A stretch of 64,000 bases of DNA from positions 97,702 through 161,701 of the forward strand of contig CAWBPM010000002.1 in assembly GCA_963790825.1 (NCBI GenBank), given 5' to 3'. Below are positions 1-64,000 of the stretch, piece by piece. Position numbers and translations under genes: made by a program. The stretch is from Candidatus Levyibacteriota bacterium (GTDB lineage: Bacteria > Patescibacteriota > Microgenomatia > Levybacterales > UBA12049). The notes beneath the pieces were generated by a model, which saw nothing but the letters and a program-made list of their open reading frames with translations, was not told where the DNA came from and made no database searches. The number at the start of each line of letters is the position of its first letter. Positions within the stretch are counted from its first letter, which is position 1.

Positions 1-152
1 TCGATGTTTCCGGTCTTCTGCCTTAAGTAAATTGATATATTGCTTAAGTTCGCCTCTGGTTAACTTCGGTGCTATTATATCAACTCTCGTATTATTGAGT
101 AGTCCATTCTCAAAACTTTTTCTGGCCAAATCTTGTATAATTTTTTTATTCA
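1..152 (-). CDS. atpH: F-type ATP synthase delta subunit (OSCP), N-terminal portion; gene runs off the window start
   Basis: Minus-strand reading frame starting at the ATG complementary to 150-152 gives MNKKIIQDLARKSFENGLLNNTRVDIIAPKL... and has no stop before position 1. It lies directly downstream of atpF in the expected atpB-E-F-H order. Confidence 0.45.
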
Positions 153-158
153 TGATAA

Positions 159-665
159 TTAATCGGGTCTTTTTTCGATAACTTTTACTGTTCGATTTAT
201 AATACTTTCCTGATCCGAATCAGTAAAGACCCCTGATAATGATTTCTTCAAAATATCAATAGACAATTCAGTAATGTTTCTTGTTAACCGAGCTTCAGAC
301 GACCTTGTTTCACGCTCTATTTGTTCTTTGGCATCCGCTACCATTTTTTCTGTCTGTTTTTTAGCTATCTCCTGCGCTTGTTCAATAATTTGACTTGCTT
401 GTTCCTCTGCGTCTGCAAGAATTTGATTTGCAGTAGTCCTTGCTTCTTTAACAATTATTTTCTCTTTATCTAACGCTTCATCCAGGGCTTTTTGACTTTT
501 TTCAGCCTTTGCTATACTTTCTTTCACCAGCTCTTCACGTTTCTTAAAGACCTTAAAAATAGGCGGATAAAGAAATTTTTTTAAAATATACAATAGTATT
601 AAAAAATTTACTATTTGTGCAATAGTTAAATACGGATTAAGACCGAATGTTTGAAAAATTTCCAT
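159..665 (-). CDS. atpF: F-type ATP synthase F0 subunit b
   Basis: 168 aa with an N-terminal TM helix followed by a long charged coiled-coil (KESIAKAEKSQKALDEALDKEK...), typical of subunit b. Positioned after the c subunit. Confidence 0.75.
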   Translation of the reverse strand: MEIFQTFGLNPYLTIAQIVNFLILLYILKKFLYPPIFKVFKKREELVKESIAKAEKSQKALDEALDKEKIIVKEARTTANQILADAEEQASQIIEQAQEIAKKQTEKMVADAKEQIERETRSSEARLTRNITELSIDILKKSLSGVFTDSDQESIINRTVKVIEKRPD

Positions 666-784
666 ATATTATAACTTTTTTTAAATATTGTCATTCTGAA
701 GCGAAACAATAAAGTCTTTTAGAGAGAGTCCTGTTAATATCTCCTATTAGTAAATCGCTCCAGGATGACAGAATAGATATCATA

Positions 785-1773
<989 letters not shown>

Positions 1774-1806
1774 AAAAAAAACCTGTCCCTACAGGCACTT
1801 TCTATT

Positions 1807-4800
1807 TTAATTTCTATTTGAAGGTAAGTCAAGCAACATTTTATCAACAGGGTAAATTTTTTCTGCAATAATAACCGGTTTTTCGTTTCTCCCATCAAGT
1901 TTTCCCTCAATTACCACTACCCGGTCATTTAGCAAAAAGGTTTTGTATTGCTCGAATACTCGTGGAAAGATAACACATTCTGCGGTAATGCCCTTCTCGT
2001 CTCCCAGAACGAGAAAAGCCATTTCCGAACCGCTTTTTTTAGTGAAAATTTTTCTAAGCGATTCGATAATGCCTCCAACTTTTACGACAACTCCCGCTTC
2101 TTCTCCTTCAATAAACTCGAGTTCATGAGTAATCAAAGACTTAACATATGTTAAATTATCCATTTGAGGATGGGATGATAAATAAAATCCAAGAAATTCT
2201 TTTTCAAAATTCAGCTTTTCTTCATTCGTAAAATCATCTACATCTTCTATTATGGCTTGATAAGATAAATCATCAACCGGCTCATCACCGAAGAGCGATG
2301 CCTGTCCTTCCAGGAATTGCTTTTTTATTTGATTTGCTTTAGCAACAACCTCCGGAAGTGCTATCAAAAGAGCTGCTCTTTTTCCAAATTTATCCATTGC
2401 TCCAGCTTTAATTAAACTTTCCATGGTTTTTTTATTTACAGAACTCAAATTTACTTTTGAGCAAAAGTCCGGCAAACTAGAGAAAGGTTTTTCTTTTCGA
2501 GCATTTAATATACTCTCTATTGCAGCAGTTCCAACATTTTTAATTGCCGATAAACCAAATCGAACACCATCTTTGTTCTCAATGCTAAAATCGCTGTTTG
2601 ATTTATTGATATCTGGAGGTAAGACCGGAACCCCGAGCCGTTTGCATTCGGCAACAGCCCGGGCAATTTTTTCGTTTTTGACTGGCCCCGTAGTGCCTCG
2701 TGATTCAGCTGTAAGCAGTGCTGCCATAAACTCGACAGGGAAGTGAGCCTTAAGATATGCTGTCCGGAAAGCAATTGTTGCATAACAGGCGGCATGCGCT
2801 TTGTTAAAGCCGTATCCGGCAAATGGAGCAATAAGCTCAAACATCTCATGCGCTTTTTTCTCCGATAATCCTCTTTGGACAGCGCTTTTTATGAACTGCT
2901 TCTCTTGTTTTCTCATTTCAGACGGAATTTTCTTCCCCATTGCCTTACGAAATTTATCTGCATCCAGCCAGGTGTAGCCGGCGATTTCGATAACAGTAAG
3001 GAGTACATCATCCTGAAATGCAAGGATGCCATATGACGGTTGCAGGATAGTTTCCAACCTTGGGTCAGGGTAGGTGATGGGCAACCTACCGTGTTTCCGG
3101 GCGATAAATTCCGGAATTGCCTGCATCGGTCCAGGGCGGTATAGTGCTACCATGGCCATTAAATCAAAAATATTTGTCGGCTTTAATTCTTTAATATAAC
3201 GTCTCATTCCGGCAGACTCCAGTTGGAAAATACCGGTCGTTTCGGCTTGGGAAAGTAGCTCATATGTTTTCTTATCATCGAGGGGAACCGAATGAAAATC
3301 AACATCTTTACCCTGGTTTTGCTTAATAAATTTTAAAGTTTCCTCAATAATTGTAAGATTTCGAAGCCCCAAGAAGTCCATCTTTAAAAGTCCTACGCCG
3401 TCTTCCCCGACTGTATACATGTCATATTGCGTTACGACTTTGTCTCCGTTAGTTTCTCGCTGCAGCGGCACATACTCTGTTAGTGGTTTATCTGAAATAA
3501 CCACTCCCGCGGCGTGGACCGATGCATGACGAGCAACTCCTTCCAGCTTTTTAGCAATATCCAAAAGCTTTCTCGTTTCTTCCTCAGAATCATATGCATG
3601 TTTTAAATCCGGACTTTGTGCGAGTGCGCTATCAATAGTCATCGCATGTCCCTGCCAACCGGGTGGTATCATCTTGGAAATTCTATCAGGACCTGCGTAC
3701 GGCATGCCAAGTGCCCGGCCTGCATCCCGGACAGAACCCCTCGCCTCCATAGTTCCGAAGGTGATGATCTGGGCAACTTTATCCTCGCCATATTTTTGGG
3801 TTACATAGGCAATTACTTCCTCGCGTCTTGTATCTGCAAAATCCAAATCAATATCCGGTGCAGACGGACGAAGCGGATTCAAAAACCTCTCAAATGGCAG
3901 CTTAAAATAAAACGGATCGATATCGGTTATATTCAAACAATAAGAAACAACAGATCCCGCAGCAGAGCCACGGCCCGGTCCGACAGAAATGTGGTGACCC
4001 TTGGCCCAATTAACGAAGTCGCTAACGACAAGAAAATACGTTTCATAACCTTTTCCAACTATCACTGATAATTCATATTCAACTCGTTCTTTTATCTCGG
4101 GAGTGATTTCTTTATAACGTCTCATCATGCCTTCCTTCACCAATTTTTCCAAATACGTTTTCGGAGTATTTCCTTCCGGAACGGCAAAAACAGGCAAAAT
4201 CCACTTTCCCAAAGTGATCTCGACATTGCATCTGTCCGCAATTTTGATCGTATTTTCAATTGCCTCAGGATTATCCATAAATAGTTTTTCCATTTCTTCT
4301 GCACTTTTAATATAAAAATCAGGACTGTCAATCATAGAAAGTTTGCGGTTTTTGTCCAGGATCGTGCTTTGTGTTTGGATACAAAGTAAAATTTCCTGAG
4401 CTTCCGCATCTTCCTTCCGCGTATAATGATTATCGTTTGTTGCAACCAGAGGAATACCCAGTTTTTTTGAAAGTTTAATTAATTTTTTGTTTGCCGGTTC
4501 TTGCGGCGGTACATTAATATGATGCTGGATTTCAAGAAAAAAGTTTTCATTTCCGAAGATCTCCTGTAATTTTATTGCACGTTTTTCAGCTTCCGAATCT
4601 TCACTGCGTGTTAACGGATCGGTTACATAGCCGTTTACGCAAGCTGAGAGACAAATAAGCCCCTCGTGATATTTTTGTAGTAGGTTCAAATCGGTTCTTG
4701 GTTTGTAATAATATCCCTCGAGGTAAGAAACAGAAACTATCTTCATCAGATTTTTATAACCCGCATTATTTTCAGCCAGAAGTACTAAGTGGTTATAATC

Positions 4801-5052
4801 TTTATCGACACCTGCTTCTTTATCATGCAAAGAACGTTTAGCGACATAAATCTCACAGCCGATAATCGGTTTAATACCGGCATCTAGGGCTTGCTGATAA
4901 AATTTAATGACTCCGTACATACTTCCGTGATCTGTGATAGCCAGCGCTTTCATATTTAGCTCTTTGGCACGTTTTACCATCTCGCTAACTTTATTTAGCC
5001 CATCAAGAAGAGAGTAGTCAGAGTGGTTATGGAGATGTACAAAATCAGTCAT
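1807..5052 (-). CDS. dnaE: DNA polymerase III alpha subunit
   Basis: 1081 aa. N-terminal PHP domain (HLHNHSDYSLLDG), polymerase core motifs and a C-terminal OB region. Intact single frame. Confidence 0.9.
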   Translation of the reverse strand: MTDFVHLHNHSDYSLLDGLNKVSEMVKRAKELNMKALAITDHGSMYGVIKFYQQALDAGIKPIIGCEIYVAKRSLHDKEAGVDKDYNHLVLLAENNAGYKNLMKIVSVSYLEGYYYKPRTDLNLLQKYHEGLICLSACVNGYVTDPLTRSEDSEAEKRAIKLQEIFGNENFFLEIQHHINVPPQEPANKKLIKLSKKLGIPLVATNDNHYTRKEDAEAQEILLCIQTQSTILDKNRKLSMIDSPDFYIKSAEEMEKLFMDNPEAIENTIKIADRCNVEITLGKWILPVFAVPEGNTPKTYLEKLVKEGMMRRYKEITPEIKERVEYELSVIVGKGYETYFLVVSDFVNWAKGHHISVGPGRGSAAGSVVSYCLNITDIDPFYFKLPFERFLNPLRPSAPDIDLDFADTRREEVIAYVTQKYGEDKVAQIITFGTMEARGSVRDAGRALGMPYAGPDRISKMIPPGWQGHAMTIDSALAQSPDLKHAYDSEEETRKLLDIAKKLEGVARHASVHAAGVVISDKPLTEYVPLQRETNGDKVVTQYDMYTVGEDGVGLLKMDFLGLRNLTIIEETLKFIKQNQGKDVDFHSVPLDDKKTYELLSQAETTGIFQLESAGMRRYIKELKPTNIFDLMAMVALYRPGPMQAIPEFIARKHGRLPITYPDPRLETILQPSYGILAFQDDVLLTVIEIAGYTWLDADKFRKAMGKKIPSEMRKQEKQFIKSAVQRGLSEKKAHEMFELIAPFAGYGFNKAHAACYATIAFRTAYLKAHFPVEFMAALLTAESRGTTGPVKNEKIARAVAECKRLGVPVLPPDINKSNSDFSIENKDGVRFGLSAIKNVGTAAIESILNARKEKPFSSLPDFCSKVNLSSVNKKTMESLIKAGAMDKFGKRAALLIALPEVVAKANQIKKQFLEGQASLFGDEPVDDLSYQAIIEDVDDFTNEEKLNFEKEFLGFYLSSHPQMDNLTYVKSLITHELEFIEGEEAGVVVKVGGIIESLRKIFTKKSGSEMAFLVLGDEKGITAECVIFPRVFEQYKTFLLNDRVVVIEGKLDGRNEKPVIIAEKIYPVDKMLLDLPSNRN

Positions 5053-5101
5053 AAAAACAGTATACGTATTTTCGAGGCTAAATACAAGCAGATGATAATC
5101 T

Positions 5102-6106
5102 TTAAGCGGCCTTGGGTAGAATCGATGTGTAATAGGTTAATCGGGGGTTATCTGACTGAAAAGCAGCTTTAATTTCATCCGAATAGTTTCTTTTTTCTAA
5201 AATTTCGTTACGTCTGCCTGGATCAAATTCTTCATAAAGCTCAAGGATTGTTTCAAAATGTTCAATCTCTAATACCGCTTGAAAAGCTAATTTGCCAATT
5301 CTTGTGTCTCCAAGTTGTTCATTGAGTATTTTATTTACTTCTTCTCTTCCGCTTGCTCCGATGAGTCGTTCAACAGGTATCCTTTCAATATCCCTTCTTA
5401 TTTTAATAAGTTTTACCTCATCATCTGCCAGTTGTTTTAATTCATTAAATATATCAAAAGCAACATTACGGGGATCCTTAGCCAAGTATTCTTTTGCAGC
5501 AGTGACATTTCCCTCTAATGCTGGATCTTCCGAGGTTAACATTGCAATAGACGTAGAAAGCGAAAAATCAGGATCCTGCATTTGTTTAACTTCTTGTGCT
5601 TGTGCCATCGCCTGGCGAATTTGTGCCATTTGTTCACTAGTAGCCCCAAAGATCCATGTTACTGTCTCATCTGCCGCTCCTGTTTGTCGAGTGACGAATA
5701 TTTGGACACTATCGGGCAAGTTCAGCTGAGAAATTGCACTCGTTATACGGCTGGAGCTTTCCAGGATTACAGTGTCGCCAAATTCTCTGTCGTACTTGGT
5801 ATTCGCAGATTTCAGATTATCAGCATCTGCATAAATGAGTGCCCAGCTTGTACCTAAACGAAGTACATTAGATAGTTCGGAAGCCACTCTGATACGCATA
5901 CCATCCTCCTCAATGGGAAGACCAGTAAGAGGATCAATATGGGTTTGTTCAGGTAAATCATTTCGAAAAAAACGTGGTGGAATAGTAAGATTTATACCCT
6001 TACCACGTACCTTATCAATCCAAGGATTTAGTCTTTGCTGCTCTTGAGAAAATGATATTAAATCCAGCGAAGAAGAATCCGCTTCGCTATGCTCAGGGCT
6101 GTCCAT
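5102..6106 (-). CDS. GGDEF-domain protein with degenerate active site
   Basis: DPLTGLP...ALIYADADNLKSANTKYDREFGDTVI matches the start and A-site region of diguanylate cyclase GGDEF domains. The GG(D/E)EF position reads RQTGAADE, so it is probably non-catalytic. Confidence 0.45.
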   Translation of the reverse strand: MDSPEHSEADSSSLDLISFSQEQQRLNPWIDKVRGKGINLTIPPRFFRNDLPEQTHIDPLTGLPIEEDGMRIRVASELSNVLRLGTSWALIYADADNLKSANTKYDREFGDTVILESSSRITSAISQLNLPDSVQIFVTRQTGAADETVTWIFGATSEQMAQIRQAMAQAQEVKQMQDPDFSLSTSIAMLTSEDPALEGNVTAAKEYLAKDPRNVAFDIFNELKQLADDEVKLIKIRRDIERIPVERLIGASGREEVNKILNEQLGDTRIGKLAFQAVLEIEHFETILELYEEFDPGRRNEILEKRNYSDEIKAAFQSDNPRLTYYTSILPKAA

Positions 6107-6108
6107 AA

Positions 6109-7425
6109 TTAGTGTAATTTCTTTTCTAAGCTGCTCTTCACCATTTGCGCATCTATCTTTTTTCCGATCTGTCGCATAACTTGACCGACTAGAAACATAA
6201 TAACAGTTTTCTTGCCACTTCTATAGTCCTGAACTGCTTTTTCCTGCTCGCCAAGAACTTTTTCAATAACGGCTTGAAGTTCTGTCTCATCAATTGCTGT
6301 GTTTGTGCTTGTAGTAAGTATTTCTTTAACCAATACTTCAGGCGAAATCTTTACAGAATCAATCTTTTTATTGATAATAATATTGGCAATCTGCTTGGGT
6401 GTAATTTGTTCCCCCTCTCCTTGAATTACCGCAGCTTCGAAGTAATCAGCAAGTGTCCTTTCTCTCGTCAGAATCTCAGCATCGTATTCAGAGAGGCTAA
6501 ACTGCCTGACGAACCGACTTAATTTTTTTACCGGCAGTTCTGGCACTTGTCCTTTCAATTTGCTAATTTGCTCATCTGTCCAAAGAATCGGGGGAATATC
6601 CGGCTCCGGGAAATAGCGGTAATCATTAGCTTCTTCCTTAATCCGTTGTGACACAGTTACATTTTTAAATTCATTCCAACCCCTTGTTTCTTGAACAGGG
6701 GTTTTGTTATCTCTAAGCATTAGTTCCTGACGATTTAGCTCGAAGTTAATCGCCTTTTCCACAAACTTAAAAGAGTTGATATTTTTTACTTCAACTTTGT
6801 AATTGGGAAGTTTCTTATCATCAAGCGTCAGTGAGATATTCGGCTCAAGACGCATATTACCCTTTTCCATATCGGCATTTGATACACCAAGGTAACGTAC
6901 GACCTGCTGAAGATATTGTAAGTATTCTTTTACCTCATCTGCACTGCGGAAGTCCGGCTCGGTAACGATTTCAACCAAAGGAACTCCCGACCGGTTGAAG
7001 TCAATCAAACTTGCGCCTTCCTCGTGTGTTAGTTTACCCGTATCTTCCTCCATATGCACCCGCGTGATTCCGATTTGTTTACCGCTACTAAGTACTATTT
7101 TCCCCTTTAGACCGAAAGGCAGATCATACTGGCTGATTTGATACCCCTTAGGTAAGTCGGGATAAAAGTAATTTTTTCTATCAAACTTCGAAAATCGAGA
7201 AATCTCACAATCTAAAGCTAATGCAATCATGACACACCACTCAAGGGCTTTAGCATTTGGTATCGGCAACGCTCCCGGTAAGCCGAGGCAGACAGGACAG
7301 GTATGCGTGTTGGGTTTTTGGCTGAAGTAATCAGCAGAACATGAACAAAACATCTTAGACTTTGTTTTTAACTCAACATGAACTTCTAAGCCAATGATAG
7401 GAATGTATTTACTCGTCATACTCAA
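6109..7425 (-). CDS. gatB: Asp-tRNA(Asn)/Glu-tRNA(Gln) amidotransferase subunit B
   Basis: N-terminus IPIIGLEVHVELKTKSKMFCSC with the Cys cluster typical of GatB. 438 aa. Confidence 0.85.
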   Translation of the reverse strand: MSMTSKYIPIIGLEVHVELKTKSKMFCSCSADYFSQKPNTHTCPVCLGLPGALPIPNAKALEWCVMIALALDCEISRFSKFDRKNYFYPDLPKGYQISQYDLPFGLKGKIVLSSGKQIGITRVHMEEDTGKLTHEEGASLIDFNRSGVPLVEIVTEPDFRSADEVKEYLQYLQQVVRYLGVSNADMEKGNMRLEPNISLTLDDKKLPNYKVEVKNINSFKFVEKAINFELNRQELMLRDNKTPVQETRGWNEFKNVTVSQRIKEEANDYRYFPEPDIPPILWTDEQISKLKGQVPELPVKKLSRFVRQFSLSEYDAEILTRERTLADYFEAAVIQGEGEQITPKQIANIIINKKIDSVKISPEVLVKEILTTSTNTAIDETELQAVIEKVLGEQEKAVQDYRSGKKTVIMFLVGQVMRQIGKKIDAQMVKSSLEKKLH

Positions 7426-7503
7426 ATTTCTAATTTCTAATTTCTAATTTCTAAAATTTAGAGACAAAGTCCAAATGTTTAGGTCAATTAGGTTAATTAA
7501 AAA

Positions 7504-8916
7504 TTAGAGTAATTTTGGTCTCTCCTTCCAGACAGAATTTATTTGCTCATACGCGTATCCAACCTGGTATAACCTTTCTTCCGAGAAGTGCGGGCCGAGA
7601 ATTTGCATACCAACCGGAAGATTATCGACAAATCCCATAGGAACAGACAACCCCGGAACACCGGTTAGATTGGCATGCACGGTAAAAATATCTGAAAGAT
7701 ACATAGACAATGGATCATTCATTTTCTCGCCCAGCTTCCAAGGCAGTGTAGGGGAGGCAGGAGTAATAATGACATCAACTTTTTTAAACACATTATCAAA
7801 ATCTTCCCTGAGGAGAGTACGAACCTGCATGGCTTTTTTGTAATATGCATCGTAATAACCGGCTGACAACACATACGTTCCCAACATGATGCGCCGCCTG
7901 GCTTCGTCGCCGAAATATGTTCTGTTATTGCCATAGCGAATTCCATCAAATCTGGCGAGATTAGAAGAAACCTCTGCGGTTTGGATGATGTAATAGACGG
8001 CAATTGCATACTCAGTATGCGGAAGAGAAACATCAATAATCTCAACTCCTAATTTTTCTAAATCTTTAAGTCTCTTTTCCATCATTTCTTTAATCCTCGG
8101 ATCTAAGCCCTCGATAAAATATTCTTTCGGAACACCAATTTTTAATCCTTTTACGCCCTCAGTAATATTTTTTAAATAATCGGGTACTATAGCTTGCGGG
8201 GTAGTAGCATCCATTCTATCTTTGCCTGCAGTTATAGAAAGTAGAAGAGCATTATCGTGAACTGTCTTTGTAAAGTGACCGATACTATCCAGAGACGATG
8301 CCATAGCGATAACACCGTATCGACTGACCCTTCCATAGGTTGGTTTAAGACCAACAGTATTAGTAAAGCTTGCCGGAAGCCTGATTGATCCTCCAGTATC
8401 AGTACCGGTTGCAGCCAAGCACATATCTGACGCGACACTGACAGCAGAACCACTGCTTGATCCGCCGGGAACAAAGCCAAAGTTGTAAGGATTTCTTGTC
8501 ACACCAAAATCGGAATTCTCACCCGATGATCCGTGTGCCCAGGCGTCGCAATTATTTTTTCCGACAATAATTACCCCGGCCTCTTTTAATTTTCTGACCG
8601 CTGTTCCGTCATATTGCGGAATATAGTCCTCAAGGACTTTTGAAGCCGCTGTGGTGCGAATTCCTTTTGTAACAAAGAGATCTTTTATGCCAATCGGAAT
8701 GCCGAGGAGCGGTAGTTTCTCACCTTTCTTTATTTTCTCATCGGCTTTTTTAGCCATTTCCAAGGCCTCAGTTTCTGATACAGTGATAAACGCATTTAAC
8801 TTTGCATTATGTTGTTTAATTCTCTCCAAGTACGCTGTAGTTAACTCCACAGAAGAATATTTTTTCTCCCGTAAATCCTTAATAGCCTGGGTAATAGTTA
8901 AATTTTGCAAATTCAT
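7504..8916 (-). CDS. gatA: Glu-tRNA(Gln) amidotransferase subunit A (amidase signature family)
   Basis: 470 aa with the amidase signature GGSSGGSA and Ser-cisSer-Lys context. Confidence 0.85.
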   Translation of the reverse strand: MNLQNLTITQAIKDLREKKYSSVELTTAYLERIKQHNAKLNAFITVSETEALEMAKKADEKIKKGEKLPLLGIPIGIKDLFVTKGIRTTAASKVLEDYIPQYDGTAVRKLKEAGVIIVGKNNCDAWAHGSSGENSDFGVTRNPYNFGFVPGGSSSGSAVSVASDMCLAATGTDTGGSIRLPASFTNTVGLKPTYGRVSRYGVIAMASSLDSIGHFTKTVHDNALLLSITAGKDRMDATTPQAIVPDYLKNITEGVKGLKIGVPKEYFIEGLDPRIKEMMEKRLKDLEKLGVEIIDVSLPHTEYAIAVYYIIQTAEVSSNLARFDGIRYGNNRTYFGDEARRRIMLGTYVLSAGYYDAYYKKAMQVRTLLREDFDNVFKKVDVIITPASPTLPWKLGEKMNDPLSMYLSDIFTVHANLTGVPGLSVPMGFVDNLPVGMQILGPHFSEERLYQVGYAYEQINSVWKERPKLL

Positions 8917-8922
8917 AATCTT

Positions 8923-9579
8923 TTACCAATTCCTCTGTTTTCCAATTTTCTTCTCAATGCCTTGCGTCTCTTTAACAAAGAAATCGACACCATCAGATTG
9001 CAGGACAATATATCCGGTATTTTGTATTGCCCCAGTCGGAAGTTCATCAAATTTTGCCCAACCAATATGTGTCAGAAATGATCGCATAACATTTCCATGA
9101 TTAACCACTAAAATAGTTTTTCCGGGATAGACAACTGCTATTTCCCGCAAAAAGGTAATTAAACGTATAGCTGATTCCTCAGGACTTTCCATATCAGGCG
9201 TTAACTTAAATTGCATTTTACCTTTATCATCTAAGTCCTTTAGTTTATCTCCCATTTCTTTAAGAAGCTGGTCATTTGTTTTATCAGGATAGTTTTCCAG
9301 GTAACGGCTTGATTCCCGCTCACGAATAGCTCGAACTGTTTGAACGACTAGTTCTCTCTCTTCACTGATTATCTCTGCAGTTCTTTTAGCACGAATTAAG
9401 TCCGAAGAAAAAACTGCATCAAAATGAATATGACTTAACGAAATTTTTCTCCGATAAGTTTGTTTTAGGCCATTATCAGTAAGTTTCGAGCCAAGATCAC
9501 TTTTCTCGTGCGAAAAACCTGCATTACCCTCTGATTCACCATGGCGAACTAAATATATGGTTGTTAGTTTTTTATCCAT
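8923..9579 (-). CDS. histidine phosphatase family protein (phosphoglycerate mutase-like)
   Basis: N-terminal RHGESEGN motif (IYLVRHGESEGN) and a downstream His-containing region (VVNHGNV). Confidence 0.65.
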   Translation of the reverse strand: MDKKLTTIYLVRHGESEGNAGFSHEKSDLGSKLTDNGLKQTYRRKISLSHIHFDAVFSSDLIRAKRTAEIISEERELVVQTVRAIRERESSRYLENYPDKTNDQLLKEMGDKLKDLDDKGKMQFKLTPDMESPEESAIRLITFLREIAVVYPGKTILVVNHGNVMRSFLTHIGWAKFDELPTGAIQNTGYIVLQSDGVDFFVKETQGIEKKIGKQRNW

Positions 9580-9590
9580 ATTTAAAATCT

Positions 9591-10001
9591 CTACTTAGGA
9601 TCGACAGGTTTTTCATCGTTTTCTAATGGTCTTCCCAATGCTCGTTTAAGTGCCAGATTAAGGCGCTTAACATCATCTTTCGTAACCAACTCTTGATCAC
9701 GAAAGTCGCCCGTACACCACGCCATATAGCTCCGACAACTCTTTATTATGTCAGGGTCTGTAATCTCATGAGTTATATCTATAGCCTTGGCAAATCCAAG
9801 ATTAACTTTATGAAAAGTTGTTTTACGAAATTTATTATCTCGATTTAGTGAAGTACTATCCAAGAGTTCTGAAGGATCCTCATTATAAGTATCAAGAATC
9901 TCAATTAGTTTAGGAAAAGCAGGCGTCGGCTCCTTGCCTTTTCTCGGTGATTGTTCTGCTTGTTGGGGTGAATTAGGTCTTTGGTTTTCACTCATCTTCA
10001 A
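9591..10001 (-). CDS. hypothetical protein
   Basis: 136-aa ORF between the histidine phosphatase gene and gatC, overlapping the gatC stop by 14 nt. No recognisable motif. Confidence 0.4.
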   Translation of the reverse strand: MKMSENQRPNSPQQAEQSPRKGKEPTPAFPKLIEILDTYNEDPSELLDSTSLNRDNKFRKTTFHKVNLGFAKAIDITHEITDPDIIKSCRSYMAWCTGDFRDQELVTKDDVKRLNLALKRALGRPLENDEKPVDPK

Positions 10002-10272
10002 AAATTCCTTTCACTCGAAAAGCGCCGTTTTTTACTTTCTTACCATTCGATAATGCTTCAGTTTGCGTAAGAGAGGAAGCTGAAACATCTTCTCTGGTAA
10101 CATTTTCAAGACCAGTAACTTGACTTGTTTCTTTAATATTTTTTGTATCCAGATTAGTCAATTTGTTCACATAATCCAAGACTTCTGATAATTGGCTCTC
10201 GAATTTACTTACCTCTTCAGCTTTGATTGTCAGATTCGCAAGTCTTGCGACATGTTGTACATTAATTTTCAT
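9988..10272 (-). CDS. gatC: Glu-tRNA(Gln) amidotransferase subunit C
   Basis: 94 aa. MKINVQHVARLANLTIKAEEVSKFESQLSEVLDYVNKL matches the GatC family. Confidence 0.75.
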   Translation of the reverse strand: MKINVQHVARLANLTIKAEEVSKFESQLSEVLDYVNKLTNLDTKNIKETSQVTGLENVTREDVSASSLTQTEALSNGKKVKNGAFRVKGIFEDE

Positions 10273-10290
10273 AAGCCTTAGAATAATGCA

Positions 10291-11076
10291 TTATAACCTA
10301 ATACCCAGTTTCCCTGCAATTGCAGCTTGTGCTTTTTCTTCCAGAGTATCATCAAGTTTTGTAAGTGTAATATTTGTTTGATACTTTATTTGCAGCGCAG
10401 TTCTTGTAAGCCAATCTGCAAGCAGTGGATTTTTTGGCAAAAGAGGACCATGAAAATAACAGCCAATGGCATTTTTATAAACTACCCCTTCTGTTCCGTC
10501 CTGTCCATTATTTCCATTTCCTACCAGTATCTTTGCAAAAGGTTTTGCCTTTTCGCCGAGGTACGTTCTTCCGCCGTGATTTTCAAAACCTACAATAAAA
10601 GGTGAAGCAAAACCCCCCGCCAGATTCTTTAAGTAAATCTCTCCTACGGTATTGCCTATCAAACGTGGCTCATTGAGACCCGGATGCTTGGAAATCATAT
10701 CAAAAATTCCCAGTCCTTCAATTTTCTTCCCGATTCCCGGTTCATAATACTTACCCATGAGCTGCGGTGAACCACAAACAAAAAGAGAAGGAGTGTTTTT
10801 TTCAATAAGATTTTTTATTATCTGTCCCTTTTCCTTTTTAAGGTCCCGCATGACGATTTCCTGCTCCCTGTCCTGTGCACCACCACCAAAAAGTAGGTCG
10901 ACAGACTGCAACTCTTTAAAGTGCGTTTCCCTCTCAATTGGAAGTATTTTTACTTGAATTCCCCGCCACTCGCAACGTTTTGTCAGCGAAATAATATTCC
11001 CCCTATCTCCATACGTACTCATCAAAGTCGGATACAGCCAGCCAATACACAATGATAAATGTTTATTCATGTTCAT
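10291..11076 (-). CDS. gatD: lipid II isoglutaminyl synthase, glutaminase subunit (CobB/CobQ-like GATase)
   Basis: Motifs YGDRGNIISL, GGGAQDREQ, FENHGGRTY and CYFHGPLLPKNP match the GatD partner of MurT. Overlaps the murT stop by 4 nt. Confidence 0.75.
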   Translation of the reverse strand: MNMNKHLSLCIGWLYPTLMSTYGDRGNIISLTKRCEWRGIQVKILPIERETHFKELQSVDLLFGGGAQDREQEIVMRDLKKEKGQIIKNLIEKNTPSLFVCGSPQLMGKYYEPGIGKKIEGLGIFDMISKHPGLNEPRLIGNTVGEIYLKNLAGGFASPFIVGFENHGGRTYLGEKAKPFAKILVGNGNNGQDGTEGVVYKNAIGCYFHGPLLPKNPLLADWLTRTALQIKYQTNITLTKLDDTLEEKAQAAIAGKLGIRL

Positions 11077-12368
11077 AATATTTTCTTTCCGCTTAGAATT
11101 TTTCTGACATTCAACATTGCGGTATAGGTAGGTAAGATATAAAGTGTTTCATCCGGCTTCGTTTCTCTCAGTCCCTTAGCAATCGCATCTTTCAAGTCGG
11201 GAATAATTTTTACTTTTTCAAAGTCACTATCTTTTTTCATACTGTATTTAATTCGAAGTGCCATATCATAGACCCTATCCCCGCTGATAAAAATTTGCTT
11301 TGCAAATTCATTTACAATCTCTGTATCGATATCCCAAATCCATGACACATCTCGTCCATCTGCGATTCCATCGTTGAGAACAAGTAAAATATTTTTTGCA
11401 CCCAGTTCTTTAACAGTCCTCAGAGATTCATTAAACCCGGTAGGATTTTTAGAGAGAAAAATCTGTACATTTTTTCCTTGAATCGGCATTATTTCCTGTC
11501 TTCCGAATGCAGGTTTAAATGTCCTCAGGCCGATTTCTATATCACTGTCACTTAGCCCGATTTGTTTTGCTGCCAGTACAGAAGCAAGTGTATTGTATCT
11601 GTTATAGAGACCGGAGAGGGGAAAATGAGAAAACTGCGATAAATTTAGTTTTGGCCGTTTTAATCCGCATTCCGTACACGACCAATCACCAAGATGTGAA
11701 TAATAAATGGATTTGTATCCTAATTTATTTCCGCAGTTCGGACAGTAAATAGAATCAGCTGCATGTTCCTGAGTAAGTTTAGTGGCATCTCTATCATCAA
11801 GACCGAAATAGACAGCATTTTTACTTTCTTTTCCCAAATATGCAATCTGCGGATCATCTGCATTCAGAATCAACCTAGTTTTTTTCTGGTCTGAAATAAC
11901 ACTCTGCCAGTTCTTGGCTACTACATCAACTTCGCCATAGCGGTCAAGTTGATCACGAAAAAGATTAAGGAGAATTAAATAATCAGGTATAATCTCTTTT
12001 AAGAATTGAATAAGCGTATTCTCATCTACTTCAAAAATTACAAAATCGGCATTTATCTTTCCACCAGGGTTTGCATTTAGTAAAAGCGTTGAAGCGATAC
12101 CATTCAAAAGATTAGCACCCGATGAATTATGAATTACTTTTTTTCCGGAATATTCAAGAATTGTTTTGAGAAGAAGTGATGTCGTCGTCTTTCCATTTGT
12201 TCCAGCGACGAGGATAACTCGTAAATTCGACTTATCAACCATTATTTTTATAAAATCAGGATTGATTTTCAACGCGAGATGTCCAGGCCAAGTCGAACCA
12301 TTACCGAGATTCAAAGACCTTGCTATTTTTGAAAACAGTTTTCCAAAGGCAATTATAAGTAAATCCAT
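11073..12368 (-). CDS. murT: lipid II isoglutaminyl synthase, Mur-ligase-like subunit MurT
   Basis: Mur ligase P-loop VAGTNGKTTTSLLL, the MurT-specific Cys4 ribbon CPNCGNKLGY...CTECG, and a DUF1727-like C-terminus. The start is probably the internal Met (MDLLIIAFGKLF); the ORF as listed extends to 12467. Confidence 0.75.
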   Translation of the reverse strand: MDLLIIAFGKLFSKIARSLNLGNGSTWPGHLALKINPDFIKIMVDKSNLRVILVAGTNGKTTTSLLLKTILEYSGKKVIHNSSGANLLNGIASTLLLNANPGGKINADFVIFEVDENTLIQFLKEIIPDYLILLNLFRDQLDRYGEVDVVAKNWQSVISDQKKTRLILNADDPQIAYLGKESKNAVYFGLDDRDATKLTQEHAADSIYCPNCGNKLGYKSIYYSHLGDWSCTECGLKRPKLNLSQFSHFPLSGLYNRYNTLASVLAAKQIGLSDSDIEIGLRTFKPAFGRQEIMPIQGKNVQIFLSKNPTGFNESLRTVKELGAKNILLVLNDGIADGRDVSWIWDIDTEIVNEFAKQIFISGDRVYDMALRIKYSMKKDSDFEKVKIIPDLKDAIAKGLRETKPDETLYILPTYTAMLNVRKILSGKKIL

Positions 12369-12425
12369 AAATATATTATACTTGAGGAATGAAAATATAA
12401 CCATAATGTGATAAAATAGCTGAGT

Positions 12426-12647
12426 ATGAAAGAGAACGAAAGTATAACTAAAGATCGTATTGTGCACGTTTTAAATACACTTTGGCAAGGGGTTGTCTTT
12501 GTTGATAGGAATGTAATAAAAAGACTTTACCGGGACAGAGGAGAAGAAGGAATTCCTGAAGAAATAAGAGCAAAAAGAGCTTTGATATGGCTTAATAAAA
12601 CCGGTGACAAGTGTGTTCAGGAGTCTATAAAAACAACAATAAAGTAA
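12426..12647 (+). CDS. small hypothetical protein
   Basis: 73-aa ORF filling the murT-htpX intergenic gap. Weak RBS and no known motif. Confidence 0.25.
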   Translation: MKENESITKDRIVHVLNTLWQGVVFVDRNVIKRLYRDRGEEGIPEEIRAKRALIWLNKTGDKCVQESIKTTIK

Positions 12648-12671
12648 AGAGCACGACAAACTACCCGCAGC

Positions 12672-13559
12672 TTACATTGACCGGAGAATTTTGATTCTTT
12701 CTTCAATTGGCGGGTGGGTATTGAAAAGTCCGGCTAGAAAATTACTACCCTCTTTCCCCTTAAATGGATTAATAATAAATAGGTTTGCTGTCGCATTCGA
12801 AGCACTTGTCGATGGGGTCGGATCTGAAGAGATTTTCTCAAGCGCACTTGCTAATCCTTCAGGATATCTGGTAAGCAGGGCTCCCTGCGCATCAGCCAAA
12901 AATTCTCTTTTCCGCGAAACTGCGAGCTGAATTAATGTCGCGACAATAGGAGATAAAATTGCAAAAATAATCCCAAGAAGCAGAAATAAGTTATTCCCCC
13001 TGTTATCCCGGTCCCGTCCGCGAAACCACAAACTTTGCATGAACATGTTGGCGAAAATTGCAATAAATCCTACGAGAATAGAAACTACTCCCATTAGGCG
13101 GATATCATAATCTTTCACATGTGACAACTCGTGTGCAAGAACACCTTCCATTTCAACTTTATTTAAGCGTGACAGGATCCCTGATGTTACACAAACCACT
13201 GCGTGATTTGGATCTCTTCCTGTTGCAAAAGCATTAGGAGAAGGATCATCGACAACATAAATCCTGGGCATCGGAAGTCCGTCTCCGATTGACAAATTCT
13301 CGACAATTCTGAAAAGTTGCGGGTTGTCCTCCTTTTTAATCTCCTTAGCACCGGTAGTTGCCAGAACTAATTTATCCGAATAATAAAAGCTGCCGATACT
13401 TGAAATACCGGCGAAGATTAATGCCAGTCCCGCGAAATATAATCCGGATCCGTTAGCTTGTCCGAAGACATACGCTACTGTCGTAATAAAAACGACAAAA
13501 AGCAGCATAATAAGCCACGTTTTCCAAACATTTGCTGAAATAACTGAACGAATGTTCAT
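12672..13559 (-). CDS. htpX: zinc metalloprotease HtpX (M48)
   Basis: HELSHV zinc motif, TM helices and a downstream Glu ligand region. 295 aa. Confidence 0.8.
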   Translation of the reverse strand: MNIRSVISANVWKTWLIMLLFVVFITTVAYVFGQANGSGLYFAGLALIFAGISSIGSFYYSDKLVLATTGAKEIKKEDNPQLFRIVENLSIGDGLPMPRIYVVDDPSPNAFATGRDPNHAVVCVTSGILSRLNKVEMEGVLAHELSHVKDYDIRLMGVVSILVGFIAIFANMFMQSLWFRGRDRDNRGNNLFLLLGIIFAILSPIVATLIQLAVSRKREFLADAQGALLTRYPEGLASALEKISSDPTPSTSASNATANLFIINPFKGKEGSNFLAGLFNTHPPIEERIKILRSM

Positions 13560-13589
13560 AACTATCTATCTTTTTACTCTCTTTTGAGG

Positions 13590-14141
13590 TTAAAAAGATA
13601 CCTTTACTGCTTGTTTCTCTTCTTCTGTGGCAGCAAAAAAATCTGCGGGTTTAAAATTAAACATTCCGGCGATCGAATTACTCGGAAATACCTGCAGCTT
13701 CGTGTTGTAATCCAAAACATTGGTATTCAGAAATTGCCGTGCATAAGCAATTTTATTTTCAGTATCAGACAACTCTCCCTGAAGTTCGGAAAAATTCTGA
13801 CTGGCCTTAAGCTCAGGATATGCTTCAGCAACAGCAAAAAGCGACTTTAAGGTACTGCTTAACGCGTCATTCGCTTCTGCTTTTTCGCCCGTTGTCTTTG
13901 CAGACATCAGACTTGCTCTTGCTTTTGTCACATTCTCGAACACTTCTCTCTCATGTTTCGCATAACCTTTTACTGTTTCTACCAAATTAGGAATCAGGTC
14001 AGTCCGTCGTTTTAATTGAACATCAATCTCAGAAGATGCCTCCGAGATTCGAAGCCTGGCAGTCACCAGACTGTTATAAAGAAAGAATACATAGGCTGCA
14101 ATTAAAAGAATAACTACTACAAAAATAACTGTTAGGGACAT
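13590..14141 (-). CDS. lemA: LemA family protein
   Basis: N-terminal TM, then [44 protein letters not shown], typical of LemA. Confidence 0.7.
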
Positions 14142-14153
14142 ATATTCACCTCC

Positions 14154-15926
14154 TTAATCTTTGAACCATGCAATAAGTTTATTATACTCCATCGTATTAA
14201 GAATGTCACTCTTTGTCGCCCAGCCACGTCTGGCTACAGAAACCCCATATTTCATCAGATTCATTTGTTCAGTTGCGTGGCTATCGGTATTTATTGCCAA
14301 TTTTATTCCACTCCGAACAGCTTCCCTCACTAACGTATCAGGTAAATCAAGCCGCAGGGGAGACGAATTAATCTCAAGCGCTTTATTATTCTCTTTACAA
14401 AACGACATTACTTTTTCAAAATCTAATTCAAATCCCATGCGTTGATTTAAAAGTCTTCCGGTTGGATGAGCGAGAATTTTTGCTTTCGGATGTGAAAGTC
14501 CCGAAAGTACACGCTTGGTCATATCAATTTTATTCATGGAAAAAACACTGTGGATTGAAACAATCGCTCCGTCCAAAAGATCAAGCGCCTCATCGCTCAG
14601 GGCCAGTTTTCCATCAGGAAGAATATCAATTTCGAGTAACGATAGTATACGAACATATTTATTTGTTGATTTTAATTGATCAATAAATTTACTCCTTGAC
14701 TCAATAATCTGCATGACCTGATCTTTGGTGTGCTTAGAGCTGCTTGGATTATGTTCTGAAAACCCTAAATATTGATAATGTAACTCTCCTGCACGTTTAA
14801 GCATTTGTTCCATGGAATTTCTTCCCATATCGTGACTTGGCTCTATGGGGAAGCTTGAATGGATATGGAAGTCACCCTTTATATCCTCAAGTTTTACGAG
14901 ATTTGGCAACTTATTTTTAAGTGCCAGCTCGATTTCTCCTGTATCTTCACGGATTTCAGGCGGAATCCAGGAAAGTCCTATTGCTTTATAGAATTTTTCT
15001 TCCGTATCAAATTCCTGCATTTTCTCCTTCCCGTCTTTTGACTTGACTTTAATCCCGTATTCCGAAAGAGACAAACCTTTTTTTAACGCAACTTCGCGCA
15101 AATGAATATTATGCTGTTTACTACCGGTAAAGTGCTGGAGAAGCGAACCGAACGTACCGGGTGATTGTGTCCGAAGGTCAATTCGTTTTTCGCCACTTGT
15201 CAGAAGCGAAGAATCATTTACTCCAGAGGAGAGAATCCGTTCTTTATATGGATAGGCTGCAAAATGGTTAAGAACAGCCTGAGAATTGTTAGTAGATACT
15301 GCGATGTCTACGTCTCCGATCGTCGATACCATTCTGCGAAGACTGCCAAGCGGATATGCCGTCAGTACGTCAGAAGACTGCTGTAAATATTCAATAATTT
15401 TGGCTGCAAGTTCATTTGCGTAGGGAAGGACCATGCGTACGCTTTTACTTTTGCCTAACTTATATTCCCGGATAGCCTGTAAAATATCTTCCTCCGATTT
15501 TTTTCCGAATCCTGCGAGATCCGCAATTTTGCCTGCCTTGGCAATTTTTTCGACGTCTTCAATAACGGTTTCCGGATGTTTTAAATGAAACTGCAAAACG
15601 AGTTTGTGGGCTTTTTTCGGTCCGAAACTTGGAATTTCAAGAAGCGGAAAAACCGCAGGCGGAATACCTTCTAAAACCCAGTCAAAGTGCTCAACCTTTC
15701 CGCTGCGAAGCAGTTCTTCTATATGATCGGAGATTGAAGGGCCGACACCTGGAATCGCCTGCAGTTTCCCCTCCTGGAAAAGGTCTTTTACCTGCATGGT
15801 CATGTTTTCAATAGCATCAGCCGCTCTGTTATAAGCAATGATTTGAAAGCGAAATTTAGCCTCATCTTTAATGCTATAAGAAACAGCAACATTTCGAAGA
15901 AGTTTGGCAATTTGCTCATTTGTCAT
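14154..15926 (-). CDS. polX: DNA polymerase X family protein with C-terminal PHP phosphoesterase domain
   Basis: N-terminal HhH/pol-beta-like region (GVGPSISDHIEEL, GDVDIAV nucleotidyltransferase motif) and a C-terminal PHP domain (DFHIHSSFP...HPTGR). 590 aa. Confidence 0.75.
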   Translation of the reverse strand: MTNEQIAKLLRNVAVSYSIKDEAKFRFQIIAYNRAADAIENMTMQVKDLFQEGKLQAIPGVGPSISDHIEELLRSGKVEHFDWVLEGIPPAVFPLLEIPSFGPKKAHKLVLQFHLKHPETVIEDVEKIAKAGKIADLAGFGKKSEEDILQAIREYKLGKSKSVRMVLPYANELAAKIIEYLQQSSDVLTAYPLGSLRRMVSTIGDVDIAVSTNNSQAVLNHFAAYPYKERILSSGVNDSSLLTSGEKRIDLRTQSPGTFGSLLQHFTGSKQHNIHLREVALKKGLSLSEYGIKVKSKDGKEKMQEFDTEEKFYKAIGLSWIPPEIREDTGEIELALKNKLPNLVKLEDIKGDFHIHSSFPIEPSHDMGRNSMEQMLKRAGELHYQYLGFSEHNPSSSKHTKDQVMQIIESRSKFIDQLKSTNKYVRILSLLEIDILPDGKLALSDEALDLLDGAIVSIHSVFSMNKIDMTKRVLSGLSHPKAKILAHPTGRLLNQRMGFELDFEKVMSFCKENNKALEINSSPLRLDLPDTLVREAVRSGIKLAINTDSHATEQMNLMKYGVSVARRGWATKSDILNTMEYNKLIAWFKD

Positions 15927-16038
15927 AGACCCAGTCTAGCAAAGGATTGTCACGAGCGCAATAATTTGCTAGAATTACTCTGCCCATAAGTTTAGTTATA
16001 CTTTTGCATTTTCATTTAACTTTGGAACTAAACAATAT

Positions 16039-16112
16039 GGGGTGGTAGCTCAGTTGGTTAGAGCGTCTCCCTGTCACGGAGAAGGTCGCGGGTTCGAGTC
16101 CCGTTCACCCCG
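16039..16112 (+). tRNA. tRNA-Asp (anticodon GTC)
   Basis: Hand-folded cloverleaf: acceptor GGGGTGG/TCACCCC, D-arm GCTCAGTTGGTTAGAGC, anticodon stem TCTCC/GGAGA with loop CTGTCAC, T-arm GCGGGTTCGAGTCCCGT, discriminator G. CCA is not encoded. Confidence 0.85.
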
Positions 16113-16211
16113 CAATACAGGAAATTAAAACGTTACCGGAAATAAATTAGCTCTTGCAATTTCGAAAGATTACTTATATAATCTCAACTGTCTTCTGCCC
16201 AAGTATAAATT

Positions 16212-17057
16212 ATGGCAGCAAGAAAAAAGACTAGTAGAGCTACGAGAGTCACTCCAAGAAAAAAACCTGTTCAAAAAACAGGACTATCAGAATATTTTCG
16301 TTTTGGTGAATCCTACACTATTTTAATACTCGGCATAGTTGTCGTTATCATTGCCTCCATTCTACTTGTCTCATTCATTAAAAATAAGAATATTGGAAAC
16401 AATATAGGAAAAGCAGGGCAACAAATAATGTCACAGCAAACCAGGCAAAGTCTGACTAATACTGCGACACCGAGTGCTATGGCGCAGGCTCTTACTTCAA
16501 CGCCGGAACCGACTCAAGTTGTTACACCAACAACGTCCATTCCTACCATCAGACCTACTCTGGTTCCGACGCATGCAATGCGTTCCACGTTTAAGCCAAC
16601 TCTAAAACCTACGTTGTTACCGACCGTAACAGCAATTCCAACCATGACAATGTCTGAGCAGAATAAAATTCCCGCTCATCTTCCCGGCACATATAATGTT
16701 CAGTCTGGAGATTCGCTCTGGACTATTGCTGAAAAAGAATATGGAAGCGGATATAATTGGCTAGATATTGCCAAGGCAAATAATTTGTCTAATCCCGATG
16801 TGCTTTATGCCGGTACAAAATTGCAGTTACCCAGAGTTCCGACAAGACAAATTACCGTTGTTGCTCAAGCACAAATATCGATTCCAAACAGAATTACCGG
16901 TTCTACTTATACTGTCATTCATGGTGATAATCTGTGGGACATTGCGGTCAGAGCCTACGGCGATGGCTATCAATGGACAAAAATTGCCCAGGCAAACCAT
17001 TTAGCCAACCCTAGGCTCATTTTTTCCGGTAACGTTTTTATCATTCCTCGAAATTAA
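16212..17057 (+). CDS. LysM-domain peptidoglycan-binding protein (N-terminal TM, Pro/Thr-rich linker, two C-terminal LysM repeats)
   Basis: Two LysM-like repeats (YNVQSGDSLWTIAEKEYG...AGTKLQLP and YTVIHGDNLWDIAVRAYG...SGNVFIIP). TM helix at residues ~37-58, then a PT-rich low-complexity segment. Confidence 0.7.
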   Translation: MAARKKTSRATRVTPRKKPVQKTGLSEYFRFGESYTILILGIVVVIIASILLVSFIKNKNIGNNIGKAGQQIMSQQTRQSLTNTATPSAMAQALTSTPEPTQVVTPTTSIPTIRPTLVPTHAMRSTFKPTLKPTLLPTVTAIPTMTMSEQNKIPAHLPGTYNVQSGDSLWTIAEKEYGSGYNWLDIAKANNLSNPDVLYAGTKLQLPRVPTRQITVVAQAQISIPNRITGSTYTVIHGDNLWDIAVRAYGDGYQWTKIAQANHLANPRLIFSGNVFIIPRN

Positions 17058-17117
17058 TCCGGTTACTCCTGATAGTTATTTCTTTTTCTAAATTTTTTGC
17101 TACAATAAGTTAGTTTT

Positions 17118-17188
17118 GCGGGATTAGTACACCGGTAGTATGCTACCTTCCCAAGGTAGAGAAGCGAGTTCGATTCTCGTATCCCGCT
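17118..17188 (+). tRNA. tRNA-Gly (anticodon CCC)
   Basis: Acceptor GCGGGAT/ATCCCGC, anticodon stem CTACC/GGTAG with loop TTCCCAA, T-arm GCGAGTTCGATTCTCGT, discriminator U. Confidence 0.8.
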
Positions 17189-17199
17189 CAAGTATATTG

Positions 17200-17833
17200 T
17201 TAATGAAGTTTATGGAAATAATTGAGCGTGAAGCTGTTTCCATCTTTGGTCACTTTAATATTATAAAAAGAAGTATGTTTAGGCGGTTTGAGGGCGATTT
17301 GGGTAATCATTTTATAATCTGAGGGAATGACTTGCTTATTTGGTAAATTGCTTAAATCAAACCACCTAAGTTCGCCTTCTGAAGAATTAGTAATTTTCAT
17401 TGGTTTTTGAAGTATAACTTCAAATAAAAATAAAACGCAATGCCAATATGGTTGTTTTTCTCTTTTTCCCGGAAAATCTCGTTTAATACTGCCAGTATTC
17501 TCTTTGGTTTAATTTTCAACCCAGTTTCTTCAAATATTTCTCTTTTAACCGCGTCCTCAATCCTCTCGCCGAAATCAGTTTTCCGCCGGGCATGCCCCAA
17601 ATATTCTGAAATGGTTATTTGGTACGCTTCATGAGAAGAATTTTATTGCCACTCATGAGTGGAGAGATGACTATGATCAAAGGATGTTGTGTCATTTGAC
17701 AAATTATAGCAAATTTTAATACTGTGTATTGACGGTTTTTGTATAATTTGTTAGTATTAATCGTGCCCCGTACAAATATTAAAAACAGAAAAACAAAATT
17801 TATATTTATCTCCGGCGGAGTAATTTCAGGCAT
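17200..17833 (-). pseudogene. Nudix hydrolase gene split into three reading frames (pseudogene or indel errors)
   Basis: Three consecutive minus-strand ORFs (17615-17833, 17397-17600, 17200-17400). The middle one carries the Nudix box GERIEDAVKREIFEETG. The pieces abut in different frames. Confidence 0.55.
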
Positions 17834-19382
17834 TGGAAAGGCCTAACTTCCGCTTCAATCGCACTTCTACTTAAAATCTGCCGGTTATAGGGTCGCTCCT
17901 ATAAAATTTGAAAACTATCTCAACCTGGATGCAGGCACAATTAATCCGATTGAGCATGGTGATCCGTTTCTGTGCGAAGACGGAACTGAGGGTGATATGG
18001 ATATGGGAACATATGAAAAATTCTTAGATGAAGACATGGGGAAAAGCAATTTCGTAACAATGGGTAGGATTTACCAAAATGTCATTGATAAAGAGAGAAG
18101 ATTTGAGTATGACGGTGAAGACGTAGAAGCAATTCCGCATATCACCGATGAAATAACCAGGTGTATTTATACCTTGGCGAAGGAAAAAGATGCACAGATT
18201 GTTCTAATCGAACTTGGCGGTACAGCCGGAGAATATCAAAATATATTTTACTATGAAGCTTCCCGAATATTGGCACTTCGTAATCCGGGGGACGTAGTTC
18301 ATGTACATGTCAGCTATGTTCCGACTCCTAGCCATTTGGGTGAACCGAAAACCAAACCGACCCAGATTATCCGTTCGTACACTTAATTCCATGGGAATTC
18401 AGCCTGATTTTATTATAGCCCGATCGGACAGAATGCTGGATAAAAGACGACGCGACAGATTTGCCCTGTTTTGCAATATGCATCCTGAAGATATTATTTC
18501 CAATCCTGATATCGAATCGGTATATGAGATTCCGCTTAATTCTACATGAACAAGGACTGGATAAGCGCATCATGCATAAATTACATCTTCCTTTGAAGAG
18601 AGCCGAAACTGGACCGCTTGGAAGCAATTTATAACAAGAGTAAAAAATCAAGAAGAGAAAGAAATTACGATCGCAATTGTGGGGAAATACTTCGGTACAG
18701 GAGAGTATCAAATGCGTGATTCTTATGCTGCGTTGCTTGATGCCATTGACCATGCGGCTGCGGCAGAAAATGTAAAAGTTATAACTAAATGGGTTAATGC
18801 TGAAAAAATAGAGTCCGCAATAGAAGAAGCAAAAAGTACAAGTAAAGATATTATAGTTAGTTGTTAAGGAAGTTATCGGTGAGCCGAACGGAATAATTGT
18901 TCCGATAGGTTGGGGAGAACGCGGCAGCGAAGGAATGATTGAAGCTGTCAATTATGCGAAGAATAACAAAGATTCCTTATTTAGGATTGTGTTTTGGTAT
19001 GCAGCTGGCGGTAGTTGGATTTGCCAGGGATGAACTCGGATGGAAAGATGCTAACAGTGAGGAATTAGATCCTAAAACTTCCCATCCGGTTATTCATTTC
19101 ATCGCCAACCAAAAAGAATTGATAGCCAGAAGAGCTTACGGCGGGACCATGCGGCTTGGCGGTTGGGAAGCAATTGTTAAAAAGGGTACAAGGGCTTTTG
19201 AGATTTATAAGAAATCTCATGCTTTTATAAATGAGAAAAAAGGATTAACCAGCGAACGGCATCGACATCGTTATGAATTTAACGACGAGTTTGCAAAGGA
19301 ATTAGAAGAACACGGGCTGGTTATTGCAGCCCGATCGGTTAAAGAGAATTTGGTAGAAATTATTGAGCTAGCAGAAATCTGA
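17796..19382 (+). pseudogene. pyrG: CTP synthase gene, heavily frameshifted (at least 8 frame changes) and no start codon
   Basis: PyrG-like segments in alternating frames: [47 protein letters not shown]...DMDMGTYEKF, TQHS-like RSVRTLNSMGIQPDFIIARSDR, KEITIAIVGKYFGTGEYQMRDSYAALLDA, and the glutaminase domain YLGLCFGMQ...ERHRHRYEFN. No ATG precedes the N-terminus. Confidence 0.65.
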
Positions 19383-19519
19383 TCATCCATTCTTTCTGGG
19401 TACCCAGGGTCATCCGGAATATAAAAGCCGACCGCTTAGACCCCACCCAATTTTTATTGCTTTTGTGAAAGCATGTAGTAAGTCTTGAATAATCTGGGAA
19501 ATTCCGCTATAATAACCTT

Positions 19520-19813
19520 ATGATTCAGCTGAATTTTGTTCCCGGAGATATTATTAAAGTTTATCAAACCATTAAAGAAGGAGATAAGACCAGAACCCAA
19601 ATGTTTGAGGGAATTGTTCTGCAAATTAAAGGACGTGGAGAAAACAAGAGTTTTACGGTGCAAAAAATGGTTGGACCGGTTTCTGTTGAAAGAATTTGGC
19701 CGGTAATGTCGCCTAATTTGCAGAAAGTGGTGAAGTCGGGACATATTTATAAAAATCTGAAAAAAGTCAGACGGGCTAAGCTGAATTATCTAAAGATCCC
19801 GAAAACCTCGTAA
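19520..19813 (+). CDS. rplS: 50S ribosomal protein L19
   Basis: GDIIKVYQTIKEGDKTRTQMFEGIVLQIKGRGENKSFTVQKMVGPVSVERIWPVMSP matches L19. Confidence 0.85.
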   Translation: MIQLNFVPGDIIKVYQTIKEGDKTRTQMFEGIVLQIKGRGENKSFTVQKMVGPVSVERIWPVMSPNLQKVVKSGHIYKNLKKVRRAKLNYLKIPKTS

Positions 19814-19849
19814 AATCCTCTTAATTTCTATTTATCCTAACACAAAAAG

Positions 19850-20245
19850 TTGTATACTTGTTTCGTGTATAGAACACTGGATACGAAAAAGCAAATTTCC
19901 GGTAAGCGGGGAGAAGATATTGCAGTAGCGTATTTGAGAAAAAAAGGATACCAAATTCTCGAGCGAAATTTTAGGCTTAGAAACGGAGAAATCGACATTA
20001 TTGCTCTCCACGAGAATATACTTGTCTTTATTGAGGTAAAAACCAGGACTTCTAGATTGTTTGGCACACCACTTGAAGCAATTAGCTTCTTTAAGCTGCG
20101 TTCGTTGGTCCGGACAGCCAACGTGTATAAATATACCCGTAATAATTTACCGGAAGCAATGCGGATTGACGCTATTGCAGTAAAGTTTCTTGATCCTGAA
20201 GGGGTAGATTTCGAAATCGAACACATGAAGAATATTTCTAGCTAG
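19850..20245 (+). CDS. yraN: YraN family endonuclease (UPF0102)
   Basis: [35 protein letters not shown]...VFIEVKTR is the YraN/UPF0102 signature. Confidence 0.7.
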
Positions 20246-22238
20246 GTTTAAGTGTTTTTATTTGGTCTCTGATTCTCATCGCTGTTTCAAAGTCCAGTCT
20301 CTCGGCTGCCAGTTTCATTTCTTTGCGTAATTTCCGAACCACGTCTTCCCGTTCGTCCGGCAGAAGAACCTCTTTGTTACCAAACTCAATTAACTCATCC
20401 AGTGACTCACGTCTCTGTTCTTCCTTTTCTTCTTCAACCAAACGTGCACGGATAGACTTATCAATACTGACAGGCGTAATATGATGCTTCTTGTTATACG
20501 CGGTTTGGACTTTCCTTCGCCTTTCAACTTCATCAATTGCCTCCCGCATGGAGTCCGTTATTCTGTCGGCATACATAATTACTTCAGACTTCGTATGCCG
20601 TGCCGCGCGTCCCATGGTTTGAACAAGTGATGTCCTGCTTCTTAAGAACCCCTCTTTATCAGCATCGAGAATAACAACAAGCGACACTTCCGGCAAATCT
20701 AATCCCTCACGAAGCAAGTTAATGCCAACCAAAACATCAACGGTCCCGAGGCGCAAATTATCCAAAACATCCTGCCTCTCAAGGGTAATAATATCAGAAT
20801 GAAGATAAGCTACTTTGATTTGTTTTTCTTCCAGATAGGCTGTCAACTCCTCAGACATCCGTTTTGTTAAAGTTGTCACAAGTACCCTCTCCTTTCTCTC
20901 GACCCGCTTCAGAATCTCAGAAATCAAATCGGGAATTTGTCCTTTACTCGGCTTAACAGTAATAACAGGATCTACCAGTCCGGTAGGTCGAATAAGTTGC
21001 TCAACGACAGCATTTTCAGCTTCTTTAGCTAAAGATAATTCATAATCATTCGGCGTTGCTGAGACATACACGGTTTGATGGACATGACGCATAAACTCAT
21101 CAAAACGAAGCGGTCTGTTATCCATGGCAGACGGAAGCCGGAAGCCGTAATCAACCAATACACTTTTCCGCGATTGGTCGCCGTTATACATGCCCCGAAT
21201 TTGGGGAAGTGTCATATGTGACTCATCAATCATCAGGAGCCAATCATCTGAGGCGGCATCGAAATAATCAATAAGCGTATACGGCGGATCGCCGGGTTTT
21301 CTTCCGTCAAAGTATGTTGAGTAGTTCTCAATGCCATTTACATATCCAACTTCACGAATCATTTCCAAATCGAAATTCGTTCTTTGCATAAGTCGCTGTG
21401 CTTCAAGAAGTTTACCGGCTGCTTTTAATTCTTCGGTACGTTTCGCCAGATCTGAGCGAATATGACTAAATGCATCGTCATAGGACTTAGGATCAGTCAT
21501 GTAGTGTTTGGCGGGGTAGATAATGGTTTTAGAAATTATCTGAAGCGTGTCTCCGTTTAAGGGACTGAATTCGTATAGTTTACTGATTTTTTCCTCATTT
21601 ATTTCGATCCGAATACCGTTGTCCATATATGCCGGAAAAAGATCAATTGCATTCCCACGAACCCTATATGATCCGCGTCTGAATTCATAATCATTCCGTT
21701 CATATTGTAAGTCTGCGAGCCGTACCAGGATATCCCTTTGGGTAGTTTGCATACCAATTCTTAGCTCGAGAACAAATTTACCATATTCAACAGGCGAGCC
21801 CAAATTATAGATACAGGAAACCGATGCGACGACTATGACATCTTTTCTGGTTAATAAATTTGTCGTCGCTGACAGCCGGAGTTTGTCAATCTCTTCATTA
21901 ATCTCAGCTTCTTTTTCGATATACGTATCACTTTGCGGAACATAAGCTTCGGGTTGATAGTAATCATAATAGGAAACGAAATATGATACGGCATTTTTAG
22001 GGAAGAAATCACGAAATTCCTGATATAGTTGTCCGGCCAGAGTTTTATTATGCGAAATAACCAGAGTCGGCTTTTGAATATTTTGTATAACGTTAGCCAT
22101 GGTAAAGGTTTTTCCCGACCCGGTAACACCGAGAAGTACCTGATCTCTAACATTTTTTTGCAAATTTTCAGTTAATTTTTTAATTGCCTGCGGCTGGTCG
22201 CCGGTAGGGCTAAATTTGGATTTAAGCTTAAATTTCAT
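20238..22238 (-). CDS. uvrB: excinuclease ABC subunit B
   Basis: 666 aa. Walker [11 protein letters not shown], helicase motifs, and the UvrB interaction/UVR domain at the C-terminus ([17 protein letters not shown]). Confidence 0.9.
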
Positions 22239-22322
22239 AGTGCAATTGTACCACAGACATCCAGTTTTTAATGTAGCGCAAAATTGACATACTATATTTG
22301 TAATTTGTACCAGTTTGTCTTA

Positions 22323-22354
22323 TTGACAAAAATACACGAAAATATGTATAAAAT
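22323..22354 (+). promoter_or_regulatory. candidate sigma-70-type promoter for lexA (TTGACA-N18-TATAAAAT)
   Basis: Consensus -35 hexamer TTGACA at 22323-22328 and TATAAAAT at 22347-22354, about 30 nt upstream of the lexA ATG. An ACGTACCA repeat copy overlaps the predicted transcription start. Confidence 0.45.
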
Positions 22355-22384
22355 ATACGTACCAATAATTTCTTTTAAGAAATA

Positions 22385-23026
22385 TTGGAAAAAAATATGC
22401 CGGGAGTATTATACAGAAAAGAGCGGGAACTCTTAGAATTTCTTACCCAATTCCAAAAATCGTACGGATATGCTCCGACGCTTCGGGAGATGGCACTGGC
22501 GACCCATCACAAAAGCGTTTCCACGGTGCATGCAATTATCCGTAACCTGGTAGACAAAAACTATATTCAAAAAGTTGACGGTAATTCCCGGATTTTAAAA
22601 GTACTTGACCAGAATTTTGCTTCTACAAAATTAAACAATCTGCCGTCGATTGAGTTGCCTTTGATGGGATTTATTGCGGCGGGCAAGCCGCTTGAGCCGC
22701 ATACCGATCCAAATGCGACATTTCACGTCTCAGCAACCATGATCAGCGGATCAAAAACCGCGTATGTTCTTCAGGTGAAAGGGGAGTCGATGATTGAAGA
22801 CGGCATATTGGACGGTGACTTTGTGGTTATCGAGCGGGTTCAGGAGGCATATAACGGACAAATTGTAGTCGCACTTGTGGATGACAATCTCGCGACTCTC
22901 AAAAGGTTTTATAAAAACGGTGACAGAATTGAACTTCATCCGGCAAATCATACGATGAGTCCGATTTATCCCAAAAGCCTTAAAATTCAGGGCAAAGTCG
23001 TGGGGCTAGTCCGAAAATTTCTCTAA
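22385..23026 (+). CDS. lexA: LexA repressor (S24 peptidase family)
   Basis: N-terminal winged HTH (YAPTLREMALATHHKSVSTVHAIIRNL) and a C-terminal S24 domain with GESMIEDGILDGDFVVIE and the catalytic Ser/Lys context. Divergent from uvrB. Confidence 0.8.
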   Translation: MEKNMPGVLYRKERELLEFLTQFQKSYGYAPTLREMALATHHKSVSTVHAIIRNLVDKNYIQKVDGNSRILKVLDQNFASTKLNNLPSIELPLMGFIAAGKPLEPHTDPNATFHVSATMISGSKTAYVLQVKGESMIEDGILDGDFVVIERVQEAYNGQIVVALVDDNLATLKRFYKNGDRIELHPANHTMSPIYPKSLKIQGKVVGLVRKFL

Positions 23027-23031
23027 TAGTT

Positions 23032-23334
23032 GTGGAATTAAAAAAATTAACCAAGGACATAGGAAAAGTATCAAAAATCTACAGCAAGAAATTCAAAATC
23101 GATCGAAATGCTGATTGGTACCTGCTAAAGCTCCAGGAAGAAGTAGGGGAGTTAACCAGAAGTTATTTGAAATGCTTAGGTCAAGCCAGAACTTCCGGAA
23201 AAACCTCTCAAGAGTTAAAAAACAGCTTTAACGAGGAATTGGCTGATGTTTTTTGCCACGTACTCCTTCTAGCCCAGTTTCATGATATAGATTTGGAAAA
23301 AGAAGTACAAAATAAATGGTTGGTTTATAAATAA
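23032..23334 (+). CDS. MazG-like nucleotide pyrophosphohydrolase domain protein
   Basis: EEVGEL...EELADVFCHVLLLA resembles the MazG/HisE all-alpha NTP-PPase EExxE...E/D motif pair. 100 aa. Confidence 0.45.
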   Translation: MELKKLTKDIGKVSKIYSKKFKIDRNADWYLLKLQEEVGELTRSYLKCLGQARTSGKTSQELKNSFNEELADVFCHVLLLAQFHDIDLEKEVQNKWLVYK

Positions 23335-23423
23335 TTATCGCACTTACCCTTTAACACTAAATTAGGAAACTCATGCATATAATTTATTGCTAAATTTTCC
23401 TGTTCTCCTTACAATAAAAGCTA

Positions 23424-25109
23424 ATGATTGCGTTTTTTAATAAATATAAGTATGTACTATTACTAATAACGATTGGATTTTTTATATATTGCAATAGTTT
23501 AATTAATAATTTAGTTTGGGATGACATTATCTATATCATCAATAATCTACAGGTACACTCGATAAATATCTCCTTATTGTTTAGTAATAGTAACTTATTT
23601 AATACCCCACCTTACTACAGACCGATACTAACGCTATACATATCAAGTCTTTTTGTTTTATTTCAAAACAACGCTTTCTTCTACCACATAACACAATTAT
23701 TGCTTCACACAGCAAACAGTATCTTAGTTTTCTATTTATTCAAAATATTTTTTAAAGAAAAACTGTCTTTTTTTCTCGCCTTACTGTTTCTAGTTCACCC
23801 GATGAATGTCGAATCGGTATCAATTATGTCTTCGGGAAGCGTTCTCTACTTCTTCTTCGGTATTTTAGCTTTGTTAATCAGTAGAGATAATATACCTGGG
23901 AAAAATAAAAGCATTATTCTGTTTCTACTTCTTTTACTTTCAGTATTTAGCAAAGAATCAGGATTTTTGTTTATTTTCATAATAGTGCTGTTTCAGTTTC
24001 TCTTCAAAAAAAGAAATCTCGGTAAATCTTTTGTATTAGGAACAGCTATTACTTTTTTCTATTTCGTTTTACATTTATGGATAGGAAATACTTATTTTGC
24101 CAAACTGCAGTTTGTTCCGATCATGAGATTATCGTTGACAGGGAGGCTGATAAATATCCCTTTAATTATTTTGTACTATCTAAAAACTTTTCTACTGCCG
24201 GTAAGTTTAGCAACTGATCAACAATGGATTGTAAGATCAATCGATATAGGTAATTTCTATTTTCCGCTACTTATTATTATTTTGTTTACAGCGAGCGTTG
24301 TTCTGCTTGGGCTTTATATATATACATATCGTAAGCAATTTTTTCATACTTTTGTTTTCTTTTCCCTCTGGTTTTTAATAGGCATCATACTCTTATTGCA
24401 AATTACACCGCTCGATGGCACGGTCGCAGACCGCTGGTTTTATTTTCCCATGGTTGGTCTTTTGGGGCTTCTGGGCGTTGCAACGCAGAGTATATCCATA
24501 AAAAATAAAAATATTTATTTTTCCATTGTGATGCTTGGAACTTTAGTTATCATCGCTTTCTCTGCGAGAACAATAATAAGAAATGTTGATTGGCGTAGTA
24601 ACTTAAGTTTGTACAGTCATGATGCTGGGGTTTCGGACAATTACGCGCTCGAGAATAATTTGGGAAATGAATTTATCGTTACGAAGGATTATGATCAAGC
24701 GTTACTGCATTTTAACAAGTCAATACAGCTTGCTCCGGAAAATGATTTGAAAATGTGGGAAAATCTTGGGTTAGTCTATCATTATAAAAAGAATACAACA
24801 CTCGCAAAAAAATATTATGAAAAAGCAATTATCACAAATCACTCACAAGAAGCGTACGAAAATTTATCGAATTTACTATTAAGCGAAAAAGACATTTCAT
24901 CTGCAAAAAAAGTTGCATCCGAAGGATTAAAATACCATCCTGCGAGCTGGTTACTTTGGATGTGGCTTTCAATATCAGAGTATAAATTAGGTAATTTACA
25001 AGAAGCACTTTCCGAAGCCACAAAAGCATATAATCTGTCTGCAAATGAAAATACATTCAGAGTTCTGCAAAATATGCAAAATAAGCTTCCGCTAGAAATG
25101 AATTGGTAA
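23424..25109 (+). CDS. GT-C fold glycosyltransferase-like membrane protein with C-terminal TPR repeats (TMTC/DUF1736-like)
   Basis: About 11 TM helices with an early DD motif (NLVWDDIIY), then a soluble C-terminus with TPR-like repeats (LAPENDLKMWENLGLVYHYKKNTTLAKKYYEKAI...). Confidence 0.5.
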   Translation: MIAFFNKYKYVLLLITIGFFIYCNSLINNLVWDDIIYIINNLQVHSINISLLFSNSNLFNTPPYYRPILTLYISSLFVLFQNNAFFYHITQLLLHTANSILVFYLFKIFFKEKLSFFLALLFLVHPMNVESVSIMSSGSVLYFFFGILALLISRDNIPGKNKSIILFLLLLLSVFSKESGFLFIFIIVLFQFLFKKRNLGKSFVLGTAITFFYFVLHLWIGNTYFAKLQFVPIMRLSLTGRLINIPLIILYYLKTFLLPVSLATDQQWIVRSIDIGNFYFPLLIIILFTASVVLLGLYIYTYRKQFFHTFVFFSLWFLIGIILLLQITPLDGTVADRWFYFPMVGLLGLLGVATQSISIKNKNIYFSIVMLGTLVIIAFSARTIIRNVDWRSNLSLYSHDAGVSDNYALENNLGNEFIVTKDYDQALLHFNKSIQLAPENDLKMWENLGLVYHYKKNTTLAKKYYEKAIITNHSQEAYENLSNLLLSEKDISSAKKVASEGLKYHPASWLLWMWLSISEYKLGNLQEALSEATKAYNLSANENTFRVLQNMQNKLPLEMNW

Positions 25110-25125
25110 AATTACATGAAACGAG

Positions 25126-25755
25126 TTACTTCCTGAAAATTTTTTTTCGAAGGCTGAGTTTATGATCGAGGTACCACAAGACAGCTAAGATAAGTAAAAC
25201 GACAATGACAAATTGGAATTTGCTGAAATACCCGCCTAAGCTGTCCCATTTGCTGCCCAGATACATACCAACATAGGTTAATACGCTGACCCATGCAATT
25301 GAGCCGACTAAAGCGAGACTAATAAATTTCCAAACATTCATTTCAAAAACACCTGCGGGAAGAGAAATAATAAATCGAAGTCCGGGGAAAAATTTGGCTA
25401 CCACGACAATTTTACTGCCGTATTTTATAAACCAGCCGGAAGCCTTTTGATAATCATGCTCACTGACTAAAATATATTTTCCGTGTTTTTTAATCAGATT
25501 TAAAATTACTTTTTCCTCTAAGAAAAATCCTATTCCATACAGGACGAGAGAACCCAAAACATCCCCGATTATCGCGATAATAACCACGGGTAAGTACATA
25601 AAAGTTCCTAAGTGGATGAGAAAGCCTGAGAACGGTAAAACGACTTCGGACGGAATCGGAAGTAGCGCAGAACCCAGGAACATAAGAACAAAAATACCCA
25701 GGTAGCCGGAAGATTGAATAAAATGTATAATAAAGCCGGATAAAACCGCAAGCAT
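25126..25755 (-). CDS. DedA family membrane protein
   Basis: SNARE-associated/DedA core (LPFSGFLI...FFPGLRFIISLPAGVFEMNVWKF). Confidence 0.7.
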   Translation of the reverse strand: MLAVLSGFIIHFIQSSGYLGIFVLMFLGSALLPIPSEVVLPFSGFLIHLGTFMYLPVVIIAIIGDVLGSLVLYGIGFFLEEKVILNLIKKHGKYILVSEHDYQKASGWFIKYGSKIVVVAKFFPGLRFIISLPAGVFEMNVWKFISLALVGSIAWVSVLTYVGMYLGSKWDSLGGYFSKFQFVIVVLLILAVLWYLDHKLSLRKKIFRK

Positions 25756-26472
25756 ATGGGAACATTATACATTGTTGCAACGCCGATCGGCAACTTACAG
25801 GATATAACTTTACGAGCTTTAAAAATGTTGCGCGAAGTAGATATTATTGCCTGTGAGGATACAAGGCGGACGGGAACACTTCTGAAATCTATTCAAGAAA
25901 TCATCCCAACGCGAGGAGATGAACAGGAAAAATCACAAAAGTCACCGCGTTTGCTTTCTTACTATGAAGAGATCGAGACCCATCGTATTCCTGAAATTAT
26001 TAGTTTACTCCTTAATGATTTGGATGTTGCACTCGTTTCTGATGCAGGGACACCGGCGATTTCCGATCCGGGATTTAAATTAATTCGTGAATGTATCTCA
26101 CAAAAAATTCCGGTTGTCGCAATTCCTGGTCCGTCAGCGGTGCTTACGTCTTTGGTAATTTCCGGTTTACCGACGGATAAGTTTAATTTTTATGGCTATC
26201 CGCCGAAAAAACCGGGGCATAGAATAACATTTTTTGAAAAAATAAAAGAAACACAAAAACATCTTTCTGCAACAATTATTTTTTTTGAAGCGCCGCATAA
26301 ATTAATTCGAACATTGGAGGATTTACAAAAAGTTTTTGACGACGTCGATATTGTTTTATGTCGCGAGTTGACCAAGGTTTATGAGGAGGTTAGGAGAGAA
26401 AAAATATCCGAGTCTCTTGCCCATTTTCAAAAAACAACTCCCAAAGGCGAATTCGTGATTTTACTACACTAA
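25756..26472 (+). CDS. rsmI: 16S rRNA (cytidine1402-2'-O)-methyltransferase
   Basis: MGTLYIVATPIGNLQDITLRALKMLREVDIIACEDTRRTGTLLK is the RsmI tetrapyrrole-methylase-fold N-terminus. Confidence 0.8.
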   Translation: MGTLYIVATPIGNLQDITLRALKMLREVDIIACEDTRRTGTLLKSIQEIIPTRGDEQEKSQKSPRLLSYYEEIETHRIPEIISLLLNDLDVALVSDAGTPAISDPGFKLIRECISQKIPVVAIPGPSAVLTSLVISGLPTDKFNFYGYPPKKPGHRITFFEKIKETQKHLSATIIFFEAPHKLIRTLEDLQKVFDDVDIVLCRELTKVYEEVRREKISESLAHFQKTTPKGEFVILLH

Positions 26473-26704
26473 AATACACAAATTAAAAATATAAGTCTAT
26501 AAAATAATAACTTAATTACATATCCGAATATTTGATATCTTAACTTGTCATTCATGCCTGAATTCCCGTTGTTCGGAATACTACGAAACCGGACTGGACA
26601 AAAACTTAATATCCACAGTTCGAATCCTAATCGCGGAGCAAATTAGCCTCAAAATTGACTTCTTTTTGAATTGAGACAACAATGTATTTGTAAGGAGATA
26701 TTTT

Positions 26705-26893
26705 ATGAACCTCACAACAAGTCTTATCGTTTTTGCCGCAATTATTATATCCGTTAATAATTTCGTGTTGTTTTATGTAATTAAGAATAATGGAATACAT
26801 TCAAGAATACACTCGCTTGGTATGATAGTATTTTTGATTAGTCTTATTGAAATTGTGGCAATTGGAATTTGGGCTTATATCCACTTAAGATAA
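26705..26893 (+). CDS. small membrane protein (two TM helices)
   Basis: 62-aa hydrophobic ORF preceded by AAGGAGATATTTTATG. Confidence 0.35.
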   Translation: MNLTTSLIVFAAIIISVNNFVLFYVIKNNGIHSRIHSLGMIVFLISLIEIVAIGIWAYIHLR

Positions 26894-26954
26894 TGGGTTC
26901 TCTCCATTTCCATCAGTCGGTTTCCGAAACCGATAGTGTGGAAACCGGAATATT

Positions 26955-27431
26955 TTGAACTGCTATACTAAACTTATGAAGATGCTGAAACTTCTGACCG
27001 GAAGCGGAGACAAAATGGGCCCTTTCATTTGGCCGTTTGCAATCCTCGGCTTTACTTTATATTTTATTTTACCCTCTCTTTTTAGTATTCCCAAATCAAA
27101 TCTCTTAAACATTTTCGGTCTGATTCTTCTAATTTTGGGTCTTATTGTTTGTATCTGGTCCCAAATTTTGATATTGATAAAAGTCCCCAAAAAACAACTT
27201 ATCTTGATCGGTCCTTATGGTCTGGTAAAGCATCCTTTGTATACCGGGGTTTCTCTTTTGGTGCTTCCCGGACTTGGATTTTTGCTTGATAACTGGTTAG
27301 GGCTTTTATTCGGACTTGTTCTTTACATCATTACAAGAATTTACAGACCTGAAGAGGAAAAAAGAATGAAAAAAGAATTCGGGGAAAAATATGAAAAATA
27401 CTTAAAGAGTGTCCTCTTTCCTAGGTTGTAA
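26955..27431 (+). CDS. isoprenylcysteine carboxyl methyltransferase (ICMT)/phospholipid methyltransferase family membrane protein
   Basis: LILIGPYGLVKHPLYTGVSLLVLPGLGFLL...RPEEEKRMKKEFGEKYEKY matches the ICMT/PEMT family C-terminal signature. Confidence 0.65.
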   Translation: MNCYTKLMKMLKLLTGSGDKMGPFIWPFAILGFTLYFILPSLFSIPKSNLLNIFGLILLILGLIVCIWSQILILIKVPKKQLILIGPYGLVKHPLYTGVSLLVLPGLGFLLDNWLGLLFGLVLYIITRIYRPEEEKRMKKEFGEKYEKYLKSVLFPRL

Positions 27432-27609
27432 ACTAAGAAGTTGAATTAATTTTCTCAAAAGAAGAGATAAAGTAGGTTCTCCCCATTTACATTAGGTGGA
27501 GCTCTGTTTGGCCTTAAATCGTGCCTAAAAAGGATTACGGGAATCGAACCCTAAAAAATAGAAGTCGTATAAACCCGGATTTGTGACACAGGGCTAATTA
27601 CCTACTATA

Positions 27610-28314
27610 TTAGTAAAGTAATTTAAATGAATTCATAATTTTATTAAAGATTTCCTGCTGATTACTACTATATAAGCTGCCTGATTGCATAATATAGACA
27701 AAGTTTTTATCCTGGACGTATGCTGTTTGTCGTTTGTATTCAACGGGTTCAATATTAGATTTTGTATAAATACCCTCTAGAGTGCTGTGCAGCTGATTAG
27801 TCATAACAAAGTTAGCTATAACGGTATTTAGTCCATTTATCTCAGTTGAGTTATATCCTGTAGCTTCTGAGTAGAGACCATCATTTTCTTTAGCAAATGA
27901 TAATAAATCTTTATTATTTCCTATATCATACAACACTAAAGAAATGTTGCTATCATACATTTTGACTAAAGCAGGAGCGGAGTTTCTATTCATATGTAAA
28001 AGACCACTAGAGCCAGCAACTTGATACGCATTCTTTGTCAGCGGTGAATAAGCTCCTGTATTTACTACGTAAAAATCAGGATAATTGAAAGTATAGCCAT
28101 TTACCAAATCTATGTAAGTTTCCCAACCTTGTTCTCTTGGCTGACTATTATAGATCTGCTCAAATTTAGTTTGGTAATTAATCGGCAAGATGTTAGTATA
28201 TGTAAACAATAAATAAGAAACTACAAGCCCACAAAAAAAGGCTAAAATGATAAAAAGTAAAAATGGTATGGTTTTTGGTAATATTTTCTTGGCCATAGAT
28301 TCATTATGCACCAA
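27610..28314 (-). CDS. hypothetical membrane-anchored protein
   Basis: 234 aa with an N-terminal signal-anchor helix (IPFLLFIILAFFCGLVVSYLLF) and an Asn/Tyr/Ser-rich extracytoplasmic part. No known motif. Confidence 0.45.
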   Translation of the reverse strand: MVHNESMAKKILPKTIPFLLFIILAFFCGLVVSYLLFTYTNILPINYQTKFEQIYNSQPREQGWETYIDLVNGYTFNYPDFYVVNTGAYSPLTKNAYQVAGSSGLLHMNRNSAPALVKMYDSNISLVLYDIGNNKDLLSFAKENDGLYSEATGYNSTEINGLNTVIANFVMTNQLHSTLEGIYTKSNIEPVEYKRQTAYVQDKNFVYIMQSGSLYSSNQQEIFNKIMNSFKLLY

Positions 28315-28392
28315 TATAGAAGACTTGCAAAGGATGATATTTAAACCATCTCCTTGTCATATAACATCAAATTAACAATATGTTGCTCATGT

Positions 28393-28454
28393 AGGTTCAA
28401 ACGTCGACCTGCGACTCCACGCAGTGGATAGTCCCTTTATGGGGTAAGCGAAGC
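28393..28454 (+). repeat. family-A structured repeat, copy A1
   Basis: AGGTTCAAACGTCGACCTGCGAC-TCCACGCAGTGGA-TAGTCCCTTTATGGGGTAAGCGAAGC. Shares both ends and the double-hairpin layout with A2/A3, but the central hairpin sequence is swapped for a different 5-bp stem (TCCAC/GTGGA versus GATTC/GAATC). Confidence 0.7.
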
Positions 28455-28529
28455 TTAAGAGGTATAATTATTACACAATTATCATAAACATTTAGTATTA
28501 TTACTAAAATTGATTGGAGGTGATGAACA

Positions 28530-28673
28530 ATGATGGATCAAACAAAATGGGGACATGATATGATGGAATGCTGCAAGGAGCATTCTATGTCAAAAGAACA
28601 TCTTGAAGCAATGAAGAAAATGCTGGAAGAAAAACTAAAGTGGGTTAGTGAAGAACTAAAGAAAGCAGCATAG
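28530..28673 (+). CDS. small hypothetical protein (47 aa)
   Basis: Strong RBS GGAGGTGA 7 nt upstream of the ATG. Charged helical peptide MMDQTKWGHDMMECCKEHSMSKEHLEAMKKMLEEKLKWVSEELKKAA. Coordinates +/-1. Confidence 0.35.
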   Translation: MMDQTKWGHDMMECCKEHSMSKEHLEAMKKMLEEKLKWVSEELKKAA

Positions 28674-28940
28674 CAACAAAACAATATTGTGAAGCAGGAT
28701 GGGGCAAGTCAATAAACTAAATCTGAAGCTGAGGAAGTTACGTCTGGGATGTAAAACTACTCTTCTTGATGCTCAATAGTGGCTTTAACATTGTTTACGA
28801 TGCGGAGCTCGGTTTATTCATAATAAATTAGATACCAAGTATTACGAATACACTAACCAAGGACATTTTGGTGGGGATTACTATAAAGAAATTTTCCCTG
28901 AGCTTGTTCAAGCGATTAAAGAAGAGTTAGTTAGAAAATA

Positions 28941-28983
28941 GTTTCAAACGTCGGACTGTAGTCGGAACTCAGTTTAGCCTCAG
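28941..28983 (+). repeat. degenerate, truncated family-A-like repeat
   Basis: GTTTCAAACGTCGGACTGTAGTCGGAACTCAGTTTAGCCTCAG resembles the 5' half of family A (GGTTCGAACGTCGACC...). Confidence 0.35.
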
Positions 28984-29027
28984 AAATGACAAGAAATAGC
29001 ATAGTAGGATGGTGATATAATCACCGT

Positions 29028-29669
29028 ATGAATATAAATCTACATCTGATCAATGCATCAGGAACGCTAAATCCATTTGTCATAGATATTGAAAAGATTT
29101 TTCCTACGACTATTAAACGGATTAGGAAGGTATTGCCTGTTGATAATGTCGATATCATTGTTTGGGAAGATGCTGATTGGGCAATTAAAAAATATGGGCT
29201 AGGAGGACATACGATAAAAGCAAATACAGTAATAGTTTCCATTGATCCGAATAATCCCAAAGCAAAACAATCATTTCCTGAACGTTTTACTACAACACTT
29301 ATGCATGAATTGCACCATGCTACCCGTATGCAAGCACTAGGAGAAGGATTTATTCCACGACTGGAAGCATCAGTAAGAGAAGGACTAGCAGAACACTTTG
29401 AAATACAACTTACAGGTAAAAAGCCAGAAGTATGGGATAATGCACTAACAAAGCAACAACTCACAGAATTCATAAAAATAGCAAAAGAGAATAAAAGTAC
29501 GGAGGACTATTATCTCTATGATTGGTTATTTGGAAATAAAGAACAAAAGATACCAGAATGGACAGGCTACTCGGTTGGGTTTCAACTTATTAACGATTAT
29601 CTAGAGACACATCCTCAAGCTACTCCAGCAACTCTTTACAAAACGAAAGCAGAAGTATTTATAAAATGA
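29028..29669 (+). CDS. putative zinc-dependent peptidase (HExxH motif, DUF2268-like)
   Basis: HELHH motif (TTLMHELHHATRMQALGEG) in a 213-aa soluble protein. First cassette-like gene, followed by repeat A2. Confidence 0.4.
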   Translation: MNINLHLINASGTLNPFVIDIEKIFPTTIKRIRKVLPVDNVDIIVWEDADWAIKKYGLGGHTIKANTVIVSIDPNNPKAKQSFPERFTTTLMHELHHATRMQALGEGFIPRLEASVREGLAEHFEIQLTGKKPEVWDNALTKQQLTEFIKIAKENKSTEDYYLYDWLFGNKEQKIPEWTGYSVGFQLINDYLETHPQATPATLYKTKAEVFIK

Positions 29670-29700
29670 GTCTTACCTCTGCGCTAAATAGTACTGTACC

Positions 29701-29763
29701 AGGTTCGAACATTGGCCTGCGACGATTCGAAGAATCTAGTCCCCTTGTGGGGTAAGCGGAGCT
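29701..29763 (+). repeat. family-A structured repeat, copy A2
   Basis: AGGTTCGAACATTGGCCTGCGACGATTCGAAGAATCTAGTCCCCTTGTGGGGTAAGCGGAGCTG. Starts about 30 nt after the stop of the 29028-29669 gene. Confidence 0.7.
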
Positions 29764-29824
29764 GATATGCTTTGATATATTTTGTTAGTCTCAAGGTTGC
29801 TTCTGGTATAATGGAACTATTCAT

Positions 29825-30169
29825 ATGGATGAGACAGTAAAATTGGTAGTTTTTGTACCTGAAACTCATGCAGATATAGTCAGAGAAGCTATGGGCAAGG
29901 CAGGAGCTGGAATAGTGGGAGATTATAAATACTGTAGCTTTTCAGTTAAAGGAACGGGAAGATTTATCCCGCTCGATACTGCACATCCATTTATTGGTAA
30001 GGTAGGCAATTTGGAAGAAGTAGAGGAAGAACGAATCGAAACTGTTTGTTATAAGAAAGACTTGGAAAAGATAATTGCAGCTATAAAAAAGGTTCATCCC
30101 TATGAAGAAGTTGCATTAGACGTTTATCCTTTGGTTTTAAATCCTCATGAAACAACATATAAGAAATAG
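29825..30169 (+). CDS. hypothetical protein, PII/CutA-like fold suspected (resembles NIF3-family insert domain)
   Basis: 114 aa. KLVVFVPETHADIVREAMGKAGAGIVGDYKYCSFSVKGTGRFIP...EERIETVCYKKDLEKII pattern. Family assignment is from memory only. Confidence 0.3.
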   Translation: MDETVKLVVFVPETHADIVREAMGKAGAGIVGDYKYCSFSVKGTGRFIPLDTAHPFIGKVGNLEEVEEERIETVCYKKDLEKIIAAIKKVHPYEEVALDVYPLVLNPHETTYKK

Positions 30170-30232
30170 TTCCTCACATATTCAACCAGGGAGAGCTCAG
30201 GCTAGTCCCAGTTTTACTAACTTGAATAGGAT
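30168..30232 (+). repeat. family-B repeat, copy B1 (B core + A-like CTAGTCCC segment + inverted partial B core)
   Basis: GTTCCTCACATATTCAACCAGGGAGAGCTCAGGCTAGTCCCAGTTTTACTAACTTGAATAGG. The forward core ATATTCAA and the inverted TTGAATA lie about 45 nt apart. Begins 1 nt after the stop of the preceding gene. Confidence 0.65.
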
Positions 30233-30258
30233 AACAAAACCTCTGATATAATTCTCAT

Positions 30259-30696
30259 GTGGCAATAAAATTTGAATTTCGTGATATGACTGACAACGAA
30301 TATAAACAAGAGCAGTCTGCGTTCGATGAACACGGGTTAGAGTTTGGTAATCCTCCCGAGAAGCAAGAACGTTTTGGATTTATAGCCACTGAAAATGAGG
30401 AATTTGTAGGTTGCTCAAGTGGATTAGCACAAAAAAATAATGGTCAATATGGCAAATACTTCTATTTGAGTGATTTATTGGTTGAAAAAAAATATCGAAA
30501 ATATGGCTATGGAAAAAAGCTTTTAGAGTTGCTTGAAAGTAAACTAAAGTTGCTTGGTATAGAATATGTTTGGACATGGACAGCAGGTTATGAAGCCCCA
30601 CCTTTTTATCTAAAACAAGGATATAAGACTTTTACAACATTTGAGAATTATTACCCGTCTGGTCATGCTAGAGTTGGATTTATAAAAAAGCTATAG
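30259..30696 (+). CDS. GNAT family N-acetyltransferase
   Basis: Acetyl-CoA binding region LLVEKKYRKYGYGKKLLELLE (Q/RxxGxG/A-like) in a 145-aa protein. Confidence 0.65.
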   Translation: MAIKFEFRDMTDNEYKQEQSAFDEHGLEFGNPPEKQERFGFIATENEEFVGCSSGLAQKNNGQYGKYFYLSDLLVEKKYRKYGYGKKLLELLESKLKLLGIEYVWTWTAGYEAPPFYLKQGYKTFTTFENYYPSGHARVGFIKKL

Positions 30697-30707
30697 AGCT
30701 CTAAAGT

Positions 30708-30770
30708 AGGTTCGAACGTCGACCTGCGACGATTCGAAGAATCTAGTCCCCTTATGGGGTAAGCGGAGCT
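30708..30770 (+). repeat. family-A structured repeat, copy A3
   Basis: AGGTTCGAACGTCGACCTGCGACGATTCGAAGAATCTAGTCCCCTTATGGGGTAAGCGGAGCT, 4 differences from A2. Begins 12 nt after the GNAT stop codon. Confidence 0.7.
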
Positions 30771-30848
30771 AAATACCTTACGTTAGAATCATAATTTAGA
30801 TTGATAAAACAAGCCAAATATACAACTCTCTTTAGATAGTTTTGTAAA

Positions 30849-30876
30849 AGGTATGCGGAGTTGAATGTGTGAGGAA
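30849..30876 (-). repeat. mosaic junction: A-3'-end-like segment fused to an inverted family-B core
   Basis: Plus strand reads GGTATGCGGAG-TTGAATGTGTGAGGAA. GGTATGCGGAG resembles the A end GGTAAGCGGAG. The reverse complement of the rest is TTCCTCACACATTCAA, which is the B core with 1 mismatch. Confidence 0.55.
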
Positions 30877-30914
30877 TCATTGACTTGCCTTCTTAATCGT
30901 GCCACACTATTTGT

Positions 30915-31553
30915 ATGGAAGAGCAGGTAAAATCGTTTCAACTTTCCCCAGCCCCTGATAAGAACCACCATAAAAGAGTCATTATGTACGGAATAGGGGC
31001 AATATTTCTTTTGATATTAGGTATGGGAATTGGATATTTAATAGGAATAAATAATACTGTCAGCTATTCAATAAAACCACAGACAGAAACATTAAAGCAA
31101 AATTCAAATACTACCATATTGTCAATTTCTCCTTCCCCAACTGATGACCAAATCTTAAATATGCTTCCTACGCTGGAGCCAGAGTTTCAATGGCAACAAG
31201 TAAAAACAGCACAATTTACTTATCCTTTAACGTCAAACACACAATTATCTGGAGAGCAGAGAATTGGAACTCAAATGGTGCAGGATGCAAATAGTTGGCC
31301 GACACCATCGTTTGCCCCCAGTCACATCGATTTACCAACATTGCTAAAGAATGGTTGGAATGAAGATATTACCTTAGATACAGGAGGTGTAGGAGGAGGA
31401 CAGCAAGGATTTAACAAATTTGAAGGGGGAAAAGAGCGAATTCTTGTTTGGGGAACTTCAATAGGCCCATTGGTTCCATCCGCTAATGGACCGGATGTTC
31501 TCAAATGCCCCTGTACTAGGCAAACAACTGTTTTTATCAGCAATCCCTTCTAA
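30915..31553 (+). CDS. hypothetical membrane-anchored protein
   Basis: 212 aa with a TM helix at residues ~23-45 (VIMYGIGAIFLLILGMGIGYLIG), then a Gln/Thr/Pro-rich extracytoplasmic domain. No motif. Confidence 0.45.
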   Translation: MEEQVKSFQLSPAPDKNHHKRVIMYGIGAIFLLILGMGIGYLIGINNTVSYSIKPQTETLKQNSNTTILSISPSPTDDQILNMLPTLEPEFQWQQVKTAQFTYPLTSNTQLSGEQRIGTQMVQDANSWPTPSFAPSHIDLPTLLKNGWNEDITLDTGGVGGGQQGFNKFEGGKERILVWGTSIGPLVPSANGPDVLKCPCTRQTTVFISNPF

Positions 31554-31603
31554 ATTATAAAAATTATAAGTATCATTAATCCGTTCATGGGCTAAAGTAA
31601 AAA

Positions 31604-31630
31604 TTCCTCACATATTCAACCAGAGGGAGT
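31604..31630 (+). repeat. family-B repeat, copy B2
   Basis: TTCCTCACATATTCAACCAGAGGGAGT. Potential CCTC/GAGG stem. Followed 8 nt later by an ATG opening a 25-codon ORF. Confidence 0.6.
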
Positions 31631-31707
31631 AAAATTATGCTTAGAACGTTTCAGGCAGATAGACAAATTCTTTATGTAACCTTTTCAGAGTTTGGTATAC
31701 TTAATTC

Positions 31708-32184
31708 ATGTTAATTAGAAAAGCAACAATTAACGATGGGCAACAACTGATTGAAAAACTCGCAGAATTCGACGAGTACCTTACTCCATTATTTTCGCCA
31801 GAAATTAATCCCTTTGTCCAATATAAAGATAAAAACAAGACGTTTGAAGAAGTAGTGACGGAATGGCTAAATAACCCAGAATATATTCTTTTTGTTGCAG
31901 AAGATAACGGAAGTTTACTCGGTCATATATGTGGAACAGTTAAAAAGAAAAAATACTCTGTAAAAGATAGGGAAGGATCAGTAGAAGAATGGTTTGTTTC
32001 AGAAGAATATAGGCACCAAGGAATAGGTAAACAACTTTATCAAGCACTTTTATTAGAATTCAAAAAAGCAAAGTGCACTCATTTAAAATTACGTGTGTTT
32101 ACCGATAACAAGAAAACAATAGGTATGTATCATAAAATGGGTTTTATGGATCTAGAGTTTACTTTGATTAAAAAACTAGAATAA
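31708..32184 (+). CDS. GNAT family N-acetyltransferase
   Basis: VSEEYRHQGIGKQLYQALLLEF acetyl-CoA binding motif. 158 aa. Confidence 0.65.
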   Translation: MLIRKATINDGQQLIEKLAEFDEYLTPLFSPEINPFVQYKDKNKTFEEVVTEWLNNPEYILFVAEDNGSLLGHICGTVKKKKYSVKDREGSVEEWFVSEEYRHQGIGKQLYQALLLEFKKAKCTHLKLRVFTDNKKTIGMYHKMGFMDLEFTLIKKLE

Positions 32185-32194
32185 TCAAGTAATA

Positions 32195-32222
32195 GTTCCC
32201 CGCATATTCAATCAGATGGGGC
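32195..32222 (+). repeat. family-B repeat, copy B3 (compensatory CCCC/GGGG stem)
   Basis: GTTCCCCGCATATTCAATCAGATGGGGC. Where B2 has CCTC...GAGG, this copy has CCCC...GGGG at the equivalent positions. Confidence 0.6.
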
Positions 32223-32333
32223 AAATTATTATAGTCTCAACCAACTATATCGGACTGTACCAACTCCAAATAGAATTCTAGTTTTGGTTAAGATTTGCAA
32301 TCCAATCCTATAGCTGATATGTTTCTTGTAATT

Positions 32334-32935
32334 ATGCCAAAAGAATTTGAAGGTATTCTTGTAGCTCTCGAAGGAATTGATAATGGGGGTAAAAGTAGCC
32401 ATATTAATATCCTAGAAAGAAGACTTATAGCAAAGGAATTTCGTGTGAGATTACAAAAGAACTAAGCACACCAGTAGGGGAACTTGTCCGGAAGTATTTA
32501 AGAGAGGGTAATTTTTCTCCGCATCTGAAAACTTTACTTTTTGCAGCCGATAGAGTTGAAAGAGTTGATAAGCAAGTCAAACCAGCACTCCAGCAAGGAA
32601 AAGTCGTCCTTGCTGATAGATGGTCTCTTTCAGCAGTAGTGTACCGAGGCGTTGAGGGATTTGATGCTGAGTATGTTTTGGCAGTGAATTCTAAAACCCT
32701 GCAGCCAAATAAGATTTTCCTTATAGATATACCTGCTGAACTTTCAGTAAAACGGGGCGAATTAGGGAACAAACCACATCCGTATTCGATTGAATTTCTT
32801 GATAATGCAAGGAGACACTATCTTGAATTAGCAGGAAAAGATTCAGACATTGAAGTAATCGATGGAACACAATCTTTTGATGTGATAAATAACCTTCTCC
32901 TTCAACGAATCTTGAAATTAAGAGAGGGTAAATAA
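32334..32935 (+). pseudogene. tmk: thymidylate kinase with one -1 frameshift (pseudogene or 1-nt deletion error)
   Basis: N-terminus MPKEFEGILVALEGIDNGGKSS (P-loop) ends at a TAA near 32461. The rest (ELSTPVGELVRKYLREGNF...LADRWSLSAVVYRGVEG...) continues in the -1 frame to 32935. Restoring one A in TTACAAAAG (to TTAACAAAAG) rejoins the frames. Confidence 0.6.
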
Positions 32936-33006
32936 TGGCGAGAAAAAGACTTGAAGATCAGTAGAAAAAGATAATTTAGTTTATATTTATTCTTGACCTT
33001 TTGATT

Positions 33007-33534
33007 TCACTTATACAGACCTTTATGAATAAAGGGAATAAGAGCTAAAACTACAACATCCTCGTAAAGTTTATCTCTCGTAATCAAATCTTTAGTTAAT
33101 AGTCCAACGGCTCCGTTATTTTGCTTTGAATTGTGTTTTTTAAAGACAGTATCGATTGCATCGCCCAACTCCTTACCCTGTTTTACGAGTTGTGTAACTT
33201 TTTCTGGCAAAAAGTAAGTATCTGTTTTTGCGCTACCGGTTTGATCTTCAGATTTAATAACTACCCATGTAAATGAACTAAGCATACCACCGACTATCTC
33301 AACTCCACCCTCAATTCCTATCCAATAATCAGCTTTTGGAAATATTTTTACAACATTGTTAACCCTGTTTATGGCTCCCTTAATTGTTTCTTTGTCTCCT
33401 ATTGGTTGGCCTGCTACTCTCGACTCAACCGATACAGACTCGATTTTTACATCTTTTGTTTTAAATACTTTCTTGAAGGCGTTTTCAACAGCCCTTATTT
33501 TAACTGGATTGGTAGAAGCTATAACGATTTTCAT
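33007..33534 (-). CDS. yjjX: inosine/xanthosine triphosphatase (YjjX/DUF84 non-canonical NTPase)
   Basis: MKIVIASTNPVKIRAVENAFKKVF...VESRVAGQPIGDKETIKGAINR matches the YjjX family. Start taken at the internal Met, giving a 4-nt overlap with the upstream gene; the ORF as listed extends to 33594. Confidence 0.6.
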   Translation of the reverse strand: MKIVIASTNPVKIRAVENAFKKVFKTKDVKIESVSVESRVAGQPIGDKETIKGAINRVNNVVKIFPKADYWIGIEGGVEIVGGMLSSFTWVVIKSEDQTGSAKTDTYFLPEKVTQLVKQGKELGDAIDTVFKKHNSKQNNGAVGLLTKDLITRDKLYEDVVVLALIPFIHKGLYK

Positions 33535-34301
33535 TTTAAAAGATTGAGTATATCCTGTTTTATTTTTGGTTTTCCCTCTGAACCTAACAACCATAAAGCT
33601 CTATCAAAAGTAATCCAATTTATCCCAGCTTCTTTGCATGCTTTGTTCCACAACAACTTAACTTGCTGTATGTTTTTATCTGTCATTTCGTTATTCTCAA
33701 CAAACCCCATCAAATGAGCAATACGAACATCGTGTATGTCGACCGGTTGTAAGACAGACCCAATATCATTATATTTGAAACCAAAAGTGGAAATCATGGC
33801 CCTAAAAAAGAGATTTCCTGTTTTCGGCCCCATACCTCTAAAATCCTGAATTTTGCCTACTGCTTCTATTGCTGTTTTAGAATCTGTAAACATTTTTGTC
33901 GGGTCGCCATCATAATATTCTTGTAACTTTTTGGAATTTGCCTTATAACGAACAACTGCTTCATTAGGGTAGCGAGGCTTCATATATTCAGTTAGAATTT
34001 TAAACAATTCTTCACCACTCAAATCTCGAATGTATGAGGGTGTAAAAAATTCTGGTTTTTGTTGATAACATCTTGTTGCTCCCGCATATAAAACCCTTCC
34101 TTTAATGGCGTAATCGAGTTGGATTACATAGAATAGAAATAAAGATTGTCGAAGCGGGCTAGCTTCTTTTGGGACATAATCTTCTACATTTCTAAATTCT
34201 GAAAAAACACCTTCACGAGCAAGAAATCTATTTGTAACAGTTGTTACAAACTCCGACACAGCTAAACCTTCTTCATTTTGTAGTTTTCTTTGTCTTCCCA
34301 C
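33531..34301 (-). CDS. HhH-GPD superfamily DNA glycosylase-like protein
   Basis: Helix-hairpin-helix FRGMGPKTGNLFFRAM followed about 20 aa later by VDIHDVRIAHLMG. This resembles the LPGVGxKTA...VDTHxxRV pattern of Nth/AGOG-type glycosylases. No Fe-S cysteine cluster. Confidence 0.45.
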   Translation of the reverse strand: MGRQRKLQNEEGLAVSEFVTTVTNRFLAREGVFSEFRNVEDYVPKEASPLRQSLFLFYVIQLDYAIKGRVLYAGATRCYQQKPEFFTPSYIRDLSGEELFKILTEYMKPRYPNEAVVRYKANSKKLQEYYDGDPTKMFTDSKTAIEAVGKIQDFRGMGPKTGNLFFRAMISTFGFKYNDIGSVLQPVDIHDVRIAHLMGFVENNEMTDKNIQQVKLLWNKACKEAGINWITFDRALWLLGSEGKPKIKQDILNLLK

Positions 34302-34534
34302 TACACAATATTAGCTCGCAGATTGAATAAAATCAACACAAAATTATGCCTGATAATAAGTTCTGATATCATCCACCAGTAAAATAAGACGATGAAAGTT
34401 CTTTATTTCCTAACAAGTTGCCGACAAAGAGATAACTTCGCTTATTAAGGAAATATCAAAGTTATTCTAATATCACGACTTTCGTAAATATTATTATCTA
34501 TTATTTTGATTGTACATTTCTCCGTAATACTAAG

Positions 34535-34580
34535 TTCCCACATATTCAATCCCGGTTTGATCGAAATCAACCAGAGGAGT
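34535..34580 (+). repeat. family-B repeat, copy B4 (with 17-nt palindromic insertion)
   Basis: GTTCCCACATATTCAAT-CCCGGTTTGATCGAAAT-CAACCAGAGGAGT. The core is interrupted by an insertion containing the palindrome TTGATCGAAATCAA. Confidence 0.55.
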
Positions 34581-34595
34581 ATTCCGGCAAAGCAT

Positions 34596-36252
34596 TCAAT
34601 AATCTTCTAAAGTTGAGGTATCACCGATAGGGAGGCCGAGTTCTTTCGCCTTCAAAATTCTTCGCATAATCTTACCTGATCTCGTCTTTGGCAGCTTATC
34701 GATAAATTCAATTTCTCTGGGATATGCATGACCTGCAAGGTATTTTTTTACGTGTTCTGCCAGCTCTTTCTTCAATTCTTCAGACGGCTGATAATCTTTT
34801 TTCAAAACAACAAATGCTTTTATGATTTCCCCACGGAGTGGGTCGGGTTTGCCGAATTACTCCCGCTTCGACAACAGCCGGATGTTTAACCAGCGCGCTT
34901 TCTACCTCAAAAGGTCCTACCCGTTCACCTGAGGTTTTAATAACATCGTCAGCCCGTCCGATAAACCAATAATATCCTTCAGGATCTTTTTTCGCTTTAT
35001 CACCTGACAAATACCAGCCATTTAAGAAGTAACTGTTATATTTCTCTTCATTCTTCCAAACCGTTCTCATAATCGATGGCCAAAACGGTTTCAGACACAA
35101 ATTTCCCTCTTGACCGTCTGAAACAGGCTTCCCTTCGTCATCTAAAATCGCAGCCTGCATCCAAGGAAGTGGCTTTCCCATTGAGCCGGGCTTTACGTCC
35201 AGAGAAGATAGATTAGATATCATAATCGATCCGGTTTCTGTTTGCCACCAGCCATCATGGAAATACATACCAAACGTCTCCTTTCCCCAAATAACTGCTT
35301 CCGGATTTAGCGGTTCACCGACGGATGTTAAATAGCGAAGACTGGACAAATCGTACTTTTTCGTAAGTGCTGCTCCTTGAGCCATAAGCATCCGGATTGC
35401 GGTAGGTGCGGTATACCAAACGGTTACTTTATGTTTTTCAATCAATCCATACCATACTTCAGGATCAAATCTTCCTCCATGAACAAAGGTAGTAATACCT
35501 AAGGACCAGTTACTTAAAATGCTATAAACTATGCCTGTTACCCATCCCGGATCGGCAGTACACCAATACACATCATCGGGTTTCAGGTCAAGTATTAATT
35601 TCGCGCTGGCATGAGACTGAACAATACCCGCATGTGCATGAACAATACCCTTCGGCTTACCGGTGGTTCCTGAGGTATACAACATGAATGCATAATCTTC
35701 AGGCTGAGTATGAACTACGGAGAAGGTCTCAGCTTGCAAATCAAAATCTGCACGGAATTTATCATCGTCAACAACGATGACATGCTCTAAAGCAGGCAAA
35801 TCTTTTATTACCGAATTGATTCGTACGGCTAGATCTTTGTTAGTGATGACGACTTTTGCTTCAGAATTTCCCAATCTGTCTTTTAATGCATCTTGCTGGA
35901 ATGCCGAGAACATACTTCCGGCAATTGCTCCGGTTTTTAAAATACCGAGAAAAGAAATAAATAATTCCGGAATCCGAGGGAGGAAAATAAATACACGGTC
36001 TCCTTTTTTGACGCCTTGGGAAGTTAGGTAATTTGCAATTTTATTGCTTTGTTTCGAAAGTTGAAAGAAGGAATACTCACTTACTTTTCCATCTTCCGAT
36101 TCGAAGATAAGCCCAATTCTATTTCCGTTTCCTCTCTCAATATGTTTATCGACTGCGTTATAAGCACTATTCAGCGATCCATCTTCAAAAAAAGCGATAT
36201 CTTTTTTAGCTGCTTCAAGAAGTGGGTGGGACAGTAGATACTTGTTATCCAT
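34596..36252 (-). pseudogene. acs: AMP-forming acyl/acetyl-CoA synthetase with one +1 frameshift near the C-terminus (pseudogene or sequencing error)
   Basis: 490-aa ORF with the AMP-binding motif YTSGTTGKPKG ends out of frame (…EAGVIRQTRPTPW…). The downstream 69-aa ORF encodes the authentic C-terminus (KAFVVLKKDYQPSEEL…LPKTRSGKIMRRIL). The frames rejoin if one base is removed in GGAGTAATTCGGCAAACC. Confidence 0.6.
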
Positions 36253-36407
36253 ATATAGTATCTATTTATCATATAGGAAAAGGGAGAGGTATTGTCAAGA
36301 TGTAAATTTTTGGTTTATAAAGTATAACACCATAGCTCACCTATACGTCTACTGCCTCTTGCATAGTAAATTTAAATCTGGCTATACTAAAGATAACCAA
36401 TATTAGT

Positions 36408-36728
36408 ATGATTTCTATCACTTCACTATTTAGTCTTAATACTATTATTATATTTAGTCTTTGTTTTTTATATTTTTTTATTCCTTCATTCGTTACGTAT
36501 TTTGCCGAGGCAAATCTTAGGAAAAAAATATGCTTTGGCCTCTTAACTCTAGTGGTTCAATCGTTAATTGTAGGTATAGCGGCATTACTGGCCTCGCACG
36601 GACAAGCGTTGAGAAGTGATAATTTCTTAATTCTTTTATATGCGGAAGTAATGTCGATACTGGGAATTTTCGCTGCGGCTATAAGTAATATTATCGAAAG
36701 AAAGCAACTGACCAAAGACAAAAAGTAA
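36408..36728 (+). CDS. small membrane protein
   Basis: 106 aa with three predicted TM segments. No motif. Confidence 0.35.
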   Translation: MISITSLFSLNTIIIFSLCFLYFFIPSFVTYFAEANLRKKICFGLLTLVVQSLIVGIAALLASHGQALRSDNFLILLYAEVMSILGIFAAAISNIIERKQLTKDKK

Positions 36729-36734
36729 TTCTTC

Positions 36735-39000
36735 TTATTTCTTATTTACCAACTTTCTCTCAAACTCTGCAATATTTTCTCTGACACTGTCGATGACATC
36801 AGGAGCAATAGAAACGCTGGTTATGCCATATTCTACTAATTTTTCCAGAAGATCCGGATACAAAGAAGGCGCCTGTCCGCAAATAGACGCTGTGATATGG
36901 TGCTTATGAGCAGTTTTGATAACATGTTCAAGCGCCCACAAAACCGCTTCACTCCGTTCATCAAATTCCGCTGCCACCTCGCTATTGTCCCGATCAGTTC
37001 CCAAAATCAACATGGTTAAATCATTTGATCCGATCGAAATACCGTCAATACCAACTTTTATAAATTCGTCAAGTAAAATAACATTCGAAGGAATTTCTAC
37101 CATCATGAAAAGCTTGAATGTCGGAGTTCTGTAAAGACCCGAAGCATTAATAATTTTCTTGACTTCAATCAGCTCATGAACGTTCCTGACAAACGGAATC
37201 ATGAGCCAAAGATTTTTCAACATCTTTTTGTTTCTGATTATTTTAATAGCTTCAAGTTCCATCTCGAAGACCTCGGGATCATGAATATACCGGTAAGCCC
37301 CGCGGTAACCCAGCATAGGATTTGGCTCGATAGGCTCAAATTCTTTCCCGCCGTCCAAGCCCCGATACTCATTCGTTTTTAAATCCGACGCCCGATAAAT
37401 AACCGGACGGGGATTAAAGGCTGAGCAAAAAGTCTCAAGCCCCAGAGCTAATTTATCAATAAAAACTTTTTTCTTCCCGTCCCGGATGAGTTTTTTCGGA
37501 TGAGTGCCGATATCTGCTATCATAAACTCCGCACGCAGTAACCCAACACCGTCGACATTTCGTCTGGCTACTTTTTCCGCGAGATCCGGTTGGGCAAGAT
37601 TAACATAAACTTTTGTCGCAGTTTTTATATATGCATGTCTTGCTTCAGGAATAGAACTCATCGCGCTTGGTTTGAAGCTCCCTTTGTATATTTCTCCCTT
37701 TGCTCCGTTTACCGTGATGACCTCTCCTGTTTTTAATATTTTTGTTGCCGTTTCGGTACCGACGACTGCCGGAATCCCCAGTTCCCGGGAAACAATCGCA
37801 GCATGTGAAGTTCTGCCGCCTTTTTCAGTCACGATAGCTACAGCTTTTTTCATCGCCGGAACATAATCGGGATTTGTTTGCTCTGCAACCAGTACATCTC
37901 CCGGGAGAACTTTATTAATTTCAGACACCGAATGAATTACTTTCCGCGGGGCCGCTGGCAATTCCCGGAGAAGCAGGGGCACCGGTAAGAAGAAGCGGTA
38001 GATTAATAACTTCCTCTTTTACCTTTTTCGTATGAGTAGTTGTAATTGCCCGGGTTTGGACAATATATACTTTATTTTTCTCAATCGCCCATTCGATGTC
38101 CTGGGGAAAATAATAATGATGCTCAAGTTTTTTTGCAAGAAGTGCGAGTTCTAAAATCTGATTGTCGGAAATTTTCTGTTTTTTCTTTTCATGATCCGTT
38201 AACCTAATCTCTTTATTTTTTGTCCCAACCTTTTTCAACATAATATCTTGCGGAGAGATAATTTTTTTCAAAATCTTAAGATCATCTTTTTTAACTTCAT
38301 AGTGATCGGGCGTAACCGTTCCCTGAACAATATTTTCTCCGAGACCCAAAATTGCTTCGATGGTAATGACAGACTTATCATTAGTTACCGGATCAAGGGA
38401 AAACATAACACCGGATTTTTCTGACTCAACCATTTTTTGAACAACGATTGCGATACCGACTCTGAAATGATCAAAATGTTGTTCATGCCGGTAAAATATG
38501 GCACGCGGTTCAAAAAGTGATGCCCAAGCTTCTTTGACTGCGAAGAGTAGATTTGTTTCACCTTTTATATTAAGATACGTTTCCTGCTGTCCTGCGAAAG
38601 ACGCAGTTGGCAAATCCTCAGCAGTAGCGCTTGAACGCACCGCAACAAGTGCGTCTTTAAAAATACCACCCAACATTTTATACGATTTAAAAATGTCATT
38701 GATTAATTGTTCCGACATACTCGCTTCCATAATCAGTTTTTTAATAAGTGAGGAAACTTGAGCAAGTGATTCGGGTCTGTCAAAACCGGTGGTTCCCAGT
38801 AGATGTTTAATTTTTGTGGTCAGGTTATTTTCGTGAAGAAACTGGAAATAAGATTGGGAGGAAACAATAAACCCATTCGGAACGGGAAATTTGGCTCTGG
38901 TCATCTCGCCCAAATTAGCACCTTTTCCGCCAACAACGGGAATGTCATTTTTATCTACTTCGGAAAACCAAAGAACTGATTTACTTTTTACGGGCATCAC
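36735..39000 (-). pseudogene. ppsA: phosphoenolpyruvate synthase (pyruvate, water dikinase) split by one frameshift
   Basis: N-terminal 359-aa ORF is the PPDK_N ATP-grasp (PEP/pyruvate-binding) part. C-terminal 415-aa ORF has the phospho-His mobile domain GGRTSHAAIVSRELGIPAVVG and the PEP-utilising TIM barrel. The junction near 37925-37980 falls in a G/C-run (AGCGGCCCCGCGG). A 1-nt indel rejoins GIASGPA to RKVIHSV. Confidence 0.6.
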
Positions 39001-39112
39001 TAAGTATTATGGAGCAGATGCAGAGAGTTAATCAAGGGGACAAAATAATTTCTTCCTTTTATTTGCCCTTTACATTTCCATCATTTTTTTTCTACAATAG
39101 ATAGGAAATACA

Positions 39113-39514
39113 GTGAACGATATGGATACAACTGCATATAAGGGTTTATTTTTAGAAACTGCCGAAGAATATGTACAAAAACTTGTGACAAATAGTAAGC
39201 TACTTTCTGCCAACTTTACTGATAGGGAAGCGATCTCGGCATTATATATTGCTGCACATTCGATAAAAAGTCAAAGTCTGATGATGGGATATACCGCAAC
39301 TGGTATTCTCAGCGGCACGCTTGAACAAATATTTAAAGAAGCGAAAGAAAGAAAAATACAGATCACCCTTTCGCAAATGAATCTTCTTTTTATCTGCATT
39401 CAAAGTCTAAAAGAATCGATTGAGAATATTAAGGCCAAAGACAAAGAAAAAGATGTGTCGGAAAATTACAAAAAACTTGAAGAGGTATTTCATATACAAT
39501 TAATAGGAAAATAA
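39113..39514 (+). CDS. Hpt (histidine phosphotransfer) domain protein
   Basis: AAHSIKSQSLMMGYTATGILSGTLEQIFKEA matches the Hpt HxxKG(S/A) helix motif. 133 aa. Directly upstream of a receiver gene and pilB. Confidence 0.5.
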   Translation: MNDMDTTAYKGLFLETAEEYVQKLVTNSKLLSANFTDREAISALYIAAHSIKSQSLMMGYTATGILSGTLEQIFKEAKERKIQITLSQMNLLFICIQSLKESIENIKAKDKEKDVSENYKKLEEVFHIQLIGK

Positions 39515-39515
39515 T

Positions 39516-39884
39516 ATGCGAATTTTACTAGTAGAAGACGATACTTTTTTCCAGAAATTCTACACAATGAAACTTACTGAAGCTGGTTTTCAGGTAGAAT
39601 TGGCTGAAAACGGAGCGGTAGGACTCGAAAAAGTTGGAGTTTCTCCGTATCCGGATTTAATTGTTTTGGACCTTGTTATGCCGGTAAAAGATGGATTTGA
39701 GTTTTTACGCGATTTTAAAAGTATAAAAATTCAGAAAAACATTCCAATTCTTGTATTCTCGACTTTGGGGCAAGAACAAGATATTACTAAAGCGAAAGAA
39801 ATGGGCGCAACGGACTATGTTAGCAAGAGTTTTTTTGATTTTGACAAATTACTTAAAAAGATTAATGATTTAATTAACAAATAA
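39516..39884 (+). CDS. response regulator receiver-only protein (CheY/PilH-like)
   Basis: MRILLVEDD...DLIVLDLVMPVKDGFEFL...VFSTLG...K shows the receiver Asp pocket and phospho-Asp context. 122 aa, no output domain. Confidence 0.75.
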   Translation: MRILLVEDDTFFQKFYTMKLTEAGFQVELAENGAVGLEKVGVSPYPDLIVLDLVMPVKDGFEFLRDFKSIKIQKNIPILVFSTLGQEQDITKAKEMGATDYVSKSFFDFDKLLKKINDLINK

Positions 39885-39901
39885 TACGAAATTACCTGCC
39901 T

Positions 39902-41584
39902 ATGCTAATTACGAGTGAAGAGCTGAAAAAATTAGTTTTGAACACCAAGTTACTGGAAGAAAAAGAGTATCTGGTAATTGAAGAGTTTGCGAAAAATTCA
40001 AATGTCGATCCGGCTGAAGCTTTAGTTCAAAAAGACGTTATTTCTGATGAAAATTTAGGAATAATGATCGCGGACTTTTTAAAAGTACCTTTTGTAACTC
40101 TGTCTAAGCTTTCCATCCCTGAAGATGTTATTCGTATCGTCCCCGAAAGAATTGCCAGAAAGCACAAAGTAATTCCCTTCGCCAAGGATGAGTCGGGAAT
40201 AAAACTCGCGATGGTTGATCCGTCCAATAAAGAACTTGTAGATCTAATCTCAATGAAAACCGGAGATAAAGTTATCCCGCATCTGGCGACAGAGCGTGAT
40301 ATTTATAACACACTTAGAGTTTATCGAAAAGATTTACAAAAGACATTTCAGGATCTACTTACGGAAGAATTGAGAAAATCGGGAAGCATCGTTAATGAAG
40401 CACCGGTTGAGAAGATTGTTGACATGATCATAGACTATGCATATCAGGATAAAGCTTCGGATATTCATATCGAACCTGAAGAAAAAGATTCATTGGTTCG
40501 CTTTCGCATTGATGGCATACTTCACGATGTTCTGATTATACCCAAAGCACTTCATGAACAAGTAACAACCCGTATAAAAGTATTGTCCCGTCTTAGAACG
40601 GATGAACATATGGCTCCGCAAGACGGCAAACTTAGGATTAAATTAGAAGAGGAAGAGCTTGATATTCGTGTGTCAATTCTACCGATTTCGGGCGGAGAAA
40701 AGACAGTCATGCGACTTCTCGCTTCACGCTTCGGGCAATTTTCACTTCTGGATTTAGGTATGAATGAGAAAGATTTGAAAAAAGTAACGAACGCGTTCAG
40801 CAAATCATACGGCATGGTACTTTCAACAGGCCCGACAGGTTCGGGAAAAACGAGCAGTATTTACGCAATCTTAAAAATTCTTAATACCCGGGAAAAAAAT
40901 ATTACAACAATTGAAGATCCGGTTGAGTACAGGATCAAGGGTGTTAATCAGATCCAGGTAAATTCGAAAACTAATTTAACTTTTGCTAACGGTTTAAGAT
41001 CAATTTTAAGACAGGATCCGAACATTGTTTTCGTGGGAGAAATACGTGATAACGAAACTGCGGGAATTGCCGTAAATGCTGCTTTAACCGGACATTTAGT
41101 ATTATCAACACTGCATACCAATGATGCTGCTACTGCTCTGCCCCGTTTGACAGACATGCAGGTAGAGCCGTTTCTGGTTGCTTCAACTGTTAATGTTATT
41201 ATTGGTCAAAGACTGGTTAGAAAAATCTGCGAAATGTGCAAAGCAACAACAATGGCAAGTCGCTCGGAACTGGTAAAAAATCTATCCGAAGAAGTAGTAT
41301 CGAAGCATTTTGACCAGAAAGAAGAACTACGCGTCTTTAGGGGTCAGGGATGTAAAGTTTGCCACACTACAGGATATGCCGGACGTATCGGAGTATTTGA
41401 AGTTTTAGAGGTGAGTAAAACCATCAGAGCGCTTATTGCGAAAAAAGCTGATGCGGACATGATCGTGCAGAAAGCGATGGAAGAAGGGATGACCACTATG
41501 CTTGATGACGGACTTGAAAAAGTTGCCCGGGGAATAACGACTATTGAGGAAGTATTCAGAGTAACGAAAGTAGAAAACGCATGA
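39902..41584 (+). CDS. pilB: type IV pilus assembly ATPase PilB (GspE family)
   Basis: N-terminal GSPII_E_N/MshEN-like domain, Walker A GPTGSGKTSS, Asp box, His box and a Cys-x2-Cys...Cys-x2-Cys-type zinc motif (CEMCKA...CKVCHTTG). 560 aa. Confidence 0.85.
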   Translation: MLITSEELKKLVLNTKLLEEKEYLVIEEFAKNSNVDPAEALVQKDVISDENLGIMIADFLKVPFVTLSKLSIPEDVIRIVPERIARKHKVIPFAKDESGIKLAMVDPSNKELVDLISMKTGDKVIPHLATERDIYNTLRVYRKDLQKTFQDLLTEELRKSGSIVNEAPVEKIVDMIIDYAYQDKASDIHIEPEEKDSLVRFRIDGILHDVLIIPKALHEQVTTRIKVLSRLRTDEHMAPQDGKLRIKLEEEELDIRVSILPISGGEKTVMRLLASRFGQFSLLDLGMNEKDLKKVTNAFSKSYGMVLSTGPTGSGKTSSIYAILKILNTREKNITTIEDPVEYRIKGVNQIQVNSKTNLTFANGLRSILRQDPNIVFVGEIRDNETAGIAVNAALTGHLVLSTLHTNDAATALPRLTDMQVEPFLVASTVNVIIGQRLVRKICEMCKATTMASRSELVKNLSEEVVSKHFDQKEELRVFRGQGCKVCHTTGYAGRIGVFEVLEVSKTIRALIAKKADADMIVQKAMEEGMTTMLDDGLEKVARGITTIEEVFRVTKVENA

Positions 41585-42630
41585 AAACAGAACGAGTCAG
41601 CCTTTCCGGCAATGATAAAATCGGTTTTATCAGTAGTCTTACTACTATGCTTGGGGCGGGCATTCCAATTCTTGAAACAGTAGATTCGCTCCTTGAAGAC
41701 GCGAAAGGCGGACAGAAAAAGCTACTCGAAACCATGCGGGCAGATTTAACGCAGGGACAACATATCTATTTTACGTTTGCAAAGTTTCCCTTAATTTTCG
41801 ATAAAGTAACCATCAATATTATTCGTGCGGCAGAAGAGGCGGGGACATTGGATGTTACGCTCACGGATGTAAAAAACAATATTCAAAAGGAAATGGAATT
41901 TACCGATAGAATTCGCTCGGCGCTTATTTATCCTATGTTTATCGCCTTTATATTTGTTGCGGTACTTTTAATGATATTAATTGTTGTCGTCCCAAAAATT
42001 AGCACAGTATTTGTACAATTGAAAGTGAAGTTGCCATTACCGACAAAAATTCTCATATTTTTGTCAAATATGTTATTGAACTATACCATACCGGTAATTA
42101 TCGGCTTTATTGTTTTTACTATCCTGGCGATTTACATTTATAAAAGAGAAAAAGGATTCATCATTCAAACGCTAACATCTCTGCCGGTTATTTCAAATTT
42201 GATGAAAGAAATTGATTGGAACCGTTTTACCAGAAGCATGTTTTTACTTCTCAGCGCCGGTATTCCGATTACCAGTGCCTTGGAAATGACACAAGACGTG
42301 GTAACCAGAAAAGAAATAAAAAAAGCAATTAAGCACGCAAGCGATGTAGTATTTACGGGAAAAAAATTGTCGGAAGGCTTAAAAGATGAAAAGAATGTAA
42401 TTTCACCGATTGTCATCAGAATTATTGAAGCGGGAGAGAAAACCGGATCTTTGGATAAGGCTATGCAGGATGCCGCAGATTTTCTTGAATATCAGATATC
42501 CGGAAACTTAAAAGCAGCTACCGCGTTAATTGAACCGATGATGCTGGTTATTGTCGGGGTGCTTATCGGGGGAATGATGATCGCAATCATCGGTCCAATT
42601 TACAGTATGATAGGGCAAATAAGTCCATAA
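41581..42630 (+). CDS. pilC: type IV pilus inner-membrane platform protein PilC (GspF family)
   Basis: Two T2SS-F-like repeats with TM helices. 4-nt overlap with pilB. 349 aa. Confidence 0.75.
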   Translation: MKTERVSLSGNDKIGFISSLTTMLGAGIPILETVDSLLEDAKGGQKKLLETMRADLTQGQHIYFTFAKFPLIFDKVTINIIRAAEEAGTLDVTLTDVKNNIQKEMEFTDRIRSALIYPMFIAFIFVAVLLMILIVVVPKISTVFVQLKVKLPLPTKILIFLSNMLLNYTIPVIIGFIVFTILAIYIYKREKGFIIQTLTSLPVISNLMKEIDWNRFTRSMFLLLSAGIPITSALEMTQDVVTRKEIKKAIKHASDVVFTGKKLSEGLKDEKNVISPIVIRIIEAGEKTGSLDKAMQDAADFLEYQISGNLKAATALIEPMMLVIVGVLIGGMMIAIIGPIYSMIGQISP

Positions 42631-42634
42631 TCCT

Positions 42635-43150
42635 ATGCAGATACATCATTCGTTTTCCTCTTCCAAACAAGCCGGATTTCCCCCGGTTCAATCGGGGTTT
42701 ACTCTGGCGGAATTAATATTAGTTATGTTGATTTTTACTACTCTTGTCGGAATTGCGACCATTAACTTGGCGCATATCCAACGCCGATCATCTATGACCA
42801 GCAGCATAAACATGCTGGCAACCGACATGAAAGAACAGCAAGTAAAAGCAATGGTTGGGGATACCGAAAGCAGAGCAAGTCCCGATAATTACGGTATTTA
42901 TTTCGGTACAAGTTCTTATACGCTTTTTCATGGCACCTACTCTGCAACTGATAGCGCAAATACCGTTATTCCAATCGATGCTACATTGCATTTTGCGACT
43001 CCCGGAGCCAGTATTATTTTTACCAGAGAGAGTGGTGACGTGTTGAATTATAGTATAAATGCTAACCTGATCATAATTCAGGATATAACGAATGGAGAAG
43101 TGACTAAGCTTAAGTTTAATAAATTCGGTGCGATAATAGGAACATATTAA
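42635..43150 (+). CDS. prepilin-type N-terminal cleavage/methylation domain protein (minor pilin/pseudopilin)
   Basis: Class III signal QSGFTLAELILVMLIF (G|FTLxE). Confidence 0.65.
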   Translation: MQIHHSFSSSKQAGFPPVQSGFTLAELILVMLIFTTLVGIATINLAHIQRRSSMTSSINMLATDMKEQQVKAMVGDTESRASPDNYGIYFGTSSYTLFHGTYSATDSANTVIPIDATLHFATPGASIIFTRESGDVLNYSINANLIIIQDITNGEVTKLKFNKFGAIIGTY

Positions 43151-43153
43151 ATT

Positions 43154-43672
43154 ATGAAAAATTTTCTTTTCATTTCGAGTCATGATTATTTGAAAGGCTT
43201 TACTATTGTTGAATTCCTTATTTATATGGGAATACTTGTTATTTTACTTACTGCTTTAACTAGTGTTTTTACCTCAATTCTCGATGTATCTTCAGAGTCT
43301 CAGGCAAGTTCCGCAGTAGAGAGAAACGGAAAGTATATTCTGGCAAAACTGGCGTATGATATTCATCAGGCGACCGGTTCCGGTGTTTTGTCCCCGGTTT
43401 TGGGAAGTTCTTCAGGTAGCCTTAAACTTTCTCTCGGAGGTATAACAAGCACTTACAGCACGAATAATAGCGGCAATTTACAAGTAACATCAAATCTGGG
43501 CACGGATTTTCTAAGCAGCTATGATGCCAGTGTTTCCGGCTTAACATTTACCACATTGGGTAATAGCGGAGGAAAAAATTCAGTACAAATTAGCTTTACT
43601 TTGACTAGTTTGATGCAGCGAATATCCGGTAACGAAACAGCAAATTTTTCAACAACGGTTGGAACCAGATAA
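43154..43672 (+). CDS. prepilin-type N-terminal cleavage/methylation domain protein (minor pilin/pseudopilin)
   Basis: KGFTIVEFLIYMGILVILL class III signal. Ser/Thr-rich body. Confidence 0.6.
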   Translation: MKNFLFISSHDYLKGFTIVEFLIYMGILVILLTALTSVFTSILDVSSESQASSAVERNGKYILAKLAYDIHQATGSGVLSPVLGSSSGSLKLSLGGITSTYSTNNSGNLQVTSNLGTDFLSSYDASVSGLTFTTLGNSGGKNSVQISFTLTSLMQRISGNETANFSTTVGTR

Positions 43673-43679
43673 TTAATAT

Positions 43680-44078
43680 ATGCAAGAAAAAAATTTAATT
43701 AACAGTAATCAAAAGGAAGGGGGACAAGCGCTCATTACCTTGCTTTTTTTTGTAATCATTGCCATAACTATAACTTCGGCATCAGTTGTGGTATTAATCG
43801 CAAACAGCACCTCCGCGACGAAATACGAGGAAGGAATCAGGGCATTTTATGTAGCGGAAGGTGGAGCGGAAAACGCGGTTCTTCGATTACTGAGAGATCC
43901 TACTTATACAGGTGAAACATTGACAATTTCCGATGGAACTGCAACGATATCTGTAAGCGGGTCCGGTCCTTTTACAATTACGTCAAAAGGCGTTGTTGGA
44001 AATTTTACAAGAACAGTTCAAGTAAGCGCTGCCTACGTGAATAATATATTAAGCATTACTTCCTGGAAGGAAATTTAA
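43680..44078 (+). CDS. pilus-associated protein with N-terminal hydrophobic helix (PilX/pseudopilin-like, non-canonical leader)
   Basis: GGQALITLLFFVIIAITITSASVVVLIA hydrophobic segment without the G|FTLxE consensus. Located inside the minor-pilin run. Confidence 0.35.
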   Translation: MQEKNLINSNQKEGGQALITLLFFVIIAITITSASVVVLIANSTSATKYEEGIRAFYVAEGGAENAVLRLLRDPTYTGETLTISDGTATISVSGSGPFTITSKGVVGNFTRTVQVSAAYVNNILSITSWKEI

Positions 44079-44080
44079 CA

Positions 44081-45196
44081 ATGAGTAAGGGAATTATCTA
44101 TTTACAAAAAGAACAATTTGATTTATATCTCAACGATCAACAAAAAATCTTTACCTGCCAATTTACAAAAGATCTGGTAAATTACATGGAAGTAATTAAT
44201 AAAGAAGCGTTTGAAAATCTTATTACCTCATTTATCACGACGAATAAACTGCAACCGGCAAATCTCATTATTGTTTTAGCAAATTCTATAGTTTTTACAA
44301 AAGAAATCACAAATCCTCAACCAACTCCAAACGATGCAAAATCTGCTCCTGATAAATTAAAGTTAATTGCAGAAGAAAAGGCCACGAAAGATAGAGAGGG
44401 ATTATTGATCCAACAATTTATTGACAACATACCCTTTGCCGAAGTAAGTCATAAAATTATTTCTCTCCCGACCGGAAAAAAAGTAATTGCCGCCAATACG
44501 GATTTATATGACAGAATTAAAAATGTTTTTGCAAAATCAGGATTTATTATAGAAGCAGTAGCACCTATCGCAGTTTTAGATGCCAGCATCAGTGCACAAC
44601 CAAATTTTTCCCTGCAAATGGGGCAGCTTATGCTTGGGAAATATGACATATTGAGACAAAATAGTTTGGTGGTTAATTATCAGAATGAATTAATAAAATC
44701 CGGTAACAAAAATAAACATGCAGTGGGAAAAAGTACGAATAAACGAGCCTTTATTCTTTCCGGAGTTTTGGGGTTACTACTTCTTGTTCTGGGAGTCATG
44801 GTATATATGACCTATTTTGCTTCACAAACAACGTCTAAAAAACCTTTACCCGGTGCTTTAACTCCGGCTTCCGCCAGTCCCACCGGCCTACCGGTTGCAT
44901 CGGGATCGGCACAAGTTATTCCAGATAACTCGGGTGTTACTATTATTGCAACAGAAGGGGAGGATAGTCTTTCTACCACGCTTAGAGAAAATCTCACTTC
45001 TTTAGGGTTTACCAATGTTAGCTCAGTCAGCTCAGGACTTACCAGTATTCCTCGGACAACAATTTCTTTTACATCAAGTACATCTGCCGATGTAAAAGTT
45101 AAAATAGTAAATGCTGTACAAGCATTATCACCCGAAGCCGTGGTCGCTCCGGATATTAACAGTAGCGGTATTACTATTAATTTATCTAATAAATAG
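44081..45196 (+). CDS. pilus assembly protein, PilM-N-terminal-like cytoplasmic domain fused to PilN-like TM/periplasmic part (tentative)
   Basis: About 210 cytoplasmic residues starting GIIYLQKEQFDLYL (PilM-like start), one TM helix (AFILSGVLGLLLLVLGVMVYM), then a Ser/Thr/Pro-rich periplasmic tail. Sits between the pseudopilins and the major pilin. Confidence 0.3.
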   Translation: MSKGIIYLQKEQFDLYLNDQQKIFTCQFTKDLVNYMEVINKEAFENLITSFITTNKLQPANLIIVLANSIVFTKEITNPQPTPNDAKSAPDKLKLIAEEKATKDREGLLIQQFIDNIPFAEVSHKIISLPTGKKVIAANTDLYDRIKNVFAKSGFIIEAVAPIAVLDASISAQPNFSLQMGQLMLGKYDILRQNSLVVNYQNELIKSGNKNKHAVGKSTNKRAFILSGVLGLLLLVLGVMVYMTYFASQTTSKKPLPGALTPASASPTGLPVASGSAQVIPDNSGVTIIATEGEDSLSTTLRENLTSLGFTNVSSVSSGLTSIPRTTISFTSSTSADVKVKIVNAVQALSPEAVVAPDINSSGITINLSNK

Positions 45197-45199
45197 CTT

Positions 45200-45766
45200 C
45201 CTTTATTTTCCCTCTTGACAATTAGGAAAAGGATATGATTTACTAAATGCAGAGATATGAAAACAACTGCCCCGATAAATAAACTAGCTAAAGGTTTTAC
45301 CCTCATCGAGCTCTTAGTTGTTATCGGCATTTTAGCAATTCTTTTGGCAATCACCTTAATCGCAATTAATCCGGCCAGACAATTCTCCCAGGCAAATAAT
45401 ACAAAAAGAAGCAGCGATGTGAATGCTATTCTTAATGCCGTCAATCAGTATATGGCAGATAATAAAGGTGCTCTTCCCACAGGTATTAGTACGACAGCCC
45501 AGACGATTAACGGAGTAGATTTTGGAGCCATGTGCACTGCATTGGTTCCTACATATATAGCCGCACTTCCGGTAGATCCATTATCTAATGCAAATGCGGT
45601 ACAGTCTACAGATTGCACGAGTACTACATGGAATACAGGATACGTAGTACAGCAGTTAACAGGTGGCAGCAATAGGCTTACGGTATCCGCACCGGGAGCA
45701 GAGCTGGGGGCCACTATCTCCGTAACCAGATAAAGAGTTTCTCCTTATTAATTTAATTATTATTAA
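45200..45766 (+). repeat. 567-bp perfect direct repeat, copy 1 (pilin promoter + pilin gene + 33 nt 3' flank)
   Basis: Identical base-for-base to 48076-48642 by direct comparison of the printed sequence. The flanks diverge immediately outside both ends. Confidence 0.85.
45257..45733 (+). CDS. pilA: type IV major pilin (prepilin with 13-aa leader, G|FTLIELLVV)
   Basis: MKTTAPINKLAKG|FTLIELLVVIGILAILLAITLIAINP class III signal. 158 aa, with two Cys near the C-terminus (disulfide loop). A TTGACA hexamer lies 35 nt upstream. Confidence 0.8.
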   Translation: MKTTAPINKLAKGFTLIELLVVIGILAILLAITLIAINPARQFSQANNTKRSSDVNAILNAVNQYMADNKGALPTGISTTAQTINGVDFGAMCTALVPTYIAALPVDPLSNANAVQSTDCTSTTWNTGYVVQQLTGGSNRLTVSAPGAELGATISVTR

Positions 45767-46144
45767 GTTTTATTTTGTTTAGTTTGTTGACGAATGAATC
45801 CTATTTAATATACTTATCTCATCTGTGAGTCAGATTGAAAAAGCAATTAAAAGTCCAATTCCTTGTTCGGAAGAACAAGCCTCACTTAGTAATATTCAAA
45901 GACCTACACTTGACCAGGCCAGGAGGGCAGTTAAAGAAATGGATGCATCATATACCACCCAAAGACTAAAAGGCTTCGAAGATTTAACTATTCCTAAACG
46001 AGGCCAAAATCGCATGATTCTCCAAGGCGATAATTAGTAGTAATGATACTGACTCCTTTTTTAATCGCTGCTATATAAAGAAATTATGAAGATGTTACTT
46101 AATCAGAGTGAAAAAATATGATATGAGGAGAAGAGAATTTATTT

Positions 46145-46381
46145 CTATTTCTTTTTGGATTTTCCTTTACTTGATGATTGATTTACAAGATAGAGGAGAC
46201 CGACCAGGAAACCTCCACCGATAATTGCAAAGATAACATACTTTTGCAGCATTGCAGGATCATTATATAAATAGTTTATGCTAAAGACAATCTTAACAAA
46301 AAGCACGAAAACCAATGCCAAGATAAGAAATGCTATAACTGCTTTTGCGTTACTGTTATGATTTCCTTTTTCAAGCTTCAT
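46145..46381 (-). CDS. small membrane protein (two TM helices, Lys-rich C-terminus)
   Basis: 78-aa ORF inside the segment bracketed by the 567-bp direct repeats. Confidence 0.35.
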   Translation of the reverse strand: MKLEKGNHNSNAKAVIAFLILALVFVLFVKIVFSINYLYNDPAMLQKYVIFAIIGGGFLVGLLYLVNQSSSKGKSKKK

Positions 46382-46465
46382 AATTTATTATTGATACATA
46401 CTCAACCAATTGTCAAGAGGCAATTTATTAAAGAATATAGTTTTTCCTTAGATATTAAGTAAGTC

Positions 46466-47926
46466 TCATTTTGTAAAAATTGTATAGTTACCAATATTTT
46501 TACTTTGGCTATAATGATTTTTGATAAATTGTACAATAGGACTAAGATCCTGACTATTTGTTTTTCCTAAGATAATCATTGGTACTTTTTTCTTTGTTAA
46601 ACTATTGATTATATTCTTCTGATAATTCGTTTCTACCTCGATCGGAGAAATTAAATCAGACCGTGTAGCATTTATTCTATCAGCTAAAAAATAAACTAAC
46701 GGAACATATTGATATATATAAATAAAATCGTTGGGTTTTGTTTTTGTCTGAATATACTTAGTTATCTGCATTGTTCTTTCAATTTCCTGATTAGAAAGAA
46801 AAACGTGAAGCCTGGGGTCTTGAGCGAAAGTTGTATCATACTGCATGGGAGGATTCCACCTATAATATCCGTAAAAATAAGCAGAATACAATCCAAGCCC
46901 TGTAATAAATATGAGAATAAGAAGAAAAAACTTCTTATTAAGTTCACTTTTATTATTACTGATGATAATTGCCAGGGGGAGGCAAGATATTGCAAGTAAA
47001 GGAACAAAGTGATCATAGTCGGTAGTCGGGCGTATACCAAGTAAATAAAATGTAGCAGTAAAAAGTGGTACGATTAAAAGATTTTTATTCGATTTTAAGC
47101 AAATAAAAAATGAGATAACAGAAAGTGTAAGGGGGGAAGTATAAAGAATGAATTTAAGTATTTTTATAATAAATGATCCTTGGTAAATAAATTGCGTGTC
47201 CAGAGTTTTACCGAAAAGTATCCGCTCGAAAGTATAGATATACATGTCTTTAATAAACGGCATAAATGAAGAAGTAAAAAGTAGTATTCCTGTGATTACT
47301 ATTCCGGAAGTTAAAAGACCGAACAAAAAGTAAAAAACATAGATCTTTTTTTTAAAAAAAAGAAAAGGCAAGAATGAAACGAGAAACAGACCGATACCAA
47401 AATTTTGTTTAGAAAGAAAAATCAGAATGACCATAATGCCGGACATAAAAAAGTACACCCCCTTCTGCCTAATGATTCCCAGCAAATAAAAAAATATTGT
47501 GTAGAGATAAAAGCATACTGCAAACATTGTCGGCCAGGGAAAATTGATATGAGCCGGTCCCCAGGCTATAAAAAATAAAAGCGACAACAAAACAAGAGGA
47601 ACCTTCTTGGTTATAAGTCTTACTATTTTATAGAGGGCAAAAAGTGACAACAGTGAAATAGCCAAACTGGCCAAACGTCCTGAGAATACACTCTCTCCGA
47701 ACGTATGAAGAAATACAGAGGTAATGAGAAATGATAGCGGAGTATATGTAACATCAAAATCCCGATATGGAACTTGTCCATGCACGACCCTTAGTGCAGA
47801 GTTTAAGATATACCCCTCATCCGAATATATTATTCCTTTAAATTGGAAAAAAATAAGAATATTAAGAAGTACCAATATAAAAAAAAGAAACAGTAAATTG
47901 TTTAGAGAAAATAATTTATCTCTCAT
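46466..47926 (-). CDS. GT-C fold glycosyltransferase, ArnT/PMT (GT39/GT83)-like polytopic membrane protein
   Basis: IIYSDEGYILNSALRVVHGQVPYRDFDVTYTPLSFL resembles the DE...Y...A...G.W..P motif of ArnT/PMT-family enzymes in the first periplasmic loop. More than 10 TM helices and a soluble C-terminal domain. Located between duplicated pilin genes. Confidence 0.5.
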   Translation of the reverse strand: MRDKLFSLNNLLFLFFILVLLNILIFFQFKGIIYSDEGYILNSALRVVHGQVPYRDFDVTYTPLSFLITSVFLHTFGESVFSGRLASLAISLLSLFALYKIVRLITKKVPLVLLSLLFFIAWGPAHINFPWPTMFAVCFYLYTIFFYLLGIIRQKGVYFFMSGIMVILIFLSKQNFGIGLFLVSFLPFLFFKKKIYVFYFLFGLLTSGIVITGILLFTSSFMPFIKDMYIYTFERILFGKTLDTQFIYQGSFIIKILKFILYTSPLTLSVISFFICLKSNKNLLIVPLFTATFYLLGIRPTTDYDHFVPLLAISCLPLAIIISNNKSELNKKFFLLILIFITGLGLYSAYFYGYYRWNPPMQYDTTFAQDPRLHVFLSNQEIERTMQITKYIQTKTKPNDFIYIYQYVPLVYFLADRINATRSDLISPIEVETNYQKNIINSLTKKKVPMIILGKTNSQDLSPIVQFIKNHYSQSKNIGNYTIFTK

Positions 47927-48075
47927 AAGTATGACAAGTATATAGGAAAAGGATTTTTCTTTCCATCGAATTAGTTTCTGGTTTCATTTACTATAATTCG
48001 TTTTACCCTGTTTGTTGATATTTTCTTATTTTTACTTGATTCTATTTACCTTAAATTTAGCTTCCGTTATGTTTC

Positions 48076-48642
48076 CCTTTATTTTCCCTCTTGACAATTA
48101 GGAAAAGGATATGATTTACTAAATGCAGAGATATGAAAACAACTGCCCCGATAAATAAACTAGCTAAAGGTTTTACCCTCATCGAGCTCTTAGTTGTTAT
48201 CGGCATTTTAGCAATTCTTTTGGCAATCACCTTAATCGCAATTAATCCGGCCAGACAATTCTCCCAGGCAAATAATACAAAAAGAAGCAGCGATGTGAAT
48301 GCTATTCTTAATGCCGTCAATCAGTATATGGCAGATAATAAAGGTGCTCTTCCCACAGGTATTAGTACGACAGCCCAGACGATTAACGGAGTAGATTTTG
48401 GAGCCATGTGCACTGCATTGGTTCCTACATATATAGCCGCACTTCCGGTAGATCCATTATCTAATGCAAATGCGGTACAGTCTACAGATTGCACGAGTAC
48501 TACATGGAATACAGGATACGTAGTACAGCAGTTAACAGGTGGCAGCAATAGGCTTACGGTATCCGCACCGGGAGCAGAGCTGGGGGCCACTATCTCCGTA
48601 ACCAGATAAAGAGTTTCTCCTTATTAATTTAATTATTATTAA
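48076..48642 (+). repeat. 567-bp perfect direct repeat, copy 2
   Basis: Identical to 45200-45766 (offset 2876 bp). Confidence 0.85.
48133..48609 (+). CDS. pilA: type IV major pilin, exact duplicate of 45257-45733
   Basis: Encoded protein identical over all 158 aa. Lies inside repeat copy 2. Confidence 0.8.
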   Translation: MKTTAPINKLAKGFTLIELLVVIGILAILLAITLIAINPARQFSQANNTKRSSDVNAILNAVNQYMADNKGALPTGISTTAQTINGVDFGAMCTALVPTYIAALPVDPLSNANAVQSTDCTSTTWNTGYVVQQLTGGSNRLTVSAPGAELGATISVTR

Positions 48643-48767
48643 TCCATTATTTATTTGTATTTTGTTTAATTTTATTTCTTATGAAGATAGCCTTTTTAAG
48701 TATACAACTTTCAAAATATTCCCTATTGACAAATAATTGAAAAAACTGATTAAATTAGTGCATAGAT

Positions 48768-49244
48768 ATGAAAACAACTGCCCCGATAAATAAACTAGCT
48801 AAAGGTTTTACCCTCATCGAGCTCTTAGTTGTTATCGGTATTTTGGCAGTATTACTGGCAATTACTTTAGTTGCCATCAATCCGGCCAGACAATTTTCCC
48901 AGGCAAATAATACAAAACGAAGCAGTGACGTAAACTCCATTCTGGATGCAATTAATCAGTACATGGCAGATAATAAAGGTGCTCTTCCCACAGGTATTAG
49001 TACAACTGCCGCAACAATTAATGGGACGGGCTTTACAGCTCTCTGTAGCGCTTTAGTACCTACTTATATAGCCGCTCTTCCGACTGATCCATTATCGAAT
49101 AATTCTGCCGTACAGTCCAGTAGCTGTACAAGTACAACATGGAATACAGGATACGTAGTACAGCAGTTAGTAGGAGGAGGTAATAGGGTAACTGTTTCTG
49201 CTCCTATGGCTGAGCTTAGTGCAACTGTTTCAGTAACGAGATAG
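48768..49244 (+). CDS. pilA: type IV major pilin, divergent third paralogue
   Basis: Same leader and N-terminal helix (MKTTAPINKLAKGFTLIELLVVIGILA). About 30 substitutions concentrated in the central/C-terminal variable region. Own TTGACA-N17-ATTAAAT promoter-like sequence upstream. Confidence 0.8.
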   Translation: MKTTAPINKLAKGFTLIELLVVIGILAVLLAITLVAINPARQFSQANNTKRSSDVNSILDAINQYMADNKGALPTGISTTAATINGTGFTALCSALVPTYIAALPTDPLSNNSAVQSSSCTSTTWNTGYVVQQLVGGGNRVTVSAPMAELSATVSVTR

Positions 49245-49268
49245 TCCCCTCTGAAGTTTAGACCTATC

Positions 49269-50297
49269 ATGTCTTTGCCTAAAATATCTGTAAATATTCC
49301 ATTTCGTGTAACAGGTAATGCAAATATTGCCCTCAAATCTCTCCTCTACGTTGATTATCCAAAACAACTTTTTGAAATAATTCTTATAGAAGGAAATCAG
49401 CCGGCAGCTCAGCGCAACGCGGGTATTCGTCTATCAAAAGGTGATATTATTTATTTTTTAGATAACGATTCAAGAGTTAGAAAAAACTCGCTGCGTCTAA
49501 TAGCAAATGAGTTCTCATACTCTTCTGCAGCAGCTCTTGGAGGCCCTAGTCTTACATACAATCAAGGCAAGAATGATCTCAGTCAATTAATTGGTTTTGC
49601 TTTAGAAACCTTTTTTGGTTCACTTCGCATGCGTTATCGTTACAGCAAAAAAACAACGGGTGAAGCATCAGAATATGAACTAATCGGAGCGAATCTCGCA
49701 ATGCGCAAAGCTGTTTTGAATAAGGTTGGCGGATTTGATGAAAGGTTTTATCCAAATGAAGAGACTGAGCTACTCAGAAGACTTAAAGATAAAGGGTATA
49801 TTTTGCAATACAAAAGAGAACTATTTATCCATCGGAAGCACAGAAAAGATCTGAGTGAGCTGACGAAGCAATTTTATCAATATGGAAGCGGGCGCATGAA
49901 GCAAATTAGGATAAACCCAAAGATAGAAGATATATTATTTATACTACCGGTTTTGTTCGAGGGCTATCTCATTACTCTTATTTTTTATCACACGCTTTTT
50001 TACGTATCTCCACTTCTTTTCTATTTGCTGCTTGCAATTACTACTTCAGTAAAAGCTGCTATTAAATACAAACGGCCTGATTTATTTTTTTCTTTGCCTC
50101 CACTTTTCTTACTTATCCACCTTTCTTACGCTACCGGTGAAATTACAGAGTATTTAAAACCCTTGTTTAATAAGCAACTGAAACTTCCTAAGCGTACCAT
50201 TAAACATAAGATTAAAGCGATTAAAATAAAAACGTATACAGAGGAGCTTTCCAGTGTTGAGAAACTTATTTCTTTTCAGCCAAAACGAGGTAATTAA
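49269..50297 (+). CDS. glycosyltransferase family 2 protein with C-terminal TM helices
   Basis: GT-A fold motifs (IILIEGNQP...DNDS...) in the first ~230 aa, then a membrane-embedded C-terminus. Confidence 0.6.
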   Translation: MSLPKISVNIPFRVTGNANIALKSLLYVDYPKQLFEIILIEGNQPAAQRNAGIRLSKGDIIYFLDNDSRVRKNSLRLIANEFSYSSAAALGGPSLTYNQGKNDLSQLIGFALETFFGSLRMRYRYSKKTTGEASEYELIGANLAMRKAVLNKVGGFDERFYPNEETELLRRLKDKGYILQYKRELFIHRKHRKDLSELTKQFYQYGSGRMKQIRINPKIEDILFILPVLFEGYLITLIFYHTLFYVSPLLFYLLLAITTSVKAAIKYKRPDLFFSLPPLFLLIHLSYATGEITEYLKPLFNKQLKLPKRTIKHKIKAIKIKTYTEELSSVEKLISFQPKRGN

Positions 50298-51048
50298 AGC
50301 ATATTGTATGAGATGGAAATATTTTATCGAGCAAGATGCAGAGATAAGAAAATGCAAGAAGAATAGGATAAAAAAGCAGTGCGAACAAGTAGAAAATTTT
50401 GTTTTTGTTTGCTATCTCAATAAGATAATCCATTAGTAATACAATAATTGTAGAAAAAATAGAACCTTCCTTTACTACTTTTAGTACCGTACATTGATTC
50501 CTATCAAATAATTTACGCAAGCCATATTCAGTAAAACGGAAATAATCTCTTGGGATCTCATGAAGACTCCAGGTTAGTGGGGCGCTGATAAGAATCTTCC
50601 CTCCTTTTTTTACCACCCTAACCATTTCACGAACACATAACTCAGGATTGGAATGATGTTCAAGGACTTGAAAAGAAACAACAGTATCAAAATTATTATC
50701 TTTAAATGGCAAGAGCAAAGATTTTTTATAATTGTTATCAAAAAATAGATCTGGTTTTTCACCAAGGATTCCTTTCGACCTTGAATAGTCGGGAAAATCA
50801 ATACCAACATAACTACTAACAGCAGAAAAAACTCCCTGATAGGGTTTTTCTCCACAACCAACGTCCAGTAATTTTCCATAAAATTTGTATCTGTGCGCTA
50901 GTAGTTTAATATCGCGTAGTAAGTAATATTTAGCTAAAAAATGAGGGGCTATGAGAAAATAAAGCGGTTGCAAACTCTTCCCAAAAGATTTTACAAATCC
51001 GGAGGCCTCAATAATACGCTTATTTTTTATATTTTTTTTCATTATCAA
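50266..51048 (-). CDS. class I SAM-dependent methyltransferase
   Basis: Motif I LLDVGCGEKPYQ. 260 aa with a C-terminal hydrophobic segment. Convergent 32-nt overlap with the GT2 gene. Confidence 0.6.
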   Translation of the reverse strand: MIMKKNIKNKRIIEASGFVKSFGKSLQPLYFLIAPHFLAKYYLLRDIKLLAHRYKFYGKLLDVGCGEKPYQGVFSAVSSYVGIDFPDYSRSKGILGEKPDLFFDNNYKKSLLLPFKDNNFDTVVSFQVLEHHSNPELCVREMVRVVKKGGKILISAPLTWSLHEIPRDYFRFTEYGLRKLFDRNQCTVLKVVKEGSIFSTIIVLLMDYLIEIANKNKIFYLFALLFYPILLAFSYLCILLDKIFPSHTICFNYLVLAEKK

Positions 51049-51056
51049 AATTAATT

Positions 51057-52229
51057 TTAATCATACATTAATAATTGGTACATTGCAGAATATAATTTTT
51101 CTCTATTGAATCTATTTTGTATAAAAGATTGTATCGCATGACGATTAAAAGGAGTACCATTTATACAATAAATAATCTTATTAATAAATTGTTCCTTATT
51201 CTTAACTAAATAGCCATTTTTATTGTTAACTATTATATCATTACACCCCTGAATATTATAGGAAATGACTGGTAATCCTAAACTTTGCGCTTCGAGTAAA
51301 ACATAAGGAAAACTTTCCCATTTACTGGTACAAAGCAGCAAATCATTGTCTTGGTATACATTCGCCGTAGCTTTATTTTCTATATATCCTAAATAATGAA
51401 CATTTGACCATTTTTTACTCAGTTTTATGATATCTTTTCTCAACTCTCCGTCGCCCGCAATATTCCATACAATCTTATTTTGATAACCTGAACTATTCAT
51501 GCTATCTATAATTTCAATCAAGTCGAACACTCCTTTTTGTTCAGTCAGCCTTCCGATCCAAAGCAAAGCAAAGGTACCTTTTTTGCTGGTAATTTTAGTT
51601 TTACTAATCGTAGCCTTATGAGAGAAATAGGAAAAGTCAAATGGGTGATATATTTTTTGTATTTCTTGTTTAGGTATTAATTTCGTTAATCTTTCCTCAT
51701 CAAATGTATTCATAACATGCAGTCTTAATGCTCCGGATAAAGCAAATTTATAAATCAGCGAGGAGTAAAGCAGATTATGCAGTTTTGACTGTAACGATTT
51801 TGTAATCGGATAAAAGGATGGAATATGGAGTCCATAAATAACAGGAGGAAGATTTTTGTAACCAATAACATATTTCAAAAGAATGACTTCTAGAAGATTA
51901 TTCGAACTGTAGATTACATCAAATTTACCCAGTTTCTTTTGCATATCTTTTAATCCTGAAACAGTAACATAGCGGACATCTCCCAATTGTTTTTTAATAT
52001 GTCCGCTTTTTTCTTTATATATTTTTCTATCTTGCAAACCTAAAAAATAAATATTATAGAAAAAAAGAGTTTTTTGCAGCATTTTTTCATCAAATGTCAA
52101 AATAGTAATATCCAAATCAGGATATCTTTCTTTTATACCGGTGGCAGTATCGATAAAATATTTTGCTAGCCCGCCGCCATATTCAAGCAGTAAGTAGTTA
52201 AAAAAAACAATCTTCATATTTCTAGTCAA
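51057..52229 (-). CDS. glycosyltransferase family 1/4 (GT-B) protein
   Basis: C-terminal E-X7-E-like region FPYVLLEAQSLGLPVISYNIQGCNDII typical of GT4 retaining transferases. Confidence 0.65.
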   Translation of the reverse strand: MTRNMKIVFFNYLLLEYGGGLAKYFIDTATGIKERYPDLDITILTFDEKMLQKTLFFYNIYFLGLQDRKIYKEKSGHIKKQLGDVRYVTVSGLKDMQKKLGKFDVIYSSNNLLEVILLKYVIGYKNLPPVIYGLHIPSFYPITKSLQSKLHNLLYSSLIYKFALSGALRLHVMNTFDEERLTKLIPKQEIQKIYHPFDFSYFSHKATISKTKITSKKGTFALLWIGRLTEQKGVFDLIEIIDSMNSSGYQNKIVWNIAGDGELRKDIIKLSKKWSNVHYLGYIENKATANVYQDNDLLLCTSKWESFPYVLLEAQSLGLPVISYNIQGCNDIIVNNKNGYLVKNKEQFINKIIYCINGTPFNRHAIQSFIQNRFNREKLYSAMYQLLMYD

Positions 52230-54279
52230 TTAATTTATTTCTAATTGCGGATTTTACATATGTATTCTCTGTAATATCCTCATTAAATTTAGCTTTGTAA
52301 TTTTGCTTGAATTTCTGAATCGTTAACGGAGTAACGTGACATTCTTTATCTAAAATATAGAGCTGGCCATAATATGTTCTCCAAATAGAGTAATTGATTA
52401 TTGCCTTTTTCATATTAGAAAGGGAATTAATACAGTCCTTGCTTCCTTTAAACTGGCTAATTGCCAGACCCGAATATGCGCTTGGATTTTGTTCATCGAT
52501 CCGGATAGCTCTTTGGTAATAGTTTTCTGCAGTTTTCGGATCGTGATAAAAAGACATGAGAAAATCTCCGGCCCGGACCAGAGTATTGGAGTAAAATGAA
52601 GGAATTTCGGGGGTAATGAGACCATCTTCGTCTAATTGTAATTCGTCGAGTCTGACAGGGTGCATGATTTTCCAATTATCCTCGAACGCTTGTATGTAAT
52701 CGGCTTTTTTGTAAACTGTTTTATTACTAATTATCTCACCCACCAAACCTCTTGGTAATAAATAAAATCCTCTCGGAACAAATGAGACATCAAAAGTGGC
52801 GTATAATTTTCTATTCTTGCTTATTTCCTGAAGTGTGTTATTTAAGACATTTTTTAGTTTAACTGCGGGATGAGATTTATGATATTTATTAATTTCCAGG
52901 TCAAGATACACATTCCCGCCGACTCCCAGAGGATTAATAATGTCTACATCCGGTCTGAACTTAACGACGAAATGCTCATACCAGATATTAAAAGTAGTTG
53001 TATCTCCAGATACAAGAAGAACAGAATTTTCAGGAAGTTCACTTAAAATATCTTTCGCATACGTATTACCGATCTGAGTGTGAGACATATCGGTTTTCTG
53101 AAAATTATAATAGATTAAATCAAACGGAATGAGCAGGAAATAGGCCAGAATTAGAGTGGTGTATATCTTTTTTGAAAGCTTTGAGTCCAATAATTCCTTA
53201 AGATAAAGAAAACCAAAAGGAACAAGAAGCATAAAAATAACATAAGGAAGAACATAAAAGCGTTCACTAATTCCCCAGGAAGTCGTAGTAGTAATAACAG
53301 GTGCAGAGTAATATACAAAGAACGGGCCGGATAAAAGAAAAGACAGAAGAATACTGATCAGAAGCAGTTTATTTTTTTTGTAGAGCTTTATAATTCCTAA
53401 GAGCGCAACAGCACAGATTTGATATGAAAAGGTAGCAATCAGAGTCTTGAAAAAATCTCCCACAACAATTAGTTTCACCCGTGTCGGGATCTGATCCACG
53501 AGGCCGGGTGCAGTTCCGTAATCTTTTCTTAAGATAAGATCCAGAAAATTTTTTAGGCTCGATGGATTATCCCAATTAACAATCGGGTTGGATAATGCGC
53601 TAAACGGTACGTAGATATAAGGTGATAGTCCCAAGAAAAAGAATAAAAAAGCAATAAAAATGTGTCTTCTTTGTGAAAAAATAACCGACGATCTTAAAAA
53701 AAGTAAAAAAAGAATTCCGGGAAAAATAAGAATAATAGTCTGGTGATGTGTCAGAGATAATCCGCAAAAAAATGAAAGCAAATAAAAATAGCGAATCTGT
53801 TTATCTTGGTAAAATACATAGGTAAAATAAAAAATAATAATTACAAAAAGATTGTTCAGACCAAATACTTCGGGAATTTCTGCATGCAGCCAGAAATAAT
53901 AAGAAAATGCTAAAATCGCAGTCGAAAGAAGAGAGAGAAAGAAATTTTTTGTAATTCTGTAAGATAATTTATAAAAGAAAATAAGGCCGATAAAGGAAGC
54001 AATCGTTGAAACCAATGCAACTTTTGTGACCGGCGGGAGAGAAATTGGTAGATGAGAAAAGAGAAAACCCAACATAATAAAAAGCGGATATCCCGGGGGA
54101 TGGGCAATGCCATGAAAAAAAGATGCGGTTACCAAATCTCCAATATCGCCACTATAGATATCTGAAGTTATGTTATGAAGGTAAAGGCCAAGAATAAGCC
54201 CAAAAAAAACAAATAAGACAATCTTTCTAACCTGGTTAGTCACAGGTACTATTATAGCAACACCGGTACTCCTTGACAT
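52222..54279 (-). CDS. GT-C fold glycosyltransferase-like membrane protein (DUF2723/PMT_2-like) with C-terminal TPR region
   Basis: SGDIGDLVTASFFHGIAHPPGYPLFIMLGFLF contains the HPPGYP signature recalled for DUF2723. About 12 TM helices, then a soluble C-terminus with TPR-like repeats (YYQRAIRIDEQNPSAYSGLAISQF). Confidence 0.5.
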   Translation of the reverse strand: MSRSTGVAIIVPVTNQVRKIVLFVFFGLILGLYLHNITSDIYSGDIGDLVTASFFHGIAHPPGYPLFIMLGFLFSHLPISLPPVTKVALVSTIASFIGLIFFYKLSYRITKNFFLSLLSTAILAFSYYFWLHAEIPEVFGLNNLFVIIIFYFTYVFYQDKQIRYFYLLSFFCGLSLTHHQTIILIFPGILFLLFLRSSVIFSQRRHIFIAFLFFFLGLSPYIYVPFSALSNPIVNWDNPSSLKNFLDLILRKDYGTAPGLVDQIPTRVKLIVVGDFFKTLIATFSYQICAVALLGIIKLYKKNKLLLISILLSFLLSGPFFVYYSAPVITTTTSWGISERFYVLPYVIFMLLVPFGFLYLKELLDSKLSKKIYTTLILAYFLLIPFDLIYYNFQKTDMSHTQIGNTYAKDILSELPENSVLLVSGDTTTFNIWYEHFVVKFRPDVDIINPLGVGGNVYLDLEINKYHKSHPAVKLKNVLNNTLQEISKNRKLYATFDVSFVPRGFYLLPRGLVGEIISNKTVYKKADYIQAFEDNWKIMHPVRLDELQLDEDGLITPEIPSFYSNTLVRAGDFLMSFYHDPKTAENYYQRAIRIDEQNPSAYSGLAISQFKGSKDCINSLSNMKKAIINYSIWRTYYGQLYILDKECHVTPLTIQKFKQNYKAKFNEDITENTYVKSAIRNKLID

Positions 54280-54313
54280 TCATCAGTATCCATGTTACGA
54301 TTTTCTTTAAGTT

Positions 54314-54697
54314 ATGGCAAGAATTTTAGTTGTCGAAGATGACCTTTTTATCCGCGAATTATATGTAGAAACATTAACCTCCGAAAAATATGAAGTGGAA
54401 TACGCGGTTGATGGGCAAGATGCATTTAAAAAAATTAAGCAGGGAGGGTACGATCTTATTCTGCTGGATATTATTATGCCCAAAATGGATGGACTAACTG
54501 TTATGAGAAAAATTGCCAAAGACCCCCCGCAAAAGCCAAATAAATTAGTAATTTTTCTGACAAACCTCGACGATTCGGATGAGATAAGGCAGGCACTTGA
54601 GCTGGGTAACGGATACCTCATAAAAAGCCAGTTAACTCCGGCCGATTTATTAAATGAAGTAAAAATGGATCTGGAGAAACTTCCTGCCGCTTCTTAA
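54314..54697 (+). CDS. response regulator receiver-only protein
   Basis: MARILVVEDD...DLILLDIIMPKMDGL...IFLTNL receiver motifs. 127 aa. Confidence 0.7.
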   Translation: MARILVVEDDLFIRELYVETLTSEKYEVEYAVDGQDAFKKIKQGGYDLILLDIIMPKMDGLTVMRKIAKDPPQKPNKLVIFLTNLDDSDEIRQALELGNGYLIKSQLTPADLLNEVKMDLEKLPAAS

Positions 54698-54717
54698 AAT
54701 TCTAAAATATAAAATAT

Positions 54718-55758
54718 TTATTTTTTTAATTGTTCCTTAAAGTAATCAACCCAGGGATTTATAGCAGGATTTAGGTCTAAGCGGAGAGCAAGATAAAATG
54801 TAAGAAAGCTTCCATAAGCGAGCGTCTGCATAAAATCATCGTAAACAGTAGCGCCCGAGGTTTGAAACTCATGAATTTCATGCTTATTCTTGCGAACTAC
54901 CTCCATTGTGAGTGCCATGCGTTTTACAATTTTTACTGAGTAATTAAATGAGTTAAGAATAAGAAAATGAAGATTATTCTTTTTTGGGAACTGCAGGCCT
55001 TCCATAAGATGGTGATTTAGGTCCGGTACCAGGTAGAAAGCAGAAAACGTTTTACTAGTCTCATTGAATTGATTACGTAAAATCTGTCCGTTACCCGAAA
55101 GATGTTCGGCCGCGAAAATGACCGGAATTTTCTCCATAAAAATTTCGCTGTCTTGCATTGCTCGTTTTTGCAACTCCGAAAATTTTTCTTTCAACCGTAA
55201 AATGGCATTTGTAATCTCCTGCTCATTCACAGTAATAACCCTTGATTTATTTAATAGACCCAAAAGCCCAAGTATCGTATAGCCGTTTCCCAGTCTTGGG
55301 GTGCCGGCGGGATTAAGTGCGCCATCAAAAATATAAGCAGGTATATTATTCTTTTCGGCAAATTCTGCTAATGGTCCGCCTTTGCTGAGCACAAGCATTT
55401 TTGCATTTTTCGCCTTCGCTTCTTCTGCGCAGGAAAGAACCTCCTCGGTAGTTCCGGAATAGCTGGTGAGGACTACCAGGCTTTCCTGATTGACAAAAGT
55501 CGGTAAATGGTAATCTGTAACTATTTCAGTAGGATAGGCCATCCCAGAGCCCTGCAGGGCCTTGGTAACCAGTGCTCCGTAAATGGATGCGCCCATGCCG
55601 CAAAATACTATGTTTTTAATATTGGTAATAGGTTGAATTGGAAGCAATTGTACTTGCTGCCAAGCAGTTTTAAGCTGCTCTGCCAAAAGCATAGTTGACG
55701 CATACGTATCCTGCGGATCAATTTTCTTTATAGCTTCTGTGTCAGTTAGATTTTGCAT
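54718..55758 (-). CDS. bifunctional phosphoglucose/phosphomannose isomerase (SIS-domain, PGI/PMI family)
   Basis: SIS-domain motifs (VFCGMGASIYGALV, VLTSYSGTTEE) in a 346-aa protein. Adjacent to the cupin and phosphomannomutase genes. Confidence 0.6.
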   Translation of the reverse strand: MQNLTDTEAIKKIDPQDTYASTMLLAEQLKTAWQQVQLLPIQPITNIKNIVFCGMGASIYGALVTKALQGSGMAYPTEIVTDYHLPTFVNQESLVVLTSYSGTTEEVLSCAEEAKAKNAKMLVLSKGGPLAEFAEKNNIPAYIFDGALNPAGTPRLGNGYTILGLLGLLNKSRVITVNEQEITNAILRLKEKFSELQKRAMQDSEIFMEKIPVIFAAEHLSGNGQILRNQFNETSKTFSAFYLVPDLNHHLMEGLQFPKKNNLHFLILNSFNYSVKIVKRMALTMEVVRKNKHEIHEFQTSGATVYDDFMQTLAYGSFLTFYLALRLDLNPAINPWVDYFKEQLKK

Positions 55759-56226
55759 TTACTTCTCTCCTCTTTCAACTTTGCGTTGCTCCGGAGTCTC
55801 GTCAGGACGTTTATAATCATCCTCAAGCCTAAGAGTTGTTCCCCGTTCGGGTGTTGAGACTTCAATAATATCGCAATCGGTAATTCCCACAAGCCGGTGT
55901 TTTTGCCCGAGTAGACACGTATAGCCAACATTGGGTTGTAGCTCGGTTTCTATGAGTTCTCCCTTATTGTTTTCCCAAACAACCTTTCCCCGCCCATTCA
56001 TAATCATCCAGCTTTCCTGCTTTTGATCATGCACTTGAAGTGACAAGCGGCAATTAGCCTTGATATGTAATATTTTCCCCATATAGGGAAGATTTATTGG
56101 TGTAAAGTGAAGTTCATAACCCCAGGGCTTCTCCACCTGTTTCGCATATGAGTCATTTGAAAAAGAGAATTTGTCTATTGTTTTTAAATCAAACATAGGA
56201 AAGAAGAAACTATTTTTTAAGTTCAC
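55759..56226 (-). CDS. cupin-domain protein (mannose-6-phosphate isomerase type II C-terminal-like)
   Basis: Cupin_2 pattern PWGYELHF...LSLQVHDQKQESWMIMNG...EVSTPE. 155 aa. Confidence 0.55.
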   Translation of the reverse strand: MNLKNSFFFPMFDLKTIDKFSFSNDSYAKQVEKPWGYELHFTPINLPYMGKILHIKANCRLSLQVHDQKQESWMIMNGRGKVVWENNKGELIETELQPNVGYTCLLGQKHRLVGITDCDIIEVSTPERGTTLRLEDDYKRPDETPEQRKVERGEK

Positions 56227-57592
56227 TTATTTTTTTAATAAGTTCGTCTCGTTTCTCTTCCATAACTGATTTGTCGTATGCTTCAACATTCAAGCGAAGC
56301 AATGGCTCAGTATTAGACGTACGAACATTAAATCTCCAGCCAGGATAGCTAACTGATATCCCATCAAGTGTAACTAATTCTCCGTCACTGTATTTCTCTT
56401 TCAATCCGTTAAGAATTTCCTGTGCATTCGTTACTGTAAAATTAAATTCACCAGACTCATAACTCCGTCTCAGCTCATCAACCACCTGAGATAAAGTCTT
56501 ATGTTCTTCTGTAAGCACTTTGAGGACGCTAATAATTGTTGCTAACTGTGATTCAGCGTTCCCATTTGATTGATAGTAGAAATGCCCTGAAGATTCTCCG
56601 GCAAAAATTGCACCTGTTTTACCCATTTCTTCAGTAATAAAAGCATGCCCAACTTTAGTAATACCGGATTTTCCGCCAAGCTCATTCACAATTTTCTGTG
56701 ATTGTAGGATATACCTAATATCAAACAAGATCGTAGCACCTGGTTTTTCCTTCAAAAGCTCCCTCGCAACCAATGCTGTAATCATGGTTGCCGTAACCAC
56801 CTGACCTTTTTCGTCAATAAAATACAAACGATCACCATCTCCATCGGGAGCTAACCCGAAATCAGCTTTTTCTTCAAGAACTTTTTTCTGTAAATCTTTT
56901 AAGTTGTCAAAGTTTAAAGGATCCGGTTGGTGAGCCGGGAAACTGCCATCAAGATTGAAATTCATTTTTATCAAATCTGCCGGAACTGTTTCAAATAACG
57001 CTTCAATATATTGTGCACCCATCGCATTTGCCGGGTCAGCCACGATTTTGAATTTTTTTAGCGTTGGATTAGCAAATAGCAATAAAGCGTTTACAACCTC
57101 ATCTTTTAAGATTCCCTCCTTCTTCGTTACTGTCCCCGACGTTTTTGGGGTTATTGTCACTCCTTCCATTGCCATATTTTTTATCTCCTCCATTCCTGTA
57201 GATTTACCAATTTTTATGAGACCTTGAGGACTATATATAACAAACTTCATGCCATTGTATTCCTTCGGATTATGTGAAGCTGTTACTTGGATACCGCAGT
57301 CGTACTTATAATGAAACACAGTGAAATAAAATGAAGGGGTAGAGAGTTGTCCGGCGTCAATTACCGCTGCTCCCATTTCAACCAGTGTCTTTTTAGCTGC
57401 CTCGAAAAGCTGTGGTCCTGAAAGACGCATATCATAGGCCAAAACAACGGTCGGATTTTGTTTATGTAGCCTTTCAGAAAAGAATTTGAAGATTGCCTGT
57501 GTGATTGGAATGATGTTTATCTCATTAAACTGCTCGGGGTATACTCCTCGCAGGTCGTAGGCCTTAAAAATTTTAGGATCAATGTCAGCCAT
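56210..57592 (-). CDS. phosphomannomutase/phosphoglucomutase
   Basis: Active-site loop TASHNPKEYNGMKF, metal-binding DGDGDR, and sugar-binding GESSGH. Confidence 0.8.
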   Translation of the reverse strand: MADIDPKIFKAYDLRGVYPEQFNEINIIPITQAIFKFFSERLHKQNPTVVLAYDMRLSGPQLFEAAKKTLVEMGAAVIDAGQLSTPSFYFTVFHYKYDCGIQVTASHNPKEYNGMKFVIYSPQGLIKIGKSTGMEEIKNMAMEGVTITPKTSGTVTKKEGILKDEVVNALLLFANPTLKKFKIVADPANAMGAQYIEALFETVPADLIKMNFNLDGSFPAHQPDPLNFDNLKDLQKKVLEEKADFGLAPDGDGDRLYFIDEKGQVVTATMITALVARELLKEKPGATILFDIRYILQSQKIVNELGGKSGITKVGHAFITEEMGKTGAIFAGESSGHFYYQSNGNAESQLATIISVLKVLTEEHKTLSQVVDELRRSYESGEFNFTVTNAQEILNGLKEKYSDGELVTLDGISVSYPGWRFNVRTSNTEPLLRLNVEAYDKSVMEEKRDELIKKISELKK

Positions 57593-57601
57593 TGCTATAT
57601 T

Positions 57602-58300
57602 TTAAATCTCAAGCAATAAAAAGTCAATTGCGCTGCTGAGAGGAGTAAGAAGCGTACCTGTTTTTTGAGCGAGGTCAAGCTCAAAAAGCTTTTGATAAAT
57701 TGCTTTAAGTTCGGAAGAAGAGAATGCTTTTGCCTGTCGCTCTAATTTTCCTCTTTGCCAGGGGGCAAGCCTTTTTACTTCCTCAATAGCCTCTTCGGTT
57801 TCTTCCCGAAGCGCAAGAAGCAAACGGAATTGACGAATCAGCATAAAAAAAACAATCTCTTCCTGATTGGTTTTAAGCAGATCCTTAAAAAGTGTCAGCA
57901 TTATTTTGTGATTTTTCGGTTTTATGCTGTCTAAAAAAACGAACAATGTTTTCGGATAGTGAAAATTTTTACAACTAGCTTCTTTCCAAAAAACGATTGA
58001 CCTCTTATCTATTTCTTTTCCTTCCCAAAGGTATATATCAGTGTCTTTTGCGCTTTTCTGTATCTGCTCTTTAATCGCATCCAGCTCCTTGCCGGTTTTT
58101 CGTTTGGATAACAGCAGCTCGATAAAAATGCCGCCTGAGGAAGAGAAAAGATCACTTCCGCCGGCAGCTTGGATAAGATCGGTGAGCGTCATTTTTTCAC
58201 CATCCAGGGATACGTTTTTCCCGTCCTGCTCCTTTATAGATAAATAAAACTTTCTCGATGTTACGATGTCTTCCCCATGAATAATAGTAAGCATAATCAA
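57602..58300 (-). CDS. holA: possible DNA polymerase III delta subunit (short form)
   Basis: N-terminus IIHGEDIVTSRKF resembles the holA start (YLLYGEE..L). The rest is helical with a delta-like layout. 232 aa is short for the family. Call is from memory of family patterns only. Confidence 0.35.
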   Translation of the reverse strand: MIMLTIIHGEDIVTSRKFYLSIKEQDGKNVSLDGEKMTLTDLIQAAGGSDLFSSSGGIFIELLLSKRKTGKELDAIKEQIQKSAKDTDIYLWEGKEIDKRSIVFWKEASCKNFHYPKTLFVFLDSIKPKNHKIMLTLFKDLLKTNQEEIVFFMLIRQFRLLLALREETEEAIEEVKRLAPWQRGKLERQAKAFSSSELKAIYQKLFELDLAQKTGTLLTPLSSAIDFLLLEI

Positions 58301-58680
58301 TGGTTTGCTGTTTTTTTCTTATATTCCTTAAAAAGCCTACCGGCCAGAGTATCCAGATGTCTTGCTCTGGTTCTATGCGGAAGGAGAGCGCCGGAAAAAT
58401 TTTTGGGGATATGTAAAATCTCATGAATAAGTACTTTTTTCTTTTGGTCTTCGTCAAGACGGTCGTAATACTTTGTTAATACCTCGATTACATAGGCAGG
58501 TTCTACACTTAGAGCATCTTGGAAGATTTTCGGAAATCCCCAGGTTCTGGCATATGCCCGCGCTTTTGAGCCTGAGGTACGGTAACAGAAGATTCTGTCC
58601 ATATTAATATGCGGCAAGTCCAGAATTGCCAAAATTTTTATAAGGTCTTGCCTAACATCGGGCGCGTTATTCCATTCCAT
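58297..58680 (-). CDS. putative zinc metallopeptidase (HExxH; SprT/DUF45-like)
   Basis: KKKVLIHEILHIPKNFSGALLPH contains HEILH plus a downstream His. Confidence 0.35.
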   Translation of the reverse strand: MEWNNAPDVRQDLIKILAILDLPHINMDRIFCYRTSGSKARAYARTWGFPKIFQDALSVEPAYVIEVLTKYYDRLDEDQKKKVLIHEILHIPKNFSGALLPHRTRARHLDTLAGRLFKEYKKKTANH

Positions 58681-58686
58681 ATATGA

Positions 58687-59862
58687 CTAAAGTTTCATAA
58701 TCCAGGCGAAGGTAGATTCCAACACTCCGGTTATTGAATAGCGTGGTTTTTTCTCTCCAACTTCCGTGGGAAAGGTTTTAATAGTATATACTTTTTTCCC
58801 GGATGTTTGCACACCGAGAACTTGCTCATTTGCGGACGGAGTTGCTAATAACGGATCACCTTTGGGTTTTACCAGGCTTGCAAAAGCCAGATACTCTTTG
58901 CTTGGATTACCATTCGCATCGAGAAAAGAAAATTTTCCAAATACTCCGCCGGCTTTCAGAAGAAAAGGAGTTATAGCGACGATTCCCGGATCTGACCAGA
59001 TAGTTTGAAAAGCCTGCGCGTAATAGCTTGCGCGTTGACTGTCAGATACCCCGTCACCCGACCAGCCGGTTTCTGTTATAAACACAGGTAATTTTTTATT
59101 ACTCATGCTTTCCAGAAGTTCCCTTTCATAGATAAAGCTTCCGATATTTTCATCTGTTGCAGTGGACGGAGGTTGCGTAAAACCCGGGTTTGGATAAGAA
59201 TGACTCGCTATTCCGTCAATTTGATTGAATATTCCGGGCACCGCTTGATTCATAGCCTCATAATAATCATATTCATTCATGTACAAATTTGGCTGATTTG
59301 GCGCTGCATTATCCATGCCAGCGCTGATTATAAAAAAGTCAGGGTTTCTGGATTTAAAAACAGTGACAGCGAAACTAAGAATTTGTGCATATTCCTGAGG
59401 ATTTGTCGATCCTCCCCATTCGTCTCGTCTGTTTACCTCATTAAAAACAATAACATAGCGATTTTTAGTCGGCCAATTCAGGGAACTCAGAAAATTAGCA
59501 AAATCAATAACATCATAGGAAGTAGGTTTTCTCCACAACTCTGTATTAAAATAGTCTCCTTCAGTTGCCAGGCGGATAATCGGAATAAGATGATATTTTC
59601 TACAGTTGTCCATGAAACTTTGCCATTTAAGCAAATCTTTATCTCCGGCTTGAATCGGAATAGTTACGTATCCCCAATCACCGCCACTGGTATTCACCAA
59701 GGCTGCCGCATCTTTAAGTTCAATGGGATTTAAGATATGTATTCCGAATTTGTTATTTGTTACCTGTTGAGGATCAACTATTGCAAAAACAAAAGAAACA
59801 CTAGACTGAAAAAGAAAAAAAATAAATAACGCTGCTAATAAACAATTTTGCAGAGGCTTCAT
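58687..59862 (-). CDS. secreted glycoside-hydrolase-like protein (clan GH-A TIM-barrel suspected)
   Basis: N-terminal signal peptide (LLAALFIFFLFQSSVSFVFA). VIVFNEVNRRDEWGG resembles the NE(P) acid/base motif of GH-A enzymes. 391 aa. Confidence 0.35.
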   Translation of the reverse strand: MKPLQNCLLAALFIFFLFQSSVSFVFAIVDPQQVTNNKFGIHILNPIELKDAAALVNTSGGDWGYVTIPIQAGDKDLLKWQSFMDNCRKYHLIPIIRLATEGDYFNTELWRKPTSYDVIDFANFLSSLNWPTKNRYVIVFNEVNRRDEWGGSTNPQEYAQILSFAVTVFKSRNPDFFIISAGMDNAAPNQPNLYMNEYDYYEAMNQAVPGIFNQIDGIASHSYPNPGFTQPPSTATDENIGSFIYERELLESMSNKKLPVFITETGWSGDGVSDSQRASYYAQAFQTIWSDPGIVAITPFLLKAGGVFGKFSFLDANGNPSKEYLAFASLVKPKGDPLLATPSANEQVLGVQTSGKKVYTIKTFPTEVGEKKPRYSITGVLESTFAWIMKL

Positions 59863-59960
59863 AGGTTATTTATTATACCATTTTTATAGTGAAAACTATG
59901 TGGTGAGTTGAAAAAATAAACCAATTGTAAGTAATTGTTAGATATTGTATTATAAGAGAG

Positions 59961-62198
59961 ATGAATGATCTACCTGAACTTTTAACACTGCGTGAGGCAA
60001 GTATTGTACTTAAAGTTCATCCAAACACGCTAAGACTTTGGGATGAGAAAAATATTCTGAAAGCAATACGGATTGGACAAAGAAAAGTACGTAGATATAG
60101 AAAAAAGGATATATTTAAGCTGCTGGAAGGAAATCAGAATAGTAAAAAACGCGACGACAAATCACAAGAGGCTATTCCTAAGCGGCAAGCTCTCGACAAT
60201 CTGGCAAATTATAAAGCAATAATTTTTTCTTCCCATGATGCAATTATTGGAAAAACACCGGACGGCATAATCACGAGCTGGAATCCTGCTTCTGAAAAAC
60301 TATACGGGTACACGGCAGCGGAAATTATTGGTAAATCAATTCTGACCATTTATCCTAAAGGACAAAAACAGGAGTTTTTGGAAATTATGCGAAAAATTAG
60401 ATCCGGAGAAAGAATTGATCACTACCAAACAACTAGAGTACGAAAAGATGGAAAAAAGATACATGTATCGGTGAGTATTTCGCCGGTTAAAAATCAAGAA
60501 GGAGTAATTGTAAATGTTTCGACAATAGCCAGAGACATAACCAAGCAGAAGCAGGTAGAAGAAAAGCTAAAGTTTCTAACTGCAGTTACAAAAGAGTTAG
60601 CCACATCAGTTCACAGTAGAGTAACGCTTAATAAAGTCCTTAGTGTTATTGTGCCATTTCTGGCCGATTATTGCAGAATAGCAATAGTAAATCACAAACA
60701 AACAGTTAAAGAGATTATTGTCGTCCATAAAGATCCGAAAAAACTTACTTTGGTAAAAAATCTCAATAAAAAATATAAGAATTTTCGCGAAACTTCCATG
60801 GGCATTCGTGGTCTGCTAAGAACGGGAAAGCCTCAGCTGTTGACTACTTTAAATAAGAAAATCCTTGAAAAATACCCGGTTCCTGATGATATACAAAAGG
60901 TTGTAAAAAAATTAAACCTGAAATCATACATGGGAATTCCACTTATCGTTCGGGGGAAGATAATTGGGGCAATGACCTTTTCATCTATTTCCGAGGACCG
61001 GCTCTATACTAATGAAGATTTGGAATTAGCGCAAGAGATCGGGAGACAAATTGCTCTTATGATCGATAATAACAGACTATACCAGGAGGCACTTCGGGAA
61101 ATAAGAGATCGGAAAAGGATTGAGGAAAAAATAAAACAGAACGAAGAGCGGTTCCGTGTTCTATTTGAGCACAGTGCGGATGGTATTACTATACTTGACA
61201 AGTCGGGAAAAAGAATATACGCAACACCCTCCAGAAAAAATATTCTCGGCTGGGACCCAAAGGAAGGTTATAAAGATAATATTTTCAAAATTCTCCACCC
61301 GGATGATGTAGTGAGAATAAAAAAAGATTTTGCGCAAGTACTCCAAAATCCCAAAGAAAGCATCACAACTACCTTCCGGGTTAGGCATAAAGAAGGGGGT
61401 TGGGTATGGGTGGAAGCTACGGGAACAAACTTACTGCATATCCAGATTATCGGGGGGGTGGTTATTAATTATCGGGATATTACTGAAAGAAAACAGATAG
61501 AAAATAGGAAAGATGATTTTATCAGTATGGCAAGTCATGAACTAAAAACTCCGGTGACATCAGTGAAAGCTTTTGCTCAAATACTGCAAAAACTCCCCGA
61601 GATACAGAATACAAAATCAAAAGTATACCTTGAAAAGATGGATACGCAGATTAATAAACTTACGAAATTAATTATTGATCTTTTGGATGTATCCAAAATT
61701 CATAAAGGCAAACTGGACTTTCGAGAGGAGAAATTTGATTTCGATCAGCTGGTTGAGGAAACCGTCGATACTATTTCGCAAACCGTATCGACCCACAGGA
61801 TACTGATTGAAGGGAAGACAAATAGCAAAATTATCGGTGATACTGATCGGATTAGTCAGGTGATTATTAACCTTTTAACAAACGCTGTTAAATACTCCCC
61901 GAAGGCGGATGAAGTTATCGTGCGATTGGCAAGAAGTAACAATACGGTAATCATGGCAGTCCAGGATTTCGGTATCGGAATCCCCGTGAATCATCAACAA
62001 AAAATATTTGAGCGTTTTTACCGAGTAAATGAATCTGAAGACAGATCTTTCGCGGGACTGGGAATCGGCCTTTATATCTCGTCTGAAATTATCAGTCGTC
62101 ATGGAGGAGAGATGTTTGTAAAAAGTAAAACAGGCGAGGGGTCAATATTTTCTTTTATATTGCCAATAAAACAAAAAAAGACACTAAAAACTGCGTGA
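59961..62198 (+). CDS. multi-sensor histidine kinase with N-terminal MerR/excisionase-type HTH (HTH-PAS-GAF-PAS-HisKA-HATPase)
   Basis: HTH: LTLREASIVLKVHPNTLRLWDEKNILKAIRIGQRKVRRY. PAS regions at ~85-200 and ~395-510, with a GAF-like segment between. H-box FISMASHELKTP. N/G boxes LLTNAVKYSP and GIGLYISSEIISRHGGEMFV. 745 aa, no TM helix. Confidence 0.7.
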   Translation: MNDLPELLTLREASIVLKVHPNTLRLWDEKNILKAIRIGQRKVRRYRKKDIFKLLEGNQNSKKRDDKSQEAIPKRQALDNLANYKAIIFSSHDAIIGKTPDGIITSWNPASEKLYGYTAAEIIGKSILTIYPKGQKQEFLEIMRKIRSGERIDHYQTTRVRKDGKKIHVSVSISPVKNQEGVIVNVSTIARDITKQKQVEEKLKFLTAVTKELATSVHSRVTLNKVLSVIVPFLADYCRIAIVNHKQTVKEIIVVHKDPKKLTLVKNLNKKYKNFRETSMGIRGLLRTGKPQLLTTLNKKILEKYPVPDDIQKVVKKLNLKSYMGIPLIVRGKIIGAMTFSSISEDRLYTNEDLELAQEIGRQIALMIDNNRLYQEALREIRDRKRIEEKIKQNEERFRVLFEHSADGITILDKSGKRIYATPSRKNILGWDPKEGYKDNIFKILHPDDVVRIKKDFAQVLQNPKESITTTFRVRHKEGGWVWVEATGTNLLHIQIIGGVVINYRDITERKQIENRKDDFISMASHELKTPVTSVKAFAQILQKLPEIQNTKSKVYLEKMDTQINKLTKLIIDLLDVSKIHKGKLDFREEKFDFDQLVEETVDTISQTVSTHRILIEGKTNSKIIGDTDRISQVIINLLTNAVKYSPKADEVIVRLARSNNTVIMAVQDFGIGIPVNHQQKIFERFYRVNESEDRSFAGLGIGLYISSEIISRHGGEMFVKSKTGEGSIFSFILPIKQKKTLKTA

Positions 62199-62380
62199 CT
62201 TTAGCAAGTTTCTTAACTTTACTGATACTAAGAAAATATCCCGTTCATTTTGTAAAAAAGATGTGAGCCATTCCTACCAGTTTTCGAACCGGTTTATGCC
62301 TATTTAATCAGAGTCTGTAAAACAATACAATATACTCAAATTACTATTTCTGAATATAAATAGATAATTATTTTAGGTTC

Positions 62381-62983
62381 TTATAAAATTACCTCAGTTT
62401 CCCCTTTTATATATTGACGAATTAACAAACTAATCAAAGTTTGATAGGCTATACCGTTTCTTTTAGCCTTAGCTTTAACTTTAATAAGATCCTCTAAATT
62501 AACCCTTAGAGTAATACTTTTAGTTTCTTGCAACTGCCTGAAGTTTTTAGCTGCTTCCAGAAACATTTCTTTAGTTGCTTCTAAATTAGGTGCATTCACG
62601 AATTCACCCTTGCCTATTGCATCCTCTATCTCCTGTTCATATTTGTTGAGTACTGCATTCATTTTTTGACACCCCCCCTTCATAAATTTATTTGTTAAAA
62701 TTCTACTTGGATAGATTGTTTTAAGAAAGATTACTTTCTTTTTAGGATCTATAATATAAGGTACAGCGTAGGCATAATTTTTTCTTTTTATTACCAATAT
62801 TCTTTGGTGAGCATATTTTTCATTACTATGTCTTAGGTCACCTAGTATTTTTTTTTCTTCGATAGCGACAATAACATCCTCAAATCCTATTTCTCTAGTT
62901 TCCTTTAACAATAAGTTTTTCTCTTCTGAGAATTCAATTCTATAGCCTTTGTAGCTCACAGAAACATTATACTCGCTGTACAT
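62381..62983 (-). CDS. BrnT-like toxin (DUF497, RelE fold) fused in-frame to BrnA-like antitoxin (RHH)
   Basis: N-terminal ~95 aa: YRIEFSEEKNLLLKETREIGFEDV...AHQRILVIKRKNYAYAVPYII...KVIFLKTIYPSRILTNKF matches the BrnT pattern (FEWDExKN...KHGVSFEEA...). C-terminal ~95 aa: ITLRVNLEDLIKVKAKAKRNGIAYQTLISLLIRQY matches BrnA. The junction runs through a C7/G7 homopolymer at 62667-62673. Confidence 0.55.
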   Translation of the reverse strand: MYSEYNVSVSYKGYRIEFSEEKNLLLKETREIGFEDVIVAIEEKKILGDLRHSNEKYAHQRILVIKRKNYAYAVPYIIDPKKKVIFLKTIYPSRILTNKFMKGGCQKMNAVLNKYEQEIEDAIGKGEFVNAPNLEATKEMFLEAAKNFRQLQETKSITLRVNLEDLIKVKAKAKRNGIAYQTLISLLIRQYIKGETEVIL

Positions 62984-63227
62984 ACTTTGTCAATACACGA
63001 AATGGACTAACATAGTCCAAAAAGCCTCCTAATATGCTCCAATATTTTGCACTGGAATCAGCTTCTAGCTTCACTCCAAGCGTGGAAAGCAGAATTATGT
63101 CCCGAGGTCAGTTCGTCTTTAGCTCCAACTGCCATGAGATATTAGAATCAGAAGATTAATTAAAGGAATAAATTCCAATTGAAAAGTATGTTCTTGATAG
63201 CTAGTCAGTTCTAGATAATAGTTTAAG

Positions 63228-63404
63228 TATGAGTTGGGAAAACGCCTCTACCATCCAGAAAGTATTAGCAGTTTTCTTATTCTTTTGTGCAGCCTTTGGA
63301 GTCTATTATTATTTTACATCTGGGAAGCAAGACTTTCATATACTCGGAACAGCCGGTCTTTTTATTATCTTTGGCATGATCGCACTTCGTTCTAAGAAGA
63401 AATA
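63228..63404 (+). CDS. small membrane protein (58 aa)
   Basis: MSWENASTIQKVLAVFLFFCAAFGVYYYFTSGKQDFHILGTAGLFIIFGMIALRSKKK has two hydrophobic helices. Coordinates +/-1. Confidence 0.3.
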
Positions 63405-64000
63405 ATTCATATCAATCATATTCTATGTTTGTACAGACTGGTCAAATTGAAGTAAGAATTAAAGAAAAAACATACTATATCTTCCAGACTTTCTCGATAG
63501 TTAGGACATTTTACGGCATATGTTGATGGAGCTGAGAGTCCAGGCATTAAGAATCTTGCACTTATTTCTGGACCATTTACACTACAGATTGGTAGTACCG
63601 AAAAGCATGAAGTACGCTTTCAGTTATTATTACCAGCAATAGCTATGGCTTTTAAGCACACTCCTGTGCAGGTATATATAGGTGATGCCTTGGTAAAAAC
63701 ATTTTAGTAAGAATACATTCTAACTTCCCCAATCCTTTGGAGAGTATTTCTGAATGAAGTTTATTCTTTTATATGAATTCAAATAGCTCATCATTGTGAC
63801 TCGAAGGCCTCACTGTTCGAACTAACTCTTGCTTGGCTTGAACGTTTAAGGAAAGTATATGGGCATGAAAATTGAGGTTACACAACACTGAGTTTGAGAG
63901 TACTACCAATCACGTTATTTGTAGTATAGTCTCTTTTTTGACATTATTACAGAATACCAATCTGACTGTTAATATAATTAAAATCATTAACTAGCTGTTT

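Follow-up and report, generated by a model that had tools for sequence, protein, structure and literature searches.

We found that the junction at positions 30849-30876 is one seam in a patchwork intergenic region built from the modules of a single repeat family. The family measures about 28 nt and has the form (T)AG(G)TTC-N~18-GGAGC; judged by their alignment, the two elements designated A and B in the earlier note are variants of it. It is a well-defined and previously undescribed repeat family rather than an established mechanism, and literature searches returned neither a description of it nor anything on integrons or cassette repeats in CPR/Patescibacteria. Our preferred reading, to which we give slightly less than an even chance, is that the element may be a punctuation signal at the 3' ends of genes, with illegitimate recombination between its copies. 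In the following, the window is the whole 64-kb stretch of DNA that was analysed (G+C content 37.6%), and the island is its segment at 26.6-34.6 kb (~8 kb), which holds all 13 family copies of the window, the other 56 kb containing none. The copies and the modules associated with them, apart from those at the junction itself, are listed here:

26617-26639, plus strand: first family copy, AGTTCGAATCCTAATCGCGGAGC, a short and T-loop-like variant at the left island edge, about 145 nt downstream of RsmI
26644-26661, plus strand: TAGCCTCAAAATTGACTT module, opening the next gene unit; the same module stands after many copies in other contigs
26705-26893, plus strand: gene for a 62-aa two-helix membrane protein, 73-90% identical in 165 proteins
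26892-26921, plus strand: probable family copy AATGGGTTCTCTCCATTTCCATCAGTCGG after the 62-aa gene, resembling the 27474 copy; a weak match, made by eye
27474-27502, plus strand: family copy AGGTTCTCCCCATTTACATTAGGTGGAGC after the PEMT-like gene
27509-27549, plus strand: module TGGCCTTAAATCGTGCCTAAAAAGGATTACGGGAATCGAAC, common to contig L050, ending in an inverted T-loop-like half-element
28388-28458, plus strand: A0, a long A whose P2 hairpin is wholly changed yet pairing
28937-28972, plus strand: short A-type copy without the 43-nt insert, followed by TAGCCTCAGA at 28975
29696-29766, plus strand: A1, a long A after the DUF2268 gene
30165-30200, plus strand: B1, whose first bases double as the stop codon (TAG) of the 114-aa gene, with CTAGTCCC in its tail (30202-30209)
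30703-30773, plus strand: A2, a long A after the GNAT gene at 30259-30696
31599-31634, plus strand: B2, a family copy
32191-32226, plus strand: B3, a CCCC...GGGG variant after the GNAT gene at 31708-32184
34529-34585, plus strand: B4, at the right edge of the island, with a direct-inverted-direct core (TTCAATCC / GGTTTGAT / ATCAACC)

The unity of the family can be read from its alignment. Eighteen copies align without any gap, with (T)AG(G)TTC at the 5' end, about 18 variable bases and GGAGC at the 3' end, and intermediate forms occur in other contigs (L050, AAGTTCGAACATCAACCTGTAAGCGGAGC; L070, AGGTTCTAACGTCGTCCATCAGGCGGAGC; B type, AGTTCCCCACATATTCAACCAGAGGGAGC). The A model also picked up short-A forms such as the L050 sequence in other contigs, and a simple search returned a graded series of variants. 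The B type (AGTTCCYCACATATTCAACCAGAGGGAGC), the 'GAAC' type and the 'TAAC' type have the same ends and common TCAACC(A/T)G-like middles. A is represented in the window by three full 71-nt copies (28388, 29696 and 30703) and by the short copy at 28937, which skips 33 model positions; the long A equals the short GAAC type plus a 43-nt two-hairpin insert (CGAC, P2, TAGT, P3) placed between CCTG and TAAGCGGAGC, and its P2 still pairs through four double changes in A0. It is this relation between short and long A, together with the common middles and ends, that makes A and B one family. Thus, the earlier proposal that A and B are modules of one mobile or recombining family holds for the single family, on the strength of the ungapped alignment and the intermediates, but its mobility is unsupported, since the window encodes no recombinase and the elements have no attC-like partner arm. 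The B element is 94% identical between the window and contig L051, while a highly conserved gene common to both is only 84% identical in DNA. That the element is better conserved than such a gene points to constraint or to a recent spread and does not discriminate between the readings considered below.

At the junction itself, positions 30846-30885 read aaaaGGTATGCGGAG up to the seam and TTGAATGTGTGAGGAAtcattgac beyond it, and the features found there and directly downstream are as follows:

30849-30876, no strand assigned: the reported junction, at which an A 3' end (30850-30860) abuts an inverted B core (30861-30876)
30799-30863, plus strand: A3-psi, a decayed tandem A copy identified by the A model and colinear alignment, with GGTATGCGGAG as its 3' end
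30860-30881, minus strand: inverted 5' part of a B element, model positions 1-22, without the 3' third
30880-30885, plus strand: TTGACT, a putative -35-like hexamer between the inverted B half, which it directly follows, and the 212-aa gene
30915-31553, plus strand: gene for a 212-aa membrane-anchored protein without a Pfam family, with the inverted B half on one side and B2 on the other

The direct fusion of an A-type end to an inverted B core, the central claim of the earlier note, was confirmed in the sequence. The Logan short-read assembly of ERR11594402 (L087) is 99.97% identical to window positions 30724-34552 and contains exactly the same junction; being reproduced in a separate short-read assembly, the junction is real DNA and no assembly artefact. 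Its 11-mer (30850-30860) is one base off the A 3' end GGTAAGCGGAG (29751, 30758). Whether this likeness could be due to chance depends on the length compared: the bare 11-mer, with at most one mismatch, has seven matches in the window against 0.46 expected and is weak evidence by itself, because three of the matches are coding sites (7277, 19901 and 37703), whereas the extended 15-mer pattern GGTAWGCGGAGYTGA, with one mismatch allowed, is found only in A1, A2 and the junction, against 0.02 expected, and is very unlikely to be a chance similarity. On the other side of the seam, TTGAATGTGTGAGGAA (30861-30876), read on the opposite strand, gives exactly TTCCTCACACATTCAA, a sequence one mismatch away from the B cores at 30170 and 31604 (three matches against 0.04 expected), and the inverted homology reaches 22 nt (AATGATTCCTCACACATTCAAC, 30860-30881 on the minus strand). 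With B2 the inverted B half forms an 18-nt inverted repeat of 94% identity that spans the 212-aa gene, and with B1 a 22-nt inverted repeat of 86% identity. The A-type block that had been noticed in B1 is indeed present in its tail, but it is a weak likeness, this 8-mer having three matches against 0.86 expected.

The A-type end, which had been taken for a recombined fragment, proved to be the normal 3' end of a complete, decayed tandem A copy. The A model (R1, filters off) recognises a decayed long A at 30815-30865 (7.8 bits, E 0.003 in 141 nt): TGCGAC is represented by TACAAC and the P2 position by a small hairpin, TAGT is exact, P3 is degraded, and the 3' block is TATGCGGAGTT in place of TAAGCGGAGCT. 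By MAFFT the whole of 30799-30863 is colinear with A0-A2; from these two alignments we conclude that the A-type end belongs to an ordinary, gene-less tandem copy. This copy starts 25 nt past A2 with no gene between the two, and the local order is GNAT gene, A2, decayed tandem A, inverted B 5' half, promoter-like region, 212-aa gene, B2. Between A2 and the decayed A, positions 30779-30792 (TACGTTAGAATCAT; minus strand, ATGATTCTAACGTA) are a possible inverted 'TAAC'-type half-element, with a score that is not significant, and share the end GAATCAT with the inverted B half; there are hints in the sequence that an 'A plus inverted half' may have been duplicated in tandem. A conserved upstream region of the 212-aa gene was considered as an explanation for the inverted half and rejected: in L043, the sole relative of this gene, homology reaches no further than about 30 nt upstream of the ATG, which leaves the inverted B outside the conserved leader. 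Inverted half-elements just ahead of a promoter were also found at L060 81-94, in L050 and at window positions 27536-27549. No second inverted B core was found among the ~35 B-type copies.

Mosaics of other kinds recur in the family and its surroundings. B 5' halves run into unrelated sequence after ...AACCAG in L055 (twice), L069, L079, L075 and L045, and a chimera in L070 breaks after ATTCA; the breakpoints cluster at TTCAACCAG, a clustering that would equally suit a dedicated recombination core. Thus, of the check for further chimeras that the earlier note had called for, the recurrence of B 5' halves on unrelated 3' parts is one outcome, and the lack of any further inverted chimera in the ~35 B-type copies is the other. 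The footprint of recombination that it had read from the junction is borne out as far as mosaicism recurs (L055, L069, L070, L075, L079, L045 and B4), but its words 'mobile' and 'site-specific' are conjecture, since there is no recombinase in the window, no attC-like arm and no other inverted chimera, and since the A end is not recombinant. Further modules accompany the copies: the TAGCCTCAAAATTGAYTT motif, which may be a promoter element, an operator or a unit boundary, stands 4-12 nt after many of them and opens the next gene unit (L059, L060, L070, L073, L083, L085 and the window, here at 26644-26661 and 28975-28984, with variants at 29786 and in the B1 tail, TAGTCCCAG), and a second block, T.GYCTYAAATCGTGC..AAAGGATTACRGGAATCGAAC, is common to window positions 27509-27549 and L050. 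The unit of the 62-aa gene can be aligned in four genomes from TTAGCCTCAAAATTGA to the stop codon, with a different preceding element and different neighbour genes in each, as would be expected of units with TAGCCTC at their start and the element at their end. We considered this shared cassette as proof of transfer, but the argument is weakened because the gene is so conserved. Its protein is more conserved than RsmI, and a homologue is labelled DUF202/YidH-like by one source. In L055, intergenic sequence plus the start of the next gene is repeated with 78-87% identity (1116-1249 vs 8355-8483; 3290-3444 vs 5624-5777), indicating that whole blocks of element, promoter and gene start also duplicate.

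The island in which these mosaics lie is strain-specific and consists of single-gene units. No other protein in the database is more than 72% identical to RsmI of the window, whose named relatives are CPR bacteria, e.g. Candidatus Levybacteria. The gene order LysM, pyrG, L19, UPF0102, UvrB, LexA, RsmI ... PPDK, Hpt, response regulator, T2SSE, T2SSF is common with the relatives; in these, His_Phos_1 and PPDK follow RsmI directly or two genes on and there is no such island, so that about 8 kb are inserted between RsmI and PPDK with the flanking synteny otherwise kept. The insert holds mainly small plus-strand genes, for the 62-aa membrane protein, a PEMT-like protein, a DUF2268 protein, a 114-aa protein, two GNAT proteins, the 212-aa orphan and thymidylate kinase (tmk). 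Five of the 12 extended -10 boxes (TGnTATAMT) of the window are inside the island; those at 29013, 29804, 30244 and 31693 stand 6-12 nt before start codons, at no fewer than four genes, and the fifth (26961) is just inside the listed start of ORF 26955. From this spacing, the sequence suggests that the island genes would be separate transcription units, leaderless or nearly so. The same arrangement of boxes before start codons is seen in L050 and L070.

Some further observations concern the genes of the window. Thymidylate kinase is divided into two ORFs in the window (32295-32935) and is an intact 205-aa gene in L087 (1596-2213); the two sequences show a single gap difference over 3830 nt, and the split is probably a 1-nt indel error in the long contig, or else a variant. 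Split ORFs are likewise found for pyrG (N-terminal and GATase parts, 17997-19382), acetyl-CoA synthetase and PPDK (34596-36252, 36735-39000), and these may be further frameshift errors or real pseudogenes. A 567-bp segment with a pilin-like N_methyl gene is duplicated with 100% identity (45200-45766 vs 48076-48642) and has a third copy, 79% identical, at 48716-49243. A gene with a putative phage metallopeptidase domain lies at 58297-58680 among housekeeping genes.

Beyond the window, the family shows a consistent relation to the 3' ends of genes. Using a sequence model and a weight matrix, we counted about 53 copies in 17 sources: the window itself and 16 contigs of low G+C content from metagenomes. 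When metagenomes were scanned with the B core, 39 loci were hit, of which about 15 proved to be low-GC contigs carrying genuine B copies. Every full-length copy within a given locus is on one strand. At least 42 of the 53 copies lie 0-93 nt past the stop of an ORF on their own strand; among these are 14 copies whose first five bases overlap the stop codon. A block of three overlapping, tightly packed genes in L051 (3987-5546) has a single copy, after its last gene only. The genes preceding copies are mostly accessory or of unknown function, and they also include those for RsgA, a cold-shock protein and a HIT protein. Control loci from array-less relatives had no copies or very few. The 16 contigs may come from only a few related species, and conservation across taxa is therefore not established. 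Exact and degenerate A patterns had no match in species-representative genomes or in metagenomes, phage and plasmid collections gave no match, and all matches in viral contigs (29 + 8) were discarded as unrelated coding sequence.

We compared the element with known kinds of RNA and DNA signal. A first impression of A as a twister-type ribozyme was abandoned for want of an Rfam match; Rfam 15, including twister, pistol, hatchet and hammerhead, gave nothing relevant at the gathering score or at E<=10 in the island, L050, L059 and L070. The predicted hairpins are weak (about -5.5 kcal/mol for B), with stems of only 4-6 bp and loops of 13-18 nt, and many copies are preceded by GTAG or TAG. Fold energies are no better than those of shuffled sequences (z between -0.25 and -1.8 in A and between -0.4 and -1.5 in B, and about 0 at the junction), about 8 of the ~35 B copies are without the 3' strand of the stem, and covariation in the closing stem is sparse. 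Nor do the elements qualify as classical intrinsic terminators: no T-tract follows them, GGAGC being followed by an A-rich tail, and a terminator scan remained at chance level. Other transcription-unit ends in the window have no element, so it is not the general terminator of the organism. The B core fits the attC consensus RYYYAAC, and its inverted copy GTTRRRY, with AAT instead of AAC in B3 and B4; assignment to attC was nevertheless rejected because no consistent partner arm follows downstream, the best inverted match for an R'/L' arm among 31 copies being 4-9 nt long, at scattered distances and at chance level. Like integron-type arrays, the arrays are one-directional and compact, with mostly single-ORF units each ending in the repeat. 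In the ~65 ORFs of the 64-kb window that were scanned, Pfam found no recombinase or transposase (Phage_integrase and Y1_Tnp included). The length of the element fits an Xer/dif site, but its symmetry is confined to about 6 bp at the outer ends, its copies are arranged as direct repeats, and it has no known similarity to dif. Location at the terminus or dif was dropped as a candidate, GC skew following the gene strand and giving no clear terminus. A search with ARAGORN for tRNA and tmRNA genes was negative for the island and for 12 array loci. Inverted doublets are rare, with one inverted B core in ~35 and, as the only clean pair, L060 3-16/81-94 (14 nt, 93%).

In the reading that we prefer, the element would act as a strand-specific gene-end signal that separates closely packed transcription units. 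The signal might lie in the RNA, where it would be a weak hairpin whose loop is sequence-specific, or in the DNA, as a polar protein-binding site. Because the same short sequences recur every 0.4-1.5 kb, copies could act as substrates for illegitimate events, and nearby copies would be joined by microhomology, template switching or short-homology recombination. Such events could have given rise to the chimeras, the gene-less repeat remnants and the inverted B half, with no dedicated recombinase needed.

Two other readings, both unlikely and with about the same weight, deserve to be set against a gene-end signal. In the first, the ~28-nt elements would be integron-like cassette sites, acted on by a recombinase encoded elsewhere in the genome with a crossover near TTCAACC or at GGAGC|TAGCCTC; single-gene units would be excised, inserted and sometimes inverted, leaving the inverted B half and B4 as by-products of strand exchange. 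The one-directional arrays of single-gene units, each closed by a family copy, the position of the island at a synteny break, the constant site length with its partly symmetric ends (AGTTCC...GGAGCT) and the clustering of chimera breakpoints at the core all agree with it, as do the homology of the 62-aa unit, bounded by TAGCCTC... and the stop codon and set among different neighbours in four genomes, and the 18-nt inverted repeats that bracket the 212-aa gene. It is opposed by the lack of any integrase, resolvase or transposase both in the window and among the scanned array genes of L051 and L055, by sites that without an R'/L' partner arm are not attC-like, and by the long A insert, which would break a duplex site of fixed spacing. 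Moreover, the housekeeping genes for RsgA and the cold-shock protein also precede copies, and the sharing of a gene as conserved as that of the 62-aa protein is no proof of transfer. Somewhat less probable again is the fuller form of this idea, a cassette system of CPR (Microgenomates-like) bacteria that would resemble integrons but be unrelated to them, with single-gene units, several of them with promoters of their own, strand-specific ~28-nt sites and a recombinase elsewhere that shuffles the units, of whose strand exchange the inverted B half and the triplication in B4 would be scars.

The second reading, as improbable as the cassette sites, takes the copies for selfish, non-autonomous repeats of the REP/BIME or MITE type, spread by a transposase elsewhere (e.g. 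RAYT/Y1) and persisting where they are harmless, just past stop codons; the mosaics and the inverted half would then be normal debris. In its favour, the copies are short with some palindromic character, several of them (A0, A2, 27474, L055 and L069) have a conserved (G)TAG at the 5' end, they form modular mosaics with other conserved intergenic blocks, decayed and truncated copies are present, and an element is occasionally paired with an inverted half, as in the L060 pair and at the junction. Their restriction to one strand per locus, mostly that of the upstream ORF, is however not expected of random insertion, and their clustering in one island rather than over the window, the rarity of inverted doublets, the lack of a Y1 transposase gene in the window and the failure to recognise target-site duplications likewise speak against it.

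Considerably less probable than either is an origin from degraded tRNA 3' ends (T-loop to acceptor strand), as attachment-site scars of serial integrations with a parent 3' end ...TCGCGGAG. The 26617 copy (AGTTCGAATCCTAATCGCGGAGCA) and the start of L060 (AGGTTCGAGTCCTAGTCGCGGAGCA) do fit the T-loop consensus GTTCRANYC followed by an acceptor-like strand, but neither the island edges nor any array locus has a tRNA or tmRNA gene, the length of most copies exceeds that of a tRNA 3' end by 5-6 nt, the B types are without a T-arm, and the units are single genes without integrases. That the similarities at the junction are meaningless chance is very improbable indeed: the coding matches of the bare 11-mer would allow it, but the expectations for the 15-mer and the inverted B core, the colinear decayed A copy and the direct adjoining of both similarities inside a repeat-rich island go against it.

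The genomes of CPR bacteria are very small, and little is understood of the ways in which these organisms acquire and rearrange accessory genes. A repeat family found at the ends of accessory units, in arrays from several metagenomes, gives a handle on how such units are delimited and possibly reshuffled. It is also a candidate for a gene-end signal of a new kind, in a lineage without evident classical terminators in the region scanned; if instead the site-specific reading were true, it would represent a cassette system independent of integrons.

Among known systems, integron arrays with attC sites, including the attC clusters without an integrase (CALINs), share with the arrays described here the one-directional, mostly single-gene units, the repeat that can overlap the stop codon, the GNAT accessory genes and the match of the B core ATTCAAC to the RYYYAAC consensus. 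Unlike attC, however, the element has neither an R'/L' arm nor the 57-141-nt imperfect palindrome, intI is absent from the window, and several units have their own promoters. The Xer-dependent dif modules (pdif modules of Acinetobacter plasmids, IMEX elements) are small gene modules bounded by sites of about 28 bp and are similar in the size of their sites and in what these bound, but pdif sites alternate in orientation and have dif-related 11-6-11 arms, whereas those described here are direct, symmetric only in the outer ~6 bp and have no Xer nearby.

The extragenic repeats known from other bacteria offer a second set of comparisons. In BOX elements of Streptococcus pneumoniae, boxA, boxB and boxC modules are assembled in varied combinations and numbers, and both families are thus modular intergenic repeats; BOX modules, however, measure 45-59 bp, form stable structures, are not tied to stop codons and have no sequence similarity to the element. 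The REP/BIME (bacterial interspersed mosaic element) repeats of enterobacteria and pseudomonads, which are known to stabilise mRNA 3' ends and to act in termination, are likewise short, partly palindromic and extragenic, often lie just past stop codons and form mosaics, and their (G)TAG-like 5' end has a counterpart in many of the present copies. In contrast to them, the present copies are on one strand per locus, mostly after a same-strand ORF, and arrayed rather than dispersed, they seldom form inverted doublets, their weak hairpin has a long loop of conserved sequence, and the window has no RAYT. Correia elements, the MITEs of Neisseria, differ in their length of 100-155 bp, their 26-bp terminal inverted repeats, their TA duplications and their occurrence in either orientation, most copies described here having no second arm; still, both are small intergenic elements near genes with possible promoter- or terminator-like signals, and the L060 3-16/81-94 pair resembles terminal inverted repeats.

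Follow-up and report, generated by a model that had tools for sequence, protein, structure and literature searches.

A CheA-P1-type phosphotransfer protein and a stand-alone receiver heading a type IV pilus operon of a Levyibacteriota bacterium, the putative distal half of a pilus phosphorelay

The type IV pilus operon of a Candidatus Levyibacteriota bacterium is headed by a small histidine phosphotransfer (Hpt) protein and a stand-alone receiver (REC1), and the evidence leans towards this pair being the distal half of a pilus-dedicated His-Asp-His-Asp phosphorelay, in which REC1 would act on the extension ATPase PilB. Within the 64 kb stretch of DNA that was analysed (64,000 nucleotides, hereafter the window), the parts available for such a relay are the Hpt protein with its histidine and two receivers, each with a complete acidic pocket, Thr/Ser and Lys. 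The Hpt-REC1 pair probably turns the pilus motor on or off upon a signal, since the pairing occurs in essentially every relative that possesses the Hpt gene.

As originally predicted in order and coordinates, the nine close-set genes of the + strand (39113-45733) encode Hpt, REC1, PilB, PilC, three prepilin-like proteins, a membrane protein and PilA, with the pilus genes being assigned by Pfam (Table 1). The spacers between them range from -4 to +17 nt, with 60 nt ahead of pilA, and in the 112 nt separating the Hpt gene from the divergent ppsA, a consensus scan located a candidate sigma-70-like promoter. The PilB ATPase, the PilC platform and prepilins with class III signals represent a pilus machinery of the monoderm/CPR type, and the host is a reduced, ultrasmall bacterium of the CPR/Microgenomates type. 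Gene decay is visible elsewhere in the window, where pyrG and ppsA lie in pieces. An exact-protein look-up returned, as sole other match, a 7.3 kb Logan contig with identical gene order. When every ORF of 110 aa or more in the 64 kb window was scanned with Pfam, no PilT, PilD or further kinases emerged, and a PilB-seeded six-frame search of the window for PilT was likewise empty, in line with the predicted lack of pilD and pilT. In addition, no second PilB/PilT-like ATPase occurs within 10 kb of pilB in any relative's locus. PilD and PilT may be encoded elsewhere in the genome.

Table 1. Position of the pilus operon and of related features in the window
Feature	Position	Strand	Basis and remarks
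GGDEF-domain protein, weak	5102-6106		Pfam
Sigma-70-like promoter candidate	39069..39098	+	TTTACA-18-TACAAT; consensus match only
Hpt, stand-alone, CheA-P1-type	39113..39514	+	133 aa from GTG, 130 aa from ATG 39122; Pfam, AF2, Foldseek
REC1, stand-alone CheY-like receiver	39516..39884	+	122 aa; Pfam Response_reg 77.5 bits
PilB-type extension ATPase, MshEN-like N-terminal domain	39902..41584	+	560 aa; T2SSE 426.6 bits; MshEN 62.8 bits
PilC platform protein	41581..42630	+	349 aa; T2SSF, two repeats, 157.5 bits; GspF and PilC models match
Minor prepilin 1, ComGD/GspH-like N-terminus	42635..43150	+	N_methyl 21.9 bits; ComGD 29.5 bits
Minor prepilin 2	43154..43672	+	Prepilin N-terminus (N_methyl or PilX_N)
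Minor pilin-like protein 3, no Glu5	43680..44078	+	PilX_N 16.8 bits, below cut-off; orthologs in relatives
Bitopic membrane protein	44081..45196	+	371 aa; LytR_C matches of homologs
Exact 567-nt direct repeat	45200..45766	+	Copy 1: pilA with 57 nt upstream and 33 nt downstream; copy 2 at 48076-48642
PilA copy 1, major pilin	45257..45733	+	Cleavage site KG|FTLIEL; N_methyl 32.9 bits; GspG-like match
Glycosylation-type island	46466..54279	.	PMT_2, GT2, methyltransferase, GT4, TMEM260-like PMT with TPR
PilA copy 2	48133..48609	+	100% identical to copy 1
PilA copy 3	48768..49244	+	86% identical
REC2, stand-alone receiver	54314..54697	+	Pfam 82.8 bits
HTH-PAS-GAF-PAS-HisKA-HATPase kinase	59961..62198	+	Pfam; no receiver domain

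The originally predicted Hpt assignment passed profile, sequence and fold tests. The protein matched PF01627 with 34.4 bits (cut-off 24.6), and its top NCBIfam and PDB matches were N-terminal P1 domains of CheA; matches to CheA equivalog models were partial and spanned the models' N-terminal ~117 residues. The phospho-acceptor is His49, located on helix B within HSIKSQS, a motif of the H-x-x-K form which aligns with HTLKGMA of Thermotoga maritima CheA, just as LEQIF (with the helix C Glu) aligns with LENIL. None of the 24 locus orthologs and 66 cluster representatives deviates from this His, and the downstream Glu is at least 90% conserved. The AF2 model (pLDDT 95.9) features five helices and resembled CheA P1 structures in Foldseek with TM scores of 0.82-0.89, whereas those to HptB/Ypd1/AHP-type structures were ~0.4, which rules out a four-helix fold of the Ypd1/HptB type. 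Close structures included CheA3-P1 of Rhodobacter sphaeroides bound to CheY6 (TM 0.81-0.82). Nevertheless, the protein is not itself a CheA kinase, as it comprises only 133 aa, and P3, P4 HATPase and P5 CheW-like domains are absent from both protein and operon. Multi-Hpt ChpA-like proteins were among its best matches (P0004 with 8 stretches, P0073, P0079). The longer matches were CheA proteins or fragments as well as an Hpt-REC fusion (P0106), and no Hpt-REC-PilB triple fusion occurred among them. Homologs were gathered by an exhaustive representative search and locus scans; word-indexed searches returned almost only the query.

REC1 starts 1 nt past the Hpt stop, and both ORFs are intact and translationally coupled. 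The receiver residues (E8-D9-D10, D52, S82/T83 and K104) are present, and the catalytic set is conserved in 26 orthologs. According to Pfam, REC1 carries no DNA-binding or other output domain, and its PDB matches include stand-alone receivers such as Spo0F. The predicted position of an Hpt and a receiver directly upstream of the assembly ATPase proved to be a conserved module tied to pilB, which is sometimes fused into a single protein (L017, L023, L080, L081, P0106). Of the genome loci anchored on PilB, 25 of the 38 close ones and 0 of the 14 more distant ones carry Hpt-REC1 upstream of pilB. Among 80 metagenome loci found via Hpt alone, with a search pattern (HS[LI]KSQSxxM) that skews the sample toward the subfamily of the window's Hpt, REC1 was next to or fused with the Hpt in 64 of 64 testable stand-alone genes, and PilB then followed in 58 of 58. 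This pattern was taken from a 38-sequence subset, the alignment of 66 Hpt sequences being too diverse for the purpose. Owing to its recurrence in both sets of loci, the Hpt-REC-PilB order is far above chance. The same pilus operon exists without Hpt-REC1 in 13 close relatives, and the module is thus dispensable for pilus assembly; no N-terminal feature of PilB was seen to separate loci with the module from those without it.

The second orphan receiver expected at 54.3 kb is indeed present and is the ortholog of a second receiver that pairs with a GAF kinase beside the pilus operon in relatives. Orthologs of this receiver (REC2) score 182-221 bits on the REC2 HMM versus 73-102 bits on that of REC1. 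Its Asp, Thr and Lys are conserved, and the catalytic residues of a receiver are complete in both REC1 and REC2. In 21 of 58 testable Hpt-anchored loci, REC2 is located directly upstream of Hpt, as is its GAF-HisKA-HATPase kinase in 18 of 36; kinase and REC2 also hold this position in L004, L007 and L014. In other loci (L013, L016, L023, L030 and L039), REC2 is found downstream of pilA, resembling the window, so that the linkage has persisted through three or more distinct arrangements. In L016, the kinase-REC2 pair stands beside pilA without Hpt-REC1 within 10 kb, and REC2 may therefore also act alone. Wherever the kinase occurs in the loci compared, its partner is REC2 and never REC1. A short PilB (1656 nt) is common to the 18-21 loci that have kinase and REC2 upstream; these loci probably belong to a single subclade and may therefore represent just one evolutionary event. 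Receiver ORFs found around pilB other than orthologs of REC1 and REC2 are limited to a few loci with a Che set or extra receivers (L062, L067, L068, L074, L075, L077, L079 and L084).

The nearest kinase had been placed at 60 kb, and a kinase of the described domain composition, the only one in the window, is encoded there. It shares 30% identity and 104 bits with the GAF kinase family, which internally reaches 298-835 bits, and was accordingly rejected as an ortholog of the relatives' relay kinase; no such ortholog occurs in the 64 kb window. The kinase at 60 kb is a candidate for a possible input. The claim that the operon lacks a kinase in cis holds for this operon but cannot be generalized, as kinase and REC2 stand upstream in 18 of the 36 testable relatives; the lack of a kinase in cis is a local feature of this genome. 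None of the kinases in the window or in the relatives is a hybrid, and a separate receiver is therefore needed to feed the Hpt protein.

Related contigs hint at where the Hpt protein came from. L077 and L084 harbor an MCP-CheW-CheY-CheB-CheA-CheC/X-CheD set inside the pilus cluster, and the P1 domains of their CheA score 106-126 bits on the HMM of the stand-alone Hpt, the family's own range being 75-153; by these scores, they are assigned to the stand-alone Hpt family. In Che-set clusters, the receiver beside PilB or PilA is the nearest non-ortholog of REC1 (92-128 bits). CheA takes the place that the stand-alone Hpt has in other loci, and the two were never seen together. MCP, CheW and a CheA-type kinase are absent from the window (Pfam, ORFs of at least 110 aa) and were found only in contigs L067, L077 and L084, while a P3-P5 CheA core occurs neither in the window nor within 7-10 kb of ~95 stand-alone Hpt genes. 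Single-domain CheY-like receivers linked to pilus genes, as in the Tfp class, are represented by REC1 at pilB and REC2 in the cluster. The suggested Pil-Chp-like logic can thus be retained as a plausible ancestry, because the Hpt is of the CheA-P1 type and the pilus clusters of related contigs include an entire Che set. In evolutionary terms, the Hpt protein looks like a former P1 domain of CheA that has come loose from a pilus-linked chemosensory system and been rewired to a classical kinase.

In the proposed relay, a cytoplasmic or membrane-bound GAF-type HisKA kinase would autophosphorylate and pass the phosphoryl group to stand-alone REC2, from which it would reach His49 of the Hpt protein and subsequently Asp52 of REC1. 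REC1 would then contact another protein, most likely the PilB extension ATPase, and thereby alter the activity of the pilus. Both the direction of phosphate flow and the identity of the kinase feeding the relay in this genome are inferred from sequence. PilB as the presumed target of REC1 is suggested by analogy with Synechocystis, where phosphorylated PixG binds the pilus motor PilB1 (PMC11181946). A more far-reaching and only tentative proposal is that, in this CPR lineage (Microgenomates/Levybacteria-type), the freed CheA P1 was rewired behind a GAF-HisKA kinase via a stand-alone receiver, by which a chemotaxis-type pathway would have turned into a four-step phosphorelay gating the pilus extension motor. 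CheA-P1-type domains are normally phosphorylated by CheA P4 and not by a receiver, which counts against the step from REC2 to Hpt; receiver-to-P1 transfer is known only as reverse transfer (phosphate sinks of Sinorhizobium meliloti and R. sphaeroides, ChpA).

Alternatively, the Hpt protein could be phosphorylated in trans by a P1-less CheA core (P3-P4-P5) encoded elsewhere, as in CheA3/CheA4 of R. sphaeroides, with REC1 being the CheY of a full pathway including MCP and CheW, and REC2 and the HisKA kinases being unrelated. Such an arrangement would suit the CheA P1 fold and its structural proximity to CheA3-P1 with CheY6, as well as the Che sets of L077 and L084 with P1 domains inside the range of the Hpt family and a receiver close to REC1. 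Nevertheless, it is considered unlikely, as half of the testable stand-alone Hpt loci adjoin a HisKA kinase and REC2, the window lacks a P3-P5 core, MCP and CheW, no such core accompanies the stand-alone Hpt genes, and CheA takes their position without ever being seen together with them. Equally improbable is a branched circuit, in which one receiver, phosphorylated directly by the kinase, is the true output, while the Hpt protein drains phosphate to the other, tuning signal duration instead of forming a linear four-step relay. The kinase-REC2 pair of L016 would fit such a circuit. P1-to-CheY transfer is reversible, and pilus chemosensory systems typically feature two antagonistic CheY-like regulators, such as PilG and PilH, both of which speak for a branch. 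PixG and PixH form another such pair (PMC11181946). Still, REC1 is always coupled or fused to the Hpt and located at pilB, as would suit an output more than a drain, and the kinase keeps exclusively to REC2.

It is very improbable that Hpt-REC1 has a transcriptional or non-pilus role, i.e., that the pair is merely co-transcribed and controls something else, or that it is a functionless, decaying remnant. The 13 close relatives with the same pilus operon and no module, and the decay of pyrG and ppsA in the window, would agree with this. However, REC1 possesses no output domain for such a role, the ORFs are intact and coupled, the linkage to pilB is complete in the testable metagenome loci, and the phospho-sites point to purifying selection, being invariant in over 60 sequences whose overall identity is 30-40%.

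A further regulatory input had been suggested by the MshEN-like N-terminus of PilB, the domain itself being present (residues 61-139) and aligning with N-domains of PilB, PilF and MshE in PDB; on TIGR02538, PilB reached 531 bits, under the cut-off of 675. The c-di-GMP-binding part of the suggestion was not sustained. MshEN domains reportedly carry a tandem 24-residue motif, RLGxx(L/V/I)(L/V/I)xxG(L/V/I)(L/V/I)xxxxLxxxLxxQ, described by Wang et al. in 2016. In an alignment of the window's PilB with that of Myxococcus xanthus, motif 1 reads ELKKLVLNTKLL... and motif 2 DPAEALVQKDVI..., with R, G, G and Q all being replaced, and the motif expression matched 0 of 51 PilB sequences, including that of the window. 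As both motifs lack these residues in all PilB sequences compared, the window's PilB is probably not a c-di-GMP receptor. The protein at 5.1 kb, described beforehand as a degenerate GGDEF protein, is just that: a weak domain match without the GG[DE]EF motif. No riboswitch is present either, and c-di-GMP control of the pilus was therefore rejected.

Concerning the remaining operon genes, all three predicted minor pilins downstream of pilC show prepilin N-termini (N_methyl or PilX_N), the third one weakly. Orthologs of the first occur in all relatives, in each of which a pilin-like gene of 640-1030 aa separates minor pilins 1 and 2, whereas the spacer in the window measures just 3 nt; the large pilin-like protein of L002 contains LVIVD repeats. 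The subsequent 371-aa protein occupies the position of PilM/N/O and had been labeled a PilM-N-like/PilN-like fusion, a label that is not supported. It matched nothing in Pfam or NCBIfam at E<=0.1 and no PDB profile, and a profile of 26 homologs retrieved no PilM or PilN in PDB. Instead, 7 of the 26 aligned homologs matched LytR_C (PF13399) at the C-terminus, and homolog P0154 is named a LytR C-terminal domain protein in its source. In this protein, a Pro/Ser/Thr linker joins the TM helix (~224-246), which follows a ~215-aa cytoplasmic domain, to the LytR_C-homologous C-terminal domain; its AF2 model, built from 2 sequences only, is unusable (pLDDT 44). A major pilin gene closes the operon as expected, but two more pilA genes exist downstream, and a glycosylation-type island is interleaved with these paralogs. 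From its gene content, the island is a candidate module for pilin O-glycosylation.

Cultured Patescibacteria reportedly cannot do without type IV pili for their motility and host association (PMC11665869). Full-text searches turned up no account of how CPR pili are regulated, nor of the Hpt-REC1 module in CPR. An invariant small phosphotransfer module at pilB offers a concrete signalling route in regulator-poor organisms, which the GAF sensor kinase beside the module in many relatives completes. Besides, it provides a natural example of a CheA-P1 domain outside CheA and bears on the interconversion of chemosensory pathways and phosphorelays. If a P1 domain was truly rewired to gate the extension motor, the pili by which these episymbionts find and hold their hosts would have a defined signalling input for the first time.

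Among known systems, Pil-Chp of Pseudomonas aeruginosa (ChpA with multiple Hpt domains, PilG, PilH) likewise relies on transfer from P1/Hpt-type domains to stand-alone CheY-like receivers controlling the pilus and is linked to pilus genes; the ChpA-like matches of the window's Hpt and the related contigs whose pilus cluster includes a true Che set add to the likeness. In contrast, the window lacks a CheA core, MCP, CheW, CheR and CheB, the 133-aa Hpt is free-standing, the upstream partner in relatives is a HisKA-type GAF kinase with a separate receiver, and the host is a reduced CPR bacterium with PilT neither in the window nor in any relative's locus. The split CheA of R. sphaeroides, composed of CheA3 (P1-P5) and CheA4 (P3-P4-P5), also keeps P1 apart from a kinase core, as reflected by the match to CheA3-P1 with CheY6, but no P3-P5 partner lies near any Hpt member and the window's Hpt has no attached P5. 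MshE/PilB-type c-di-GMP receptors share the Pfam MshEN match and differ by binding motifs that here lack R, G, G and Q. The classical relays KinA-Spo0F-Spo0B-Spo0A of Bacillus subtilis and CckA-ChpT-CtrA/CpdR of Caulobacter resemble the proposed order of non-hybrid kinase, stand-alone receiver, histidine phosphotransferase and terminal receiver. Nevertheless, the window's Hpt has the monomeric five-helix CheA-P1 fold and neither a DHp-like dimer as in Spo0B/ChpT nor a four-helix Hpt as in Ypd1/HptB, while REC1 would be a terminal receiver without DNA-binding domain and with the pilus motor as presumed target. In Tax1 of Synechocystis (PixJ-PixL-PixG/PixH), an Hpt-bearing kinase likewise has two CheY-type receivers downstream of it; PixL, however, is a hybrid kinase of the CheA type and PixG has a PATAN domain, whereas here REC1 is bare and the Hpt separate. 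Still, the binding of PixG~P to PilB1 (PMC11181946) sets a precedent for the proposed step from REC1 to PilB.

The pilus operon comprises nine plus-strand ORFs between 39113 and 45733, separated by -4 to +17 nt except for a 60-nt gap ahead of the last gene. A promoter-like sequence (TTTACA-18-TACAAT) is located within the 112-nt gap between the Hpt gene and the divergent ppsA. The profile identities (Pfam, NCBIfam) compiled in the table, together with scans of the window ORFs, therefore prove the original prediction of a pilus operon headed by an Hpt protein and a receiver correct. The Pfam scans, covering all window ORFs of at least 110 aa, revealed one further receiver (REC2), one kinase and a weak GGDEF-domain protein, and PilT, PilD, CheA, MCP and CheW were absent from the 64 kb; two tRNAs were the only Rfam matches in the window. 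With a GC content of about 0.38, the window belongs to a Microgenomates-type CPR/Patescibacteria genome of small size. The top PilB matches among species-representative genomes were MAGs of Candidatus Levybacteria, Gottesmanbacteria and Roizmanbacteria with 61-73% identity, a range including a few MAGs with other taxon labels. As to the surroundings, ppsA (PEP synthase/PPDK-like; 36735-39000, minus strand) is split into two ORFs with a 62-nt overlap (37921-39000 and 36735-37982), and in relatives this position, likewise divergent from Hpt, is occupied by one undivided ORF (about 750 aa). Additionally, pyrG (CTP synthase; 17997-19382, plus strand) is spread over at least three frames (17997-18386, 18301-18549, 18939-19382), reflecting either a pseudogene or frameshift errors.

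Genes of the pilus operon and further signalling and pilin genes in the window
Feature	Position	Strand	Profile match or property
Hpt	39113-39514	+	PF01627, 34.4 bits (cut-off 24.6); top NCBIfam matches: N-terminal ~117 residues of CheA models
REC1, single-domain receiver	39516-39884	+	77.5 bits (Pfam)
PilB	39902-41584	+	T2SSE, 426.6 bits; MshEN, 62.8 bits
PilC	41581-42630	+	T2SSF, two repeats
Prepilin-like protein (minor pilin 1)	42635-43150	+	N_methyl or PilX_N N-terminus
Prepilin-like protein (minor pilin 2)	43154-43672	+	N_methyl or PilX_N N-terminus
Prepilin-like protein (minor pilin 3)	43680-44078	+	N_methyl or PilX_N N-terminus
371-aa protein	44081-45196	+	no match (Pfam, NCBIfam)
PilA	45257-45733	+	N_methyl, 32.9 bits
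Third PilA	48768-49244		86% identical
REC2, receiver	54314-54697		
60 kb kinase	59961-62198	+	HTH-PAS-GAF-PAS-HisKA-HATPase, no receiver domain (Pfam)
GGDEF-domain protein	5102-6106		weak match (Pfam)

The Hpt protein is a stand-alone version of P1, the N-terminal phospho-accepting domain of CheA. CheA P1 domains are its closest sequence matches among solved structures; His49 (HSIKSQS) aligns with their phospho-accepting histidine, and the downstream Glu is conserved. The AlphaFold model (38 family members) features five helices with a pLDDT of 95.9 and reached TM scores of 0.82-0.89 in Foldseek comparisons with CheA P1 structures, among them the complex of R. sphaeroides CheA3-P1 with CheY6, versus about 0.4 with HptB, Ypd1 and plant AHP-type Hpt. 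Searched exhaustively with HMMER, 1.84 billion cluster representatives yielded 151 matching proteins (E<=1e-10), the majority being stand-alone proteins of 120-135 aa with 30-41% identity and the remainder multi-Hpt ChpA-like or CheA proteins. The histidine is invariant in 66 cluster representatives and 24 locus orthologs. Likewise, the acidic pocket, phospho-Asp, Thr/Ser and Lys are kept in both REC1 and REC2.

Linkage was followed in two independent samplings of relatives' pilus loci (L numbers), one anchored on PilB (58 genome loci) and one on Hpt (80 metagenome loci). In the PilB-anchored sample, 38 loci have a PilB sharing at least 56% identity; Hpt-REC1 immediately precedes pilB in 25 of these and in none of 14 more distant loci, and it is a single fused protein of 248-249 aa in L017 and L023. 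The module is missing in 13 close relatives, ppsA abutting pilB in one of them (L034). In the Hpt-anchored sample, REC1 was next to or fused with the stand-alone Hpt in all 64 loci with enough downstream DNA, followed by PilB in all 58 testable ones. The downstream order of PilC, minor pilin 1, a large gene, minor pilins 2 and 3, a membrane protein and PilA is equally kept. Thus, this obligate linkage and conserved order make Hpt-REC1 a dedicated accessory of the pilus operon and no chance neighbour.

REC2 orthologs score 182-221 bits on a REC2 HMM versus 73-102 bits on a REC1 HMM. REC2 lies directly upstream of Hpt in divergent orientation in 21 of 58 testable Hpt-anchored loci, and a kinase is convergent with it in 18 of 36 as well as in the genome loci L004, L007 and L014. 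These relay kinases are of GAF-HisKA-HATPase or 7TM-GAF-HisKA-HATPase type without receiver domain and make up a tight family (298-835 bits to L004, whose kinase is at 7382-8839). Examples of loci with kinase, REC2, Hpt and REC1 all in cis are L004, L087 and L116. In five loci (L013, L016, L023, L030, L039), REC2 is found just downstream of pilA, with a convergent kinase after it in L016 and L023. A short PilB is common to the loci in which kinase and REC2 are located upstream, and these are probably one subclade; therefore, the evidence lies not in the raw counts but in REC2 having stayed linked across three or more arrangements. The window resembles the loci with REC2 downstream of pilA, with two differences, namely an 8.5 kb block (two extra pilA and glycosyltransferases) between pilA and REC2, and pgi, no kinase, convergent with REC2. 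The core of the 60 kb kinase shares just 30% identity (104 bits) with the GAF family, so an ortholog of the relay kinase is absent from the 64-kb window; the 60 kb kinase is nearer to the PAS-PAS type, with 38% identity to one such kinase of L027. This sole histidine kinase of the window has an unusual sensor architecture, opening with an HTH_17/MerR-type DNA-binding domain. Its region is flanked by a putative phage metallopeptidase domain protein and a CopG-antitoxin-like protein (58297-58680 and 62381-62983), which hints that mobile or defence-related elements may have inserted in the stretch from REC2 to the kinase. A possible alternative input is the CHASE3-HisKA-HATPase kinase of a single metagenome contig (L101:2279-3986), where it immediately precedes the stand-alone Hpt and REC2 does not intervene.

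Regarding the pilus itself, all relatives feature a pilin-like gene of 640-1030 aa with a prepilin N-terminus between minor pilins 1 and 2, in one copy with LVIVD repeats (L002:13279-15312; compare L005:12015-14963), which likely encodes a tip adhesin. In the window, these minor pilins are just 3 nt apart (43150-43154), and a homolog of the large gene was not found within the 64 kb; the same junction occurs in an independent 7.3 kb assembly (L001). Moreover, pilA is triplicated, and an exact direct repeat of 567 nt spans copies 1 and 2 (45200-45766, 48076-48642) including the upstream 57 nt. The pilA paralogs are interleaved with PMT_2, GT2, SAM-methyltransferase, GT4 and TMEM260-like/TPR mannosyltransferase genes (46466-54279), the PMT_2 gene lying on the opposite strand flanked by pilA copies. 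This block looks like a candidate pilin O-glycosylation island, and phosphomannomutase and mannose-6-phosphate isomerase genes are located at 55759-57592.

Two further assignments of the original prediction did not hold. Control by c-di-GMP had been suggested by the MshEN domain of PilB; the Pfam match is real, but both 24-residue motifs lack the R, G, G and Q when aligned to M. xanthus PilB, and a match to the MshEN motif is absent from all 51 PilB sequences compared, that of the window among them. The GG[DE]EF motif is likewise absent from the window's GGDEF-domain protein. The 371-aa protein, read as a PilM-N/PilN fusion, combines a cytoplasmic domain of ~215 aa, for which no family was detected, with a single TM helix, a linker of low complexity and a C-terminal domain; the last of these matches LytR_C in 7 of 26 homologs, and about ten homologs stop after the TM helix.

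The proposed Pil-Chp-like logic is supported as ancestry. In eight Hpt-anchored loci, the Hpt is P1 of a real CheA (P1-P3-P4-P5) with CheY and CheB ahead. Full MCP-CheW-CheY-CheB-CheA-CheC/X-CheD sets occur among pilus genes of uncultured relatives, in L077 (3215-13087; ...CheD-kinase-REC-REC-PilB-PilC) and L084 (114-10467; PilB-PilC-...-minor pilins-MCP...CheD-REC-PilA), L077 sharing 58% identity with the window in PilB but just 28% in PilC. The Che-bearing contigs have GC contents of 0.35-0.56. On the HMM of the stand-alone Hpt, pilus-linked CheA P1 domains reach 106-126 bits, within that family's own range of 75-153, and the nearest non-ortholog of REC1 (92-128 bits) is the receiver adjacent to PilB or PilA in Che clusters. 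No locus was seen to carry both a stand-alone Hpt and CheA, and either one is followed by a pilus-proximal receiver of the same type; together with the CheA kinship, this supports a Pil-Chp-like ancestry. The present wiring appears to differ, with a HisKA kinase and a separate receiver.

Judged from domain content and gene linkage, a GAF sensor kinase, which the window's genome may also encode, is proposed to phosphorylate REC2, from which the phosphoryl group would pass to His49 of Hpt and on to Asp52 of REC1. Phosphorylated REC1 would then act on the pilus machine by protein contact, most plausibly on PilB. A split CheA with its kinase core encoded elsewhere would fit the P1 identity of Hpt; this is unlikely, and a CheA core (P3-P5) was found neither in the window nor near any stand-alone Hpt. 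A sink or branch topology is likewise regarded as unlikely. In view of the fixed position at pilB, a role of Hpt-REC1 apart from the pilus is very improbable, although 13 close relatives have the pilus operon without the module.

In full-text literature searches, neither CPR pilus operons headed by an Hpt-receiver pair nor Che genes within pilus clusters of CPR bacteria were found described, and none of the matches dealt jointly with the Candidate Phyla Radiation, chemotaxis (cheA) and type IV pili. All parts of the putative relay are of known kinds; what is new is their combination, in which a free CheA-P1 is part of a proposed relay fed by a HisKA kinase and is tied to pilB in a lineage of the CPR. 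A precedent for the suggested action of REC1 on PilB is found in Synechocystis, where PilB1 is bound by PixG only when the latter is phosphorylated (PMC11181946).

Follow-up and report, generated by a model that had tools for sequence, protein, structure and literature searches.

The locus lies in the genome of a tiny uncultured CPR (Microgenomates) bacterium, a Levyibacteriota/Roizmanbacteria-like genome, and was analysed within a 64-kb window, namely the whole stretch of DNA under study, from whose first letter all positions are counted. It is a three-unit type IV pilin array that closes a pilus operon. Directly upstream of pilin unit 1, on the same strand, come PilB, PilC and three minor-pilin-like genes, and the gene order of the operon recurs in about 30 relatives. 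The features of the operon, of the array and of the module between its first two units are the following:

39113-45196, plus strand: type IV pilus operon (Pfam matches, N_methyl among them, and gene order)
39113-39514, plus strand: Hpt (Pfam Hpt)
39516-39884, plus strand: response regulator (Pfam Response_reg)
39902-41584, plus strand: PilB ATPase (Pfam T2SSE, 426 bits)
41581-42630, plus strand: PilC platform (Pfam T2SSF, 157 bits)
42635-43150, 43154-43672 and 43680-44078, plus strand: three minor-pilin-like genes
44081-45196, plus strand: p371, a 371-aa membrane protein
45171-45199, plus strand: last 26 nt of p371 (stop included) and a 3-nt spacer, with decayed homology to 48032-48063
45200-45766, plus strand: repeat copy 1, pilin unit 1, coding sequence 45257-45733 (N_methyl, TIGR02532)
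45767-45813, plus strand: decayed homolog of the spacer 48655-48705 downstream of copy 2
45825-46037, plus strand: 70-aa orphan ORF with a GTG start
46145-46381, minus strand: orf78, a conserved 78-aa membrane protein with two helices (homologs at pilin/pilus loci)
46466-47926, minus strand: intact 486-aa membrane glycosyltransferase, predicted GT-C fold (PMT_2, AlphaFold2, Foldseek)
47927-48075: divergent spacer from the GT-C start to pilin unit 2, colinear with a relative (L121)
48076-48642, plus strand: repeat copy 2, pilin unit 2, coding sequence 48133-48609
48643-48710, plus strand: spacer between units 2 and 3, a decayed homolog of 45768-45813 beyond its first nucleotides (TCCATTATTTA)
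48711-49244, plus strand: pilin unit 3, an older paralog, coding sequence 48768-49244 (158 aa), with its own TTGACA

The two repeat copies match exactly over 567 nt (100% identity), the adjoining bases differ on both sides, and the pair is the sole long perfect repeat within the window; a chance origin of such a match is effectively impossible. Each copy consists of a 57-nt 5' part with a TTGACA element (45214-45219 in copy 1, 48090-48095 in copy 2), the whole coding sequence of a 158-aa pilin and the 33 nt past its stop codon. Exact comparison reproduces the repeat and these contents as they had been described in the original prediction, and shows its edges to be sharp, and the small membrane protein and the GT-C glycosyltransferase are indeed found on the opposite strand in the 2309 nt between the copies (45767-48075). 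Each edge of the perfect core falls at an indel of 11-12 nt: the 12 nt CCGTTATGTTTC that abut copy 2 upstream are missing at copy 1, and the first 11-12 nt after copy 2 (TCCATTATTTA) are without counterpart after copy 1.

The protein encoded by units 1 and 2 has the N-terminus of a type IV pilin, with a leader ending in Gly, Phe at +1, Glu at +5 and a hydrophobic alpha-1 (MKTTAPINKLAKG followed by FTLIELLVVIGILAILLAITLIAI), and it matches both Pfam N_methyl (32.9 bits against a cut-off of 21.2) and TIGR02532 (30.2 bits against 16.3). It belongs to a large, highly conserved family (7,249 matches); of 14 pilins from it, 13 are preceded by TTGACA. The conserved promoter element of its own, the last-gene position and the large family give indirect support to its prediction as the major filament subunit. 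The third unit of the array, absent from the original prediction, has diverged from units 1 and 2 (86% aa identity and 79.5% nt identity over the coding sequence, dS 0.93, dN/dS 0.11), with 22 substitutions that fall mostly in the C-terminal globular half.

In the module, orf78 encodes two hydrophobic stretches and a Lys-rich tail, and a promoter-like site on the minus strand (46416-46387) matches at 11 of 12 positions. Its homologs adjoin the pilin in L121 (85%), are divergent from the pilin in L107 (418-654), lie directly upstream of Hpt-RR-PilB in L067 (1641-1919) and are convergent at the end of the pilus cluster in L124, so that, in this clade, orf78 is commonly found beside pilin genes or pilus clusters. 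The 2.3-kb segment had been regarded as an insert between the pilin copies, a description that is disfavoured, as orf78 is normal at the ends of the pilus clusters of relatives and the junctions are old. The 70-aa ORF is probably not a gene: it has no match in Pfam, NCBIfam or PHROG, only its self-match was found among 1.84 billion representative proteins, and it sits within about 265 nt that are missing from L121.

The 486-aa protein is confidently predicted to be a GT-C-fold enzyme. Its match to PMT_2 (27.4 bits, cut-off 26.1) is accompanied by an AlphaFold2 model (pLDDT 89.8, pTM 0.91) with about 15 helices followed by a 120-aa C-terminal alpha/beta domain, and Foldseek relates this model with probability 1.00 to STT3, ArnT (5f15, TM 0.61), DPY19, PglB, AglB, ALG12 and AftA. 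The alignment of 44 homologs has 25 invariant columns; immediately behind the first transmembrane helix, D36 and G38 are invariant and E37 is conserved in at least 90%, and D36-E37-G38 is the predicted catalytic motif, in keeping with the acidic motif of the first extracytoplasmic loop of GT-C enzymes. Comparison with the relative (dN/dS 0.055 over 108 codons, dS >2) points to strong purifying selection. The donor may be a polyprenyl-phosphate-linked sugar, used on the outer face of the membrane, with which the nearby GT2 and sugar-phosphate genes are compatible.

The age of this arrangement can be judged from L121, in which the order is GT-C N-terminus, 207 nt, pilin, orf78 and GT-C C-terminus, that is, both junction types of the window. 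L121 is colinear with two stretches of the window, 47604-48609 (78% identity along 1013 nt) and 46120-46504 (79.5%), its 207-nt spacer between GT-C and pilin is colinear with the window over the whole length, and a 32-nt block of the divergent spacer (47936-47967) has a single mismatch between the two. The pilin of L121 is separated from that of the window by a dS of 0.89, whereas the two copies of the window show zero differences. On the other side of the pilin, the distance from the stop codon to orf78 is 146 nt in L121 against 411 nt in the window, with no alignment, and the downstream spacer of L121 aligns to neither flank of the window. Both junction types occur in L121-L123, on contigs of only 0.9-1.6 kb that leave pilin copy number and topology ambiguous. 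That a single pilin of L121 has parts of the module to its left and right could reflect collapsed twins, a tandem arrangement, a circular form or the existence of two GT-C paralogs. The three assemblies of this relative differ at seven sites, all of them in the pilin coding sequence and none in 558 nt of adjoining flank (Fisher p = 0.004), which suggests two near-identical copies collapsed in assembly, with haplotypes about 98.5% identical.

Further traces of an older duplicated unit may persist beyond the perfect core. Nowhere in the window do the 60 nt upstream of copy 2 match better than at 45171-45210 (score 30, next-best 28), a homology that drops to a score of 18 and is not significant (p 0.49) once the opening 11 nt of the repeat are left aside; the spacer between GT-C and pilin of L121 aligns to 45177-45256, holds TTAATTTATCT exactly and so bridges this side. 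Downstream, the local alignment of the two flanks scores 28 (p about 0.006 against shuffles), and of about 8,500 windows, both strands included, each flank has the other as its best match, with modest margins (28 against 25 and 36 against 31). With moderate confidence, the duplicated unit would formerly have reached to 45171-45199 on the left and to 45767-45813 on the right; the confidence is no higher because the tracts are short (about 30-50 nt), AT-rich and of modest significance.

These data bear on the possibility that the 567-nt unit was copied across the GT-C module very recently and has not yet mutated or, as a variant, that unit and module were duplicated in tandem and then partly deleted. 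Zero divergence over 567 nt and sharp edges are what such an event would leave, and distant relatives such as L040 carry uninterrupted pilin arrays, while most relatives have a single pilin. Nevertheless, a recent duplication is quite improbable, as the succession of GT-C start, pilin, orf78 and GT-C end already exists in a relative at a pilin dS of 0.89, the diverged homology beyond the perfect core is not expected of a fresh copy with such end-points, and the model calls for either a pair of events or a dispersed duplication of an unusual kind. Of the two origins first proposed, very recent duplication or ongoing gene conversion, the second is therefore retained, and duplication around the segment is disfavoured by the relative that holds both junctions and by the decayed homology at the edges.

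The explanation preferred here, to which we assign a probability of about 0.6, is that the arrangement is old and that its 567-nt cores were recently homogenised by gene conversion. Units 1 and 2 would be old duplicates separated by the long-resident, opposite-strand module of small membrane protein and GT-C; intrachromosomal gene conversion, i.e., non-reciprocal homologous recombination, would recently have equalised the promoter element, the coding sequence and the short 3' flank, and the converted tract would end on each side where an indel of 11-12 nt breaks the older homology. The outcome would be two identical promoter-plus-gene units that supply a double dose of one major pilin, beside one variant pilin. 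In a neighbour-joining tree of 13 pilins, the sequences group by genome and not by array position, with units 1 and 2 of the window joined to unit 3 and with the three pilins of L040 (p1, p2 and p3) clustered together. L040 offers an independent precedent: p1 and p3, on either side of p2, differ from each other by 1 aa but 40 nt (dS 0.37). They share no identical stretch longer than 92 nt (P = 0.0025), and the pattern is mosaic, which would indicate patchy conversion and the retention of two copies of the same protein. Selection alone cannot produce zero synonymous differences between units 1 and 2, given the large divergence of unit 3.

Concerted evolution of this kind is known from tufA/tufB of Salmonella and from rRNA operons, in which it proceeds by RecA-dependent gene conversion. 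As in these systems, intact dispersed copies are identical or nearly so within a genome and diverge between lineages, and their flanks are not identical; unlike tufA/tufB, the pilin copies are only 2.3 kb apart, in direct orientation and with promoters of their own, and the conversion is deduced from comparative sequence. In Neisseria, silent, promoterless and partial pilS cassettes diversify the one expressed gene, pilE, and so generate antigenic variation. The locus would share with pilE/pilS a non-reciprocal recombination among several pilin copies at the pilus locus, and it differs in that two complete, promoter-bearing genes are homogenised. The locus, which reveals no new mechanism, would be a tidy but fairly ordinary case of concerted evolution, and it is a clean natural case of two identical pilin genes, both predicted to be expressed, which would imply selection for dosage. 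Type IV pili are regarded as the chief means by which CPR bacteria contact their hosts and take up DNA and, to our knowledge, almost nothing is known about the variation and decoration of their pilins.

A perfect repeat is also an assembly hazard, as had been pointed out from the start, and two slightly different copies could have been made alike by consensus polishing, or the graph could have been wrongly resolved, in which case the chromosome would have a single pilin and the repeat plus module would exist in addition, as a separate or tandem form. The 567-nt exact repeat exceeds short-read length, and the relative, which apparently holds two pilin haplotypes about 98.5% identical, makes a slight true divergence conceivable here as well. 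When run ERR11594402 is assembled independently with k=31, the graph branches exactly at the repeat ends and gives no order; the contigs break exactly 30 nt into the repeat, one (L001) being equal to window 45737-48105 and another (L037) ending at 45229, and from where L001 breaks off it follows that the repeat end has a second continuation as well. These contigs join the repeat start both to the upstream gene p371 and to the module, and the repeat end to the module, and they confirm the edges that they cover; for the order of the copies along the chromosome, and for their being identical inside, the only source is the deposited contig. The latter is a single contig of 751,017 nt, which suggests long or highly accurate reads, a 2.9-kb circle devoid of a replication gene is implausible, and the remnants in the flanks are consistent with a former tandem array on the chromosome. 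On this evidence an artefact is judged very unlikely.

Long perfect direct repeats recombine efficiently, and they permit deletion or amplification of the intervening DNA and not its inversion; the inversion of the module that had been envisaged is excluded, as the repeats are direct. With 567-nt perfect direct repeats as efficient substrates, the pilin-plus-GT-C unit might act as a self-homogenising cassette that, by RecA-dependent pop-out or tandem amplification and with no dedicated recombinase, yields cells with zero, one or several GT-C copies and a variable pilin dose, a process compatible with gene conversion. If so, the surface used for host contact and its glycosylation would be subject to phase variation, and the module-pilin-module contigs of the relative would be physical traces of the tandem or circular form. 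The three assemblies of the relative read module, pilin and module with no branch to chromosomal flanks, which a tandem or circular form explains more simply than the chance loss of both other junctions. Yet coverage of the relative is about 2x, so that absent branches weigh little; a Pfam scan of the neighbouring ORFs detected no domain of a recombinase or integrase (about 33.5-63 kb, some ORFs being without any match and a few small ones outside the scan); and the dN/dS of the GT-C (0.055) together with the old arrangement argues for a stably kept module. The contigs would not reveal a deletion form in any case, since all its junctions exist in the full form too. A cassette of this sort has, in our judgement, a slim chance of being real.

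A role of the GT-C in pilin or envelope glycosylation may be proposed. Other glycosylation genes follow the array:

49269-54279: glycosylation cluster (Pfam; synteny with pilin arrays of relatives)
49269-50297, plus strand: GT2
50266-51048, minus strand: methyltransferase
51057-52229, minus strand: GT4
52222-54279, minus strand: 685-aa TMEM260-like/PMT_2 GT-C, with a weak TPR match
54718-57592, minus strand: genes for phosphoglucose isomerase, a mannose-6-P isomerase-like protein and phosphomannomutase (Pfam bact-PGI_C, MannoseP_isomer, PGM_PMM I-IV)

The original prediction had assigned the 486-aa GT-C to the pilin. The enzyme would then be a dedicated pilin glycosyltransferase, an analogue of TfpW, and the identical copies would keep the flanking substrate genes co-regulated. 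Its GT-C fold, the adjacent pilin genes, which it has on either side in the window as well as in a single diverged relative (L121), the conserved divergent spacer shared by the GT-C and the pilin promoter and the precedent of TfpW, a GT-C encoded beside pilA (bioRxiv 10.1101/2020.04.19.049825), speak in its favour. The assignment is nonetheless unlikely. Homologs of the enzyme (33-54% identity, 36 loci) occur in general surface-glycan clusters, with no pilin near them in 31 GTDB loci and 5 further contigs (fetched flank of up to 10 kb) and, reciprocally, none of 80 pilin loci (about 45 of which are at least 5 kb long) has a homolog nearby, so that the linkage is confined to the window and L121 and does not extend across the family. 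Furthermore, Pfam detects neither a TPR nor another acceptor-binding domain in the enzyme, whose C-terminal domain is small and alpha/beta, unlike that of TfpW, and the pilin-syntenic enzyme of relatives is the downstream TMEM260-like GT-C.

In L040, the genes for GT2, methyltransferase, GT4 and the TMEM260-like protein follow three tandem pilins directly, in the same order and on the same strands (42-50% aa identity), and a homolog of the TMEM260-like protein adjoins a pilin also in L045 and L115. Hence, this cluster is the candidate for a conserved pilin-linked glycosylation system. TfpW of P. aeruginosa group IV is a 646-aa protein with a C-terminal TPR domain, encoded downstream of pilA in the same direction (bioRxiv 10.1101/2020.04.19.049825). 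The 486-aa enzyme resembles the pilA-tfpW-tfpX system in being a polytopic GT-C, encoded beside a pilin, whose first external loop carries an acidic motif, and departs from it in the missing TPR match, the opposite strand and a family not otherwise linked to pilins. Judged by architecture, the 685-aa protein is the closer analogue of TfpW, with a TPR_11 match that is sub-threshold (21.3 against a cut-off of 26.8).

TfpO/PilO of P. aeruginosa and PglL of Neisseria are pilin-modifying O-oligosaccharyltransferases of the Wzy_C type, sometimes encoded beside pilA. Both their fold and their family (Wzy_C/O-antigen ligase-like) set them apart from the GT-C described here, and the Pfam scan of ORFs found no Wzy_C protein at the locus. 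Among CPR bacteria, Saccharibacteria are described, in the available passages of one study, as having conserved type IV pili in two distinct pilus systems, several pilin genes and pilin O-glycosylation at sites predicted in silico (PMC11623550). The locus has in common with them, as far as those passages go, the type IV pili of a CPR bacterium, multiple pilin genes and a predicted O-glycosylation of pilins; identical pilin duplicates or a GT-C between pilins are not mentioned in these passages (PMC11623550).

Pilin arrays, two GT-C enzymes and sugar-precursor genes come together in a clade-specific link that would point to O-glycosylation of the pilin or surface in Microgenomates. The locus is useful as a caution in annotation and assembly and as a lead for glycoproteomics. 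The isomerase and mutase genes at 54718-57592 plausibly supply sugar precursors to the adjacent cluster.

Two stretches of the window, 45200-45766 and 48076-48642, are identical across 567 nt, with differing flanking bases at both edges, and no further long perfect repeats occur in the 64-kb window. The original prediction of a perfect pilin repeat is true base for base, with sharp edges, and the promoter-like TTGACA, the complete pilin CDS and the 33-nt 3' flank are all found in each copy. The small membrane protein and the 486-aa glycosyltransferase do lie between the copies on the opposite strand, the latter being a GT-C enzyme by its predicted fold. A third pilin unit had been overlooked. 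The features are as follows.

Upstream, same strand as the pilins: type IV pilus operon with Hpt, response regulator, PilB, PilC, three minor-pilin-like genes and a 371-aa membrane protein (p371)
45200-45766, + strand: pilin unit 1, with 57 nt 5' carrying TTGACA, the full 158-aa ORF and 33 nt 3' of the stop
45767-48075: interval (module) of 2309 nt, genes on the - strand
46145-46381, - strand: 78-aa membrane protein (orf78)
46466-47926, - strand: 486-aa protein
48076-48642, + strand: pilin unit 2, composed as unit 1
48711-49244, + strand: diverged pilin unit 3 with its own TTGACA
Downstream of pilin 3: GT2, followed on the - strand by a methyltransferase, a GT4 and a 685-aa TMEM260-like/PMT_2 GT-C with a weak TPR match
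Beyond the glycosylation genes: PGI, a mannose-6-P isomerase-like protein and phosphomannomutase

The repeated ORF is a type IV pilin, with the leader ...KG/FTLIELLVV and scores above the N_methyl and TIGR02532 cut-offs. Unit 3 is 79.5% identical to it in nucleotides and 86% in amino acids (dS 0.93, dN/dS 0.11); most of the 22 substitutions fall in the C-terminal globular half, and the identical runs shared with unit 3 measure 71, 41 and 33 nt. Since the TTGACA, which lies inside the repeat, is kept 5' of 13 of the 14 family pilins examined, each unit is probably transcribed independently. No intrinsic terminator was detected downstream of pilin 1, so it may be speculated that antisense read-through into orf78 and the GT-C gene is possible. 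Rfam and tRNA scans gave no matches in or near the region. A 70-aa ORF at 45825-46037 was rejected as a real gene, being an orphan inside about 265 nt that are missing from a relative.

Independent assembly evidence comes from run ERR11594402, where the 486-aa protein and p371 each recur on short Logan contigs. One of these (L001, 2369 nt) equals window 45737-48105 with 0 mismatches, spanning the interval and reaching exactly 30 nt into either repeat, and another (L037) terminates exactly 30 nt inside copy 1. In a k=31 graph, contigs ending 30 nt into the repeat indicate branching exactly at the repeat edges. These contigs join the repeat start both to p371 and to the module, and at the repeat end they show the junction with the module; the break point of L001 implies that this end, too, continues in a second way. 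The order of the pieces and the internal identity of the copies rest on the deposited 751,017-nt contig, as the k=31 graph gives neither. An exact look-up of the pilin protein returned no record; the pilins are present in NCBI and ENA and absent from Logan, probably because 31-mers common with unit 3 fragment the graph. That assembly or polishing created the twin copies is improbable, given that the independent graph agrees at the repeat edges it covers and that a 2.9-kb circle without rep is implausible. The locus is useful as an assembly caution.

Relatives were found by a metagenome scan anchored on the pilin (80 loci), used instead of one anchored on p371, which yielded zero relatives. Their common layout is PilB-PilC-minor pilins-p371 homolog-one pilin, and tandem arrays are a minority. 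Homologs of orf78 adjoin pilins or pilus clusters in three contigs (L107, L067 and L124). This family of membrane proteins of about 80 aa recurs at the borders of pilus clusters of the type IV kind, and is marked by an IxGGGFLxGLLYLVN motif together with two hydrophobic stretches and a tail rich in Lys; no Pfam family scored above threshold. Its members are:

Window, 46145-46381, - strand: orf78
L107, 418-654: orf78 homolog
L067, 1641-1919: orf78 homolog
L124, 6559-6819: orf78 homolog

The closest homolog (85%) is found on contigs L121-L123, from soil metagenome assemblies, in the order GT-C C-terminal end, orf78, convergent 158-aa pilin, 207-nt spacer and GT-C N-terminus; all three cross orf78 into the pilin, and only the two longer ones reach the GT-C N-terminus. 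The pilin of this relative is 158 aa long and 89% identical to that of the window, with dS 0.89, a deep divergence. Its pilin-spacer-GT-C part is colinear with window 47604-48609 (78% across 1013 nt), and its orf78-GT-C part with 46120-46504 (79.5%). Because a relative at pilin dS 0.89 has both kinds of junction found around the pilin copies of the window, these junctions would predate the split between the two. The module was also considered as mobile DNA and rejected, as it shows no terminal inverted repeats, transposase, integrase or PHROG matches and orf78 is native to pilus loci; plasmid and phage collections gave no match to the region. A foreign origin suggested by low GC (insert 31.5% vs window 37.6%) was likewise discarded, since the glycosylation genes nearby (30-36%) and the GT-C gene itself (31.6%) are just as AT-rich.

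Homology extends outside the perfect core. The 60 nt 3' of copy 1 and the spacer 3' of copy 2 are reciprocal best matches over the whole window on both strands (shuffle p about 0.006), with modest margins over the next-best (28 vs 25 and 36 vs 31). The 60 nt 5' of copy 2 match best at 45171-45210, comprising the last codons of p371 and the first 11 nt of the repeat, by a small margin (30 vs 28); taken by itself, the portion 5' of the repeat gives no significant match (p 0.49). The spacer of the L121 relative bridges these upstream flanks: it carries TTAATTTATCT, identical to the 3' end of p371, and a 12-nt segment present at copy 2 and missing at copy 1 also occurs in it. On either side, then, perfect identity ends at an 11-12-nt indel within older decayed homology, as would be expected of a gene-conversion tract blocked by heterology. 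Being short and AT-rich, the flank signals count as moderate support.

The original prediction had offered a recent duplication around the insert, or ongoing gene conversion. A truly recent duplication of the pilin unit agrees with the zero divergence and conflicts both with the junctions of the diverged relative and with the flank remnants, and is quite unlikely. Gene conversion is favoured by those junctions, the decayed flanks and the clustering of paralogs by genome in a tree of 13 pilins. In the reading we prefer, with a probability of about 0.6 and resting on sequence comparison, the arrangement is old and its cores were recently homogenised: an old pilin array would hold the old GT-C/orf78 module between units 1 and 2, and intrachromosomal gene conversion would have homogenised the 567-nt cores. 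The outcome would be two identical promoter-gene units, which double the dosage of the major pilin, with a variant paralog next to them. The observation made originally is confirmed, and its interpretation is supported in part; repeat-mediated inversion is ruled out, the repeats being direct.

A second case is provided by the independent Microgenomates contig L040 (8863-10504), where pilins p1 and p3 flank p2, which is 81% identical. The products of p1 and p3 differ at one residue, with 40 nt differences between the genes (dS 0.37). The longest stretch that the two have in common without a mismatch is 92 nt, more than chance would predict (P = 0.0025). This makes L040 a second lineage with two genes for one pilin plus a variant, the identity being patchy.

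L121-L123, three ENA assemblies of the closest relative, differ at seven sites, all in the pilin CDS (559-1035), six of them synonymous and one being Q82R; the 558 nt of orf78/GT-C sequence next to it are free of differences (Fisher p = 0.004). This is the pattern that two near-identical copies collapsed by the assemblers would give; strain variation focused on the pilin is the alternative. The topology in this relative may be collapsed twin copies, a tandem array or a circle. Repeat-mediated pop-out or amplification of a pilin plus GT-C unit is mechanistically possible, and a hint of it lies in the contigs of the relative, which run module-pilin-module without branches to chromosomal flanks, but their coverage is only about 2x, and we give this explanation little credence. 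The locus is of known kinds, combining concerted evolution of duplicated genes with a pilin locus adjoined by GT-C enzymes; it is of interest chiefly as a starting point for work on how pilins are dosed and glycosylated in CPR bacteria.

The 486-aa protein has a marginal PMT_2 match, and since a PDB sequence search and NCBIfam returned nothing, its fold was established via structure prediction. The AlphaFold2 model (pLDDT 89.8, pTM 0.91) matches STT3, ArnT, DPY19, PglB, AglB, ALG12, AftA and Emb at probability 1.00; with so confident a model, the predicted GT-C assignment is sound. When 44 homologs are aligned, 25 columns are invariant, among them D36 and G38, right after the first helix, and E37 is at least 90% conserved. 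Against the L121 relative, the N-terminus has dS above 2 and dN/dS 0.055, which points to strong purifying selection in both lineages.

Relatives of the enzyme occur in Levyibacteriota, Roizmanbacteria and other Microgenomates MAGs, which places the window in a CPR genome of small size. Around homologs of 33-54% identity, in 31 GTDB loci and five further contigs with fetched flanks of up to 10 kb, no pilin was found, the gene neighbours being GT2, GT4, other PMT_2, Wzy_C, acyltransferase and methyltransferase genes; nor was a homolog near the pilin in the 80 pilin-anchored loci, about 45 of them at least 5 kb long. A dedicated pilin glycosyltransferase is accordingly a doubtful role, as linkage to pilins is wanting family-wide, even though the gene adjoins pilins in two diverged lineages and has in common with the pilin a conserved divergent spacer, in which a block of 32 nt is nearly invariant. 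This block (47936-47967, CAAGTATATAGGAAAAGGATTTTTCTTTCCAT) has 1 mismatch to the relative within DNA of about 78% identity. The palindrome that it contains, GGAAAAG...CTTTCC, is imperfect, and the block may be a regulatory site common to both genes or form a hairpin in a 5' UTR.

The TMEM260-like GT-C is the candidate for a conserved pilin-linked glycosyltransferase, as it follows directly after the pilins in four loci:

Window, 52222-57592, - strand: with GT4, methyltransferase, GT2, PGI, PMI and PMM
L040, 10590-16143: with GT4, methyltransferase and GT2
L045, 11365-15935: with GT4 and methyltransferase
L115, 10618-12516: TMEM260-like GT-C

In L040, three pilins with nothing between them are followed by GT2, two methyltransferases, GT4 and the TMEM260-like enzyme, agreeing with the window in order and strands at 42-50% aa identity. 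Taken together, the four loci suggest that some Microgenomates conserve an O-glycosylation cluster linked to pilins and possibly based on mannose. As a large GT-C with a weak TPR match, the TMEM260-like enzyme is closer in architecture to P. aeruginosa TfpW than is the 486-aa protein.

Elsewhere in the window, a PPDK/PEP synthase-like enzyme (36735-39000, - strand) is spread over two overlapping ORFs, with PPDK_N at 37921-39000 and PEP-utilizers domains at 36735-37982; a sequencing error, a frameshift or a genuinely split gene could each explain this. A 'putative phage metallopeptidase' domain (76.5 bits) occurs in a 127-aa protein (58297-58680, - strand), whose gene has a DNA polymerase III delta-like gene on one side and on the other a 391-aa ORF that is unannotated. 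Finally, an 81-nt repeat family on the + strand (28375-28455, 29683-29763 and 30690-30770) lies beside gene ends, two of the three copies abutting or overlapping stop codons of + strand genes (DUF2268, GNAT). It has no match in Rfam and folds as three short hairpins, the second of which reads GAUUC/GAAUC in two copies and UCCAC/GUGGA in the third, all pairs being changed on both sides with pairing kept; the repeat could be an undescribed structured intergenic element.

Follow-up and report, generated by a model that had tools for sequence, protein, structure and literature searches.

The pilin locus considered here encodes two membrane glycosyltransferases of the GT-C class, and the notion of a GT-C enzyme that is encoded with pilins and glycosylates them is much better supported for the more distant of the two than for the one lodged among the pilin genes. 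Within the window (the whole stretch of 64,000 nucleotides that was analysed), the embedded enzyme, GT-C486, had been singled out in a first-pass annotation as a candidate pilin O-glycosyltransferase. Our preferred reading, in which, taken jointly, we place somewhat better than even confidence, is that GT-C486 is an active enzyme from a family without linkage to pilins that was inserted into the array and acts on an envelope glycoconjugate, and that GT-C685, 4 kb downstream within the sugar cluster, is the likely pilin O-glycosyltransferase. What stands of the earlier proposal is a GT-C enzyme whose gene lies physically within a pilin array, next to a cluster of glycosylation genes; what does not stand is the pilin linkage of its family and the kinship with TfpO and PglL. 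The genes and repeats concerned are the following.

39902-41584, forward strand: PilB ATPase, first gene of the type IV pilus operon (39902-45196), from its ORF and translation
41581-42630, forward: PilC platform protein, from its ORF and translation
42635-44078, forward: three minor pilins (ORFs; N_methyl and PilX_N matches)
44081-45196, forward: PilM/N-like membrane protein, from its ORF and translation
45200-45766, forward: direct repeat, copy 1, with a TTGACA promoter-like box, pilA1 and 33 nt of 3' flank
45257-45733, forward: pilA1 coding sequence, a prepilin of 158 aa (N_methyl, 32.9 bits)
46145-46381, reverse: ORF of 78 aa on the strand of GT-C486 and 84 nt downstream of it; two membrane helices are predicted
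46466-47926, reverse: GT-C486, ATG start, 486 aa, a glycosyltransferase of the GT-C_A fold
48076-48642, forward: direct repeat, copy 2, containing pilA2
48133-48609, forward: pilA2 coding sequence, identical to pilA1
48768-49244, forward: pilA3, a third pilin paralogue (84% nucleotide identity; 22 of 158 residues differ)
49269-50297, forward: GT2 glycosyltransferase with C-terminal membrane helices (Pfam Glyco_trans_2_3, 69.7 bits)
50266-51048, reverse: membrane-anchored SAM methyltransferase (Methyltransf_11, 54.8 bits), kept in the related loci L034 and L116
51057-52229, reverse: GT4 glycosyltransferase (Glycos_transf_1, 102.8 bits)
52222-54279, reverse: GT-C685, a TMEM260-like (DUF2723) GT-C enzyme with a C-terminal TPR domain
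54314-54697, forward: single-domain response regulator, divergent from GT-C685
54718-55758, reverse: bifunctional PGI/PMI (Pfam, NCBIfam)
55759-56226, reverse: cupin PMI-like protein (Pfam, NCBIfam)
56210-57592, reverse: PMM/PGM (Pfam, NCBIfam); for all hexose-phosphate genes in 54718-57592, the NCBIfam matches lie below the equivalog cut-offs

The gene order of the pilus operon recurs, with annotated T2SSE and T2SSF, in the related loci L032, L034 and L117. Downstream of it, positions 45200-45766 and 48076-48642 form an exact direct repeat of 567 nt with one pilA copy in each, which bears out the earlier statement that GT-C486 lies between identical pilA genes. The enzyme is encoded on the strand opposite to the pilins, convergent with pilA1 and divergent from pilA2, with which it has a 206-nt intergenic region in common. 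Transcription units are inferred here from strand and spacing only because scans of this AT-rich DNA were uninformative for both promoters (30 promoter-like sites versus 21 expected) and terminators (2 versus 3.3 expected); a search against Rfam returned two distant tRNAs and no match in the locus. The 78-aa ORF next to GT-C486 may not be a genuine gene: its Pfam matches are all sub-threshold, and phmmer against L001-L025 gave no match. Tandem pilin arrays are usual among the related loci that we compared, and a gene between pilins like GT-C486 is absent from the arrays of L032, L034, L115, L116 and L117, the last four of which are syntenic pilus loci with pilins and the glycosylation island. 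GT-C486 is best read here as a lineage-specific insertion in a tandem pilin array, bracketed by the exact pilA duplication.

Two further observations concern the position and composition of this segment. Surrounded by pilin genes and with the glycosylation island no more than 1.4 kb away, GT-C486 occupies a place that is still suggestive of a local functional link, for instance through an additional, strain-specific sugar on the glycan of the pilin. The low GC content of the segment (30-31%) does not speak for a foreign origin, given that the other membrane glycosyltransferase genes here range from 28 to 37%.

That GT-C486 is a GT-C glycosyltransferase and not a transporter, as the first-pass annotation held, is confirmed by fold comparison together with membership in PMT_2. 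The N-terminal module superimposes on solved enzymes of the GT-C superfamily (GT-C_A), and the Pfam match to PMT_2 (PF13231, residues 62-205), although marginal at 27.4 bits against a gathering threshold of 26.1, has precomputed counterparts in many homologues. Placement among solved structures goes by fold comparison only because searches against PDB chain sequences, with the single sequence or the family profile, returned nothing relevant. The protein has 11-13 transmembrane helices and a small C-terminal extracytoplasmic alpha/beta domain of roughly 130 aa (about residues 355-486). Its first extracytoplasmic loop is acidic, with D36-E37 directly after TM1 (helix 2-28) and opening a loop helix at residues 36-48. 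The DE...Y...A...G.W..P-type motif reported earlier lacks its tryptophan, the actual motif being D36-E37-G38-Y39...A44...G50..P53-Y54.D56-F57. Across 56 homologues (31-52% identity), at least 90% keep E37, Y39, G50 and Y54; D36, G38, D56 and F57 never vary, nor do W122, N128, K173, N175, R299, P300, T302, D303 and H306. This set of invariant residues argues for a functional enzyme, and we regard GT-C486 as an intact and probably active GT-C membrane glycosyltransferase of the GT-C_A type, ArnT-shaped.

At E<=0.1, Pfam gave no match of GT-C486 to PF02366, MIR or PMT_4TMC, which does not support membership in GT39, and none to Wzy_C; a PF11028 match was likewise lacking in Pfam, and neither Pfam nor inspection of the structure revealed TPR or any other protein-recognition domain. 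No NCBIfam model, that of ArnT included, matched GT-C486, and none matched GT-C685. Of the families named for checking in the first-pass annotation, GT39, GT83 and Wzy_C gave no match, and the relationship to TfpO/PilO/PglL is not borne out. The other details of that annotation fared unevenly: the ORF, its pilin flanks and the sugar cluster are real, and, like the motif, the Ser/Thr-rich pilin tails are only partly right. Serine and threonine make up 25% of the last 12 residues versus 19% of the whole mature pilin, a weak enrichment; the C-terminal residue is Arg, and the richest stretch is internal, at residues 116-127 (QSTDCTSTTWNT).

The distribution of GT-C486 relatives bears most directly on the pilin question. 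The family is small, its roughly 60 proteins belonging without exception to Microgenomates (Levy-, Roizman- and Amesbacteria), and a pilin motif or pilus homologue occurs within +/-10 kb in none of 25 genome loci, nor is there a pilin or pilus gene nearby in the five closest metagenome contexts, which makes 0/30 family loci in all. One Roizmanbacteria contig has both a GT-C486 homologue and a pilus locus, about 445 kb apart. As a whole, then, the family is not pilin-associated, and the main argument, that from gene neighbourhood, does not extend beyond this locus. There is no conserved neighbour either (the best, a GT2, occurs in 5/29 loci), and no association with TMEM260-like genes at the other loci of the family. 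The homologues examined reach at most 54% identity, and there is no close orthologue from a sister genome among them. The closest homologue on a long contig (P0004) is located in a large glycan-biosynthesis cluster, a context from which it follows only that the family acts on some surface glycan. Natural fusions of an N-terminal GT2 domain (PF00535) to a GT-C486-type domain, in P0009 (719 aa) and in L004 at 9113-11380 (755 aa), fit a two-step pathway of GT2 and GT-C enzymes. GT-C486 is, in short, an unremarkable representative of an as yet uncharacterised GT-C family.

The second enzyme presents a different picture. The sugar cluster announced in the first-pass annotation exists, with its GT2, methyltransferase, GT4, bifunctional PGI/PMI, cupin PMI-like and PMM/PGM genes, but the larger GT-C gene at 52222-54279 had been overlooked. 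GT-C685 matches the TMEM260-like family (PF11028) with 84.5 bits against a cut-off of 24.2, and the human TMEM260 structure (9rql_A) is retrieved over the whole GT-C core, the single sequence giving E=1.7e-38 and the family profile E=4.8e-66. This homology rests on the sequence searches because Foldseek against the PDB, run with the GT-C685 model, did not return TMEM260; the AF2 model itself has a pLDDT of 91.6 and TPR helices at 558-684. D45, which aligns with the proposed catalytic D52 of TMEM260, is invariant in 58 homologues. A pilin gene is present in 30/80 metagenome loci of the GT-C685 family; in 26 of these it directly precedes the GT-C gene, with both on one strand and no more than 300 nt apart. 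Pilin linkage is thus more frequent than in the GT-C486 family, at p=1.8e-5 (Fisher). In all five Microgenomates pilus loci, too, the family is linked to pilins, and 19 'longest contig' lengths are identical between the pilin and GT-C685 match lists. In this window the gene is convergent with the pilins, 3 kb away, and not directly downstream of a pilin. Since it is the enzyme of this locus with conserved pilin linkage, GT-C685 is the best candidate for a pilin O-glycosyl(mannosyl)transferase here. The two GT-C families appear remotely related, their profiles aligning by hhalign over the N-terminal 250 columns with 86% probability (E=5e-6). One other protein was tried as a GT-C and set aside, a 561-aa membrane protein with TPR (23424-25109) of which only the TPR part aligned.

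Parts of the sugar cluster are conserved around GT-C685. The GT4 gene adjoins the TMEM260-like gene also in L034, L036, L115 and L116, the pairing with the response regulator is kept in L035, L036, L040, L115, L116 and L117, and the GT2 gene, which begins here 24 nt past pilA3 on the same strand, follows the pilins in L034, L115, L116 and L117 too. An assignment of this GT2 as a polyprenyl-phosphate-sugar synthase found no support: it has no sequence match in the PDB and only sub-threshold ones in NCBIfam, among them MftF and EpsD. In the pathway that we envisage, a cytoplasmic GT2 would load a sugar onto polyprenyl phosphate, the presumed type of donor, which would then be flipped, and the acidic first external loop of GT-C486 (Asp36/Glu37, with a putative role for D36) would move the sugar to a hydroxyl of an extracytoplasmic acceptor. 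The acceptor would most likely be a cell-envelope glycoconjugate; with respect to the pilin glycan, GT-C486 would at most add to it or vary it.

So could GT-C486 be a dedicated pilin O-glycosyltransferase after all, one that moves sugar off a lipid carrier straight onto Ser/Thr of PilA and is thus a functional analogue of TfpO, PglL or TfpW? It is a GT-C enzyme whose catalytic loop is intact, its gene lies between pilA copies and has a divergent region in common with pilA2, and there is the precedent of TfpW, a pilin-glycosylating GT-C encoded beside pilA (TfpW preprint). We nonetheless consider this very improbable: pilin linkage is absent from all 30 family loci, the gene runs in the opposite direction to the pilin genes, unlike tfpO and tfpW directly downstream of pilA, and the protein has neither Wzy_C nor TPR or another protein-recognition domain. 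The pilin ends in Arg and not in Ser, the C-terminal residue targeted by TfpO; syntenic relatives possess pilins and island without GT-C486; and a much better candidate from a pilin-linked family, GT-C685, is encoded in the same locus. A milder version, in which GT-C685 initiates pilin O-glycosylation and a captured GT-C486 adds a periplasmic sugar or sites and so creates a strain-specific pilus surface, varying phage or host recognition for instance, draws on the co-location with pilins and a conserved glycosylation island and on the lineage-specific insertion, which has on either side a pilA copy from a duplication that is recent or has been homogenised. In Pseudomonas, pilin glycosylation is reported to shield cells from pilus-specific phages (bioRxiv 10.1101/150227; PMC11841053), which makes diversifying selection plausible. 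The sole evidence, however, is proximity in one genome, and elsewhere the GT-C486 family is associated with neither pilins nor TMEM260-like genes, so that this version, too, appears improbable.

The arrangement might also be an artefact of assembly or of a strain mixture, an A-R-X-R-B path having been misresolved from a single pilA and a separate variant or element carrying X, the segment with GT-C486. The 567-nt exact repeat does exceed short-read size, and an independent Logan contig (L026), equal to positions 45737-48105 of the window, ends 30 nt inside both repeat copies. These same 30-nt overlaps, however, put pilA sequence on both sides of X however the repeat is resolved; the same protein is found on a 751-kb NCBI contig, X contains no replication or mobility gene by ORFs and Pfam, and tandem pilin arrays are normal in relatives. 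An artefact is accordingly the least probable of the explanations and highly improbable in itself. The assembly graph of L026, for its part, fits a linear duplication and an alternative path equally well.

What could this mean more broadly? Pili are the main known means of host attachment for the ultra-small CPR bacteria. Pilin glycosylation is undemonstrated in Patescibacteria, and a study of Saccharibacteria pili explicitly lists the glycosylation of such pili as an open question (PMC11623550). That type IV pilins of CPR (Patescibacteria) are O-glycosylated, probably O-mannosylated, by a TMEM260 homologue encoded in or beside the pilus operon is a tentative proposal to which we assign slightly less than an even chance. 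If true, it would add a third, previously undescribed class of pilin glycosyltransferases after TfpO/PglL and TfpW, and pilin would be the first substrate to be proposed for the DUF2723/TMEM260 family in bacteria; our search of a literature library found no paper that deals with TMEM260 together with pili. The additional claim that the captured, Microgenomates-specific GT-C486 between duplicated pilA genes acts on or diversifies the pilin glycan seems to us rather unlikely. The locus thus offers two testable, ranked enzyme candidates, GT-C685 standing above GT-C486 by virtue of a pilin linkage that recurs across many lineages and of its homology to a human enzyme whose protein O-mannosyltransferase activity is proven. 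GT-C486 itself is mostly a cautionary case, in which single-genome adjacency misled.

Among known systems, GT-C486 is alike in fold to ArnT (GT83; undecaprenyl-phosphate-L-Ara4N:lipid A transferase; PDB 5f15), although at only 10% identity and with no match to the ArnT chain in the PDB by sequence or family profile. ALG3 (19.5), AglB (19.1) and Pmt4 (18.4) score nearly as high in the fold comparison, so the ArnT match shows the fold and not the specificity; moreover, a lipid A acceptor is not expected in Patescibacteria. The resemblance to Pmt4 and Pmt1/2 is likewise at the level of the fold (8-14% identity). The logic of a cytoplasmic GT2 that makes a C55-P-sugar and a GT-C that transfers it outside the cell is established for CsbB/YfhO, GtrB/GtrC and ArnC/ArnT, for GtlA/GtlB in teichoic acids and for Ppm1/Pmt in actinobacterial protein O-mannosylation (PMC5836110). 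Among monoderm systems of this kind, the same logic is supported for GT-C486 by the GT2 fusions in its family, without Pfam sequence membership in YfhO, GtlB or PMT (PF02366).

TfpO/PilO of P. aeruginosa 1244 and PglL of Neisseria are polytopic membrane proteins that draw on a lipid-linked donor to O-glycosylate pilin, and tfpO adjoins pilA. They belong to the Wzy_C (O-antigen-ligase-like) proteins and transfer undecaprenyl-PP oligosaccharides that have been assembled beforehand, and the acceptor of TfpO is the C-terminal Ser of the pilin. GT-C486 differs in lacking Wzy_C, in its fold class (GT-C_A) and in not being downstream of pilA, and the pilin here in its C-terminal Arg. The premise that PglL is encoded beside a pilin gene does not hold, as in Neisseria meningitidis there is no linkage between pglL and pilE, whereas tfpW and tfpO are immediately downstream of pilA (TfpW preprint). 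TfpW of P. aeruginosa Pa5196/PA7 is a GT-C pilin D-arabinofuranosyltransferase of 646 aa; it has 11 TM helices and, at its C-terminus, a large TPR domain in the periplasm (TfpW preprint). Like GT-C486, it is a GT-C encoded beside the major pilin gene whose first periplasmic loop carries an acidic motif, and it does glycosylate pilin; it differs in its TPR, which GT-C486 lacks, and in its position downstream of pilA, the gene for GT-C486 being on the other strand. By architecture and position TfpW is closer to the GT-C685 family, GT-C enzymes with TPR that directly follow a pilin in 26 loci. Human TMEM260, finally, is the protein O-mannosyltransferase for IPT domains (PDB 9rql; PF11028, formerly DUF2723) (PMC10214176) and has in common with GT-C685 both the motif GD(I/S)G(D/E)L..A....G(I/V)AHPPGYPLF and the C-terminal TPR; the bacterial candidate would differ in its substrate, a type IV pilin instead of an IPT domain, and in its carrier, which would be a bacterial polyprenyl phosphate.

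The GT-C enzyme that the first-pass annotation had placed between pilin genes is real: the open reading frame at 46466-47926 on the minus strand (GT-C486) has the identical pilin genes pilA1 and pilA2 on either side, at the tail end of a type IV pilus operon.

Pilus locus and adjoining glycosylation genes (strand where assigned)
39902-41584, pilB
41581-42630, pilC
42635-44078, three minor pilins
44081-45196, PilM/N-like gene
45257-45733, plus, pilA1
46145-46381, minus, 78-aa two-helix ORF
46466-47926, minus, GT-C486, ATG start, 486 aa
48133-48609, plus, pilA2
48768-49244, plus, pilA3
49269-50297, plus, GT2 with C-terminal membrane helices, same strand as pilA3 and starting 24 nt past its end
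3' of the GT2, both minus, methyltransferase, then GT4
52222-54279, minus, GT-C685
54314-54697, plus, single-domain response regulator
beyond the response regulator, PGI/PMI, cupin PMI-like protein, PMM/PGM

The GT-C identity of this ORF is confirmed by a Pfam PMT_2 match, barely over the threshold (27.4 vs 26.1 bits), together with an AlphaFold model computed from the 56-sequence family alignment A1 (pLDDT 91.9, pTM 0.93), in which the predicted fold is that of a GT-C enzyme. Identity to the fold-matched solved GT-C enzymes is 7-14%, and no solved structure was found by sequence with either GT-C486 alone or the family profile as the query. The predicted fold can be taken as settled, but the substrate class is not readable from it. 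The motif originally described as DE...Y...A...G.W..P is approximately right: directly after TM1, we find S35-D36-E37-G38-Y39...A44...G50..P53-Y54.D56-F57, with D36-E37 present but no Trp, and D36, G38, D56 and F57 are invariant in the family. The invariance of W122, N128, K173, N175, R299, P300, T302, D303 and H306 further argues, at the level of conservation, for an active enzyme. In two homologues, an N-terminal cytoplasmic GT2 is naturally fused to a GT-C486-type domain (P0009, 719 aa; L004, 9113-11380), which supports a polyprenyl-phosphate-sugar donor made by a GT2, as in the two-step CsbB/YfhO-type pathways, where a GT-C acts after the GT2 (PMC5836110), and hints that these GT-Cs may use a lipid-linked monosaccharide. 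Another locus (L013, 16515-18788) encodes an N-terminal cytoplasmic GT2 fused to a PMT_2-type GT-C that was not counted as a member of the GT-C486 family.

Is GT-C486, then, the primary pilin O-glycosyltransferase, as initially proposed? The kind of enzyme and the neighbourhood were identified correctly, but probably the wrong gene was chosen, and we consider this reading very improbable. The family (63 proteins of about 485 aa, 33-54% identity) is restricted to Microgenomates, with genome loci in Levy-, Roizman- and Amesbacteria; in 25 such loci from species-representative genomes, a prepilin-motif search, validated on the five pilins of the window, combined with phmmer using all window pilus proteins, detected no pilin, PilB or PilC within +/-10 kb. 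The five closest homologues on usable contigs (48-53% identity) occupy quite different contexts, namely a large glycan cluster, beside a histidine kinase, beside RNase Y and HU, between methyltransferases and beside ParA, all devoid of pilins. One homologue (L019) lies ~445 kb from a pilus locus (L117) on the same 1.23-Mb Roizmanbacteria contig. A search for a conserved neighbour of the family yielded none; the most frequent, a GT2, is present at 5 of the 29 loci. Furthermore, GT-C486 lacks both Wzy_C and TPR domains and is encoded on the strand opposite to the pilins.

The pattern is different for GT-C685, the 685-aa protein that, along with its pilin neighbourhood, was overlooked in the first-pass annotation. 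It matches Pfam TMEM260-like (PF11028, formerly DUF2723) with 84.5 bits, as well as TPR, and aligns over the entire GT-C core with the solved structure of human TMEM260 (9rql_A; E=1.7e-38 for the single sequence, 4.8e-66 for the family profile), a protein O-mannosyltransferase whose proposed catalytic D52 (PMC10214176) corresponds to the invariant D45. In the AF2 model (pLDDT 91.6), the membrane core is joined by an alpha/beta domain and, at the C-terminus, by TPR helices; the acidic residues of the first loop are intact in both GT-C enzymes. A metagenome scan with the GT-C685 family alignment returned 80 loci (L035-L114), of which 30 contain pilin genes, whereas none of 29 GT-C486-family loci does (p=1.8e-5, Fisher's exact test); pilin linkage is thus seen only for the TMEM260-like family of the two. 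In 26 of the 80 loci, the GT-C gene is immediately 3' of a pilin on the same strand (gap 0-281 nt); the usual gene order is PilB, PilB/T, PilC, pilin, GT-C, then more pilins and the minor pilins. Nineteen 'longest contig' lengths are common to the pilin and GT-C685 match lists, some contigs being only 2.7-10.5 kb, and a TMEM260-like GT-C is present in all five Microgenomates pilus loci. That the linkage is kept across two different gene orders argues, from genome comparison, that inherited synteny is not the whole explanation and that the genes are functionally coupled.

The pilin side of the comparison also bears on how GT-C486 came to be where it is. The window pilin is highly conserved (>7000 matches, the best 120 at 65-89% identity); its Ser/Thr-rich tail, pointed out in the first-pass annotation, is not distinctive (25% S+T vs 19% overall, with a C-terminal Arg). 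Locus L034 shows the window gene order, that is, the pilus operon, three tandem pilins, GT2, two methyltransferases, GT4, a 699-aa TMEM260-like GT-C, one gene and a response regulator, but without GT-C486 between the pilins, and the pattern recurs, in varied orientations, in L115, L116 and L117. This gene-order pattern indicates that GT-C486 is a lineage-specific insertion into an otherwise conserved pilin array and glycosylation island. In L032, the contig stops after an acetyltransferase, GT2, epimerase and methyltransferase that follow the pilins. An exact 567-nt direct repeat (45200-45766 = 48076-48642) brackets the GT-C486 segment and comprises a TTGACA promoter-like box, the whole pilA coding sequence (pilA1 and pilA2, respectively) and 33 nt of 3' flank, with identity ending abruptly on either side; a duplication of recent date, gene conversion or an insertion of Campbell type could have produced it. 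An assembly artefact is scarcely credible: a 2369-nt contig from Logan, an independent short-read assembly of the source sample (ERR11594402), equals window 45737-48105 and carries 30 nt of the repeat at each end, so pilA sequence flanks the GT-C segment in the reads themselves.

Under the scenario we favor, the hexose-phosphate genes PGI/PMI and PMM, together with the cytoplasmic GT2, GT4 and methyltransferase, would produce a lipid-linked sugar or short glycan, and GT-C685 would O-glycosylate the pilins outside the membrane, with its TPR domain recognizing the substrate. GT-C486 would move a sugar from polyprenyl phosphate onto some extracytoplasmic acceptor, somewhat more probably a non-pilin envelope glycoconjugate than anything else; accessory action on the pilin glycan appears unlikely. 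The original observation is largely confirmed, and its interpretation is only partly supported.

The window GT2, for which an attempted subtype assignment reached none, may be co-transcribed with the pilin; a GT2 directly 3' of the last pilin is also kept in L034, L115 and L117. A single-domain response regulator, usually divergent, adjoins the TMEM260-like GT-C in L035, L036, L040, L115, L116 and L117 as well, and an Hpt-like protein and response regulator pair precedes pilB (39113-39884), with a similar pair in L032; the regulators near pilB and GT-C685 may couple regulation of the pilus and glycosylation genes. Elsewhere in the window, a 561-aa protein (23424-25109, plus) whose N-terminus is a polytopic membrane region, with a WDD motif following helix 1, and whose C-terminus holds TPR repeats, the only part with matches, is a candidate GT-C of TMTC- or TfpW-like architecture. 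A 127-aa ORF (58297-58680, minus; 'putative phage metallopeptidase' PF18894, 76.5 bits) has a DNA polymerase III delta-like gene on one side and, on the other, a 391-aa ORF that carries no annotation. Two overlapping ORFs of 359 and 415 aa (36735-39000, minus), judged by eye, resemble the two halves, N-terminal and C-terminal, of an enzyme that uses PEP (pyruvate phosphate dikinase or PEP synthase); a sequencing error, a frameshift or a gene that is truly split could account for this. The neighboring ORF (34780-36252) is acyl/acetyl-CoA synthetase-like with an odd C-terminus.

How does this locus relate to known systems? In the searchable, incomplete literature, we found no paper on TMEM260 together with pili, although an earlier description elsewhere is possible. 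DUF2723 came up there in a single paper, the one on human TMEM260, where 'distant homologs in bacteria' are mentioned (PMC10214176); in Saccharibacteria, pilin glycosylation is still to be confirmed (PMC11623550). GT-C486 was found not to belong to the GT39, GT83, TfpO/PglL or TfpW types; the proposed likeness to TfpO/PilO/PglL fails because there is no Wzy_C domain, and the enzyme joins the GT-C/PMT_2 clan as a new member. TfpW, a 646-aa protein combining GT-C and TPR that is encoded immediately 3' of pilA (TfpW preprint), differs from GT-C486 in its TPR and in gene strand. The window locus as a whole shares with TfpW the logic of a GT-C plus TPR enzyme next to pilA, but its enzyme belongs to the TMEM260 family, and it appears to be a novel variation on pilin glycosylation.
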